Assembly (NCBI GenBank): GCA_024137785.1
Contig: JAHRHZ010000144.1
Span: 45,845,151 to 45,909,150, forward strand
DNA from: Ginglymostoma cirratum
Lineage: Eukaryota
Length of the DNA: 64,000 bases
Direction: 5' to 3'
Shown in pieces: positions 1 to 64,000 of this stretch. Below the pieces are notes generated by a model. That model was not told the origin of the DNA, did no database searches, and saw only the letters and a program-made list of their open reading frames with translations. A program made the translations under genes and the position numbers. The stretch's first letter is position 1, and the number at the start of each line of letters is the position of its first letter.

Positions 1-37
1 CCTGCTGTGTTCATCCAGCCCCACACCTTGTTATCTC
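1..37 (+). mobile_element. Arm end of a Penelope-type fold-back element (family A), cut by window edge
   Basis: CCTGCTGTGTTCATCCAGCCCCACACCTTGTTATCTC nearly matches 43510-43546 and ~50215-50253. Confidence 0.75.
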
Positions 38-2458
38 TGGTATTACTCTCTGTTTTCTTTCCCTTAGCAAATTTTGTATTCATGCTTTTAATCCAGTGAG
101 CTTTGATATTGCTTACAAGTTTATTATGTGGTATTTTGGCAAAGACTTTCTGAAACTCTGTCTACACAAAAACACACTGAGCTATCCTGTTGCCTTTTTC
201 TAATTTCAAGTACCTTCTCTGTGTCTATTGCTGTATGTACTGCTTTATCACTGCTACTTCCTCCTTTTTTGCTACATTTGCAACTTTATTTTCTGTAGTT
301 ATAGCAAATGTAAAGTACTTCAGATGTGCCATGTTCCTCTAAAGATGTTATTTCAGCGCTGTAATCAGCTTAACCATTCCTTTGCCTCCCTTTTTGCTGT
401 TTATATATTTACAAAATACTTAGTTTCTTTTTGATATCTGCAGCTAATCTATGCTTATATTCTGTCCTGGTCCCTCTCTGCCTTTTTGGATCTCCTCTGC
501 ATTTTCGACATGAGCCTTGGTACTCAACAGAACTATGAACCTGAATTATTCATTTGACCTCTGCCTTCCAGAGTGCTTTAGCTCATTCTTTGTGGAGATG
601 TGTCTAATCGGTGCACAATGCATTGTTCTTATTCAAAATAGGTATTTCATTTAATACAAACATGACAAGTGTTACATCCTGATTTAAACCACTATGTGAT
701 TGTATGAGTGGTTTGATCATTATCAACAAGGAATGGTAGTCCATCATCAAGATCCACTTGGCAAATTTAATTTGGTACTTTAGGACTGTGAACATTGGCT
801 GATGTACTTCCCAGGATTTTCACCTCCCTAAAAGTGGTGGAGAATGTCGAGGGAAGGACAGATAATTGGGTGTGTTGGTACCAAGGCATGTTGGCCCCCT
901 CTTGGCCCTGCAGGAATTAAGTTCTGTCAACCTTCCCAACCTAATACTAGTTAAGATACTTAAGTGGTCAATTAATGACCACTGGCAGGCTTACTTGCTT
1001 GTGGCAGGGGAAGAATGTCTTGCTCTTAAAGACATCTACTTGGACAACAAAAGGGAAAATCCCAGCCACAGCTTTTCTGCTGCAAGCGTCATGCTTAGTT
1101 ATCCAATTCCAGAGACTTGCCACTTGTTCCAGAGGTGAGAGTTTCAAGACTGAATGGGTTAAAGGAAAATATTCAAGTTAGAAGGTTATGTTTTACAATT
1201 GCTTCCGGTAATTCATTCATTCTAAACTGGCAGAATTAGTACATAGTAAGTAACTTAAAAAGCATGAAGTACATAATGACACTACATATAATGATGTACA
1301 TACTCTACTATAAAACAGTTCATTAAAGGAGGATGAAAAGGACAAGAGGCTGATAAATGTTAATGATGTTTAGAATTTGGGTCAGACTGAGAAAGTGATA
1401 TTAATGATGAAAATATTTCACTTTTACCAACCATTGTCTGCATTTTGATCACCGGTTTGTTACGCCAAATGCCAGTTGATAATGTTAAGAATCCAACAAA
1501 GGATGCCCATGCAGTATGCTCCCTTTGTGCAGTCTGTGTCATGAATTAAGTTGGACATGTATTAATGAATGAACGCTGCGTGCCCGCTTCATGGATACGA
1601 ATGTAAATTTGGAGGGAATTTCAGAATGCAACAAAGACCGATAGTGCTGTACGGACCTCTCTTAGCATTGAATCAATATTTGGGCCCTTCAGTGGTTGGT
1701 GTCCAGGAAGTAGCTAAACCTAACAGACCACAAAAGACTAGATTCAATCCCCAGTTTATGCTGGGTTGGCAACAATGACAGTGTTTACAATTAACTTCAC
1801 TGGTTCTGGGTTGGATGGAAAACTCAGTGAATTGTGCTTCCAATTACCTACATATTCTCCTCCCTGTTCTGGAAATTAGTCAGCAAGGCAGAATTTGACA
1901 CGATTGTGGTAATCATAATAACAGCCTGTTAACCTTGGCAATTGAAACTTCAGACTGTGTCCATGAAAATGTACACCAGCAAGGATAAACAAATTAAAGA
2001 AAGCAGTGACAAGACTGCCCGGTGCCATCCAATGCTTGAACTCTTAGTGAAGGATGTTTTGAGTGTGCTCTAGTTTGTATTTGGCATTGACATCATAGAG
2101 ATGTTTGTTCTGGTGTTTGGTTCGCTTTGAAGCCAGAACTTGAAGCGCAACAACTGTTCCCTAACTAAAAAGTGCATAACACTGAGAAAAGATTGCTTCC
2201 TGAGAGATAAAAAACCAAGCCAGAGCTTGAGAAATGGAACTATCAGCTCGGTAGATTGGATCTTGGTACTTGCTTTGGGGCAATGCCCATTGCATCAATC
2301 TCAGTTATAAAAAGCCATTTTAGCTTTGAATAGGAGACTGAGTAGACTTAAGCACACGGTGCCTTAAACACATGCAGTCAATTATTTTAATTTAGTGGTT
2401 TCAAATTTCAAGTGGTCACATTAAACAAGCTAATGTGTGAATATTTCTGTCACAATAG

Positions 2459-2539
2459 GAACGATTTCAAGTGAAAAATCCTCCACATACATATATTCTG
2501 AAATTGAAAGGTTATCTTGATCCAGCTGTAACCAGAAAG
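2459..2539 (+). CDS. FMNL2: FMNL2 exon (~ex3, 81 nt, phase 0-0): [27 protein letters not shown]
   Basis: caatag|GAACGA ... AGAAAG|gtaagg; GBD peptide. Confidence 0.96.
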
Positions 2540-2904
2540 GTAAGGAATGTTTCTAAAAACTGGAGTTACTGTATTGTAATTATTAGTTGATTTGTATTTC
2601 TTAATGAGTTCACATTCCATTTTTTTTGAACTTTGTGGGGTGATTGTTTCTTTCAAGTTCATGATTTTATCATGCAATAAATGCTGTAAAGATTTTGGGT
2701 CTGAAGCTTCTTGGTGTCTGTTACCTAGTTGATTACCTCTAACTAATTATCACTGTACCTGCCATGACTGTGGCTTTGAAGTACCAGAGGAAAAGAATTC
2801 AACTCAGATTTTAGATAACATTCTAATACTGTACTAATGTTGACACATGTTGCATTCTCCACATTCACACAAAGCAGCTGAATTCCATCTGGCTGGTTTT
2901 CTAT

Positions 2905-3208
2905 TTGTTCACGGAATGTAAGTGCCACTGGCTAGATCACCATTTATTGCCCATCCAATCACATCACTGTGGGTCTAGAGTCACATGTAGGATGGCTGAT
3001 TTCCTTCTGTAAAAGATATTACTGAACCAGATTGGTTTTTACGATGATTGGGTATGATTTCATGATTGCTGTTGAGCTAATTCCAAAATTCCAGTGAATT
3101 TCAATTTCGTCCCCCATCTGTCTCAGTGGGATTCGGACCCATGTTCTCAGACCATTGGTCTGTGGAATCTGGATCGCTGGTCCACTGACCTTACCACAAC
3201 GCCATCAC
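2905..3208 (-). mobile_element. Decayed tRNA-derived SINE whose 3' tail matches the CR1-group LINE at 41730/45835
   Basis: Minus strand has A-box-like TGGCGTTGTGG and B-box-like GGTCCGAATCC; tail CTGGCTAGATCACCATTTATTGCCCATCC resembles CTGGCTGGGCCAGCATTTATTGC at ~45893. Confidence 0.6.
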
Positions 3209-3833
3209 CTTCCTTGTGGATAAAGAAGAAAGTGACAATACTGCTTTCAATGTGGATGAAGGGGCTGGTTGTGAAACTGAGAAATGTCAGTTTTCTGTTC
3301 GAGAGGAAAATGGCCTTTCATATAGTTTGAGTCAAATTAGCTGCATGTGGAACCACTTTGCACACATGTCCAGCTGACCATAGATGTAAGTAATGTACTT
3401 AAGATAATTTTTGTTTCCAAAGCCAGAGAGCATCATGATGAAAGGGATACAACTACCATCCATAGTGAAAATCCTGTGCTTAAATTGCGGTACCTCAAGA
3501 TTTATTTGAAGATTTTCAAAGGCACAATGAATACTGGAAAAGCTCCATGTATATAGCCTTTTCTTGCTCCCACACAGTCCAGCAAGAGAAAGCATGTGAA
3601 AACAATAAAACTGGAATTAGTGGTGTGGTGTGAGATTTGTGATTTTTGAAGTGGGAGGATGCAAGATTGTGATCTCTCATGCAAAACCCTCAAGGACTGC
3701 ATGAAATTTAATAACCTAATTTTATGGAATGGTCTTGGTACATCAGCTCTTGCAACTTTATTTTCCCACTATAAATGTTGTAAAATCAATTTCAGTTTGT
3801 ATATATTTAAAAAGAAACTGATTACATCATTGA

Positions 3834-4060
3834 GAGATAGTAAGAACTGCAGATGCTGGAGTCAGAGATAACAGTGTGGAGCTGGAGGAACACAACAGGC
3901 CAGGCAGCATCAAAGGAACAGGAAAGCTGACGTTTCGGGTCGGGGCCCTTCTTCAGAAAACTTCAGAAAACATTTCTGTAGAAGGGTCCTGACCTGAAAC
4001 GTCAGCTTTCCTGCTCATCTGATGCTGCCTGGCATGCTGTGTTCCCCCAGCTCCACACTC
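3834..4060. mobile_element. Penelope-type inverted-repeat element (family A) with two minimal hammerhead cores
   Basis: ~90-bp inverted arms; direct repeat ATTACATCATTGA at 3821-3833 and 4061-4073; minus-strand CTGAAGA-A-GGGCCCCGACCC-GAAA-CGTC at 3929-3956. Confidence 0.8.
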
Positions 4061-4227
4061 ATTACATCATTGATCGTGATTACTATGTGATGGACACTGA
4101 AGAATTTACTACATAAAATCCCAAATTTAATGGACATCCAGGAATTATGAAGTTTGTTAAGTATTTATTGCGCTCATCCCCTTTCAGCATCAGAATATTG
4201 AAAATAAGGTGCTTTGATTTTTTTCTG

Positions 4228-4637
4228 AAGTCATCAAGTCATACAGCATAGAAACAGGCCCTTTGGTCCAACCAGTCCACCACAACCATGTTCCCAATCT
4301 AAACTAGTCCCACCTGCCTGTGTTTGACCCATATCCCTCAAACCTTTCTTATTCATGTACTTATCCAAATGTCTTTTAAATGTTGTAACTGTACCTCCAT
4401 CCACCACTTCCTCTGGAAGTTCATTCTACACACTAATCACTCTTAGTGTAGAAAAAAAAGTTGCCCCTCATGTTCTTTCTAAAAACTTCCTCCTGTTATC
4501 TTAAAAATATGCCCCTAGTTTTGAAGCCCCCCACCATAGGGAAAAGCCTTTTGTATTCACCTTATCAACGGCCCTCATGATTTTATACCCCTCGGTAAGG
4601 TCACCTCTGACCGTCCTACGTTCCAGTGAAACAAGTC
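4228..4637 (-). mobile_element. CR1-clade LINE 3' fragment
   Basis: Similar to 44370-44790 (GTCATACAGCATAGAAACAGGCCCTTTGGTCCAAC ... CCATATCCCTC) including the RT C-terminal region. Confidence 0.8.
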
Positions 4638-6520
4638 GAAACAGTCAGTTCCATGTTCTAAAAATATTCTATTTGATCAGTCCAGCTGTTCTCGCATCCT
4701 GTGTGGATTTTATCAGCTTCTATTTTTTGTATCACGGTCTGATGGCAGAGCTGCACTAAGCAGTTTCTTCCAGCTTGAATAATCCTGGCTTTGTATTCTC
4801 ATGGTTTTTGAACGTGCCTTTACTTCAATGCAGCGCTGATATATGACACAACCTTTATAGGCCAATTGGACAGGAACACGACAAAGCATGTAAAGAAGTG
4901 TAGGTAGTTTCTTTTGACCTTTCGTCCTATTTTGGATGAGTTCCATATCATGGTTTTATAGCAAGAATAAATGCCATTGCATGGTACTTAGAGAAATTTC
5001 TGAAAAAACACATAAGTTGTGAACTTTAACTCTTTCATCAGATAGTGAAAAATAAATTCTACAAAATTCAATTGGCATTTTTTAAGAGCATAGTATGCAG
5101 TGAAAGCACTACAGAAGCATACTGTCTGCTGGACTACGATCTATGCTTGAGTGAGGATGCTTTAAAGTGTTCTTATCGTACAGTGTACAGCCTGAATAGA
5201 TAACAATAGTACAAAACAATGTATGGAAATGTTGAGGTCAACAAAATTGCTTTGACTTTTAAGAAATTTGTCATGCATTTTGCAACCAAGTGCTTTCTGT
5301 ATGGAAATCATATGCCATCAGGAGAATTTGCACGTTGGTACCTCTCAAAACTCGAAACGACTACTTTAAATTCGCTGTTAGTAGGATACACTGCACTTTC
5401 TGGTGTCTGGTGTAAGGCACTTGATCATATTTTTGATCATTGGAGATTGGAATAGTGTTTTTACACATCATCCAAAAGTAGAGCAGACCTATAACTATAA
5501 TTAAATATTAAGTACTTTTTTCTAATTATATTGTATTGCATGTTTCAGTAGAAATGTCAAATATTGTTTTGATAATCAGAAATTAATGCATGTGTTAGTC
5601 ATTTGAAATCCATTGTACCAAGTAGGGATTGAAAGGCTATTGAACATGATTAATTTGTTTGGTTATAATTGATTTTTAACAGCTGTATGGAATTTAAAAT
5701 CAAAAGTTGTTACGCTTGTTGCATTTTTTATTTAACAATTTTTTTTGCCCTGGGAAATACAGCTGTTTAATATTGCTCCTGTTCTCTGTGGCTATAGGGC
5801 ACCTTAAGATACTGCCGTGGTCAGATGCTAAGTACGGATAACACACTAATGGTTTGGTACACCCCTTTGCATCCTCATCATTACAATGAAGAATAATTCA
5901 CCACAAAGACCACAAGTAACCCGAGTTTGATGATAATTTATAGCCGACCCAAAATTTGTATCTGCAATTTCTTTAAAGCTTATTGAGCTCAATGATAAAA
6001 AGGGATGAAGAAGAAATACTAATTTTTCAGTAACGTATTACAATGTATTTGTCAGACTGGCTAAGAAAGCTGTCACATTTCAACACCTTTCTTCCTAAAT
6101 TTAGGAAATGTTGGTGTCTTCTTTTAACATATTTAGGATCCAAAACAAAGACATCTTCTGCATTCTTGGCATGACATACACTCTACAGGCACCACAATAC
6201 TGACCATCTGTCTCTGTAGACCCTGCAGGATTGTAGTTTCCTTTGAGCGTTTGGTGGTTAAAATAGATCCGGCTTAGCACAATGGTGTAGGTACTTTATT
6301 GAGGAGGAAGAACAGATGCCTGTGTAAGGTGCTGTTATCAGCAACATTATACTTCTTTTGTGTTTAATGCAACAGAACCTTTTAAAACTAGATTAAGTTG
6401 TGGTGTGTGTGTCAGAGTCATATATGTGACAACTAGACATTCTGCAAGGTTACTAAACGGTTTCATTTTTGTTTTAATGGTCCGTCCTTATTAACAATGT
6501 TTTCAATTAAATGTTTACAG

Positions 6521-6597
6521 AAGTTCAGAAGAAGAGTGCAAGAATCAACTCAGGTACTGCGAGAACTGGAGATTTCTCTGAGAACGAATTATATTGG
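6521..6597 (+). CDS. FMNL2: FMNL2 exon (~ex4, 77 nt, phase 0-2): [26 protein letters not shown]
   Basis: ttacag|AAGTTC ... ATTGG|gtaagt. Confidence 0.96.
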
Positions 6598-6654
6598 GTA
6601 AGTTTGAGCATCTTGCAAAAGGATCACACTCTGCCAATTCACCTGTTATCTATA

Positions 6655-6942
6655 TCATAGAATCCCTACAGTTTGGAAGCAGGCCATTCAGCCCATACTG
6701 ATCCTCCAAAGAGCATCCCACCCAGACCCACCCCCTACCCTATCCCAGCATTTCCCATCCTAGACACTACAGGCAATTTAGCATGGCCAATCCACCTAAC
6801 CTGCATATCTTTGGACTGAGGGAGGAAACCGGAGCATCCGGAGGAAACCCACACAGACATGGGGAGAATATGCAAACTCCACACAGAAATTTGCCCGAGG
6901 CTGTGAGGCAGCATTATTAGCCACTGAGCCACAGCGCTGCCC
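6655..6942 (-). mobile_element. HE1-type (V-domain) tRNA SINE with B-box deleted
   Basis: Collinear with 52041-52343; V-domain-like GTGTGGGTTTCCTCCGG..GCTCCGGTTTCCTCCC on minus strand. Confidence 0.85.
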
Positions 6943-7959
6943 TGAATGAGTTGGATTGTACTTTTCAAATATTTCAATACATACATTAAAATTCACATCT
7001 AAATGATTTTTCTTCCTTGTGACCAAGTGAAAGTAATTATTAATAAACCTGCTAGAAATAGTTGAAGCTTTTGTAGAAGAGCACAGATACAGATGTGTGT
7101 CCCATGTTCACAAATAGTGAATGCCCAATCTAAGTTTTACAATAGTGCTTTGTTGGGAAAGAGGTAAACTGGAACGATGGTCATTCCTGGCTAGTTTTAC
7201 GCAACAGGGAGCAGGTCTTCTGCCCGTTACCAGTGTGTGGGCTTTCTCAAATAATAAGAGTAAAAGAGAAGAAAATACATTTTTAATAAGATCCTAAGGA
7301 ATGTCCTAAAGAATGTGAATTCCAAAATCCAGTGTCTGTGCATTCTGGAGACAAATATAATCTGAAAGCTGACAGTAGTTCTTATGCCCACAGGCAAACA
7401 ACAGAAAGACTTTTGTAGTCTTGGGTGCTGCACAAAAGCATGAGAAGCTCTTGATGACAGGAAAAGGAGAACTGATCAGTGATAAGATGAAATAGTGCAT
7501 CAGGACAGAAACTCAATAACTATGTGATGAAATAATATAATCCAGAAGGCATGAACAGCTTTAAAAGCCTCTTCAAAGATTACATTGGTTTCAGATCGTT
7601 ATTTATCGCATTCCTAATACAAATTGGAAAGCAAAGACTGCTATATGAAAATATCAAGAAAAACAATTACACATGTAGGACAGAATCTCTTGTTCCTGGG
7701 GACAGTGTGCCTGTAGGTGGGAAGTGAACTTAACTAGGTGGATGGTAGTGGACCAAGACCTCATCACTTCCCCATTTTTGTCCAAATTAAATAGTTAATA
7801 GATTGCAAAGCTTGAGTATAAAGCAATTTTTTGATTATTGTGGTACAATGGGGGATATTTAGTTTGTGTCTGACTTGTGATGTGTAACCTGGCAATAATT
7901 TGGAATACCAAATGATATAGGCACAGAATAGACTTGTGTGTTACAGACTGTAGGAATTA

Positions 7960-9215
7960 ATGGTATAATTAGTCAGTCGACAAGGATTTACAAAGGTGAA
8001 CTCATGTTTTACATTCTTGTTGAGGTTTTCAAAGATGTCACTTGTAGCACAGGTAAAAGCATCAGTGGATATGGTGTATTTGGATTTTCAGAAACCTTTC
8101 AATGTCCCACACATGAAGTTGGTAAACAAAATTAGAACGCAAGGGATTAGGGTTAGTATAGTAGAATGGATTAAGAATCAGTTAACAGAGAGAAAGCAAA
8201 GAATAGGAATAAACAGGTCATTCTCAGGATGGCAGGTTGTTATGATTGAACTCCTGCAAGAATCAGTGCTAGGGCCATAATTTGTTAACAGTCAATGATT
8301 TGGATGGTGGATGGGGCTTTTGAAATATTTAAAATTTGCTAGCTATGTAAAACTAAGTGGGAGTGGAAGTTATGAGGAAGGTAGAAAAAGGCTTCAAGTG
8401 GACTAGGGCAAGCTAAGTGAAGGACAAGAACATCACAAATGGTATATAATGTGGATAAGCGTGAAGATTTTGCTTAAATGGTGTGAGTTTGGGAAGTGTT
8501 GGAGTCATGTGGGGTGTGGGTGTCCTTGTTCATGTGTCATGAAAAGTTAACATGCAGCTGTTGCAGTTAATTAAAAAGGCAAATTATATGTTTGCCTCCA
8601 TTTCAAAAAGACTTGATTACAGATGTAAAAATATGTTTTACTGCAATTGTATAGTTCATTGGTGAGACTGCACCTAGTGTCTTATGTAAAATTCTAGTCT
8701 CCTTATCTAAGAAAGGATCTACTTCCCACTGAGGGTACAGTGAAACCTCACCAGATTAATGGCAGCATTGTTTAACGGGAAGAGGTTGAGGAAAATGTGA
8801 TTAAATTTTCTAAGGTGTTGATGAATGAGAGGCGATCTAATTGAAACTTAGAAAATTGTCTCCAAAGCATGAAACAGGATAGATGTGAATAGTATTATTT
8901 CCCCTGGCTGATGAGTCTAGAATCAAAACACATTATTTTTAATTAAAGAGGCCATTTAAGACTGAGATGAGGAGGAATTTCATCTTTAGGGGTAGCAAAT
9001 CTTTGGAATGCTGTAGCCCAGAGGGCTATCAAAGTTTTGAAATTCGATCGTTGAACATGTTCGAGACCAGAAATCATTCTAGGTGGTACTTATGTCAAGA
9101 AATGTGGAGATAGTGCCATTTTCTTGACTGAGGTAGAGGATTCGATATGACCTAATTGAATAGAGGAGCAGACCGCTGGGGTTTAGTAATCCATTCCTGT
9201 TCCAATGTTCCTGTG
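7960..9215 (+). mobile_element. Decayed CR1 LINE, RT region to 3' end
   Basis: ORF 7996-8280 VDMVYLDFQKPF...HMKLVNKIR...QESVLGP is a CR1 RT motif; ends in TTCCTGTTCCAATGTTCC tail. Confidence 0.85.
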
Positions 9216-12200
9216 CATTGATATATTCAAAAATATTACTTTTTCTTAGTCATTTTGCTTGTTGGTTTATGGACCATGTGAGGATAGACCATGTAGACTG
9301 ATCCAGTGAAATCATTGCTCACCGATCATTATGTGTGTGGCATTATTCTAATCAGGTGCGAAATGTTTACACCACCAAAAGCTCTGACTACAAGGGAGAT
9401 ATTGTTAAACATCCAAGTTGTCATTACCATGAAGAGTCTACATGGCTTGCAATAAATAACTAAATAATAAAGCCTGATTGGTCCTATAAATTCTGGTCTA
9501 CAGACAACTGTGACTCTTAATGAAATAAAAGACAGATGGAAAAGGAACTATTAGTTCAAAGCCAAGCTATGTCGGGAGCACTCATCTGGGATTTTTAACT
9601 TCTATTAATGAAACACTTGGCTCGTTGAATCTGCGCAGGGTGTTCAGCCCTGAAATTGTGGGAAAAAAGACTTTCTTTACAAAACTGTTCCTTTCTAAAG
9701 AAATGGTCTGGGCCTAAAGGACTGTGTAAATTCTATCTCAAGGAGTACAAATCAGTTGTGATGTTTTGGGCTCTCTTTATCAGTCTCACTGAAAAAGCAA
9801 CAATATTTTACCGGTATGAGGCAAACAAAAAGTCTCTACAGCGTAGATTACTTCGTATTGTTAGAAAAGGCATTTATCTGATCTTGATACAGGATATACT
9901 TTGGAACAAACAAGGGTAGTAACCTACCAAAAAAATACATACAAAAGTATCAGATTCAGGCAACCAATGGTTTGTCATATTGCTAATTTAAAAAAAAAGT
10001 GGGACCAGCTAAACTGATGCCACTGATCCTTTTCTAGTTCCCTACATTCCTATGCTGAAGGTTATACATGTATTTGAGCTACAGTTCAGAGTCCTGGTGC
10101 AGTAAATATTTCTGGACTCATGTTTGCCAGTGAGTTGGTGGTGCTATGCAACTATTGCAGGCTTTTGGCATGTCCAGAATATATAGACATAGATTTGATG
10201 GCAGTTACCTATTTGGGAGTTAGGTTCAAGAATTAATCATAGAATGCAGTAAAACACAGCAGACAATGAAGGTCACTCCAGACCACATCACCTTCAATAG
10301 GAGCATACGAATCATTCATATGTAGTTGTAAATGTCACCTTTTAGGGTTGTTACAGTGGAGTAGTTCACAGAGATCCAGGCTCAAAAAAGTTCAGATAAT
10401 GGCTCATAATTATATAGTACATCGGCCTGGTATTGTCTTACTTCCAAGCACTACAGGGGAATACAAGATCTTTGTGAAAGATTTGTTGGCTAATGTATCA
10501 GGATCCTTTCCATTATTCCAGCAGGATACGTTTTCTTCAATTCCAGTTTGCACGTCTTGGTTTCATGAGAATTATTTAATTATGTGTTCACTACCAATTT
10601 ACTTCCTCAGTTTCACTTTCTTTTCTCTTCACTTCCATCAGCAGCAGTGCGCTTCTGTAACACCAGAATTTTGCGGCAGAGTCTTGCTCTTAGATGCTAA
10701 CTTCAATGTAGAAGAATTTCCCATGTCTTGCAGTCAAAAGAAAAAGTTGCTGAGCCAAAATCTCAAAAATGTTGCAAACAGTTGTTTCAACATTTTAAAA
10801 GGAGGAGAGGAAGGCTTAGACAAGAGATTCCAATGCATTGTTACTTAAGAGCATGAGAGTGGGAAGAAGATTTGTTTTGGTATGCACGCACAAGGTGAGG
10901 AAGCAGCAGAGCCGTTGAACAGATGGCCTGTATCTTGGGGATGAAGAAATATATAAGCTACTAATTGTCAGAACTGATGCTGGAGATTATCTACGCTCTG
11001 CAGAATAATCCTAGAGTGATTGCCTAAAGCCCAGTAGTGCTCAATGTGGTGCACCCTGATCTGATGATAGTTTGTGGCATCAGATATGGTTCAGTCTGTG
11101 TCATTGGATTTTAGAAAACAAACAAGCACCCATATCAAGAGAAATTGCAGGCAGCAAGACACCCACATCAGACTGTCAGTATCCTCTGTTAATGGGCTGG
11201 TCAGGCTTCAGTGACATTATCGAGGTTCAGCCTCTTGTTCACCTGAGGTTTGTGCGAGGTAGCAATTGTTGCCTTCCCCATTGGGCCATAACTCTTAGGA
11301 AAGGCAGCCAGGTTCAGAAGGCGGGATGTGTGAGCAAAGGTGATCATGCCTTGTTCTGACCTTCTACCTTCTGACCATCTACATTATACTATTCATCTTG
11401 GACCACAAAGTGGCTGGACAGCTGCTGCGTGCCAACCTCCTGGCTTTTCAGTTTGGGTAAACAGTGAGTAGACAAGGGTTGGCTCTTTAAAGTCAACTGA
11501 GCCTCCCTGCTGCCACTTCCAAAAAGGCTGACTGTTCACTTGTTCTCATTCCCACTTTGTATTAAGATCATGTTAACTGTGAACGTGATTGGAATCTCAC
11601 AGTTGGAGGTAGCTTGTCTGTGACTCCAGATAGTTTGTGCATAAATTGATCCGGATGGCTCCTCCTCCACAAAGTCCCAGGAGTAGTGTTTTAACGTGTA
11701 AACTTTGTCAGTTTTGTCTTTCGGTGACTTTGGAATGGGCACTATATAATCAAATCATTTTCTGTCTGTGGGTCAGACATCGTTCTAGGGTCTTGAAGGT
11801 GACCAGCTCTCTGCTGCCAGATTGGTGCTGACAGGAGATGAATCATGGCATATGAAGACCAATCCTTTGTTTTCCCCTCTCATTTATGGAAAAAAGAAAT
11901 TTGTGCTCCACTCTATCTCTCCCATCTCGCCTCAAACCCAGTTGAAACAGGGTGGCAGCATGTGGGGGCTGGGTATGGGTTTGAAACAAGTTAGCTACTC
12001 TGTCATTAAATGTATCAATTTGCTCACTAAGGAGCGAGCATCCTGCCTCAACAGTGTTGCTTGGAATAAATTAGGATGTTAGTAAACTTAATAGAAGAGT
12101 ATCAACAGAAACAATACGGTGGTGCATGCACTATGCTTTGAGTGTGTGCATCATTAACTGGAGCACCAAGAACGTTGCTAAATGCATGATACCAGCACTT

Positions 12201-13339
12201 TTTATTTTGTAATGTGCATACCATCTTGTGAAAAGTAAAGGCAAATCTGACTCCCACTCTCAGAAAACTAATTCCCTTTATTGTCTGAGGGTAAAGCTCC
12301 CACCTAACCATGTTGGAATTTCACTTAGGCAAATATTACCAGATGTAGAATTCCTCTTTTCCCATGGTATCCTTTCTTGCATTGTAAATGGGGGAAAAAA
12401 AATCACCATGTTCTGATATTTCATCTTGTAGCATTAAAATTGCTGCTGCCAGTATTTGATAGGCAATAAAAAATAATTTAGCCTGGAGGATAGGGGATAA
12501 ATGTTTGATAACATTGGTGGCTGTTAATAGACTGCAAGTAAAATTAATTGTGTTTTAGGTCCCACTGGATGCAGATCTACAATTATCCTGAGCATTGGCA
12601 ACACGTATCAGCTCACATTAAGATCTGTTTAGAGAGCTTGAATAAAATTGGCTTTACAGTCGTAATCCCAGTGGACAAGAACTAGCTTACATTCCAAAAA
12701 TCTGGCTTGAAATATTCAATACTTTAAAATGGAGTAGCTAGAAATATTGCTTTTTCCTGTTTGAATTTAAGAAGGAAGGGCAGAGGGGGAAAGAAAACCT
12801 CTTCCTTCACACTGCTTCACATTATATTTTTGAGGTGAAGATTTCATAACCTTCTGGTTAGAAGTTACTTTCAGTTCAGTCAGATTATCCCTTGACAGGG
12901 AAATGTATTGTTTAAAGACCTTTAGCTTTAGTGATTTGAATAATGATCAATGAAACCAAGTTGGAATTTTCATACATCACTTTTTGTGATATATACTGCT
13001 GAAGTACCTCCTTTCGTGGTAGCAGGAATTTGAAACATAGAATTGAAAAAGGAAAGGATTCTGGAATTAAGGTAGTTTCAAAACAAATGAGGACACTTTA
13101 TTATGAATGTGCTCCTCGTCTTTGATTTGCCTTTTTGTGATGGTTTGACTGTAACATAGAGTTTTCTTATGTATCATACATTGTGTCTGCCTAGAATATC
13201 TTGGATATCCATTTTGTTTGCATTGCATTTAAAGGAGACTTGCTTGAAGCGAGCTGTTTTGACTTGGATTATTTCAGTAGGTTTTCTAAATCCTTTAACA
13301 ATGTGTTTACGTGACCCTTTTGTGTTTTTTTTTGAATAG

Positions 13340-13423
13340 TTGGGTGCGTGAGTTTTTGAACGAAGAGAACCAAGGTCTAGACATATTGGTGGAGTACCTT
13401 TCATTTGCACAGTATGCAGTTAC
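13340..13423 (+). CDS. FMNL2: FMNL2 exon (~ex5, 84 nt, phase 2-2): [28 protein letters not shown]
   Basis: gaatag|TTGGGT ... GTTAC|gtaagt. Confidence 0.96.
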
Positions 13424-13699
13424 GTAAGTGCCCTTTCTAATCACTTGATAGCAAACTATAACCATAATACTGTCAATCTGGAACTAGAAAAAAAATCACC
13501 TAAAAAGAAATTATTTTTCTGAAACTGACAGTGACTTCCAGAGTTTGCACATCTACAGAATAATGCAGAACTCCAGGAACTGCTTCTGCTCCTCTCCGGG
13601 GAGATGCACGCATGCACACGCACACAGTTGTACCTCAACAAAGCTGATATTAGTAAAGAAAAAGTGCTGGAGAAAATAATTAGACCAAAAGTTGACAAA

Positions 13700-14470
13700 T
13701 CCCTAATGGCCTGCATCCTCAGATTTTCCCAAAAGACGACTAGTGCAATAGTTAAATGCATTGGTTTGGTCTTACAGAATGCTAGGACCTAGAAGAGGCA
13801 TTATTGGAAGGCAGTAAATGTAATCCTGCAAGTTAAGAAAGAATGGAGAGACATATGGGGAACAATAGGTCAGATTACCTACCATCAATCATGGGGAAAT
13901 TGTTGGACTCTTATTATTAGGAACATGATATAGGGTACTTAGAAAATCATAATATGATTAAATAGAGTCAACACAGATATCTGAAAAGAAAATCACGTTT
14001 GAGAAATGTATCAGCATTTCTGAAGCTCTAACTCGCTGTGTGAATTCAGGGCAACCAGTGAATAATATATTTGGATTTTGAAGGAAACATTTGATAGCCT
14101 TTGGTTGCCAGATAATTACATATAGTTAGGGTTTATGGGATATCAGGGAGTATGGATGTGAGTTAATGGACTGAAAGGAGACAAATAAACCAATCCAATT
14201 TCTTGTGGGCAGTCTGTAACTAGTCGGGCATCACAAGGATTAGTGCTAAGATTACAAATTTATATCGATGACTTAGATGGGGAAGCTGAGCCTATTGTGT
14301 TCGGGTTTGCTGATGATACTTTTCAGCTAAGATTGTGAGCTGTGCGGAGGGCACAAAGGCTGTAAAGGGATAATAGACAAAGCTGAGTGAATAGACAAGA
14401 ATATGACAGGTGAGATGTAATATGGAGAAGTGTGAAGTTATCCAATTGGGAAGATAAAATGTTTTTCCTT
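13700..14470 (+). mobile_element. Highly decayed CR1 LINE RT fragment
   Basis: Recognisable remnants of RT motifs (TATTTGGATTTT; TTTGCTGATGATACT = FADDT). Confidence 0.65.
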
Positions 14471-15310
14471 AAGTGCTATAAACTTCTTATTTTTCTGTGA
14501 ATGAACATTTTCAATGTGATTGGCTGTTTATCCACTTGATGACATTAATAACGTTACACACCAAGACATCCTCTTGACTTGTGCCAGATTTAAAATACCA
14601 TTTGAAAAGCGGTAAATCATTTCAAGAGATTTGGTGATTTTTTTGGGGTTTTTTTTTGAGTTCAGCAGTGAGAGCCGTTGCTGCATCGCTAATCATGAAA
14701 TCTAGGCCTTTGTTTTCTAAATAGTGCCTAAGAACCTTTTTCCAGGCTTAGTTACAGTAATCACACATTAGCTAGAAACATACCATGCTAAAGATTGCAT
14801 GTGTCTAATCATATGATACGAATAGGGACCGCATACAGCTTAATTGGCTACAAATGTTCTTTAGGTATTGGGTTAGAAGTGCGGATGTAAGTACTGTAAT
14901 AATGTGATTTATGGGATATGAAATTTTTTTGTTCTTCTAGTGTTGTCTATATGACTGTAACTGTATATGTTGGCATGATTTATATGTAAGATTAGCTAAA
15001 AATTAAAAGTAAGAAATGAAGTTTTTATTACTATAGCATAACTATTGTTATCCTCTTGCTTGTATGCAGGTATTATTGATAATTGCTTTATAGCATTGAT
15101 TACCAGCCCAGGGAGCAAAATCCAATTAATTCTATCCAGTTAGTCACTTGCTTCCCACTCTAAGATTTATTAAAATCAGGCAGTACTGCATATACATTCT
15201 GGGATTTATCCATTAGATGACCTCTTGTTTGTTGGTGTCGGACATGTTTGACTTATTTTTGACTAATGGGTGGGTTTTTTAAAAATTTGATTTTTGTAAT
15301 TTGACTTCAG

Positions 15311-15463
15311 ATTTGATTTTGAAAGTGTGGAAAATAATGTGGAGAATGCAGTGGACAAATCCAAACCTTGGAGCCGGTCCATTGAGGACTTACATCGCGG
15401 CAGTAATCTGCCTTCACCAGTTGGTAACACCCTGGCCCGCTCTTCCAGGCATTCAACATTACG
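15311..15463 (+). CDS. FMNL2: FMNL2 exon (~ex6, 153 nt, phase 2-2): [51 protein letters not shown]
   Basis: cttcag|ATTTGA ... TTACG|gtaagc. Confidence 0.96.
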
Positions 15464-16204
15464 GTAAGCTGATATCAGAAAGCTTCTTCTCTTTCAACTA
15501 GGGGTTCATTCATAACATGACTTCCATTTTTAGAATTTTGGTTGACGATAAATCTAAATTTGCATGTCATTTTAAAATTTAATTAACCAGGTCTATTTGT
15601 GGGGAAACCTCAATCTGACTTCCTTGCTGGCTGGAAACATACTGGCTAAAGGATCATAAACCCACTAAACTTTTGAAATGATTTTCCATCTTGCTGATAC
15701 AACTTACAAGTTCCTACGTAAACTCTGGTAGATTTTTTTTTGCAGCTGAATATGCACAAGCTGTACTGGGAAAACATATTTTCAATGTTTCAAATCTTGC
15801 TGCATGCCTTTATTTTCCCCAATCTCTACTGGTCCACAACCATCCCTGTCTTAGATGTGTTTCTCAGCTAAACATTAAGCACCACTGCAGCCAGCTTTCT
15901 TCTCTGTCAAATGAGAAAAGGTTCCTTACTGGTTGAGTTGGTTGGTCAAGCTCAACTTTTCCCACCTTTAACTTAGTCTTTTTCCTAAAGATTAAACCTT
16001 CCACTTCTGGCCAGATAGACTGACAGAGTTTACAAATAATTTTCCTGAGATAAACTTGTTCCCAAGAATGATCTGAGGGTTGAGCCCTGCCAACCACAGA
16101 TATTAGTGCAGAGCTGGGGATCTAATGTTGAAATAAAGTGGAGAAATCAACAACAAAGGTAACAAGAAACTCCAACATATAATGCTTAGAATGGCAGTGA
16201 CTTA

Positions 16205-16440
16205 TTGTGAGTGATGAAAAGTCGTCATAGTCCCAGAGGATCATAGAGCTGCTCTCTCAATAGTGAGAGATGGCTGATGCCAACTTCAACTTGAGGGTCA
16301 CCTCACCTCGGGTGAGTGGAGAGGTTGATGCGGGTGGGACCTACATAGTGACCTCAGCCACTGATGGGATTGAATACACACTGTTGGTGTCACTCTACAT
16401 TGCACACCAGCTATCCAGCCAACTGAGCTAACTGACCCCC
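16205..16440 (-). mobile_element. tRNA-derived SINE (family unassigned)
   Basis: Minus strand begins GGGGGTCAGTTAGCTCAGTTGG (A box) with a degenerate B box GTATTCAATCC. Confidence 0.6.
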
Positions 16441-17489
16441 AAACGTGAATTATTCCAAGTATTCTTATTACAAAGTGTGGTACCAATCATTTACAATCAC
16501 AGCGCTTTAGAAGGTTTATAGTGCTAATTCCAATAAGTTGTAGAAACAATTGCTTATTCTATTCATAACACTTCTGAAACTATCCTTGTTCAAGATTTTG
16601 TTCTTGCGAAGTTTGCTGTTGTGACTATATGAGTTTGAGCCTTTATGTTGGTTGTACTGAATTAAATTCTTTACTGGATCACAGATCATTGCTCAGTGTA
16701 AAGTGAGATCAACTTTAGGGAGATCAGCAATAGTGCATAAGCTTACAATATGACTGCAACCGAAGGCTTGCCAAGAACTACGAATACAACACATGGTTTT
16801 CACATCAGTTAAAGAACAGTTGTATTTATCTGCCAGCCACTGGATTAGTTTGTTTTTAAGTTGCTGTTAAAATCTGCTTTAAAATGTAGTCTAAAAGGGA
16901 CCATTGTTCTGTGGTGAAGAGACAACATCATCCCAGAATTCTGTCTAGCACAGACATCTCTAACATGTGAACCATTGCAATTTCAATTATTAAGGTAACA
17001 GCCGTAAAATGCACAATGCAGTTTTACAAGCTACATTTAGTCTTTACCTTTCACATTGCCGATTGTTGTATTTATTGTATTTTAATGTTTACATTCAAGT
17101 TAAATAGGATGCTTTTTCATATTGCCTTACTTTATATTCTTTGTTTACTCTACCCCCATTCTTTTCCTTTCTAATTTTATCTTCTCATCCGTAATAATCT
17201 GTGAAGTGTGCCGAGTGTGGTTCCTTAGGCAGAGCACCTTACTCCAGCGGCAATTCACAAGCAACCAGTTCTTCTGAAAGTCTTGCAGTTTAGAGCAAGG
17301 ATAACATGCTGAATTTAGCAGGAAGGATGCTTGGAGACAACTCATTGATGCTGTCCTTCTAGCATCTAACTTAAATTTCAGTTTGAAAAGAGAAGGCTGA
17401 GGGCTGAGCCAGGAGAAGCCTTTAAAATTCTGACTACAGAGAAATCACAGCCAAAATGTTACACGTGGGGTAGAGCAAAAGTGAGGCTA

Positions 17490-17745
17490 TCATTTTAAAG
17501 TAGTTGTGAAGAAATCAAAAAGGGAATTCAGAAGGAACCTCTTTACCTATGGAATGGTGAGAATGTGGAAATCAGTAATACAGGGATGGTAGAGGCAAAC
17601 AGTACAGTACATTTTTCAGCTAGAAAACATTTTGAGGGAGAAGCGGTTACTGGGCTACGTGAGGAAGAGTTGGAGGATGCTTATGTGAAATACACATATC
17701 TGGTTGGGCAGAGGACCTGTTTCTGTGCTGTATGTTCCATATAAT
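17490..17745 (+). mobile_element. Old CR1 3' fragment
   Basis: TTCAGAAGGAACCTCTTTACC..GAATGGTGAGAATGTGGAA (FTQRVVRMWN-like) and CCTGTTTCTGTGCTGTA tail. Confidence 0.6.
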
Positions 17746-18867
17746 TCTACAAGACCCACAGCTAAAGTGTAGTGGTTTGTAAAGTCAGTGAAAAGCATTA
17801 AATCTTCTAGAAAGTATGAAAATCACTCACCCCTTCACCTGTTATTGCATTTATTTACCTAATCACAATGTTAATGAAAGGACCAATCCTAGCTTGGCTA
17901 GTGTAAACCGTTTTATACAAGAGAGTGAGTCAGTGCTTTTGAAACTTGGAAGCTGATCATTCAGGACTATTTTTCTCTTTGTAATTCATGAAACCTCGCT
18001 ACACTGGAACTAGGTCAACCGTGTGAACTAACATGTAGCAAATTGCAATATGAGAACTTGATTATGACTAGTATTCTTACCATGTCAAATTATGAAAGCA
18101 TGCGTTGTTTGGGAGCAATATTGTAGTGTAAAACCACTAGAAGAGTCAGACGATGATGTAAACTGTAGCAGTGATTTAAAGCATATTGGGGACATTATCA
18201 AGTTAAGAACTGCAATGAGCCAAAGTATGTTGACTCATTCTAGCATTGCGCCAGTAAACCACAGGAGTGTTCTTTTAGTCTGCTTTAGTTTATTTAATAG
18301 TTAAGTCATTGTACTTCTGTTTCCTGTACTGAATAACTTACTTAAAACATCTCCACCAAAAATATAAATGCACAGTAGCGTAAGGCCGTTTTCTGCAGTC
18401 TTCCAGAGACACTCAATATTGCTTTGTGGGAAACTAAACATATCATACAAATAGCCTTTGATGTTTTGTGCAGTGGTGTAGAGCGTATTTGAGAAACATT
18501 AACTCACCTTTTAAAGGAAACTTACGATTGCCAGAAAACTGAGTTTTTAAGTTTACAAGCTGTGACATGAAATAGAGTTGGGAAAATCCTGAGTGAAGTG
18601 AAGTTGTTTTTGTCCAACTCATAACATAAGCTTTTGCCTGTAATTTTTGAATTTAGAAAATTAAACTTTTCCAAAGGTTCTTCCTAAATTTTTTTTGAAA
18701 CTTGAAGTGAAAACAGTTTTCAGCCATGTAAAAGGTTTGTCACATTGCGTACAAACTGTGTGAATTGTGTGAAACCATTTTCTACTTTGCAGATCATACT
18801 TAACTCTTTACTTTCAGCACCTTAATTGATGCTTCAAATTGACACTGTTCAAATGAAGGTTACTATC

Positions 18868-19200
18868 AGTTGATAGTAACCTCTGAGTGAGATGGCCTTA
18901 GGTTCAAGTGCCACTCTGAAGCCTGCACATAATTCCAGGGTGACACTTGGATGAGAACTTGTCAAAGATTTCATTTATCAGATGTGATATTAACCCGAAG
19001 CACCTTCTGCTCGCTCAAGTAGTTTTGGAACAGTCCAAGTTGAAGATGAGCAGGGCAGTTCTCCCACTGTCCTGGATAACATTTATTGTTTAACCAACAA
19101 TACATGAAATAACAGGTTGACTGGTCAATCTTATTCTATTTGTAGGAGCTTGCTGTGCATAAATTGGCAGCCACATTTTCCAGTATTACAATTGTGACTG
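18868..19200 (+). mobile_element. Deu-domain SINE (SacSINE1/AmnSINE1-like)
   Basis: Head CCTCTGAGT..GGTTCAAGTGCCACTC; Deu-like core GAAGATGAGCAGGGCAGTTCTCCCACTGTCCTGG...GCTTGCTGTGCATAAATTGGCAGCC. Confidence 0.7.
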
Positions 19201-19799
19201 CGGCCAGAGTTTCAGTCTTCAGGGCTGGAAAACTTCACGTTGTCATTTCTGCTACCTGTTAGCTGTTGCTGCAATTTTGCAAATGACAGGGAAGGCCTTG
19301 AAGGCTCTTGTGTCTTGTTAAAGTGCCAACATGTTTTATTAATGTGCTGCTTTCCGAAGAAACTAGACAGTGCAGATTCCCAAGATGTGAATCAGAGTGG
19401 GTGCATGGCGATCGTAGCTCATTAAATGCTTGTGCTGACCACCAAGCCATTGCTTCTTCTGAGCAATTTCCCTGCATGATTCAAGGCCAGCAGCCACCTC
19501 AATCCTTCATCCATCAGCAAATCAGCAGTCTTATTAAACCATCAAGCCCACTCTTAGACCAACTCTCACACCACTTCAGCATCTCCACACTTCACTTTAG
19601 AGCTCAGCATTGCTTGTGACTTGTATGCTTCTGCTTGGTAGCTTTGCATGCAGGGCCACACATGCACCCATATAGGATACATCTTATTTTCTCAGTGCTG
19701 TCCTACTTTCTGCTTGAATTGAGGCTACCAATCTCCGTCCAGTTCCCAGTGTTTTCTTATTGCACCTTTACTCATTCAATACTGACTTATGGGCTACCA

Positions 19800-21650
19800 G
19801 CCTCTCACTAGCTCACATTGCTTTTAACTCGAGAGTAAGAAGTATGCAGCTTGTCACAATGGGGGGCACTGAACGTGGACGTGCTGCTTTGCGGCACAGT
19901 ACTTTGTAAATCGCAAACTGCAGCATGTGCCAGCAGTTTACGCTGCAAGCATATTGTATAACCTTCAAGTATATGGTCATGTCTAAAAGTCTTGTGGTGC
20001 TTAGTAGGATTAAGAGAGGCCACAGTCAAGGGTACCAGCACATAGATTAAAGAGTTCGCCTAATTCCAGTCCAGGGGATGGCTATGGTTAGTGCTTTGTC
20101 CTCCCAGGGACCAGGGAGCCATGTCCTTTACAGTCTGGAGAATTGGGCCGTGGTAAATTTGGCAGGTCAAGTACAACCATTCTGGGAATTACAGGTAGGT
20201 CTCTGTGTGCTGTGGAGGCATCAATATGGGGCTGGGCTGTGGTCCTCGGGGGTTATCCTGCCAAATCAGGGGAATTAGCCCACAGTCAGGCCAGGGCATT
20301 TGGTTAATAATGGTCAGGGCCTTATCAGGGAGCAGTCTGTGGCATACTTGGGAGCGTGGCAACTCCAGTCTGGGGATAAGCCTAATTGTGCTAAGTTTCT
20401 GAAGGAATGATGATAGATAGTGGGGAACTAACGAGAGAGGGTGGGACCTCATAATGAATCAGAGGGTACTGGGAGTTGCAGATGTTTGGGTTCACGCCGG
20501 TCACAGTAACTCTGGCCTGTACATGAGGAGCATGCAGGGTCAACAAGGGCATGGGACTCTAGCGATGAAGTGGGGACATTAATAGTTTTATAAAAGGACT
20601 CAAACTCAAATTGGGCCTCCTCTGATTTAGTAATACCATCATCTGGCTTCAATTTGAATGTCATTGACAGGTCATACATTATCTAAGAGTGTGCATTTAA
20701 AATTATGGCCTTGTGACCAGTACATTGTGTGCACTAGATGACTCCTTATCATGTCAGTTCACCAAAAATGAGAGTGATGACAGCAAGGCTCTTAAATGTT
20801 TAAGCTGATGTTCCCATCTCACAGCCACTTCCATAGCTAGGACTGGAAGCTGTCACATTCACACACTGAACTGTAAGTATGTAAGGACAAGATCTGTGAT
20901 GTGGAAGGGAGACATTTCTTTGGTAGGTGGCCATCATGGTGGCTTACTGGCAGAATTCTAATTATAACATAGTGTGAAAACCTTGTACGTTTGGAAAAAT
21001 GGTACAAACATGGAGCTGTCACTTCGAGATTGTTGCAGTACCTGTGTCCTTGGTGCAACTATGAATGTAGTGTGGAAGGAGATGGCTACTACTGCTTTAT
21101 CAGCAAACCAAACAACAATAGTGACCTCCAGCAGCTGCTGAGCAGGACTTGCACTCAGAATGATTGGGTATTTCAGAAGTGGGGATAGGTAGGTGTAAGA
21201 TCTAACTGACCTCCACCTGGAGATAAATTAAGACCCTCATGGGCAACTTAAAGGCCTCAACTGGTAGTTACTCATATTCAAGCAGCAGTGGGAGAGGGAG
21301 AGCGGCAGCTCACAGGGCCTATGTGCTTGATCAAGGGTCCTGGCATTGGCAGGGGATGGCCCAACTGGATTCATCCCCTGCACATGCTTCCGATCTCCCC
21401 AGATCACCTACACTTTCCATTGAGCCCCTCACAATAATCCTCATCCTACCCACACTCACCTCTTTGCAGGGCTCCATCAATGATTGTAGATATTGGAGAG
21501 CTGTCATCTTCTGCAACAGGATTTCTCCTCAGTGAAAGCCAACTTAGACCAAAGGCTTGAGGCTGCCCAGGTACGTACCTGATTGGATAGCAAGAGACCT
21601 TAGTCTGATGTGCACAGCATTTTAAGCAATTAGAGGATAAGGGTGTCTTG
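19800..21650 (-). mobile_element. Very decayed PIF/Harbinger-like DNA transposon relic
   Basis: Minus ORF 20837-21058 HQGHRYCNNLEVTAP loosely resembles the Harbinger GAIDCTHV-I-AP motif; boundaries uncertain. Confidence 0.35.
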
Positions 21651-21669
21651 TTGGAAGTGCAGCATTTGT

Positions 21670-21960
21670 TGATTCTCCCTGTTTGTGTTTGGAAGTCATG
21701 GTGAGCTGCCATCATAAGCCTTGGTAGTCTGTGTGATGCTCCCACAATACTATTCGGAGAAGTTCCAGGATTTTGACCCAGCCTAAGGAAGGGACGACAA
21801 TATCTATCCAAATTTGAATACTAGACAGTTTGGAGAAGTTGTTGGAGTTGGTGATGTTCTCATGTATGAGCTGTCGTCGTCTTTCTGGATGATGGAGGTT
21901 GCATGTGCAGGAGAAGTGAGTAGGAGTGAATGGTGGCATATACAGTACAATGATAAATAC
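21670..21960 (-). mobile_element. CR1-group LINE 3' fragment (family of 41730-42565)
   Basis: GTGAGCTGCC...GAAGTTCCAGGATTTTGACCCAG shared with ~45945-46020 and ~36198-36220. Confidence 0.6.
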
Positions 21961-22420
21961 CAACACAGCTAATTCACTAGTTACTAATAGGAATCATACA
22001 TGTAGAAGAACAACGGCTTTATCAATGCTTGTTTAATGGTTTTAGTTTTTTTCAGTTAAGGAAAGCCCTTAAGCCAGAATTGCAAATTCTTTCTGTTTTG
22101 TTTAATTGTGTGTTTTCGAGTATATTCAAGCAAACATAGTCATAATCACACATAGTGGCAGTAGGAAGTCAGTATTGGTTATATTGCCTTAAAGTACTTA
22201 CAAGCCTGAGCTATTAGCTGAGGGCTATAATATGATGTCATCTACTTTCTTATTGTCTGAATCCTGAAGATGTAACATTATAGAGAAACTTTTCAATCCT
22301 TGTTAACTTAGTTGATGCTCATTATATTGCGCTGATATGTTATGGGTTTTTTGTTTTATTAAATTCACATGATATTGACAATTTCAATGTTCTAAGTATC
22401 TTTGCATTACTCTCCTTTAG

Positions 22421-22529
22421 GTTTAACACATTACCAAGCAGAAGGACGCTGAAGAATTCTAGATTAGTGAGCAAGAAAGATGATGTTCATGTCTGCATCA
22501 TGTGCTTGCGTGCAATCATGAACTATCAG
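22421..22529 (+). CDS. FMNL2: FMNL2 exon (~ex7, 109 nt, phase 2-0): [36 protein letters not shown]
   Basis: ctttag|GTTTAA ... TATCAG|gtacac. Confidence 0.96.
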
Positions 22530-23813
22530 GTACACGGTACAAATTTTCCTTTGTTCTAATACTTTACTACTTTGTCCTGTGCACTTACAAGAAATGCAGA
22601 GAAGATTTAAATATACAATTATGCCTATTTGCCATAAAGCTTGTACTTCTACTAAACAAAATAGAGGTTTCGTTTCATTTATTATTGTCTGCATTCTCAT
22701 AAAACTAAATATAATTGCCTTCATCAATATGTATAAAACTATGTAAAACAGGGCATCCAAATAAATTTTAGACCTGAATGTCACGTTAGGATCTGTTGTT
22801 TCCAGCCTTCGACTTGCAGTTTTCTTTGCAGATTTCATTATGTTGTTAATCATGTTAGTTTTTTTTTGTAAACCTGCAGGTCTAAGGACTCAGTGATACC
22901 CTTAGAAAGTTGATGGTTTTGTTCTTGAGCTCTGCTGGAACCCCACTTACTAATCATTTCCTCAGTCTAGTTTGTAACCCTTAAATCGATTTGCTTGATT
23001 ACTCAATGTTACCATGGATTTGCTTCAAATACTGGTTGATTTTCCACTGCAACTCATCTCTGATGACCAAGGGGTTGTGTCGTGGTGACAGCTTTATCCA
23101 GAAGTCTGAAATAAGATATCTTGAGCATAGGGTGTAGCTACCATCTAGGCCAATTTAAAGAATCTTGAGAATGATGTTTGTGGGTTGGCCGCTGTACCCC
23201 TGGAAGTTTTCCATCTTTCCAAAAGTCTTCAAAATATCAGAAAATCTAAAACAGCGTGTCATAATCTTTCTAGAGGAAATATCTTGAAGTACTTATAATT
23301 TCAGATGAAAGAATGTCTTTATGTGGAAATTAACCTTTACATCTTCCAGAAAGTCCAACATGTTTATTCAATAATTTGTATGCAACAGATATGCAAGGAG
23401 GATTTATAATCAGAAATTGTATCCACTACAAGCTTTCTTGCCTTGGAGAACATTCCAATTTTTATACATATTTTAAATCAGATGCGCAATCAGACTCTAC
23501 TGTTTAAATTGAGACTGAAAAATTTTGTACAACTTGTTAGTTATAATTTCCAATGGTGGCTATTTTGTGACCACAACTGGAAAGTTATAACAATAAGCAA
23601 CATGGGTTTTGAAATTCACACTCTGATAACGCAACAATGCAACTTTGCTTCTATTTATAATGAGATGGAATGCATGATCTTTCTATAACAGCTCGCTATA
23701 CCAAGATCATGAGGCATTGGATGTTGAAGTAGGATATTGCAAGTGTTTCTCTATACTTTTGTCATATTTTAGCATTTTCTGGACAAATAGTGATCTTGAT
23801 CCTTTCATTGCAG

Positions 23814-23890
23814 TATGGCTTTAACATGGTCATGTCACATCCCCATGCTGTTAATGAAATTGCTCTGAGTCTGAACAATAAGAATCCTAG
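23814..23890 (+). CDS. FMNL2: FMNL2 exon (~ex8, 77 nt, phase 0-2): [26 protein letters not shown]
   Basis: ttgcag|TATGGC ... CCTAG|gtaaga. Confidence 0.96.
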
Positions 23891-24309
23891 GTAAGACACC
23901 CTTCTCAGTTGAAAAACACATTGTTACTGAGCACCATTTTAGAAAAATACATACGGTATTAAATAGATTGAATAGTTGTTATAATTTTATGTATAATTGA
24001 GTAGAACTGCATATTTATTGTCATATTTCAGGGAATGGATGAAAACAGATGTTATAAATGGGCATTGTGCTAAAAGTATACATTTGTTTGAAAATCCAAT
24101 TCTAGCATACGATTCTTGCCTCATTGTTGATTACAGTAATTTTACCTTTGCTAGAGGTGGTGAAATAAACACTTATATATTTAGTACTCAAACACTGATT
24201 AGGTGCAATTTTCATGGAACAGTGTATGTGGGCTCCACAAATTCACTGCCACCAAGGTGTGGAGTGGGCTAGTTGATGGATAGCAGACATTTTAGGATGG
24301 CTCAGATAC

Positions 24310-24357
24310 AGAGAGAGAGAGAGAGAGAGAGAGAGCGAAAGAGAAAGAGAAAGAGAG
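24310..24357. repeat. (GA)n/(GAGAAA)n microsatellite
   Basis: Directly visible. Confidence 0.9.
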
Positions 24358-25279
24358 TGTGTACGGATTCTCAGATGTTGCACTGGAGGTCCTGATGCCT
24401 GAGGCCCTGTACTCACTCTATGTCCCTCTCTTCTCTGAACTGCACACCTTCATGGCTTCCTTCATTACTCCTGCAGACACAGGGTGAACCCCTAGCTGTC
24501 CCTAACTAAGCAATTCCTTTTTCTTGGTGCTTTCAAGAATCCTATCCATTAGGTAAAATCATACGGTATTCGCTATTTTACTCTGCAGTCCTCAGGGAAA
24601 GCTCGAATGAATTTTAATAAGTGTGTGGCTGAAGGCTTGTGAAAATGCCTGACAATGTCTGTTTTTCAGAATGTTTTAAAAGTTCCCTTCTGTCTTCCAG
24701 CAGCAAGTGAATGTTTAAAGCTAGTATACTTTTAAGTATCACTTAAAATCTTCAGAAGTGAATTGTTTACTTTCTGTTAGATCATCAATTTAGGAAAGGA
24801 CATTATTTAAATGATATCTACCAAAATGCCTTGTAGCTTAATTAGTAAACACTAGCAGACAATTTAAGTGGCGGTCAGCCCTTTAATAATGCTCTGGGCA
24901 CCCATTTTATCAAGAATTCACCACATCGAAGATCCCATCAGGAACCCCTTGAAGGTCTGAAAGGGTGTCAGAAATTCCCACAAATGCAGCTTATTGCTCG
25001 AAAAGTTATCAGGTGTTTATATGTATCTATTTTTTTATGGGATATATTGAATGCTAATGTTGGATTTTCGTTTTCGAACAAAATAGGCTGAATCACAATT
25101 TTTACAGAATTCAATTAAACAATTCCACTAATGAGCATCATTGTCACACAACACAGGAAATTCATCTGTGGGCACAACACACACATTCATCTGTGGGCAT
25201 TCCCAGTATAAAAGAATTGGTGTAACCAGAGCCTTATTTATCCTGGCCCTGTTAATGATTTTGTTTGTTGCTATTGTAG

Positions 25280-25373
25280 GACGAAGGCTCTTGTCTTGGA
25301 ACTGCTGGCAGCTGTTTGTCTTGTCAGAGGAGGACATGAAATAATCTTATTAGCATTTGATAACTTCAAAGAG
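25280..25373 (+). CDS. FMNL2: FMNL2 exon (~ex9, 94 nt, phase 2-0): [31 protein letters not shown]
   Basis: ttgtag|GACGAA ... AAAGAG|gtaagg. Confidence 0.96.
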
Positions 25374-25559
25374 GTAAGGTATCTTTCTTCTTGGTAAAAG
25401 TCAACAAGGAAATGATTTAAATTTATTTTCAAAATTCATGTCTGCTTTGCACTGTGGAGTTTTTTTCCCATCATTTCTTAGCCTAATGCGTTTGAAGTAT
25501 AAATGTCACACCTGTATTTATAAATTTGCCAATTTATTCTAAAGTAAGAGCTAGCAGAG

Positions 25560-25925
25560 TCTAGAGTCAGCTTTGGACCACACATCCATGCCGTTACAAG
25601 GACTGCTTTTTCCACCTCTGTAACATTGCATGACTTTATCCCTGCCTCAGTCCACCGGTTGTTGAAACCCTCATTTGTGTTTTTGTCACCTCTAGACTTG
25701 GCTATTCTGATGGGCTCCTACAATCTATCTTCTGTAAACATGAGGTCATCCAACACTCCGCTGCCGATGTCATTAGTTCCATCAAGACTCTTTCTTCTTC
25801 TTGTTCTTATTTTAAGATGCCCGTTTAAATCCATTTCTTTGACCAAGCATTTTGTCAGTGACCCTGATATCTCCTAAGATGGTCCGATGTTTAATTTTGC
25901 TTTATAATATACCTGTGAAGTGGTT
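25560..25925 (+). mobile_element. L2-clade LINE 3' fragment
   Basis: GAAACCCTCATTTGTGTTTTTGTCACCTCTAGACTTGGCTATTCT translates ETLICVFVTSRLGYS, matching the L2 motif ETLIHAFVTSRLDY. Confidence 0.7.
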
Positions 25926-28199
25926 TGGGTCTGTCTTTTAACCACAAAAAAGAATAGTTTTTGAAATGGGACAGATTTGCACCTAAATTATATTAGTGAC
26001 AAATATCATTTAAAGAATGACACCAGTGCCTTAAGGAAAACCGTACATTTGAATATGAAAGTACCTGGTACAATCTGTTTGCCTAGATATTTGTGGACTG
26101 AATATTTGCAAAAGAATCAGTCATTCACCATTAACCTGCTGCCATATATCTAGAGCCTATTACTTATAAAGTATTCTCGTGACTCTGATGAGTGCTGCAT
26201 GGACACTCCCCTCAGCAGCAGAGGTTGCATACTCGGAAGGTCCTGGGTTTCAGCGCAGACTGCTCACATAAATAATGACTCTCATTTCTCTAGTAAAGAA
26301 AGAAACAAGTTGACTCTTGGATAAAAATGCAGCTAGAGATAAATACAGTAGGACTTTCCCACCTTGAACCTGGAATCCTGTGATTGGCTCAGGTTGAAAC
26401 TGCACAAGAAGAAACATGAACTGAAAACTTTGAAGATGTCAACTGTTTAAGCTTCTTTCTCAAGTTAGTCTTTTGTTTACTTCTAACAGAAGGCACTTTG
26501 GTTTACAAATGCACCACTTTTTAAAATGTCTTGATACTTTATACATTTTCATCTTACGACAATGGTATGAAAATAAAGGGGTGTTACCGGCTCATGGATC
26601 CTTCATTTTGGATGTTACCCTTATGAGCCAGGAGCTGAATATGAGCTTTCATAGAATGACCTAAAGAGGCTATAATTGATCAGTCAACATTTACGTTCCT
26701 AAATTGTAAGTTCATTTAGTGCAGTTTTTCAGGTTTTATATGTAGCAAAGCACTAGGTTGTACATGCAAAATAATAGGACAGCTGTACTTCTACAAGGTG
26801 TGGATTCACGTTTCCTGAGCACAGCATATATTGTTAGTACGACTGACTGGCAGTGTCTGAAATTAAGAACTGTTTCAGTAGAGAATCATACTACTTTGTT
26901 TGCTATTGAACTGAAGATTTTGTCCTTAGGCAGGACCATTTTTAAAAGAGTTTTGTATCCTGGACACAGATAATGCAGGCACTGCCTCATCGATCAGAAG
27001 TTTCTAGAATTCTCATTACCTTTCCAGGGGATGGCATAGTGGCATACTTAAAAGAAAACCTGGATTTTAAAGAATAAATAATTGTGGAGGAAATGATGAC
27101 AAAGAAATTAAGAACATTAATAAAAATAATAGGACATAGAGTGGTTAAAACTACTAAATGAGGGGATGAGCTTTAGGAATTAGATAAAAGGACAAAGGAA
27201 ACTTATATTCAACCAATCATTCAGTATGTCACAAAACTCTACATCTTTCCCCTAAGTGATTGCTTATGAACACTGTTTTGCTAAATTTATTACTAGTTAC
27301 TAAAGTAGTCCACTCAATAATCTTCATTTCTTTGATTTGGAAATTTTTGTCATAATGGAAATTAATTTATTTGTGAATAATATAAAATTGCATGTACCAT
27401 ACTTTCACAGACCGTGGCAATTATACAAATCAAACAAATCATGGCATTAAACTAAACAATGGCTTGTAGTTAAACTGAGCAATTCAAAGTGGTACAACAA
27501 TTGATGAACCCATTGCATTTTGCTGAAACATGACCTCATCTAACCGCTTACTGCTTTGTAAATAGACTGTCCTTAATATGGAGAGTAAATCTGTACTAAG
27601 CCTATATATGATTTAATTCAGCCACCCAGCATCTGTTCACATAGACAGTGCAAAATGCTTGATAATGATTGTTACTCTCCAACATGTGAAAACTGCTTTA
27701 ATTTTTTTTCTACGCCTGGATTTTAATACAAATTATGCTACATACGGTTTATTTAAGTATATTACACAACTGTTCAAGTCATTTTGTAAAGAGCTAAGCA
27801 ATTCAGTTTCTTTCAATACTGTATGTAGTTTACTCCATTTACAATTATAGTCAATATTTACAGTGTCCATTAGATGTCAGATATATAGACCAAGGAGTTT
27901 CTCATAGGTTCCAGTTCTCAGTGTACCATGGCTGAAGGATGCTAAGACGGTGATATTTCCTTTGTACCTTTGCAGCAGCTACCCCAAAATTCCTTTAATA
28001 TGTCATCCTAGACTAAGCAATGTGTCAGCTAGCAACATTCAGTTGTGAACAACTCTTTGCACTGGAAGTCATCTTTTGTTGGCTGATGTTTATATGATTC
28101 AGGTGAATCCCTGGAAGTACAGCACAGAATCCTGATTTATGTCACTGTTTAAAAACTTGAAGCTTGACAAAAATCTAAGTCTTTTCCCAGGTCTACTTT

Positions 28200-31045
28200 G
28201 CAAAGTCACGTTCTAGAAAGAGGTGGACATGTGTAGCTACACTGTGTGCCTCTTCACCACCACAGCCCACCTTGAGGGCAGCATGTGGGTGGTTTAGACT
28301 CCCAGCATGCAGGAAAGATCTGACAGGGAGGGTCCTATTCACTGCCAATCAACCTACATGCTCACTTGAAAGTTCTGGTCATGAGGCATTCAGCCAGTTG
28401 CTTTGACAGTATTCCCTGGAAGCAATCCTACAGGTCCAGCATCTCCCTTTCTCACAGGGTCTCGAAGAACATTGTGTGGATCACTCCCTCGTGGACTTGT
28501 GGTCAAGGGTGTTTTTTGCAGCAGTTCCTCCATGAGGCGCTGATGTTAGGGCACATTCCAGTTAAATGAAACTTGACCAGATTCATCCCTTGTAACACTA
28601 GGGACAGGTAGATATCAGCATGTTGGTGTTTGTGTTCCAAGGGTCTACGCACAACCTGATGTAGCCACACACAAAAGTGGCCATCAGGATGAGGGTTACA
28701 TTAGATATGATGTTCCTGCTTTGTTTAGAAATTTGTACATCGTGTTTTTGGAGACACGGTCCATTTTTGATTTCCAGATAAAGCAGGAGATTAGGTTTGG
28801 GTGATAGCCACAGCACAGGAGTGGGACATGGGTCAGTCCTGCGCCATGTACTGCAATATCAAGAGTGCATCAATGACCAGATTCTTACCCACAATGGAGA
28901 GGAACATTGCTTTTGAATGCCCAGTTTCTATTTTACTATTGTTGCACACTCCTTCCAGGTTCTGGGGACCTGACTAATATTCAAAATAACATCAGGTAGT
29001 CGGATCTGAGGGTGCAGGGGTCAAAGGATTAGTTGCTCAGTCAAAAACATGGTTCCCAAGGCCGGTTTGTACTGGTCACAAATGTTTATCGTGGTGCACT
29101 GACAGTAGAAACTTTGACCCAAGTGCTTCCAGTGCCTGGGATTGTCACCACTCCTCTATCTTCTTCCTTCCTGATAGACTTGTCATAAGGATCAATATAT
29201 CAATATAAGGATCAAAACACAAATAGGACAGAGTGAAAGTTCACCTCTGATTCCAGATTAGATTGGAAAGCTTTCTGATATCCAATTGAAACTTCCATTA
29301 CTGATGTTTGTATGGAACATTGGGTCCAATCCCCAAAGCTTGGTATGCTGAGCACTTCCCTCATGGAGATGAATGATTTTCTGTCAAATTATCAGAGGTC
29401 TTTGGCTGCATACGCTGTAGGGCTGAGTACAGTAGATCCAGGGTAATCTTGACTCGTTTGACAGTGAGCTTGGACGGAATTTAGTGGTTTGCTTTAAAAA
29501 GTGAAATGGGCCACCAGTTTCTTATTTCCACCCCGTTTCCCCACCGGTCTGCTTGTATAATGTTGCCTTTCTGCATAGATTTTGACAAGTTGCCAGTCCA
29601 AGCCATCCTGTCATTCACTTTCTGCCACATCTGGTCAAATCCTGTCCTACAGAATTGAGTACAACTCAGTCACTAAACTGTCGTTTGTGAGAGTTTTACA
29701 CTTTTCAGCTGACCTGATGGTCAACTCGTCCAGAGTTGGTGCTTTGTCGAGAATTTGCCGCTAATAACAACAGTGTGTGATAGCGGAAGGGGAGGTCATT
29801 GGGCAGCACTGCCTATCCGGTTCACATCATATAATTCAGCATGAACAGATTTGCTGATTCTCAGTATATCAGACCGTGAGCTTTCTCCTTCGGGCTGCTG
29901 ATCACTGAGCTCTGTGTATCTTTGATAGAAGAAATGTGAACACATCTCATCTTGCACCATAAAGTAGAATCTAGACCAGAAGATGATCTTGGCATTCTAG
30001 AGAAGAGTCATGTCAGACTTGAAGCGTTAACTCTGTCTGTCTCTCTCTCTACAGATGCTGCCTGACCTGATGAGTTTCTTCAGCATTTTCTGTGTTTGTG
30101 CTGATGATATTGGAAGCCTGTGCAGGAACAGGGTGTGGGTCACTGGCTCTTCACCTTCTGGAGATCCTCTTTGACATTAACTCGCACTAACTATAGTAGG
30201 AGCACCTACTTGATGTTGCTGGATCTGGCCATGAACGTTCAGTACTCTATTCCACTCTGTTTCTCCTTGAAGATATTCTTGCTTCTGCCTTCCAAGAGCT
30301 GGGATGCACTGACCTCTTTGCTTTGAGATTGGAATGTGGCGACCTCTTTGATTTTTCCAAGATTTGGAGGTTGGATTTCCTCTCCTTTTTAGTGTTCAGC
30401 TGCCAATTCTGTAGAGGTCATCTTTGTCCTGCATTGTCTGAAAAGCAGCAGCCTCTGTTGTATATGTCGGGAGTGAGTCTCCTCTTGTCACTAGTTTGGG
30501 AATTAGCATGGCTCCTTCTTGGTCCTTCCTGCTCCATTTTCTCCATGAGCTGCCACTCCCGTGGCTCTTCCTCTGCTAGCTCCTTCTCTGTTCTTGTGAT
30601 CCACTGATGCTTAGGAGGCTTGGGAAACAATGTTGGTGTTTAGCAGTTTGCTTCCACATGCTTTTTTCTTCTTTCTTGTTCTTTTCTGTGTTCTCTGTCC
30701 TATTCTCCTCCGTGGAGGGCTTGGTCGGTGGAGGTCTCCTTCATGATAGTTGTGCTTACTGTTTGTCTGCATGTCCCTCACTGGTTAATGCTGCCTGCTT
30801 ACAGTCGAGGTAGTGCTTTGTGCATTAGTATAAGTGGTCTGTCTCACCACACAGGTTGTAGCGCATAGTCTGCTTGTGTCCTTTGTCTGATGGCCTTCCT
30901 GCTTGCAGTTCTTACAGATGACTGTGCTGCATTTTGTCACATTGTGGCCCGATTTTCAGCAGATGCAGCAAATTCTAGGCAGCCCAGTGTAGACAATGTA
31001 GCCCTGGCTTCTCCCAATAGCAAGTGAAGGTTTTCCTTCTCATCC
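28200..31045 (-). mobile_element. Decayed, internally deleted Tx1/L1-clade LINE (ORF1 zinc knuckles plus ORF2 remnants)
   Basis: Minus-strand peptides: GYIVYTGLPRICCIC*KSGHNVTKC..CKNCKQEGHQTKD (CCHC knuckles, ~30820-31030); EIRNWWPISLFKANH*IPSK (RT start, ~29470-29530); LSIVGKNLVI (~28870-28900); ILMATFVCGYIRLCVDP (ORF 28598-28816). Confidence 0.75.
29995..30100 (+). mobile_element. Penelope-type hammerhead-bearing fragment (family B), degenerate core
   Basis: CTAGAGA-A-GAGTC-ATGTCA-GACTT-GAAG-CGTTAACT followed by CAGATGCTGCCTGACCTGATGAGTTTCTTCAGCA; reverse-similar to 31063-31195. Confidence 0.6.
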
Positions 31046-31062
31046 GACTTCAGAGTGTTCTT

Positions 31063-31195
31063 ATAAAAACTGAAAGAACTGTGGATACTGGAAATCAGAA
31101 ACAAAAACAGTAATTGCTGGAAAAGCTCAGCAGGTCTGGCAGCATCTGTGGAGAGAAATCAGAGTTAATGTTTCGGGTCCAGTGACCCTCAGAAT
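31063..31195 (-). mobile_element. Penelope-type hammerhead-bearing fragment (family B)
   Basis: Minus strand CTGA-GGGTC-ACTG-GACCC-GAAA-CATTAACT then CAGATGCTGCCAGACCTGCTGAGCTTTTCCAGC. Confidence 0.65.
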
Positions 31196-31257
31196 AGAGT
31201 CACCCCAAACTGGCATTTGCTGGTCCAAATCCCAAATAGATCTTGATCTTCTGCTGG

Positions 31258-34100
31258 ACCATAAGACCATAAAGACCATATAGGAGCAGAATTAGGCCAT
31301 TCGGCCCATTGAGTCTGCTCCACCATTCAATCATTGCTAATACATTTCTCAACCCCATTCTCCTGCCTTCTCCCCATTGCCCTTGATCCATTCACTAATC
31401 AAGAACTTAGTTTTCTCTGTCCCAATGACTTGGCCTCCAAAGCCTTCTGTGGCAATACATTCCACAGATTAACTACCCTCTGGCTGAAGAAATTCCTCCT
31501 CATCTTAGTTCTTAAAGGTCACCCCTTCGCTCTGAGGCTGTGCCGTTGGGTCCTAGTCTCTCCTACTAGTACTAGTTCTCCAAGTCCACTCTATCCAGGC
31601 CTCTCAGTATTCTGTAAGTTTCAGTGAGATCCTTCCTCATCCTTCTAAACTCCATCAAGTACAGTCCCTGAGACCTAAACCGCTACATACGACGAGTCCT
31701 TCATCCCCAGGATAATTCTTGTAGCCTCCTGTGGACCTCTCCAACATCAGCACATCCCTTCCTTAGATATGGGGCCCAAAACTGCTCACAATATTACAAA
31801 TGTGTCTGACCAGAGCCTTATACATCTCTGCTCTTGTATTCTAGCCCTCTTGAAATGAATACTAACATGCTAATAGCATTTGTTTTCCTAACTGCCAACT
31901 GAATCTTGAACTAGGACTCCTAAGTTCCTCATATTTACTAATCCTTTTCCCATTTAAAAAAATGTCTGTGCCTCGATTCTTCCAACCAAAATGCATAACC
32001 TGACACCTTCCTGCATTGTATTTCAGTTGCTGCTACTTTGCCTACTCTCCTAGCCTGTCCCAAGTCTTTCTGCAGCAACCCCGCTTCCTCAACACTACCT
32101 GTCCCTCCATCTATTTTTGTGTCATTTGCCATCTCGGCAGCAATGCCCTCAGTTCCGTCACCCAGATCGTTAATGTATAATGTGAATAGTTGAGGTCCTA
32201 ACACTGACCCCTGAGGATCTCCAATAGTCACCAGCTGCCATCCTGTAAAAGGCTCCTTTATCCCTACTTTCTGCAAGCCAGACAATCCTCTCTCCATGCC
32301 AGTACCTTGCTCCTAACACCAGGGGCTCAACTTATTTAACATTCTCCTGTGCAGCACCTTGTCAAGGCCTTCAGGAAATCCAAGTACATCTCGTCCAATG
32401 ACTCTACCTTGTCTAACTTGCTTGTTACTTCTTCAAAGAGTTCTAAACAGATCTGTCATGTGTGACCTTCCTTTGACGAAGGCGCACTGACTCAGTCCTA
32501 TTTTACTGTGCAATTCCAAGCACTCGGCAGTCTCGTCCTTAGTAACACTATAAAATCTTACTGGCTTCTGTCTTCCTTCTTTCTTAAACAGGGGTGCTAT
32601 ATTACCTGTCTTCTTGTCCTGACTGCAGATGTTCCTGAAATATCACCACCAATGCCTCCCAAGTCTCCTTAGCTATCCCCTACGGAACCCTGGGGTGTAA
32701 TCCATCTGATTTATCTACATTCAGACCTTTAAGCTTCCCCAGCATCTTCTCCTTAGTGATGGCCGCTAAACTCTCCTCTCTCTCGCACGCGCGCACACAC
32801 ACACGCACGCACACACACACACCTCTCTGGAAGTTCTGCTATGTTGCGGAGCCCTCACTGTGAAAACAGATACAAAGTACCTATTCAGTTCCTCCATCAT
32901 TTTGCTCCCCATTACTACTTGTCCAGCCCCATTTCCCAACGGTCCAATGTCCAGTCTTCCCTCCCCCTTACCTCTTGCAATCGTCTTTTATATTACTAGC
33001 TAGTTTATTCTCATGTTTCATCTTCTCCCATCTTACTGCTTTTTTGGTTGTCTTCTTAACTGGATTTTAAAAGGCTTTCAAATCCTCTGGCTTCTCACTA
33101 ACTTCTACTACATTGTATGTCTTTTGCTTTTTTTTCTCTCCCTGGCTTCCCTTGTTAGCCATAATTGCCTCATCCTCCCCTTGGTATGTTTCTTCTTTCT
33201 TGGGATGAATTTCTGTTGCGTCTCCCAAATTATCCCCAGATCTTCCCTGCTGGGCTCCCCTTCCAATCAATTCCTGTCAGCACCTCCCTCATGTCTTTGT
33301 AATTACCATTACTTGATTGTAATACTATTACGTCAGATTCACGCTTTTCTCCCAGTCAAATTGCAGGGTGAATTCTATTGTTGGAGAGTCATTGTTCCCA
33401 GGGATTCCTTCACCTTCAGCCCCCTAATCAAGTCTGCCTCCATGACACATCACCAGATCCAGAATTATCAGTTCCCTCATGGGCTCTTCCACAAGCTGTC
33501 TTGTAGACATCCGCAAATTCCTTTTCATGGGAGCTGCTGGCAACCTGATTTTCTCAGTTCACCTGCATTTTGAAGTCCCTTGTGAATATTGTAATAGTGC
33601 TTTTCTTACTTAACTTTTCTATCTCCTGATATACCTTTTGCTTCAAACCCTGCCTACTGCTCGGAGACTGGTACATAACTCCCATCAGGGTCTTTTTTCC
33701 TTAATCTTTCCTCAACTCCACCCTCACAGATTTTACACCTTCCGACCCTATATCTCTTCTTCCTTTCAATTTAAATTTATTTCTTACTCACACCCTCTGC
33801 CCATCCACGTTTCAATAGGACATGTTTAGCTCTTCGATGTTTAGCTCTCAGCCTTGATCCTCCTGCCACCATGTCTTTGTGATACCCAAAGCATCATATT
33901 GATCAATGTCAATCTACACTACAAGCTCATTTACCTTGTTTTGTATGCTGCGTGCATTTGAGTGCAACACCATCAGCCCAGTGTTGACTGCCCTCCTTCT
34001 CATAGTTTTCCCCTTACCTACTGTGTCTGAATTTAGTTCTTGACCCGTTCCAGACACTTCGACCTATTACTTGTTCTGAAAACGTTAGTAACCACTCCCG
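31258..34100 (-). mobile_element. CR1 LINE, long decayed copy (endonuclease to 3' tail, internal deletions)
   Basis: (ACCATAAG)n-like tail at 31258; ORF 31938-32297 QGSVLGPQLFTLYINDL...ANDTKI; endonuclease start HSNARSIQNKVNEL at ~33925-33970. Confidence 0.85.
32784..32822. repeat. Alternating purine-pyrimidine (CG/CA)n microsatellite inside the CR1
   Basis: CGCACGCGCGCACACACACACGCACGCACACACACACAC. Confidence 0.85.
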
Positions 34101-34194
34101 AGCTCTGAACCACTACCACCACCACTGCCCCCCCTTCCCTTCACCTCACCCTCTGTACCCCGCCTACCTGCTGGCCAACTTGTTTAAAGTCCTT

Positions 34195-34600
34195 GTGACC
34201 TTCACTTACCTCAGTTTGCACCATCAATTCGTCAACCTTATTCCGAATGCTTTGTGCACTAACATAAGAAGCTTTTAAGTTTGATCTATTATCAAATTTT
34301 CCTACAACATGACATTCACACATTCTGTCCGTTCCTTTTATTTTCGGGTAACAAATGACCCCATCGCTAACCTGCTAACCTACCTTCTCCTTTACCATTT
34401 ATTTAGCACTATTACCACTATTTTGTTTAAAGCCCATTGCACAGTCCTAGTTATGTGATCTGTCAGGACTTTGGACACAATATCGTTCAGATAGAGCCCG
34501 TCTCATCGGAACAGTTCCCTCTTTACCCAGTACTGAGGCCAATGTCCCGTGAATTCAAACCCATTCCTCCCATACTAGTTTTTGAGTCATGCATTTACCT
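34195..34600 (-). mobile_element. 5' part of a second CR1 (ORF2 endonuclease start plus probable ORF1 end)
   Basis: ORF 34141-34323 LKASYVSAQSIRNKVDELMVQ is the CR1 APE N-terminus. Confidence 0.65.
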
Positions 34601-35743
34601 CGTTACCCCGTTGAACTCCTCCAGCACTTTGTTTTTATTCCTTGACCTCTGTATCGTTTCCAAACACATGAAAAGAATGCTGCACACACTCATGAAGGGA
34701 ATTATAAAGACGCATGGTCATATCACACTTTTGGTGCAATGATGTAGGCAGAAGCTCTGGACTATGAGGCTTTTCCAGCTATACCACAAGAAGTCAGTGA
34801 CTTCTGCAAGGAACAGGGGAAAAATTAGTAACCTACAAAGAATGATTCCTGATAAATGGGACTAAAGTGTTGTTGCAAAAAAATGAATATCGTAGTTACC
34901 ACATAATTAAGAATATGCAAATTAGAATTTTATCAGTTCTGTGGCTCAGTAAGCTAATTTACCTTAACTATACTATAATTTCCTTTCACTTCGTATTCCC
35001 CCAAAATGAACCATTGGTTTAGGGGACATTTTGCAGTTTATCAAAATATTTTTGAAGGCCTCCTCCAACCTAATTTTTCATGATGCATATATTTGTCTCA
35101 GCTGTTCTTAAGCATGGATAATCATGTGTTAATTTGTCTGAGTTGCCTTGAATGCCTTGGGCCTGAGATCCAAAGACTTGCCTTTCTCTCCTGTGAAACC
35201 TCATTATTGTCAGCTGGAGAGTGAGAACCTAAAGTCTCTAGCCACAGACTTACAAACAATATAGGCCTTGGAAGCTTGGAAGCAACCTCTTCCTGTTACC
35301 TTGGCAACACAGAACTGGGAGACTTCCACCTTCTGCTCTTTCAGAAGCCCTTGCATCTCCTTGCCATGCAAATCACACAATTTGATTTTTTTTGGATAAC
35401 ACAGAGCTTGGAATTATAATTCCCAATGAAGAGATATTTGAGGTTACCCCCTAGGTTTAAAAGCAGAAGCATAGCTAGATTACATAGCACCAGCGAACTA
35501 ACTGTGCAGATTGTGTGCTGTCTGACCATTTATTTGTATATTTGAGAGAAATAACTATTATTTCCCAGTTGATTTACCAACACTTAGAGAAAATTACAGT
35601 GGATATCATTGCTGTATACTGCCAACCTGGTCATTAAAATGATTCATAATCTGTACATAGAGCACCCCCTAGTGTTTAAATGGAATCATTACTGTTTTGG
35701 GCTTCTGAATGTTTAATGTTTTTCTCTTTCTATTTCGCCTCAG

Positions 35744-35818
35744 GTGTGTGGTGAAAAGCATCGATTTGAAAAGCTAATGGAACACTTTCGAAATGAAGAC
35801 AATAACATTGACTTCATG
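35744..35818 (+). CDS. FMNL2: FMNL2 exon (~ex10, 75 nt, phase 0-0): [25 protein letters not shown]
   Basis: cctcag|GTGTGT ... TTCATG|gtaagc. Confidence 0.96.
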
Positions 35819-36119
35819 GTAAGCAATAGATGAACTTAATAAATCTTACACCCTTCATCAGTTCTTTGTCACAACGTATTAACCCTCCAGGTGAATTTCC
35901 TATGCTGATATCCACTGTGGATATACGTAATTAGCAAAATGTTGCACCAGTCAATGTCTGTGAGGTTATAGTTATAAACTTTATCTTCAGGCATCTCAAC
36001 TTTTTTTTTGCTTAACAATGCATTATTTTTCTTTTGAATCTATGCAACATTGCAACTTTTTAAAATCATTAATGGATATTTTATGGGTGTATCTCACAAA
36101 GTTTGTATTTATTACCCTT

Positions 36120-38330
36120 CCTAATTCCCCAAAACAATGTGGTGGTGAGCCAGGTTCTAGCATGGCTGCAGTCCCTGTGGTTAAGAATGCTGTTCGAGGA
36201 GTTTCAGGATTTTGACTGGGTGAGAGTGAAAGAGCAACAATATTGTTCCAAATCAGCATGCTGTGTGGTTTGCGTCTGGTGTCCCTTCTTCTTGGTAGTA
36301 GAACTCATGGGGTTTGGAGGTGCTTTTGAAGGAAGCTTGGCAAGTTGTTTCAGTACATTTTACACATGGTACGTACTGTTGCACTCTGCAACTGTGTGGA
36401 GGGAATGAATGTTTAAGGAATATTTAAGGAGTTAATGTGGATGGGGTTTCGATGAAGTAGGCTTTTCTGTCCTGGATGATGTTGACCTTTTTTGACTGTT
36501 GTTAGACCTGCTCTCATCTGGGTTGGTGTAGACTGTTGTGTTATGCCTCACTACAGATATGTACTTTTCCTTTGAGGGACTTGCTCATGGTGTTATCACG
36601 TGCTGACATGTGACAGGATGGTAGCAGTCTCCACCTTCTGCCGAGGGAGAAGCATGTTTCAGTACAATAAATTACTAAACTTGAACCCAGATGTGCAAGT
36701 GCTTGTGATTGTGGTGATATGTAGATGTCAGGTGCTGAAGTAAAAGTTCAGTGAATTCTTCACTGGCTCATGTCTCATTCGTATGTTAAGGGATCGAGTA
36801 TAAGTATCACACCATGATAGTTGGAAGAAAGTCACCTACATGCCATGTCACTTCAGATGGTAATCCATCATATTCCTGACTTGTGCCTTGTAAATCTTTT
36901 AATTGGGATATCAGCTTTTTTTCAGATTTTTCAGCTTCTGACCTGCTCTGAACTGTAGCCACAGTACTTACATGGCTGGTCCGGTTAAGTTTATTGTCAG
37001 TGATAACGTCCAGGATGTTAACAGTGGCGGATTTAGTGATGGTAATGTCACTGAATGTAAAGGGGAGATAGTTAAACTATCTGTTGTTGGAAATGATTAT
37101 TGCCTGGCACTCGTGTTGTATGAATGTTACTTGCCATTTACCAGCGCAAGCCTGGATTTTGTCCAGGTCTTTCTCCATGTAGATATTGGCTACTTCAGCA
37201 ACTGAGAAGTCGTGAATTATGCTGAACATTGTACAATTAGCTCCACTTTGGACTTTTTGATGGAGGGATGGTCATTGATGGAGCAGCTGAAGATGGTTGG
37301 ACACTACTCTGAGGAATTTCTGATATGATTAAAGTTGAAGAAATGCAGTTGTCCGCTTTTGTGTAATGTATGGGCCCATTATGCTAAGATTTCCACTGAC
37401 TTCAATTTTACTAAGGCTCCTCACTATCGTTCTTGGGAAAAATGGTTTTGAGAGCAGTCACTCTCGCCTCATCTCTTGAATTCTGTTGTTTTCTTCCATG
37501 TTTGAACAAGGCCATAATGAGGTCAAAGCCAAGTGGCCTTGGTGGAATCCGAAACCAATGAGCGGCTTATTGTTGGGCGTGTGCTGCTTGATAACTCTGT
37601 TGATGACACTTTCCATCACTTTGCTGATGATGGACAAAGTTAGAAGTTACACGACACCAGGCTATAGTCCAACAAGTTTATGTAAAATCGTAAATTCTCA
37701 GAGCATCGACAGGGTAAAGGAGCAGCACTCCAAAAGCTTGTGATTTCAAATAAATCCGTTGGACTAAAACCTAGTGTCCTGTGACTTCTGACTTCATCCA
37801 CCCCTGTCCAACACCAGCACCTTCATATCCTGATGCTTGACAGTAGACAGATGGAGTGGTACTTAGCTGGCTTAGATTTTTTTTCCTGCTTTTCATGGTC
37901 ATGGTGTACCTCGCCAATTTAATATATCGTTGAGTTGATGCCAGTTTTGTAACTGTACCGGAGTAACTTGATGAGGGAAGTGGCTTATTCTGGAGCACCG
38001 GAATAACAGTCAGGATATTGTCAGGATCTGTATATTTTGCTTTATCCAGTGCAATCAGCTGTTTCTTGACCTGCTACGGAGTGAATGAAATTGTCTGAAG
38101 ATGGAATCTGTGATGCTGGGACCTCAAGTGGAGACTGAGTTGGATCATCTGATAGACACTTCTGGCTGAAGCATCAGCCTTGTCCTTACCATTGAAGAAC
38201 TGGCTTCATCATCTTTGAGGATGGGCATGTTCATGAATCACTCTCTTCCTATTAGAGTTTAATTGTCCACCGTACTCCGTAATTGGATTTGGCAGGACTG
38301 CAGAGTTTAGATCTGATCCGCTGGTTTACA
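36120..38330 (-). mobile_element. CR1-group (L2/Crack-like, clade unresolved) LINE, fragmented, with nested insertions
   Basis: Sequence shared with 41730-42565 and 45835-46510 (GTTTCAGGATTTTGAC; TGTCCTGGATGATGTTGA); interrupted at ~36550-36870 and 37631-37829. Confidence 0.65.
37631..37829. mobile_element. Penelope-type fold-back element (family C), decayed hammerhead
   Basis: Left arm GACACCAGGCTATAGTCCAACAAGTTTAT is the reverse complement of right arm ATAAATCCGTTGGACTAAAACCTAGTGTC; centre AAGGAGCAGCACTCCAAAAGCTT; CTGATG repeated on both flanks. Confidence 0.7.
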
Positions 38331-39338
38331 ATGTTTAAACTGTTAATGTGTAGAAAATGGTCAGAATTTGGTGGGGATCAATGAGAACCCTCTGCTGTGG
38401 GCTCAAACAGGGGAAAGAAAAACTGCTGTTGGATAAAATAATTGAATGATGTGGAGACTATTTATATCTGTACCACAAACCACAGCTATTTGCTGCATTG
38501 TAATAAAGAAGGTTGCAATGTGAATAATATTTCTTTCTGAGAATTAGCTGATAAAACATTGAAACTTAAATCTGTGATACTGGAGTTCCTTGACGTAAAA
38601 TGCTCTGTAATTCTGCATTATGGCACCATTTCCTTTATTGTTCAAACTTCTGACCATTGTCATTAATATAATGGAAGGAACCCAATTCCAAGTAAACTTT
38701 TTACTTCATTTATTGGGCTATTAACCACTTTAAGGTAACCTACATTCTTGGTTGAAAATGAAGACTTTCAACAATCTTTTGACACCCTGGTGGGAATGGG
38801 AGATCTCTTCTGCGTCCTCTCCTGAGCTCAAATGTCTCTTTCTCTCTGATTATCGTTTAGGCATAATAGTTAAAATGACTAATAAAACACTGGGTCTTTG
38901 AGTAACACCTGTAGTTATCATTTTACCACATGCCTAGGATTGCAATTTTATTCCTAAAGGTTTTCTTAACCAAATCATTCCAAACAAATACACACCAATT
39001 TGCACTTGAAAGACCTTGCGGTTTTAATGTTTTACTGATGTTCTCCGGATTCTGCGAAAATATTCAACAGGTTGTTTCAGAGAATGTAGTTGTTCTCAAG
39101 ATAATAGCACTCATTGTTATTGATGTTAACGCAGTTTTTAAAACAAAAACCAAATCATTATAACTGACAAGTGCTTTGAGTTATTATTACATTACTAAGT
39201 TGGATTATATGGTTTTCAATTCAAACTGAAAATTTAGTTATTATAGGATGAAGGTATGCTTTCTGTTTTACCAGTTGAATGTCTGAAGAGGTAATTCTAC
39301 CAGTTGTAATTTTTTTTTTAATCTTCTTTTGCTTCTAG

Positions 39339-39449
39339 GTGGCCTGTATGCAGTTTATTAACATCGTGGTCCATTCTGTAGAAGATATGAATTTTCGAGT
39401 GCATCTCCAATACGAGTTCACCAAATTAGGACTGGATGAATATCTGGAT
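39339..39449 (+). CDS. FMNL2: FMNL2 exon (~ex11, 111 nt, phase 0-0): [37 protein letters not shown]
   Basis: ttctag|GTGGCC ... CTGGAT|gtgggt; FH3 peptide. Confidence 0.96.
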
Positions 39450-41047
39450 GTGGGTATTCCTTCACTTAGTAACCAATGCAAGTTGTTTCACAATATTATT
39501 CCATTTCCTCGTCCAGAATCCATTTTGTTTTTCATCACAATAACAAATTACTGGTTTTGAGCGAGATGAATATCTGTGAATATAGAATGGATTTCTTAAA
39601 AAAAAATTGATTTTGAAGTTTCAAGATTATATTTCTTATTATTAAGTTTGATGGCTTTTGCAGCAGATATTGCCTTTACCTGACGCAAGTCAAGCTAATT
39701 TCCATTGGCCCAATCTTGGATGCCAGTTTACCTCAGAATCTGTTAGTAGTGTAAATAAATGAATAATGTAAGAAAAGTCCATATCCTAAAAATTCAAAAG
39801 GGAATAGAGAAGATGTGGCAATAACTTAATTGCCTAAAGAAGAAATTATGTTATTTACTATGGATTGATTTAGAAGATTTGGAACTATGTAAAGAAAGCT
39901 GTTGTGAATTATTATGTGTGCTATCTCACTGTAGCTTATGGATCGAATGAACCATCTGAGTAAGAAAGGCTTGACCTAAAGTTGTCTGAAACTTTAGTAT
40001 GCTGGAAAACAGATAGAAGAACAGTCATCCTTTAGATCACTTTGTTCTACTCTGTTAATTGGGATATATCCTGTTGAAAGTCAAAACATTAATGTTACTG
40101 GCTCAAATGCAGGTATTTACATTTTATACTGTTTTCTCCAGGGTTGTAGCTCAAGCATTAATACGACCTGAAAATAGATTGAGAGTCGATATTCAAGGGA
40201 ATCTCCCATTCTCTCCAAAATTACCTGCAATATACTGCACAATATCAGGCCATTCAGCCCCACTAGTCTCCTTAAGTACATCTACGCTTCTTGCACAATC
40301 AGGCCTCCTCGAGCCATTTCTTTTTCCTGTTAGTGAAGGGAGTCAACCTGTTCAGTCTTTCCTGATAGACATATACCTGTTCATTCTGGTGTCCTCCTGG
40401 AAAATCTTCACTGCACCATATCCAGCCCCTCTATATTCATTTTTTAATATGTTCACCATTTTCTAAGTTTGGTCTAACGAAGGTGCTAAACAAACTTAAC
40501 GTAATTCTTTGCCTTTTGATGTTATCCCACCAAAAGTGAGCACCATCTTATGGTGTTAATAACTTGTGCCATTAATTTTAATGAATTGTGTATTGGCATT
40601 CCCCTCGCCCATCATCCCTTTGTGCCATAATTAGATTTTATTTTCCAAGGACTCTTTATTCTTCCTGCTAAATGCAGCATCCTACACTTAACTGATTATA
40701 AGGAAAATACATCAGAAAGCGTTGATATGGAAGATAGGCATTGTCAAAACAGATATGCCAGAGAGGTCAAAACTGGGGGAATCACATAGACTGTAGGAGT
40801 GCTTAATATTGAAATGGAATGCAAATAGTAGAAAATAACCTATAATTCCCTATTAAATCTCTCTCAAAAATATAAGTTCAGTACATCATAAAGCCGAGGA
40901 GAGATGGTAGTGTAGTCTACAAAAATACGAACAGCTTATTACACTATCCAATTCCAGTGACCTTTTACTACTCTATTTTCCACCTTATTAAAGTAGCTTG
41001 GTAACTTGCTGCACGTGTAATGTTGAAAAATTGTCTTTTTTGTTTAG

Positions 41048-41197
41048 AAACTGAAAAACACGGAGAGTGACAAACTGCAGGTGCAGATACAAGCCTACTT
41101 GGACAATGTCTTTGATGTGGGTGCTTTACTTGAAGATGCCGAAACGAAGAATGCTGCCTTAGAGAGAGTGGAAGAACTGGAAGAAAACATTTCTCAT
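41048..41197 (+). CDS. FMNL2: FMNL2 exon (~ex12, 150 nt, phase 0-0): [50 protein letters not shown]
   Basis: gtttag|AAACTG ... TCTCAT|gtaacc. Confidence 0.96.
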
Positions 41198-41614
41198 GTA
41201 ACCATTGCTTTAAATTTTCAACTAAACTGCAGTGCCCAATCACTATGGTTTTTAAAAAGTGCATTTAATCATTAGTTGCAGCCGTAAAATAATTAATTTT
41301 GTTTTGAAATACTAGGAAATAACTTCAGAATCAGTGAACTGCTAACCAGGTTAGGGTACAAAAGTGGAATTATAGCTCTATTACTGGATAATAAAGCAAA
41401 GGATTTGCCCAGTGGAGAATGCCACAATAAGTAGACATCTGTGATGTTGTTATCACTTTGATAATTGAGACTCTTCAGGACTTCAAAGAATATTTTGTAG
41501 TGCAGATTAGCCTGTCAGTTTTGTCCGATGTGGTTATGAGTTGTGGTGTTTGGTAGATACGTTTTATTTAAAAAAGCATTAAATCTTATTCAGTGAATAA
41601 AATAATCATAACCA

Positions 41615-41725
41615 GACTCTCTCTCAACCGTCAGTCAAATGAATACAAATTGATTATTTGCTGTTCATAAGACTTTATAGGTGTACAAATTGGCACACCT
41701 GACACCAGTGACTGATGTTCAAAAT
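41615..41725 (+). mobile_element. 3' fragment of a Deu-domain SINE
   Basis: GCTGTT...GTGTACAAATTGGC...CAGTGACT resembles 19140-19200. Confidence 0.45.
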
Positions 41726-41729
41726 TAAC

Positions 41730-42565
41730 TTTTTTATTCATTCATGGGATGTGGACTAAGTCAGTGTTTATTGCCTATCACTAATTGCACTTGGGAAAAT
41801 ATTGGCAGGTATCTGCTGTGTCTTGTGTCCGCCCACAGTGTTGGTAGGAAGGGTGTTGTAGGTATTTGACCAAGTGAAGTAACAGTGATATTGTTCCAAC
41901 TCAGCATGGAGTGTGGCTAGGAGGTGGAGTTTCAGGTGGAGTTCCCATGCATTGGCTGCCCTGATACTTTCAGGTGCCAGGGATCGTGGGATTAGAAGAT
42001 TCTGTAAAAGTGACCTTGATGAGTTGCCACAGAGCGTCTGGTACATGGTATACACTACTGCTGCTGTGCATTGGTGGTGGAGGAAGTGAATATTAAAGGT
42101 GGTGGATGAGATCCAACCATTTGGGCTGCTTTGTCCTGGATGGTTTCAAGCTTCTTGAGTTTTGTTGGAGCTGCAGTCATCCAACCAAGTAGAGAGTATT
42201 CCATCACACTCCTCACACATGCACTGTAGATGGTGGACAGGCTCTGAGGAGCTGGAGGTGAGCTATTTGTCACAGAATTTCCAGCATCCGATCTACTTTT
42301 GTTGATACACTATTTATATAGCTCGACTAGTTCAATTGCTGATCAGTGATCATCACTAAGCAGTTGATGGAAGAATTCATAGACGCTAATGATGTTGAAT
42401 ATCAAGGGGAGGTGGTTAGAATCTCTTGTGTTGCAGGTGTTCATTTTCTGGCACTTCTGTGGCATAAATATCACTTTACCATCTACCAGCCCCAGCCTGA
42501 GTGTTGTCTATGCAGGCAGACATGGACTGTTCCAGTATCTGAGAGTTATGAATGGCACTGAATGA
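41730..42565 (-). mobile_element. CR1-group (L2/Crack-like) LINE 3' fragment
   Basis: ORF 42055-42273 PQSLSTIYSACVRSVMEYSLLGW...LETIQDKAA is an RT C-terminal motif; (ATTC)n-type tail at ~41737. Confidence 0.8.
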
Positions 42566-43169
42566 GATGCAAACAAAGTGATCGTTGGCGGCACCTTTTT
42601 AGTAAATACAAATACAAAGTATTAATTGAATACCTTAGCCATGCCCTCTGGCTCCACGTATTAAGCCCTTTTTTTGTCTGTAATTGACTCACTTCTTTTA
42701 TGAATCTCTTATTAATTATATACTTGGAAAGACTTTTAGATTCTGTCTTATTCTATCTGTTGGTCTTTTCTCATTCTTTCTGGTTTTCTTATAGCTTTCA
42801 CTTTTATTTTCAAATCTTACCTTGTCATCTATGCCCTTTATCTGCTTTGTCTTGCTCTCTATCCGTTTTTCCATTCAGGTAGCTCTGGCTTTCCTTCTCG
42901 TTTGTCTATACGCCAAATGTACCCAAACCATGTCATTTTCAAAGGCAGCCCGTAGGTCTGTTACTGATTCTCTGTGTCTTTGATTTCAGTTTACCTGAGT
43001 CAGATCCCTTCACATTGCACTGAAATTGCTCTTGCCCAATTAATTAGCTTTACTTTTCCCTTTTATGATGGAGGAAAAGGTGCTGATGAAGATGTTTGAG
43101 TCTCAAACAGTACCCTTCAACAACTTTAAACCAAGATGATTGATCTCCGACAAACACAGCTAGATTTGG

Positions 43170-43583
43170 GACAACGAGGTGTAGAGCTGGATGAACACAG
43201 CAGGCCAAGCAGCATCAGGGGAGCAGGAAAGCTGACGTTTTGGGTCTAGACCCTTCTTCAGAAATGGGGGAGGGGAAGGCGTCTCTGAAATAAATAGGGA
43301 GAAACGGGGAGGCGGACAGAAGATGGTTAAAGGAGAAGATAGGTGGAGAGGAGACGGACAGGTCAAGGAGGCGGCGTTGGAGCCAGTAAAGGTGGGTGTA
43401 GGTGGGGAGTTAGGGAGGGGATAGGTCAGTCCTATCCGTCTCCTCTCCATTTCAGAAGAAGGGTCTAGACCCGAAGCGTCAGCTTTCCTGCTCCTCTGAT
43501 GCTGCTTGGCCTGCTGTGTTCATCCAGCTCTACACCTTGTTGTCTCAAATTCTCCAGCATCGGCAGTTCCTACTATCTCTGTA
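43170..43583. mobile_element. Penelope-type inverted-repeat element (family A) with purine-rich spacer
   Basis: ~95-bp inverted arms; direct repeat ACAGCTAGATTTGG at 43156-43169 and 43584-43597; hammerhead-like cores at 43234-43261 (-) and 43453-43480 (+) with palindromic stem II GGGTCTAGACCC. Confidence 0.85.
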
Positions 43584-44368
43584 ACAGCTAGATTTGGCTC
43601 TTGTTTCCCCTTCAATTCAATTCATTGTCTTCAATTTGATTGGTTCCTGATGCCACACCCAGTCAGCGAGCAGGTTATGGCTGAATAAGTACTGTTTGGT
43701 GTATGGTCTGACAGCTTCAGTCCCTATGCTGATAAGTGATAGTAGTCTGGGAGCAATTGGCTGGGTTTGTCCTGTGCCTTGTGTACAGAACATACCCGGG
43801 CAAATTTCCACATTGCTGGGTAGATGTCAGTCTTGTAGCTGCACTGGAACAGCTAGGTTAGGACGTGGTGGGGTGGGGAAGTGTTAGTAGCTAGTTCAGG
43901 ACCAAGTGTCGGCTTCACTACAGCTTGAATGTACTTGAGGTCTTTTGCCTTTGCATTATCCATTGCATTTAATGATTTCTTTAAAACCTGGTTGAACAAA
44001 TTCAATTACCTAAAGACTGGTTTCTAAATGTGGGTAGCTCAGAATGAAATTCGATTTAGAATGAAAGATTAGATGGTGCTCAAAATAAAAGCAAGTTTGT
44101 CTCTTCTATATTATGTCCTGCAGTCGATGTTTCTTACTTTGCAGTTTATATTTTCCGATATTTCCCGCACCCTCATTTCCTTACAGCATTGACTCCTTGC
44201 TGGGATTCAGTGCCATGAGTGTTAGTTGCCTTTTGCTGCCTCACCTAAGCGGCTACCTTTAAACCTTGGTGCTGAGCACTGATGGGCTATTTAACAGCTA
44301 GTGAGAGTGTGTTGAAACTGAATCCCATCTTGTCCATTCCTCACCTTTGCATAGTTTTGCCAGACGCC

Positions 44369-45140
44369 ATAGAGTCATAGAGATGTACAGCATGGAAACA
44401 GACCTTTCAGTTCAACTCGTCCATGCTGACCAGATATCCTAAATTAATCTAATCCCATTTGCCAGCATTTGGCCCATATCTCTGCAAACCCTTCATATTC
44501 ATATACCCATCCAGATGCCTTTTAAAAGTTGTAATTGTACCAGCCACCACCACTTCGTCTAGCAACTTATTCCATACGCACACCACCCTCTGCGTGAAAA
44601 AGTTGTCCCTTAGGTCCCTTTTAAATCTTTCCTCTCTCACCTTACACCTATGCCCTCTAGTTTTGGACTTCCCCACCCCAGGGAAAAGACCTTGTCTATT
44701 TACCCTATCCATGCCCCTCATGATTATATTAACTTCTATAATGTCACTCCTCAGCCTCCAACGATCCAGCGAAAACAGCCCCAGCCTATTCAGCCTCTCC
44801 CTGTAGCTCAAGCCCTCCAATCCTGGCAACATCTTTGTAAATCTTTTCTGAACTCTTTCAAATTTGACAACACCTATCCTACAGCTGGGAGACCAGAACA
44901 GAACACAGTATTCCAAAAGAGGCCTAACCAATGTCCTGTACGGTCTCAATATGTCCTCCCAACTCCAGTACTCAATGACCAATAAAGGTAAGCGTACCAA
45001 ATGCCACCTTCACTATCCTATCTGCCTGCGACTCTACTTTCAACGAAGTATGAAGGTCTCTTTGATCAGCAGCGCTCCTCAGGACCTTAGCATTATAAGT
45101 CCTGTCCTGATTTGCCGTACAAAAATGTAGCACCTCACAG
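44369..45140 (-). mobile_element. Young CR1 (HER1-like) LINE 3' fragment
   Basis: ORF 44449-45000 (183 aa) YRTLVRPLLEYCVLFWSP...ERVQKRFTKMLPGL...FFTQRVVCVWN; (CATAGAGT)n tail. Confidence 0.92.
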
Positions 45141-45407
45141 TGATTGAATAATTGTTTGAAACAAGAAACCATGTGGATTTCCCCTACTTAACTACAATTG
45201 TAGTGCTCCTACTGCCACTCTAGCTGTGATCAAGGAACTTGCTTCAACTTGAAGTTCAAACCTAATTCTGAAACCTCATACTCTGGGGTTAAACTACTTC
45301 TTGCCTAGAATAATCAGTCTCCCAGACAAGCAGGCTGAATGCTGTTTTTTTGGACTGCTTATTGACCACTGCAAACAATAGACTAATATATCAAATTCTA
45401 ATTTCAG

Positions 45408-45509
45408 TTGTCAGAAAAGTTGCAAGATACTGAAAATGAAGCGATGGAAAAAATTGTGGAACTGGAAAAGCAGTTGATGCAAAGAAGTAAAGAACTGGAA
45501 GTTATAAGA
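45408..45509 (+). CDS. FMNL2: FMNL2 exon (~ex13, 102 nt, phase 0-0): [34 protein letters not shown]
   Basis: tttcag|TTGTCA ... ATAAGA|gtaagt; coiled coil. Confidence 0.95.
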
Positions 45510-45834
45510 GTAAGTTTGAGAGGATTTCTTTGCAGTCGTGAGAAACAATAGGTTTCAGATTGGTCTTCAGTAATCATGCGAATCAGCTGCTTGTTTTATG
45601 GGACAGAGAAACAGGCTACCAATTTGCTGTGAGTTTTTTTTTAAACTGTTGCGTAAACTAAATTAACTGCTTTCTATCCAAATTATTATCTTGATCAACT
45701 AATAAATGTTCCAAACCTGAGTTCAAACATAATTCAGACATTGTCAAAAACATCTTCCAACTTGCCAAGAGCAGCAGCATAATAACGCTGCATTAAATGT
45801 AAAAAAAAATTACTATTCTGTATAGCTTTATGTT

Positions 45835-46510
45835 AATTTTTTTCATTCTTTCACATGAATTTTTAAAAATTCTGTCATGGAATTTGCATGCTTCTGGCTG
45901 GGCCAGCATTTATTGCATGTCTCTAGATGACCTTGAGAAGGTGGTAGTGAGCTGCCCCTTCTTGAACCACTGCAGTCCAGTGCCCTTAAGGAGAGAACTT
46001 CAGGATTTTGACCTGGTGACACTAAAAGAACATTAATACATTTCCGAGCCAGGATGGTAAGTGGCTTGGAAGGGAGCTTGCAGGTGCTGGTGTTCCCCTG
46101 TATCTACTGTCCTTGTCCTTCATGGTGGAAGTAGTCATAGAAAGTGGTGTGTAAAGAGCTATGGTGATTTCTGCAGTATGACTTGTAGAAGGTATACACA
46201 ACTGTTAATGTACGTTAGTGGTAAAGGAAGTGAATGTCTGTGGATTTCGTGCCGATCAAGTGGGCTAATTTCTCCTGGATGATGTCGAGCTTCTTCTGTG
46301 TAGTTGGGTTGCACTCATCCAAGCAAATGGCACATATTCCAACACACTACTGACTTGTGCCTTGGAGATCGTGGACAGGCTTTGAGGTGTCAGGAGATGA
46401 GTTACGTTCTGCAGGATTCTCACCATCTGGCCTGCTCTTCTAGCAATAGTATTTATATTGCTGATCCAGTTCAGTTTCTGGTCAATGCTAATGCCCACGA
46501 TGTTGATTGT
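45835..46510 (-). mobile_element. CR1-group (L2/Crack-like) LINE 3' fragment
   Basis: ORF 46265-46498 GISIDQKLNWISNIN...LLTPQSLSTISKAQVSSVLEY. Confidence 0.8.
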
Positions 46511-46734
46511 GAGCTAAAGCAGCTATCCAGAAAAGGTTCATATGGATTAAGCAGAGCCCCCTTTTTCTCCAGTTCTTTGGTTCGAACTAAAATGATCAAT
46601 GTACAAAATGAGTGCATTGTGCAGGGCTGTCTGCAGGTTATCCCCATTTATCTGGCGCGATCTGTCTCTTCCCTGCTCACCAACGCAAAGTTAGCACATG
46701 TGAGCCAGTTTAGTGAGTACTGAGTTGAAACGAG

Positions 46735-46781
46735 TGTTTGTTAAATTTTGTAACATGTTTGTTAAATTTTGTAACATGTTT
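46735..46781. repeat. 21-bp perfect tandem duplication (TGTTTGTTAAATTTTGTAACA x2.2)
   Basis: Directly visible. Confidence 0.85.
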
Positions 46782-47579
46782 TAGTCTTTCCGAATTAATT
46801 AAGTTATATGGGGTATTAGGTGATCAGGGTGTGTTTGTTATTGTGTGCAGAGGGATGCCAGTCCCAATCAGACAGGTAGTTTGAAAGATTCTTTCCACTG
46901 CCAATTGTCAGGCACCAATCCAGATACCACAAGACTCAACAACTGCCTCAGACGCACAAGATTCAGTAATAACTGGCTTTGAAGTTTGAGGGCTTGCTCA
47001 GAGGTACCATGAGAACAATCAGGGTGGAAATGTCTTTGAATCTTTGGGTGAATTTAGTGCTGGCTTCGGGAGTTCTTACGTGCCTTCTGGAGGCCTGCTG
47101 ATTTAAAAAGAAGCTTTCTGTCTAGCCTCTTATGGGGGCTGAAACCGTGCTCCCCGATAGCTGCTGACCAATCAGAGGTTGGTGGTTCTCCATTGCCCGC
47201 CAGACCTACTGGGAGTGGTGATTGCTGCTAGTAAGGCACCCACCGGAGAGCTGAGGGTCACTGGGGGAGACCCAGACAATAGATGATTGAAGATTGGCTG
47301 GCAATTGCTGGCTAGATGAGGGCTAGAGAAAGGGTAATTGGGTGATTCTTCATGGGCTCTCCTTTCCAATGCTGCGTCACATGATCAGGCAATGAGAACC
47401 TTTGAAAAAGTGTTCCCCTCCATTCACACTTACTGTATGGTTACTCCCCCAGTTGATGACTGTCCACAAGTTCTCCTGCCCCTGACTCAAGCAGGCAGAG
47501 GGAGAAGGTGTCGGGGTCCCCACCCTGCATTGTCTTATCTGTTTAAGTGCATGACTCATGACTAAATCCACCAATTGAA

Positions 47580-47815
47580 TGCTGACCATGGAGTCATTAA
47601 GGCACAGAGGAGGCCATTCAGCCTGTTGCTCATGAGGGTGTTCGGTAGAACAATCCAATCTGTTCCATTCTCCCACTGTATCCTTGTTGCCCTGCAAGTT
47701 TCTTTCCCTTATATGCCCATCCAGTTTCCCTTAGAACATGTTTGTTGTCTCCACTTCTACCATTCTTATAGGCAGTGGATTTCAGTTCGTTATCACTTGC
47801 TATGTAAAAATGTAT
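47580..47815 (-). mobile_element. Old CR1 3' fragment
   Basis: GGCACAGAGGAGGCCATTCAGCC tail signature and downstream CR1-like sequence. Confidence 0.55.
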
Positions 47816-48694
47816 GAAGAAATGAAGAATTCCAAATCACCAGGACCAAGAGACTTGCAACCTGTTTAATTGACTTTTGTTGGAACGCATTCTAGTGTTC
47901 ATATTTGCAGTGGTCTTTTTGTTGACCTTTGCGTTGCCTTCACAACAATTTAGCATTGTAATTTTAAAGCAAAGCACACCTACACCAATGGGGCTTTTGA
48001 CTTTAGTTACAAATTATTTAACTCATTATGACTGGCTGTATACAAGTAAATGAAACTTACTTAATAAATAGAAAAGCAAATGGTACTTCTCACATTTTTC
48101 TGGCCTTCATGCTTCCAAGTATTGCACTCAGATTTCAATATCATTCAAAAAAATGTACAAGAAAGGGGGTTGCAAGTGCCTGCATTTTAAATGAGTATCA
48201 AGAATGGGGAAACCGGGTGGAAATGTAATGAATGATTCATGATTTGAGTTAGAGCATTTGGTTACATTTGGATTTTTATTTTAATTTGTGAGGGTATGAG
48301 CTTGGCTTGTTTTAAGGCATTTTTGTCCTTGTTTTTTTAAAATTCCAGACTTCCTCAGACTGTATAATGATTTGCTATACGTTTTCTGCAAATGTCCGTC
48401 AGATTGCATCATTAAGTATTTAAGAGATTTCTGTCTGATCTTCAAATCACTGGGATTGCTAGTGGTATCTTTGCAAGTTCATATCTTACTTCAATTTTTC
48501 AACATCAGTATGAAATTTGAAAATGTTTTGACAATTAATAGTAAGTGAAGCAATATCAATTTTCTTGTGGTAACGTATGAAGGAAAGGCAAAGGGAACCA
48601 TTTGGATGTGATATGAAAGTGCTGCATAAAGTGCAAATCCGACATTTTGTTTATTGTCATTTTTTTGTGTTTTCTTTTTCTTTCCACTTCCTAG

Positions 48695-48992
48695 GAGGTT
48701 TACAAAGATACCAACACCCAGGTACACACACTACGGCGAATGATCAAAGAGAAGGAGGAGACCATACAAAGACATAACCACCTAGAGAAAAAAATCCATG
48801 AATTGGAGAAGCAGGGGTCTATCAAAGTCCAGAAGAAAGGAGATGGTGACATTGCCATTGTACCAGTTTTATCTTCTACAGCACTGTCTCCAGGTGCAGA
48901 GCACATATCCACTCTTTATACAGGACCACCGCTTGAGGCATCAGGATCAATGCTACCCCTTCCCCCGCCACCTCCATGCCTGCCAGGTGCAG
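48695..48992 (+). CDS. FMNL2: FMNL2 exon (~ex14, 298 nt, phase 0-1): [22 protein letters not shown]...[11 protein letters not shown]...[12 protein letters not shown]
   Basis: tcctag|GAGGTT ... GTGCAG|gtaagg; coiled coil into start of FH1. Confidence 0.94.
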
Positions 48993-49665
48993 GTAAGGCA
49001 TTTTTGAGATTGACTTTGAAATTAATTGCAAAATATAGGAAACTGGGGACTAAACATGGTACAATTCCATTACCTTTGTGGTGTGGCAGTAACTGCGGGC
49101 ACAATCTTCCAGACCCAGAAGCAATGGACCTAGTGATGGAAAGTGAACTTAATTTGGCAGAATGATGGTGGACCAGAATCTCACCAAATTAGTCACCACT
49201 TACGGGTATTATCCTGCCTGGTCTGCATTTAGTTCAGTTCCAAAATGGATTGTGAAGAGTTGGCGGACACAAATAGCTTGACCAGTGCAGATGGGCTATC
49301 AGATTGGAAATCAAGGTGCCACAATCTGCACTAATTTGTACATGACTGGGGAACTGGACCTAGGGCAGGAGTGTGACTGCTACAAGCCTCCCCTTGCCTT
49401 TGCTTCCTACACTCATGCCCTCTTTCCCTACAACTCTCAAACCCAGAAGGCCCCCATGGGCAATGCTTAGGCTTTCCATCGGTGATCCTCCACTGAGAAA
49501 GCCTCGGGTTTGTTGTGCCCACAGTAGGCACTGCCTGGGCCATGGTGCTGCTGAGTTCTGAAGTTGCCAGCCTTTTATTGGTTGGCATTGCCAAGTGTGT
49601 GGGACTGCTTTGTCCAGGGTCCTGATTCCATCAGAAAGCCTGACAACAGCCCATCCCCAAAGGTT

Positions 49666-50285
49666 TAGGGATGTACAAGGTGTAGAGCTGGATGAACACA
49701 GCAGGCCAAGCAGCATCAAAGGAGCAGGAAGGCTGATGTTTCGGGCCTAGACCCTTCTTCAGAAATTCTTCATTTCTTCATTTCNNNNNNNNNNNNNNNN
49801 NNNNNNNNNNNNNNNNNNNNNNNNNNNNNNNNNNNNNNNNNNNNNNNNNNNNNNNNNNNNNNNNNNNNNNNNNNNNNNNNNNNNNNNNNNNNNNNNNNNN
49901 NNNNNNNNNNNNNNNNNNNNNNNNNNNNNNNNNNNNNNNNNNNNNNNNNNNNNNNNNNNNNNNNNNNNNNNNNNNNNNNNNNNNNNNNNNNNNNNNNNNN
50001 NNNNNNNNNNNNNNNNNNNNNNNNNNNNNNNNNNNNNNNNNNNNNNNNNNNNNNNNNNNNNNNNNNNNNNNNNNNNNNNNNNNNNNNNNNNNNNNNNNNN
50101 NNNNNNNNNNNNNNNNNNNNNNNNNNNNNNNNNNNNNNNNNNNNNNNNNNNNNNNNNNNNNNNNNNNNNNNNNNNNNNNNNNNNTCAGCCTTCCTGCTCC
50201 TCTGATGCTGCTTGGCCTGCTGTGTTCATCCAGCTCTACACCTTGTATATCTCAGATTCTCCAGCATATGCAGTTCCTACTATCT
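49666..50285. mobile_element. Penelope-type inverted-repeat element (family A) spanning the assembly gap
   Basis: Inverted arms either side of the Ns; direct repeat CATCCCCAAAGGTT at 49652-49665 and 50286-50299; minus-strand CTGAAGA-A-GGGTCTAGGCCC-GAAA-CATC at 49735-49762. Confidence 0.8.
49785..50184. other. Assembly gap (400 N)
   Basis: Run of N. Confidence 0.99.
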
Positions 50286-50832
50286 CATCCCCAAAGGTTG
50301 TCTGATTGCCAGAATACCCACCAGGCTTTCTCACCATAGTAGACCAATGCTTTCCATTCCTGGAAACTCTCCTGCTCTTAGGTTTAGTCTGCAAATAGGA
50401 AGAACCTAGCTGATTTTGCAATTTTAGTCGAGAATCTTAATTTTGTGTTACAAAAACGTATATCCACGAGTATCTCTTGGACGTGTGTGACCCTGAAGAA
50501 TTACATAATAGGAGCTAAACTTGACTGGAAAGACTAGGCAAACACAATGAAGATAATTGTATTCTATCTAAACCTCCCCTACCCACTAGGAAGAACATTC
50601 TCTTCGTAGTAAGTTGACGTTTTCTGCTGTAATTCTGAAATTATAATGTAAAATTATAGCCATGTGTTTAATGTGAATTTTCTGCTGACATGTTTAGATA
50701 ACTGCTTCTGAAAGCCAGTATCGTCCAATAGCCTTCTTTGCATGCAAGAAGCAAATGTTTGCTGGGTTGGCACTGGTATTTGGGTCATTTCTGGAAGCTG
50801 AATATAACTTCTGTTTTTTGTGTTTCTGGCAG

Positions 50833-51015
50833 TGCAAAATGGACCAGTGTCAGTCCAAGCATCATCACCTCTTCCCCCTCCTCCTCCACCACCACCTCCA
50901 ACGGCAGAAGCTCCACCTGCTCCTCCTCCCCCACCACCTCCACCACCGCCGCCACCAGCAGCTCCTCCATTGCCAGGGGCAGCCCCGACTCTGATTTTTA
51001 ATCCTGGCTTAGCAG
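50833..51015 (+). CDS. FMNL2: FMNL2 exon (~ex15, 183 nt, phase 1-1): FH1 polyproline exon VQNGPVSVQASSPLPPPPPPPPPT...APTLIFNPGLA
   Basis: tggcag|TGCAAA ... TAGCAG|gtaata; (CCN)n proline runs. Confidence 0.93.
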
Positions 51016-51354
51016 GTAATACTATGGTATATAGTCACAAACTGTTTCATAGGTACCTAGTTCGCGGGGGATGACACTAATTGATCATTTCATGAGTTCA
51101 GGAATATATAATGAACTTTGGGTGAAAAAATTGGGTTGCCTTATTTGGATATAAAAAGGAATACTCAGCACGACAGCAGGAGTTTGCTTCCTTCATATTC
51201 TAAACCGGCTAGTAAAGTTGGTGTGGCTGTAGGTGAAGATATGGGTTACTTCATTTGTGGCTTTCAGCTAGAGATGCTATGGCGCCACTTACAACACAAA
51301 GGTGGAGACGGTGTGCTAATGATTGTGGGTGGCTCCCACCAACATGCGGGACCT

Positions 51355-51409
51355 AACAAGCATGGGGCTGGATGAACACAGCAGGTCAAGCAGCATCATC
51401 GGAGCAGGA
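51355..51409 (-). mobile_element. Short family-A arm fragment without hammerhead
   Basis: GCTGGATGAACACAGCAGGTCAAGCAGCATC..GGAGCAGGA matches ~43186-43228; GGACCT on both flanks. Confidence 0.7.
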
Positions 51410-52040
51410 CCTGTTTGGTGCCAGGATGGCTCCTTGTCGTTTTCCTTCCTCCATTTTCTGACCGTCAGCCACGTGGACAGGCTGGCTGGTAGGAAAGCTA
51501 GTGGCAGGAGGCAGTTTGAAAAGATCAACGCTTGGTGAGAGGGAATGTTCCAACTCCGGCAATCAGAGCGAGGGAAGGAAAGAGGGAGCGTCGGTCGGGC
51601 CAGGAATCATCCAGTGTAGGCAACTTGAGATTGAAGTTTTAAAGGTGTTTCGGGGGAGAGTGGGAGGGAGGGTGATATCAGTCAAATTGCTGCAGTTAAG
51701 AAAGGCTAAAGGTTGACTTGAAAGGCTGTTGGAGTACTTTTCTCGTCTACACAGAGAGCTCTAAGAGACACATACCTTCTGTAACCTGCTGCTTCTGACT
51801 GCAGTTCGTTGCCGTAGGTTGTGGATACACTTTTTGATTTGTTTCTTTAACTCACAGGTCCGTCAGAAGGTGAAAACTTACAGAAAGGGGCAAGTTACTG
51901 AAGGGCGTTTGGCAATTGGGATATGTATTTTGTATTCTTTCCGTATCATAGTCCTGATCTCGGGTTGCCTCTGATAGCAGTTGGCAACTAAAGACTTTTA
52001 GACAGAAAACAAAAATTCTCCTCCTCATGGAGAGAGACTT

Positions 52041-52343
52041 AGAAGAATCCCTACAGTGTGGAAACAGTCCCTTTGGCCCAACAAGTCCACACTGACCCTT
52101 GGAGCATCCCACCCAGACCCATCCCCTTATAACCCACACACCCCTGAACACTATGGGCAATTTAGCATGGCCAATCCACCTAGCCTGCACATCTTTGGAC
52201 TGTGGGAGGAAACCAGAGCAAACCCACACAGACACAGGGAGAAAGTGCAAACTCCACACAGACAGTCACCCGAGGCTGGAATCGAACCCGGGTCCCTGGC
52301 GCTATGAGGCTGCAGTGCTAACCACTGAGCCACCGTGCTGCCC
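52041..52343 (-). mobile_element. HE1-type (V-domain) tRNA SINE, full length, intact Pol III boxes
   Basis: Minus strand GGGCAGCACGGTGGCTCAGTGGTTAGCAC...; A box TGGCTCAGTGG (52322-52332), B box GGTTCGATTCC (52278-52288); CR1-like 3' tail. Confidence 0.9.
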
Positions 52344-53107
52344 TAGAGTGAGCAAAAACTGAGCAAGTCATACTATACATTCCTCACCACCATCTGGCAG
52401 TAGGTTCAAGACCTTCAGTTATGTGAGTCTGGAAATGATTGGTAATTTAGACACAAACGTTTAAAAACTCAATGGAGGGAAGGAGAAGAAAAAGTAATAG
52501 AATTGGAAAAATGGAAGGAATGTCAAAAGAGGAAAACTCCTGGTGATTTTTCTTTACCAAAAATGGCTCCTGTGTCCTTTGATTGATAGAGAAGAGGGAA
52601 TGAAGAAATTGGGACAGAAAAGAGAGAATAACGATGAATGGTGAGAGAAATTAAATGCCAGTAACAAAGATTCATCATACAATTTTAAAAAAATCTGAGA
52701 ATGCCTTTTGATTTAAAAAAGATAAGCAAAAGATTGGATTGGAATTTGTGTAACATAGTGGTCCCATTATGACTACTAGATGTAAAAACAACATACACAG
52801 ATCAATGAGGTTGCATCTACAATATGGCTATGCATTGTAGTTGGCTTATGGTAATCTCATAATAATCTTGTGGTAAATTGAAAACTTTACAAAGTAAAAT
52901 ATTGAACAAGCAATGTCATGACAAATCTATGCAATTTGTAATTCTGAGTTCTGTCGGTGGTAAAATTGTGTGCAATAAATTTCCTAAGTTACTTCCTCCA
53001 TGAGAGTGCTTGGCAATGATAAATGATTTCTGCTATCCCTTGCACATTGTATGACTTCTCTTCTGCTAACCTATCTTTCTTTGTCTACCCTTCTGCTTCC
53101 ATACAAG

Positions 53108-53128
53108 AGGGACCAATCAAGCTGTTCT
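53108..53128 (+). CDS. FMNL2: Candidate alternative 21-nt microexon of FMNL2 (phase 1-1), giving ...GLA-EGPIKLFS-VKIKKP...
   Basis: Branch-like TGCTAAC (53064-53070), long pyrimidine tract, TGC at 53094-53096, acaag|AGGGACCAATCAAGCTGTTCT|gtaggt; frame-preserving with no stop. Confidence 0.75.
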
Positions 53129-54429
53129 GTAGGTTTCTTTACGCTGTATTGATGCATTACACCGTGTCTGTCTTTCAAGCAGTGATATGTGTTGTTGAGT
53201 GTGGTTCTTTCAGTGCATTTTACTCCACAAAATTAGAGCACACCAAGCAGTTTATCTGAATGTGTCCCACAGTTTTTGTGTGTCCAGTAAACTTTGCCTA
53301 CTTGAAATTAATCATAAATTCCGTAACTGCGCTGTTTGATATTTTTATTAAAGATTCCAAGAGTTAGTATAATTGGATGATTCACAGTTTTGTTGAAAAA
53401 GACAATGTTTTTGTTGGTATTATTAAGTACTGAAGTGAATCAGTTCACTTATGTGCAGTAATGATCAGGCTGGGTGGCTGCAACAATCATTTTGTTCTCA
53501 TTCACAGACTCTAAATATAGTATGTGCTTTTGTTTTGTATATTATGGATTGAACTGTGAAAATCTGAATTTGCACTGAAAGATTCTGTGTTTTAGACTAT
53601 TTCTCTTGTTTGTCGTAGACTATGCATGCCCCAAGTAGAAACTCTTGATTTTAATAGAGTTAGCAGGTGTGTTCCATTTGAATGTGTTCACTGCTAATCT
53701 GTTAATTATGAAGTTAGATGACGTAACTGGAGTCAGAGCACTGTAGACCATCATATTTCAACTTAAGTTGCGAATTCAAATTACAGGAAATTGCAACTTG
53801 ATCGTGCAATTGCATGCTTCTGACTTTGAATGATGTATTGAATAACTTGTTGATTTCCAAATGGTTTTGATATTACAGTTGTCTATGCAATACCCTGTAC
53901 ATTCACCAAGACAGTTTTATCACATTTGGTCATTCAGTGATCTGGGAGAAGTTACACGTTCAGTCTGTGCCAAAACTAGCCAACAAAACCTTAGGAATAA
54001 TTTGGTTTTCTCTTAGCCTGGAGCTCTAAATCTAATGGTCTGAAAAGAATTAATATACAACCTGATCTGCAATGCTGCATATCAATATCCAGGTTGTTTC
54101 CCTCAGAGTCAGTGAGGAAAACAATAAAGATAAATTTGCTAATTGACTGTACTATATGCCTCTGTACTCACTAATGGAGCCTCCGAAATTCCAATCATCA
54201 GTAATGTACACTTTCCTAGAATATCGTTTTTATGAAAAGTAATAATAATCAATTAATTTGCCGTAATTAGGTTCTTAGACAATGCAGACTCTTGAATTTT
54301 GTAATTGCATGAGAATGGCTCATACTTACTGATTGCGAGAGCAGTGAACATTTGGACAAAATTTAACTTAGTATGTTCTGATGGCTTAAATGATGATGAT
54401 CAATGTCAAAAGAACTTCTTTTTGTGCAG

Positions 54430-54554
54430 CTGTGAAGATCAAGAAACCTATCAAAACAAAATTCCGTATGCCAGTCTTTAACTGGGTGGCACTGAAGCCC
54501 AATCAGATAAATGGCACTGTGTTCAATGACATTGATGATGAGAGAATTCTAGAG
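54430..54554 (+). CDS. FMNL2: FMNL2 exon (~ex16, 125 nt, phase 1-0): [42 protein letters not shown]
   Basis: gtgcag|CTGTGA ... CTAGAG|gtacat; start of FH2 (lasso). Confidence 0.96.
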
Positions 54555-54704
54555 GTACATCTTCAGTTTAATATTTTTGTACAAGAATACATATGAATTT
54601 GAAACTTATTAGATATTTAAAACCATGTCTGCTGATTTACGTTTCCACTAAGTTGAGTAAATGGAGCACTACATTTGCCTATGTGTATGAATTTTACTTT
54701 ACAG

Positions 54705-54907
54705 GAACTGAATGTGGATGAGTTTGAAGAAATATTTAAAACAAAAGCTCAAGGGCCGGCCATGGATGTAGTTTCTAATAGACAAAAGGTGATCCAAAGG
54801 GGATCAAACAAAGTGACGTTGCTTGATCCCAACAGAGCCAAGAATCTTGCCATCACATTGCGAAAGGCAGGAAAAACCACTGATGAAATATGCAGAGCTA
54901 TCCAAAT
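54705..54907 (+). CDS. FMNL2: FMNL2 exon (~ex17, 203 nt, phase 0-2): [18 protein letters not shown]...[25 protein letters not shown]
   Basis: ttacag|GAACTG ... CAAAT|gtgagt; preceded by a 150-nt intron. Confidence 0.96.
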
Positions 54908-55109
54908 GTGAGTAATTGAAATCTCTTCAGCAAACAAAATCTTGCTGATCTACATTTTCAATCTTTTGTCTTGAGAGGAGAGAGGAGATTATTTAGTTTT
55001 TCTCTGTTTTCACCTCTCTATTACAATATTTTCAATATGTATGCTTGCTGTATACAGTCTTGAGGATTGGGAGAGTTTTTAAATTTAGCAAATGAGAACC
55101 AAGTTGTCA

Positions 55110-55625
55110 ACAACACTAGAGGGAATAGAATCTGAATGTAAACTAGCAAGCTTACATTATGAACATAGGAACAGATGTAAAATCTACTATAGAGATGTAA
55201 AAAGGAAATGTTAACAAAAAAGTAAATGTGAGTCCTTTACAGGCAGAGTCAAGACAATTTATGATGGGAAATAAGGAAATAGAAAAGAAGCGAAATAATT
55301 ATTTTGTGTCTGCCTTCACAGAGGAAGGTACAAGAAATCTCAAATAATAGAAATACAAAGGATTAGTGAGAATAACGAACTGAAAGAAATTATTATTAGT
55401 AAAAATGTAGTACCAAAGAAATAAGCGGGGATGAAAGTTGACAAGTACCTGGTGATCTACGTCCTAGAGTGTTCAAAAATGTGGCTATAAAAATAGCGAA
55501 AGTATTGTTGGTCATCTTTCAAAATTCTGTAGACTCTGGAATAGTACCTGCAGATTAGAAGGTTGCAGATTTAACACCACTATCTAAGAAAGGCGGAACG
55601 GAGAAAACGTGGAACTACAAACCTT
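55110..55625 (+). mobile_element. CR1 ORF2 middle fragment
   Basis: GTACCTGCAGATTAGAAGGTTGCAGATTTAACACCACTATCTAAGAAAGGC...AACTACAAACC corresponds to VPxDWKxANVTPLFKKG...NYRP. Confidence 0.7.
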
Positions 55626-55916
55626 ATCAATTCTTTCAGTAGTTCAACAGGTTTATTCAAGTGAATAGCTATGAAAAAACACCCCAGCAAGGAATGTGTC
55701 CTTAGAACAGGGCCGACGAGAGGAAAATTTTAAAATTGGACTGAACCTGTCAATAGTATGTTCAAACTTAATGTTTTTCTCTGTAAATAAAAATGACTTT
55801 GTAATGATTATGACATTATATGTTGCTTACCTTTGTGTATTAGAAATATTCTCCTACTGAAAGAAATAATGCATTTATCTTAATTTGTGTTTGAATTTTT
55901 GTTTGATTTCTATTAG

Positions 55917-56151
55917 GTTTGACCTGAAAACATTACCTGTAGACTTTGTTGAGTGCCTGATGAGGTTCTTGCCAACAGAAAATGAGGTTAAGGTTCTGAG
56001 ACAGTATGAAAGAGAGAGGAAGCCATTGGAGAATCTAACAGACGAAGACCGGTTTATGATGCAGTTCAGTAAAGTTGAAAGACTAATGCAGAGAATGACC
56101 ATTATGGCATTCATTGGAAACTTTACAGAGAGTGTTCAGATGCTGACACCA
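55917..56151 (+). CDS. FMNL2: FMNL2 exon (~ex18, 235 nt, phase 2-0): [23 protein letters not shown]...[13 protein letters not shown]
   Basis: tattag|GTTTGA ... ACACCA|gtaagt; FH2. Confidence 0.96.
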
Positions 56152-56589
56152 GTAAGTACTTGACTCCATGACAATCTAAATTTTAATTGGTTGAAAGATT
56201 TATCTTTGCTCCCACACATTCCTCTTTGAACTTATCCCATGTCCCTCCTGATCTCATCTAATCCTTGTGACCACCTCTTATTTTCTCAACATGATCACAG
56301 CTACACTGCTAATTATGCAGTTCCGCTGGCTAATACTGTAAATTGCCTCTCCTTTGGTGTGTTCCCTATCTTCCTTTTAATCTCTGCAATCATCTTTGAT
56401 AAAGAAAAAAGTCAGTTATCACTCCTGCTGTACTTTTAATGTACCAAACCCATCTCCAACTTCACTTCTTTACCCAAAGTCTTTGAAAGTCTTAATCGTT
56501 CTCAAATGAATGTTCATTTTTTGCAGGACAATTGTATATTTGAACCTCTGTAATCGTGTATCTAGCTGATATGGCTCTTTATCTACAAC

Positions 56590-57885
56590 AGGTACCTGGA
56601 TTGAAATAGATGAATAGGCTACCCCAAGGGTCTGTCTTGGCCACAACCCTGTTAAACCAGCACACCAATTTATCTAGCATTAAACCAGTCCCAGAGGTTT
56701 ACCTATGCTTAGATATACCTAGACCAGTTGTTAGTTTTAAAGCTGAGATAAACACATTTTTGTTAAGCAAAGATATTAATGAATATAGGCCAAAAGCAGG
56801 TATATGAAGTTAGGCCACATGATCTCATTAAACAGCAGAACAGGCTCAAGGGGCTGAATGGCCTACTCTTGTTCCTATGTTCCCATGTTCCTGTGTCACA
56901 GACTGAAGTATGTCAGGAGCCAGAAGGTGCATTAAGTTATGACATTGCAAAGTGTGCTGACTACTGGACAACATGATGCCTAAAACTAAGAAAAAGTTAA
57001 AAATCTCTAGCACGTTTTACCTTCACGATTTCAATGCTAAGAGGATACTGAACATAGCCTTAGATGCCCAGAGTCTAGAGCAGGAACACCATCCTGTTTT
57101 ATCTAGATGGCTTTCTTGACTGAACCCTCACATGCAGACAGCACCTGACTTCAAGACTGAAGAAAAAATTAAAATGACAACACAACAATAGACAAAAGCA
57201 ACGACAACAGTAAACCAACCAGTACCTTATAAGGATTAAAGACCAAAATAGTGAGGACCCCTCATGTACTCGACTCCCAAATACGGCATTATAGGTATGG
57301 TACCAAACTGCCCACATCAAACTTATTGATGTACAATTTAACTAACTAGCATGCACTATCACAGATACTCATCAACTAACACACCTCCCCTGATACTCAG
57401 TAGTGAACAATTTTGTATCCCAACCAACCCTCACATGAAGATGGCATATGTTAACAGGCAAGCTACTGGTGAAGCTGTACTCCAACCTAGGTCTGCCCAT
57501 TTTCAATCACCACCTGACCCCACCAGCACTTCATATTTCCTCATGTTAAACCCACCATGACAACGAGGACTAGCTGAGGACCTCTGACAGAAAGTATATC
57601 AGGAGAAAACTTCCATCAGAAACCACGTTCTCATTGTCGACCCTGCTGCTTGTCCAGCCAGCCTTCATCTCCCATGGTGATAGTGGATCCTTTTAAAACT
57701 ATTTCCAGACTGGTGTAGGCCTCTGTGCAGCTGTCCGTCACCAGTGAGATTGCCAAGACCATCCACTGCAACTTTCAGGCAGTCCAGCTATTGACTCAGC
57801 TTGAAAGTGTGCTCAAAGAAGTCCTTCTACCACTGACAAGGCTTTTGCTTGGCTCTCAGATAACGCAAATGCTAAATAAGTAAAT
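56590..57885 (+). mobile_element. Decayed Vingi/Ingi-like non-LTR retrotransposon (RT to 3' end)
   Basis: NRLPQGSVLATTLLNQHTN; ALSYDIAKCADYW; remnants like FYLHDFNAKRILNIALDAQSLEQEHHPV; C-terminal FQTGVGLCAA; TAAATAAGTAAAT tail. Confidence 0.6.
56724..56891 (+). mobile_element. CR1 3' end nested in the Vingi-like element
   Basis: TTTAAAGCTGAGATAAACACATTTTTG...GGGGCTGAATGGCCTACTCTTGTTCCTATGTTCC. Confidence 0.75.
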
Positions 57886-57949
57886 TACTGCTGAAATCAC
57901 AGTGATTGAAGTTTGGTTTATCAAGAATTGGTTAAGTTGTGAATCATGC

Positions 57950-59612
57950 AAGAATGTAGCTCAGGAAAGGGTAGGTCCACTCAAGGACAAAGGAGGGAGT
58001 TTATGCGTGGAGCCAGAGGAAGTAGGTGAGGTGCTTAATGGGTACTTTCTCCTTGGTGAATACCAATTCAGGAACATGGATGATAGTAAGATTAGGAAGG
58101 GGCATGTTGATATTCTGATAAATGTCGATATTGAGGAGGAGGTGCTGACTGTCTTGCAAAACATTTAAAGTAAATGTCTCACCAGGGCCTGATGGGGTCT
58201 ATGCCAGGAAATTGAAGGAGGAAAGGGAAGAGTTTGCTGGGGCCTTGACAGAGATCTTTGCATTCTCTTTAGCCACAGGCCACAGAAGAATGGCAAATAG
58301 GTAATGTTGTTCCTTTGTTTAAGAAGGGAAATTATAGGCCAGTCAGCCTTATATCAGTGGTATTTGGACTTATTTGGGATAGTCAGCATGACTTCATGAG
58401 GGGGAAGTCTTATTTCTCAAATTTGAGTTTTTTGAGGAATTAATGAAGACGATAGAGGGTAGGGCAGCGGGCTGTTGTCGACATGGATTTTATTAAAGCG
58501 TTTGACAAGGTCCCTCATGGTAGATTGGTCCAGAAGATTAAGTCATATGGGATCCACAGTGAGCAAGCTGGATGCAAAACTGGCTTGGTCACAGAACACA
58601 GGTTTAGTTGTGGAAGGGTGTTTTTTCTGACTGGAGGTGTTCTGCAAAGATCATTACTGGGATCTTTGTTGTTTGCAATATATATATATAAATGATTTGG
58701 ATAAAATGTAGGTGGGCTGATTAGTAATCTCGTAGATGATACAAAAATTGATGGAGTTGTAGATAGTCAAGAAGTTTATCAAGGTACAGCAGGATATAGA
58801 TCGGTTGGAAAATTGGACGGAGAAATGGCAGATGGTGCTTAATCCAGATAAGTGTCAGGTGATATATTTTGGAGATCAAATACAAGACGAAAGTATACCA
58901 TGAATGGCAAGCCCCATAAGAGCACTGATATATAGGGGGATCTTGGGGTGGAAGTCCATGGCTTCATGAAACTGGCAACACAAGTGGATGAGGCGCTAAA
59001 GAAGGAATACAGCATGCTTGCCTGCATCGGTTGGGGCATAAAGTATAAAAGTTGCAAAGTCATGTTTTAGTTGTATAAGACCTTAGTTAGGCCACATTTG
59101 GAGTATGGTGTGCAGTTCTGGTCACCACACTAAAGGATGGAATTGGAGGCTTAGGAGAAAATGCAAAAGAGATTTACCAGGACGTTGCTATGAGGAGAGG
59201 TTGGACAGACTTAGATTGTTTTTGCTAGAGTGTCAAAGGCTGAGGGGTGACTTGATAGAAATATATTAAATTAGGAGAGGCATGGAGGGGATGGATAGTT
59301 GGAGTCTTTTTCCCAGGTCACAAATGTCAAATACAAGGGGGCGTAGGTTTCAGGTGCAAGGGGAAATGTTTAAAAGAGATGTGTGAGGAAGGAGGGCACA
59401 CAGAGGGTAGTAGGTACCTGGAACACACTGCCAGGGTGGTAGAAGCAGATATAACAGCAACATTTAAGAGGCATTTAGACTGACACATGGACAGGCAGAG
59501 AATAGAGGGATATGGACCATGTGCAGACAGATGGAATTTGTTCAGAGCGACATCATGGTCAGCACAGTTATCGTGGGCTGAAGGGTCTGCTCCTCTGCTG
59601 TACTGTTCTATG
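57950..59612 (+). mobile_element. CR1 LINE ORF2 3' half to tail, decayed
   Basis: ERVGPLKDKGGSLCVEPEEVGEVLNGYF; MDFIKAFDKVPHGRLVQKIKSYGI; ends CTGCTGTACTGTTCTATG. Confidence 0.9.
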
Positions 59613-59986
59613 CAAAACAACAAACCAGCTCGGCAAGCCAGCCAACCTCAGCATGTCCTATCGCTGAAACGAATGTTGTAATGTACGAGGCATTCAGCCT
59701 TGGAAAGCATCACAAATGAGACTAATTCTGTCATTAGCAAATACCAACATGATAAACAGGAAAGGGTACTATATCAGAAATCATGCATTCACTATGGCCA
59801 AGGCCTAACAATTCGGTGGCATAAATTGAATTTCTGACTTTTCTGTATAACTCAACCTCCCTGCTTCAAACAACTATTTTGATAAAGTGAATCTCTCAGT
59901 GCAAAGCTTGCTAATTTGTGAATTATTAAGAATGCAGCTCATTTTTAAACCCAGTTAATCATTAGCCTTCTTTCTTTCTGCTTTAG

Positions 59987-60055
59987 CAACTCCATGCTGT
60001 AATAGCTGCGTCTGTATCAATAAAAGCATCTCAAAAATTGAAGAAAATTCTGGAG
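59987..60055 (+). CDS. FMNL2: FMNL2 exon (~ex19, 69 nt, phase 0-0): [23 protein letters not shown]
   Basis: ctttag|CAACTC ... CTGGAG|gtaagt; FH2. Confidence 0.96.
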
Positions 60056-60196
60056 GTAAGTTGCAATTATCTTAATGTCTGATAGTATAACTCTACCTAG
60101 AACAGAAATAAGACAATAGTATTCTTGCAAGTGGGGTTATTTTCAAACCATTCTTGTAAAAACTATACACTAAAATATGAAAAGTATATATCCTTA

Positions 60197-60482
60197 TTAA
60201 ACAGATTTAAGGTGAGAGGGGAAAAATTTAAAAGGGACCTAAGGGGCAACTTTTCCACGCAGAGGGTGGTGCATGTAAGGAATGAGCTGCCAGAGGAAAT
60301 GGTGGAGGCTGGTATAGTTACAACACTTAAAAGGCATCTGGATGGGTTTATGAATAGGAAGGGTTTAGAGGGATATGGGCCAAATGCTGGCAAATGGGAC
60401 TAAATTTACTTAGGATATCTGGTCAGCATGAATGAGTTGGACTGACGAGTCTGTTTCTGCGCTGTACATCTCCATGACTCTG
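60197..60482 (+). mobile_element. Young CR1 (HER1-like) 3' fragment, inverted relative to 44369-44645
   Basis: RFKVRGEKFKRDLRGNFSTQRVVHVRNELPEEMVEAG...YGPNAGKWD*, nearly the same C-terminus as ORF 44449-45000. Confidence 0.92.
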
Positions 60483-61048
60483 TCTACCCTGGTGTTGCTA
60501 ATGGTGAGTTTGGAAGTTGGACTGAGTTAGAACAATAAGGGTGTCACTGTGAAAGTGTGATGGGGGGAAATATTCAAGGAAATGAGTGCAGCACTTGGAG
60601 GAAATACATGCCATATGTAAGACTTTTAATGCATAAAATAACACCTTAAGTTTGCTTTTGTCATTTTCAACACACAATGCTTTAGAATCTTAACCGTACC
60701 TAACTTGATTTTCCACTCTCTGAGTTACTGAGAATAACAGTGAACATGATAAGCTAATTCAGCAAGAGTCCAAAACTCAGTTTCTAGCCATTGAGCTATC
60801 CTCTCCTTGAATGGCGAAATTACTTCCTTGCTGTCAGGTGGCAAAAAGTCTATCTGCATGTATTTGCATCTCATTAATTGCACAACTCACTGAAATTAAC
60901 TTCCCCTTCCCATTAACTTCTGCCCATTTGAAATGTGCGATGCTTCAGGTAACTCAACCACACAAGCCAAATGTGCATCTGTCAACTTTGCTGTTTAACC
61001 TTAGTGCAGATGAGTACACCGCTGTGGCTGCCTTTACCGAAACCTTTT

Positions 61049-61570
61049 TAGAACATAGAACATAGAACATAGAACAATACAGCGCAGAACAAGCCCTTCG
61101 GCCCTCGATGTTACGCCGACCTGTGACCTAATCTAAGCCCATCCCCCTAGACTATCCCATCATCATCCATATGCTTATCCAAGGACTGTTTAAATGCCCC
61201 TAATGTGGCTGAGTTAACTACATTGGCAGGCAGGGCGTTCCACACCCTTACCACTCTCTGAGTAAAGAACCTGCCTCTGACATCTGTCTTAAATCTATCA
61301 CCCCTCAATTTGCAGCTATGCCCCCTCGTACTAGCCGACGTCATCATCCTAGGAAAAAGACTCTCACTGGCCACCCTATCTAATCCTCTGATCATCTTGT
61401 ATGTCTCTATTAAATCCCCTCTTAGCCTTCTTCTCTCCAATGAGAACAGACCCAAGTCCCTCAGCCTTTCCTCATAAGACCTTCGCTCCAGACCAGGCAA
61501 CATCCTGGTAAATCTCCTCTGCACCTTTTCCAATGCTTCCACATCCTTCCTGTAATGGGGCGACCAGAAT
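61049..61570 (-). mobile_element. Young CR1 3' fragment with (TAGAACA)4 tail
   Basis: Uninterrupted ORF 61147-61542 ALEKVQRRFTRMLPGL...RRRLRGDLIETYK...FFTQRVVRVWNALP. Confidence 0.92.
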
Positions 61571-61904
61571 GGCTTTTAATGGCTCTTGTCTTCACTTTTA
61601 CTGTAACCTTTACAACTGGAGTAGGTGCTTCCGTCGGACTAAAGCATGATGTTTTTGTGGTCCATCACTCCACCTAGTTGGAGAATGGTAATGTACCAGT
61701 TGTAGCTTCACAGATGACACCTTATCAGACAGGGTCAAGTAGCAGCTTGAATGGTATTTGAGTGCAAGAGGCAAGGCAGGGGCATGTGGCTGTAGGAAAC
61801 AGTGAAGCTTCATTGTGAGTGTAGGAGAGAGCTGGAGGGGTGGTGGCGGTAAATGTTGCTGTACTGCACTGCTGCATCAAAGCCAGTTGTTTACACTAGA
61901 AACA

Positions 61905-62030
61905 TAACATGGACGTGCCGCTGTTGGACTAGAATAAACAAGGTGAGGAGTCACACAATGCCAGGTTATAGTCCAACAGGTTTATTTGAAATCATAAGCT
62001 TTCTGAGTGTTGCTCCTTCGTCAGGTGAAG
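61905..62030 (-). mobile_element. Penelope-type hammerhead-bearing arm (family C)
   Basis: Shares CCAGGTTATAGTCCAACAGGTTTATTTGAAATC with 37631-37829; minus strand CTGACGA-A-GGAGCAACACTCA-GAAA-GCTT at 61996-62024. Confidence 0.72.
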
Positions 62031-62799
62031 GGAGGAGACATGCTTAGTGAGGTGATGGTCGACTCCATTCAGTCAGGAGGTAGCACCACAATCATTTGAG
62101 GAGCTGGGCCAATTACAACACTCAGGAAGGTGTTCCAATGCAAATCTGGGGTTTGGCACCTTTTCAGTCTAGGGATTGAGCCACAGTCAGTCCTGGAGGT
62201 CAATCAAAATCAGTCCATACTTTGCTGGTTGGATGGTCAGGATTGGTCAATGGATGGGCTGTGGTCAGTTAGGAAGGTAGATCCATCACAATGCAAGAGT
62301 GTTCTTGGGTCAGTTCATTGTCATTTTCGAGGCAGCTTCAGTCCATTTTATGGATGGCTTGGTTGTATAAGAGACCAGCAATTTTTATTTTGAAAGGGGT
62401 CAAGAGTTAAATGTTGGAATGTGAGCTCATGCAGAGGGCTACTCCTGTAATTGGGAGTCCCATCATGATACATTGTTATCTATCTGTCTTCAGTTCACAC
62501 TTATGCAGCTTATCGATACACCTTGTAATATCTTACCCCTTTCTGTGGCTATGTTCACACCTGTGTATGGAGAGTTAGCATATTGCATCCACTGGAATGT
62601 TTAAAGCTGTCTGTGATTGATGCACACAGAGTGCATCAAATTTCAATTAAATTTTGTAAGTTTGGTTTGAACATTTGACTTTTGTTGTAGAGCCCCTGAA
62701 GAACTTACCCTTTAATTTGATTCAATTTGGTTTCGTTTGTTTAAACTGATCTTAAAAGCGTACCTCATCATATCCAATTCTGACCACGCTTTGACCATG

Positions 62800-63650
62800 A
62801 CTACTTGTAGAACAAACCATTGGTCTGCTGAAGATGGCATTCCTGGAAAGCCAAGAGGTGCCATGTGTACACTCCAGGCAGTGTGTCCTGGATCATTATG
62901 ACATGCTTCACCCTCCACAGTCTCTGTCACAAAGGAGGTGTGTGTTGGCTGAGGAAGAGGTGCAGAAGGAAGGGGAAACCTCTGAGGAGGAAGATGAGTG
63001 TGAGCATCCTTGGATGGATCAGAGTTGGCCCTCAGGGAGGAATCCATGGCAATGGTCCTGATCCTGGAGGCCAGAAACAAACTTCTGGCCACTTGCTTGC
63101 TGGATGACTGGGCTGGATTGAGAGATCTCCTGTTCCTGTTATCATGTCATTTGTACAGTTGGCTGTCACCCCTGTGCTTGCTATGTGCAACATTCCTCAA
63201 GGATTTTAAGTTGTTTATCAACTTGATTGATCTGTGCAGTAACATTTTGACATTTCTTTCTGGAGCCCCTCACATCTGTGGAAGATGAAGTGAGAGTACA
63301 AGCCTTTCCTTGGATTAGCATTAGTGCTGTAATACAGTCAGCACTTCCACAACCTCGCGGTCCTGGATGTTTATGGTAAAGTGGCCCTTGCACAAAAGAA
63401 TGACATTGGGGAATCCACTCTCGCATAACTATCACCAAATTGTCCCACATTCTGAGGCTACTCCTTATTCACCATGCACATTCTTGCTGCACTGCTGTAG
63501 AATGCAATGAGCCTTCATTGTACCCTTGCAATGCTTGAGTATCTTTACTGACACACCTTCCACCAGCATGGGCTATGAGGTTTTGAGCTGTTCCCTCCAT
63601 TCAACTCCATAATTATGACACATTGACCTTTAATATGGTTATTATCCACA
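62800..63650. mobile_element. PIF/Harbinger-like transposon relic (transposase C-terminus on +, possible Myb/SANT-like remnant on -)
   Basis: YTPGSVSWIIMTCFTLHSL resembles the Harbinger C-terminal motif Y-P--V--II--C--LHN, followed by an acidic stretch; the convergent minus-strand remnant is weak. Confidence 0.5.
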
Positions 63651-64000
63651 TGCCAACCTTAAATATTTAGTCACTTTAATTCCAGACAGACTTTTTCCTC
63701 CTGGAGCCAATAGATTCATGTTAGATTTTGCCATCACAAGCACATGCGTAGGGTCCATAATTGAGACATCCCAGGCCGTGATACCTCCCGTGACTTTATA
63801 AGTCACCTTGCATGTCCCTGAGATACATCTGTTGTGCACAAACTGCAATCCCTAACTTACAGACATGTGGCTGCTAGATGGATGGGGTGAACTCTAGATG
63901 TCCATTTTGCTGATTATGAAAGAGGTTCCAAAGTGCATGATTGAAATGCATCATATCATTTTACTGATTTGAAGATGTTTTACATCTTTCAGTTCAAATA

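Follow-up and report, generated by a model that had tools for sequence, protein, structure and literature searches.

Six neural-regulated exons have been described in formin genes, among them FMNL2-A, a frame-keeping microexon adjoining the FH2 domain (PMC12056172; Polinski et al. 2025), which that paper draws from Table S2 of Irimia et al. 2014 and from VastDB. After listing the formin exons, the paper follows DAAM1, and its preprint version agrees. The DAAM1 microexon (HsaEX0018410) is neural and SRRM3/4-dependent, is present from sharks to humans and lengthens a flexible segment of the protein; it alters actin polymerization, as tested in vitro and in mice (PMC12056172). A neural frame-disrupting exon of mammalian FMNL3 is also mentioned in the same source.

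A further exon has been described in zebrafish fmnl2b. In the supplement of PMC12626424, DreEX0033111 is 21 nt long, is classed as MIC_Neural and has a neural dPSI of +87.19. Its dPSI in srrm3/4 mutants (dPSI eMIC mutant) is −40.22, and its PSI rises from 0–6 in early embryos to 87–98 at 4–7 dpf. The row assigns no human orthologue to it (NO_G_ORTH), and the zebrafish table of this supplement holds no row for fmnl2a. As for splice signals, PMC12871342 reports that the branch points of neural microexons lie far from the acceptor (a median of 45 nt, against 34 nt) and that UGC is often present. In the examined supplementary files of PMC7935315 (12 of 19), the only FMNL2 exons were those of 47 nt and 69 nt, and the microexon was not found in the examined supplements of PMC12868881, PMC7821500, PMC12626420 (12 of 13 files) and PMC12056172 (three PDFs). 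Full-text searches for 'GPIKLFS', and for FMNL2 together with microexon and lamprey, returned no paper; a paper testing the function of an FMNL2 microexon was likewise not found among the freely accessible papers searched.

The window analysed here is a stretch of 64,000 nt (64 kb) from the shark Ginglymostoma cirratum. Using tblastn with FMNL2 of Chiloscyllium plagiosum, part of the FMNL2 gene, from exon 3 to about exon 19, was located on the + strand (2459..60060, the end being approximate). Residues 68–824 of the C. plagiosum protein map exon by exon to the window, mostly with 90–100% identity, and the protein encoded in the window matches human FMNL2 (4yc7) with an E value of 3e-241. The gene belongs with FMNL2 rather than FMNL1 or FMNL3, as C. 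plagiosum FMNL2 falls in an FMNL2 clade with 100/99 support. Elsewhere in the same genome two further paralogues were found, which are 85% and 71% identical over exon 16. Exon 15 (50833..51015, + strand) encodes the FH1 polyproline tracts and a conserved linker ending in ...PGLA, and closes with a phase-1 donor, while exon 16 (54430..54554, + strand) encodes the start of FH2 (lasso, ...FNW). The 77-nt and 75-nt exons of the window match mouse exons 4 and 10 (PMC13738527), which confirms the numbers 15 and 16 that the earlier note had given to these two exons. Intron 14 contains a run of 400 N at 49785–50184. Also, intronic frames at 57880–59480 and 7930–8280 resemble, by eye, decayed reverse-transcriptase fragments, which we take to be of the LINE family.

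Between exons 15 and 16 lies a 21-nt cassette microexon of phase 1-1 (53108..53128, + strand), delimited from the sequence and from an identical insert in the RefSeq models of C. plagiosum. Its frame is open, and its size is within the 3–27 nt range of frame-preserving microexons. Inclusion keeps the reading frame and changes GLA-A-VKI to GLA-EGPIKLFS-VKI, followed by the rest of VKIKKP, so that one Ala is replaced by EGPIKLFS (a net gain of seven residues). The earlier note had placed here a branch point, a pyrimidine tract, a TGC, an acceptor, a 21-nt exon and a donor, and had derived this peptide from the phase 1-1 fit; on re-reading the sequence, each element was found at the positions it had given, and translation returned the same peptide. 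The pyrimidine stretch free of AG that it described is present as well, but its length was understated, since the zone without AG spans 99 nt and not about 30 nt.

This AG-free zone (53007..53105, + strand) is the longest among the 18 acceptors in the window. It includes the predicted branch point TGCTAAC (53064..53070, + strand; branch A at 53069, or −39), which we assign to this role from its sequence, and a pyrimidine tract (53070..53100, + strand) with 27 pyrimidines in 31 positions. A UGC motif (53094..53096, + strand) stands at −14 from the exon start, with the TGC 9 nt before the acceptor AG, and is a candidate SRRM3/4-response element. The acceptor itself is a weak AAG (53105..53107, + strand), the sole AAG among the 18 acceptors, and has the third-lowest predicted pairing of them. 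Strong donor sites are a feature of SRRM3/4-dependent neural microexons. In the donor GTAGGT (53129..53134, + strand), +5G and +6T match the consensus, and the exon side (TCT) does not. Measured against the benchmark of PMC12871342, the distance from branch point to acceptor is extended, with a branch A at −39, 27 of 31 pyrimidines, 99 nt without AG and the AAG, although the position of this branch A falls just halfway between the two medians given there (45 and 34 nt). A UGC is present upstream of the microexon, yet 6 of the 17 other acceptors likewise have a TGC no more than 25 nt away, and TGC by itself does not discriminate the microexon from them.

In addition, three TGCATG hexamers (53623, 53811 and 54306; 53623..54311, + strand) are present in the downstream intron. 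TGCATG is an RBFOX-type motif. It occurs three times in the 1301 nt of the downstream intron, is absent from the 2092 nt of the upstream intron and occurs 30 times in the 64-kb window; these hexamers may help inclusion, on weak grounds. The density of YCAY in the two flanking introns was not above that of the window. A search with a combined microexon pattern gave one match on the + strand, at this site, and none on the − strand in the 64 kb, while 2 of 100 local shuffles gave one match with the same pattern. As the site was already known when the pattern was devised, conservation provides the better proof.

The RefSeq set of C. plagiosum FMNL2 contains the identical insert in five of seven isoforms (X1, X2, X3, X5 and X7), and isoforms X4 and X6 skip it. 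A homologue search with residues 582–625 of the inclusion form gave 205 proteins, the best 120 of which were listed. Overall, 51 of 396 proteins carried the insert (332 of the 396 with the FH2 anchor), under a search pattern that itself required G, K, L and S. The variants were EGPIKLFS (15), DGPIKLFS (15), EGLLKLFS (8), EGPIKLYS (6), EGPLKLFS (2) and five singletons; four of the 51 carriers are models that join the insert to atypical upstream sequence. The carriers include sharks, gar, teleosts, frogs, turtles, birds, a bat and Mus caroli. In lampreys, an 8-residue form of the insert replaces the same Ala, so the conservation extends from lampreys and sharks to two mammals. An alternative acceptor 2 nt downstream, which would give a 19-nt frameshifting exon, was considered and rejected, as all database inserts fit the 21-nt form.

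The exon behaves as a cassette in the database models of 10 species, for which both forms are present. Isoform pairs of the same species differ by exactly 7 aa in Chiloscyllium, Engystomops, Salmo salar, two Oncorhynchus species, Caretta and Lepidochelys, and by exactly an 8-aa segment in two lampreys; the bat Hipposideros likewise has both the inclusion and the skipping form. In the isoform sets compared, the insert is the sole 7-residue in-frame difference outside the C-terminus. Several database FMNL2 models contain other short inserts at the exon 15–16 junction, which start with G or GN/GK. These resemble read-through into intron 15 and probably reflect errors in modelling the surroundings of the microexon.

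The insert is not found everywhere. It was present in none of the 13 Callorhinchus models among those listed (at most 15 members per cluster) and in none of the eight listed models of Carcharodon, Heptranchias and Heterodontus. Among the listed models, it was also absent from four of rat and seven of Tamandua, and the single human FMNL2 cDNA protein examined does not carry it. It should be noted that the presence of the insert in gene models depends on which tissues were sequenced.

For this shark itself, 4 of the 17 listed runs under the species label were aligned on 52950–54950, none of them recorded as RNA (runs X1 and X2 were guessed to be RNA). In contigs of runs X1 and X2, which have no tissue label, exon 16 is spliced to exon 17, and the loose ends upstream of exon 16 carry the 3′-terminal sequence of exon 15 (50982–51011), which corresponds to the skipping form. 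The upstream junction was read from these loose ends only, as the aligned stretch excluded exon 15. Although a 21-nt exon may escape alignment, its inclusion would have been visible in the loose ends next to exon 16. None was seen in the contigs of X1 and X2. Among the raw-read runs, X14 gave two intronic reads and X15 gave none, too few to serve as a test. In this genome, then, only skipping was seen, from the contigs of two runs. These contigs, together with the absence of the insert from the models listed for four further cartilaginous fishes, would fit an explanation in which an intronic sequence resembles a microexon by chance or as a relic, and this shark never splices it in. We regard this as very improbable, because the same peptide forms the insert in five of seven isoforms of C. 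plagiosum, whose FMNL2 exons share mostly 90–100% identity with those of the window, all the splice signals are intact and the site is the sole pattern match in 64 kb.

Based on the above results, we suggest that the site is a conserved 21-nt FMNL2 exon, likely switched by SRRM3/4 in neurons, which adds seven residues and is predicted to fine-tune the handover of profilin-actin; we give this reading a probability of roughly 0.8. With a weak AAG as acceptor, an exon body of only 21 nt and a donor that departs from the consensus on its exon side, skipping would be the default. SRRM3/4 quite probably acts through the UGC in the long stretch from branch point to acceptor, and would thereby promote neuronal inclusion. 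Inclusion would then place seven further residues between FH2 and the final polyproline run of FH1. The spacer from the last run of at least five prolines to the FH2 start (VKIKKP) would grow from 20 to 27 residues, and the distance from the last proline run to the lasso Trp from 37 to 44 residues.

A longer spacer would be expected to shift FMNL2 nucleation or elongation modestly. For yeast Bni1, elongation rises roughly twofold when a tethered profilin is shifted from 22 to 38 residues away from FH2, and nucleation responds biphasically to the profilin–FH2 distance (bioRxiv 10.1101/2025.05.09.653129). By this measure, a change of seven residues at such distances could have a modest effect in FMNL2. 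However, these data come from yeast with tethered profilin and from another protein than FMNL2, which would count against their support for a spacer. The tuning of FMNL2 actin assembly through the spacer may thus be put forward as a conceivable protein mechanism, one with a little less than even odds by our own weighing. The strong sequence conservation of the insert would fit a pure spacer poorly.

This conservation suggests another possibility, in which exon and regulation are unchanged and the added residues work as a motif, through their specific sequence and not as a spacer. The alternating hydrophobic-basic stretch I-K-L-F-S-V-K-I-K, which the insert lengthens, would serve as a docking surface for the lasso/post of FH2, for actin or for a partner in neurons. 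Only conservative variants occur among the 51 inserts (E/D-G-P-I-K-L-F-S in 30, EGLLKLFS in 8, these from lampreys, EGPIKLYS in 6 and others in 7), and the insert length is fixed at seven residues (eight in lampreys), whereas FH1 length varies among species. Furthermore, the flanking linker is also conserved (PTLIFNPGLA, PTVVFNSGLA), and in FMNL3 the corresponding site lies a few residues into the FH2–actin crystal construct 4eah. However, no partner of the insert is known, and the conservation could partly stem from splicing constraints on a very short exon, so we treat docking as a tentative idea that is rather doubtful. In the AlphaFold monomer of the inclusion form, the mean pLDDT was 54.9 and values were below 50 over residues 494–636, which include the insert and the lasso; the model is therefore uninformative here and was left unused.

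It is also conceivable that the neural microexon has little or no measurable effect on the protein alone and is kept by weak selection within the SRRM3/4 programme. Such an outcome would agree with PMC12626424, which favours a model of many mild combined effects, with the title of PMC12626420, which reports a minimal impact of microexon removal, and with the Mendelian ratios of Fmnl2 null mice at P21 (PMC13738527). We nevertheless consider it unlikely, as the exon has survived in lineages as distant as lampreys and mammals, both teleost duplicates have kept it, and the formin microexon of DAAM1 does change actin polymerization (PMC12056172). The exon is of interest as a natural two-state variant at the FH1–FH2 junction, which provides a way of asking if living neurons tune this spacing and if the conserved I/L-K-L-F/Y motif binds a partner.

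The lamprey form dates the exon to early vertebrates. The 8-residue form was found in 8 of the 15 listed members of lamprey 'FMNL2'. In FH2 trees, the lamprey gene branches outside the clade of FMNL2 and FMNL3-like sequences, with 97/95 support in a tree of 26 rows (two short rows dropped) and 94/95 in a tree of 16 rows. The AU test rejects a grouping of lamprey with FMNL2 alone (p = 0.025), but this grouping was specified once the first tree was available. The labels FMNL1-like, FMNL3-like and outgroup were given to representative sequences in these trees on the basis of exon 16, and the trees include a long FMNL3-like branch. In the equivalent intron of the shark FMNL3-like gene, a relaxed scan gave six candidates, none resembling the FMNL2 insert. 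No such insert was present in 27 longer paralogue-like or outgroup-like rows among the listed 50%-identity representatives, a weak negative because isoforms are collapsed at this level. The trees and scans suggest that the exon arose before the FMNL2/FMNL3 duplication and was lost in FMNL3, which is a lead rather than a result and possibly new. A bolder version joins this history to the motif: a sequence-specific neuronal switch that predates jawed vertebrates would come from the FMNL2/FMNL3 ancestor, be kept in FMNL2 and in both teleost copies and be lost in FMNL3, and would alter how the FH2 entry engages profilin-actin or a neuronal partner. We hold this to be improbable as a whole, but if true, it would be a second, mechanistically different retuning of a formin by the microexon programme, beside the DAAM1 linker exon.

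Two microexon-like elements were observed in the shark paralogues. On the reverse strand of the FMNL1-like gene (near position 6580 of the reversed locus), a 6-nt element lies in the intron equivalent to that of the FMNL2 microexon, with an upstream TGC, a CAG acceptor and a GTAAGC donor; in phase 1 it would change T-T-G-L-K to T-T-A-Y-R-L-K. It is one of five candidates of the relaxed scan, and neither RNA nor protein evidence turned up for it, the proteins covered being the listed 50%-identity representatives. On the reverse strand of the FMNL3-like gene (near position 2403 of the reversed locus), an 18-nt element lies between the equivalents of exons 14 and 15, with a GACTAAC branch point, a TGC, an AAG acceptor and a GTGAGG donor. 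It contains a stop codon in phase 1 and would thus be a poison exon, one that might conceivably correspond to the frame-disrupting neural exon of mammalian FMNL3 (PMC12056172).

The existence of the exon is not news, as it is annotated in many vertebrates. The earlier note had guessed that it might already be present in predicted isoforms, and this was borne out, with exact and near matches to EGPIKLFS, from lampreys to mammals, in the search of vertebrate FMNL2 isoforms that it had proposed and with the insert in RefSeq models of many vertebrates. For the same reason, the novelty that it implied does not hold: the literature already names a neural microexon of FMNL2 next to FH2 (PMC12056172), and RefSeq models carry the insert. 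Its view of the site as a neural microexon of the SRRM3/4 type at the FH1–FH2 junction is very likely correct, given the zebrafish table, from which it is extended to the shark. The FMNL2 exon is real and for the most part known already, and it very likely figures in existing catalogues of neural microexons.

Compared with FMNL2-A, the shark exon lies in the same gene, keeps the frame and adjoins FH2, the insert ending where the FH2 match starts; neural regulation is a feature described for FMNL2-A, and probably only the species differs, the comparison being with its published description. DreEX0033111 is likewise 21 nt long and belongs to an FMNL2 duplicate, and its neural and srrm3/4-dependent use was recorded in zebrafish; it is likened to the shark exon by the data of its row, which gives no position relative to FH2. 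Teleost proteins of the fmnl2b type have a 7-aa insert at the same junction as shark FMNL2, and three insert-bearing teleost proteins group with Esox fmnl2b at 100/100 in the tree. The teleost b copies read EG[P/S]LKLFS, compared with EGPIKLFS in the shark, and the introns flanking the exon in zebrafish fmnl2b are a few hundred nt long, compared with 2092 and 1301 nt here. We thus infer, with high confidence, from these descriptions that the shark exon corresponds to both FMNL2-A and DreEX0033111. The isoforms of C. plagiosum (XP_043549683.1, XP_043549685.1 and others) have the identical EGPIKLFS at the identical place as the shark window, but they are computed gene models of a close relative, without tissue information. 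Finally, the DAAM1 microexon lies inside FH2, in the linker between lasso and knob, and adds 9–10 aa, whereas the FMNL2 exon lies before the lasso, at the FH1–FH2 junction.
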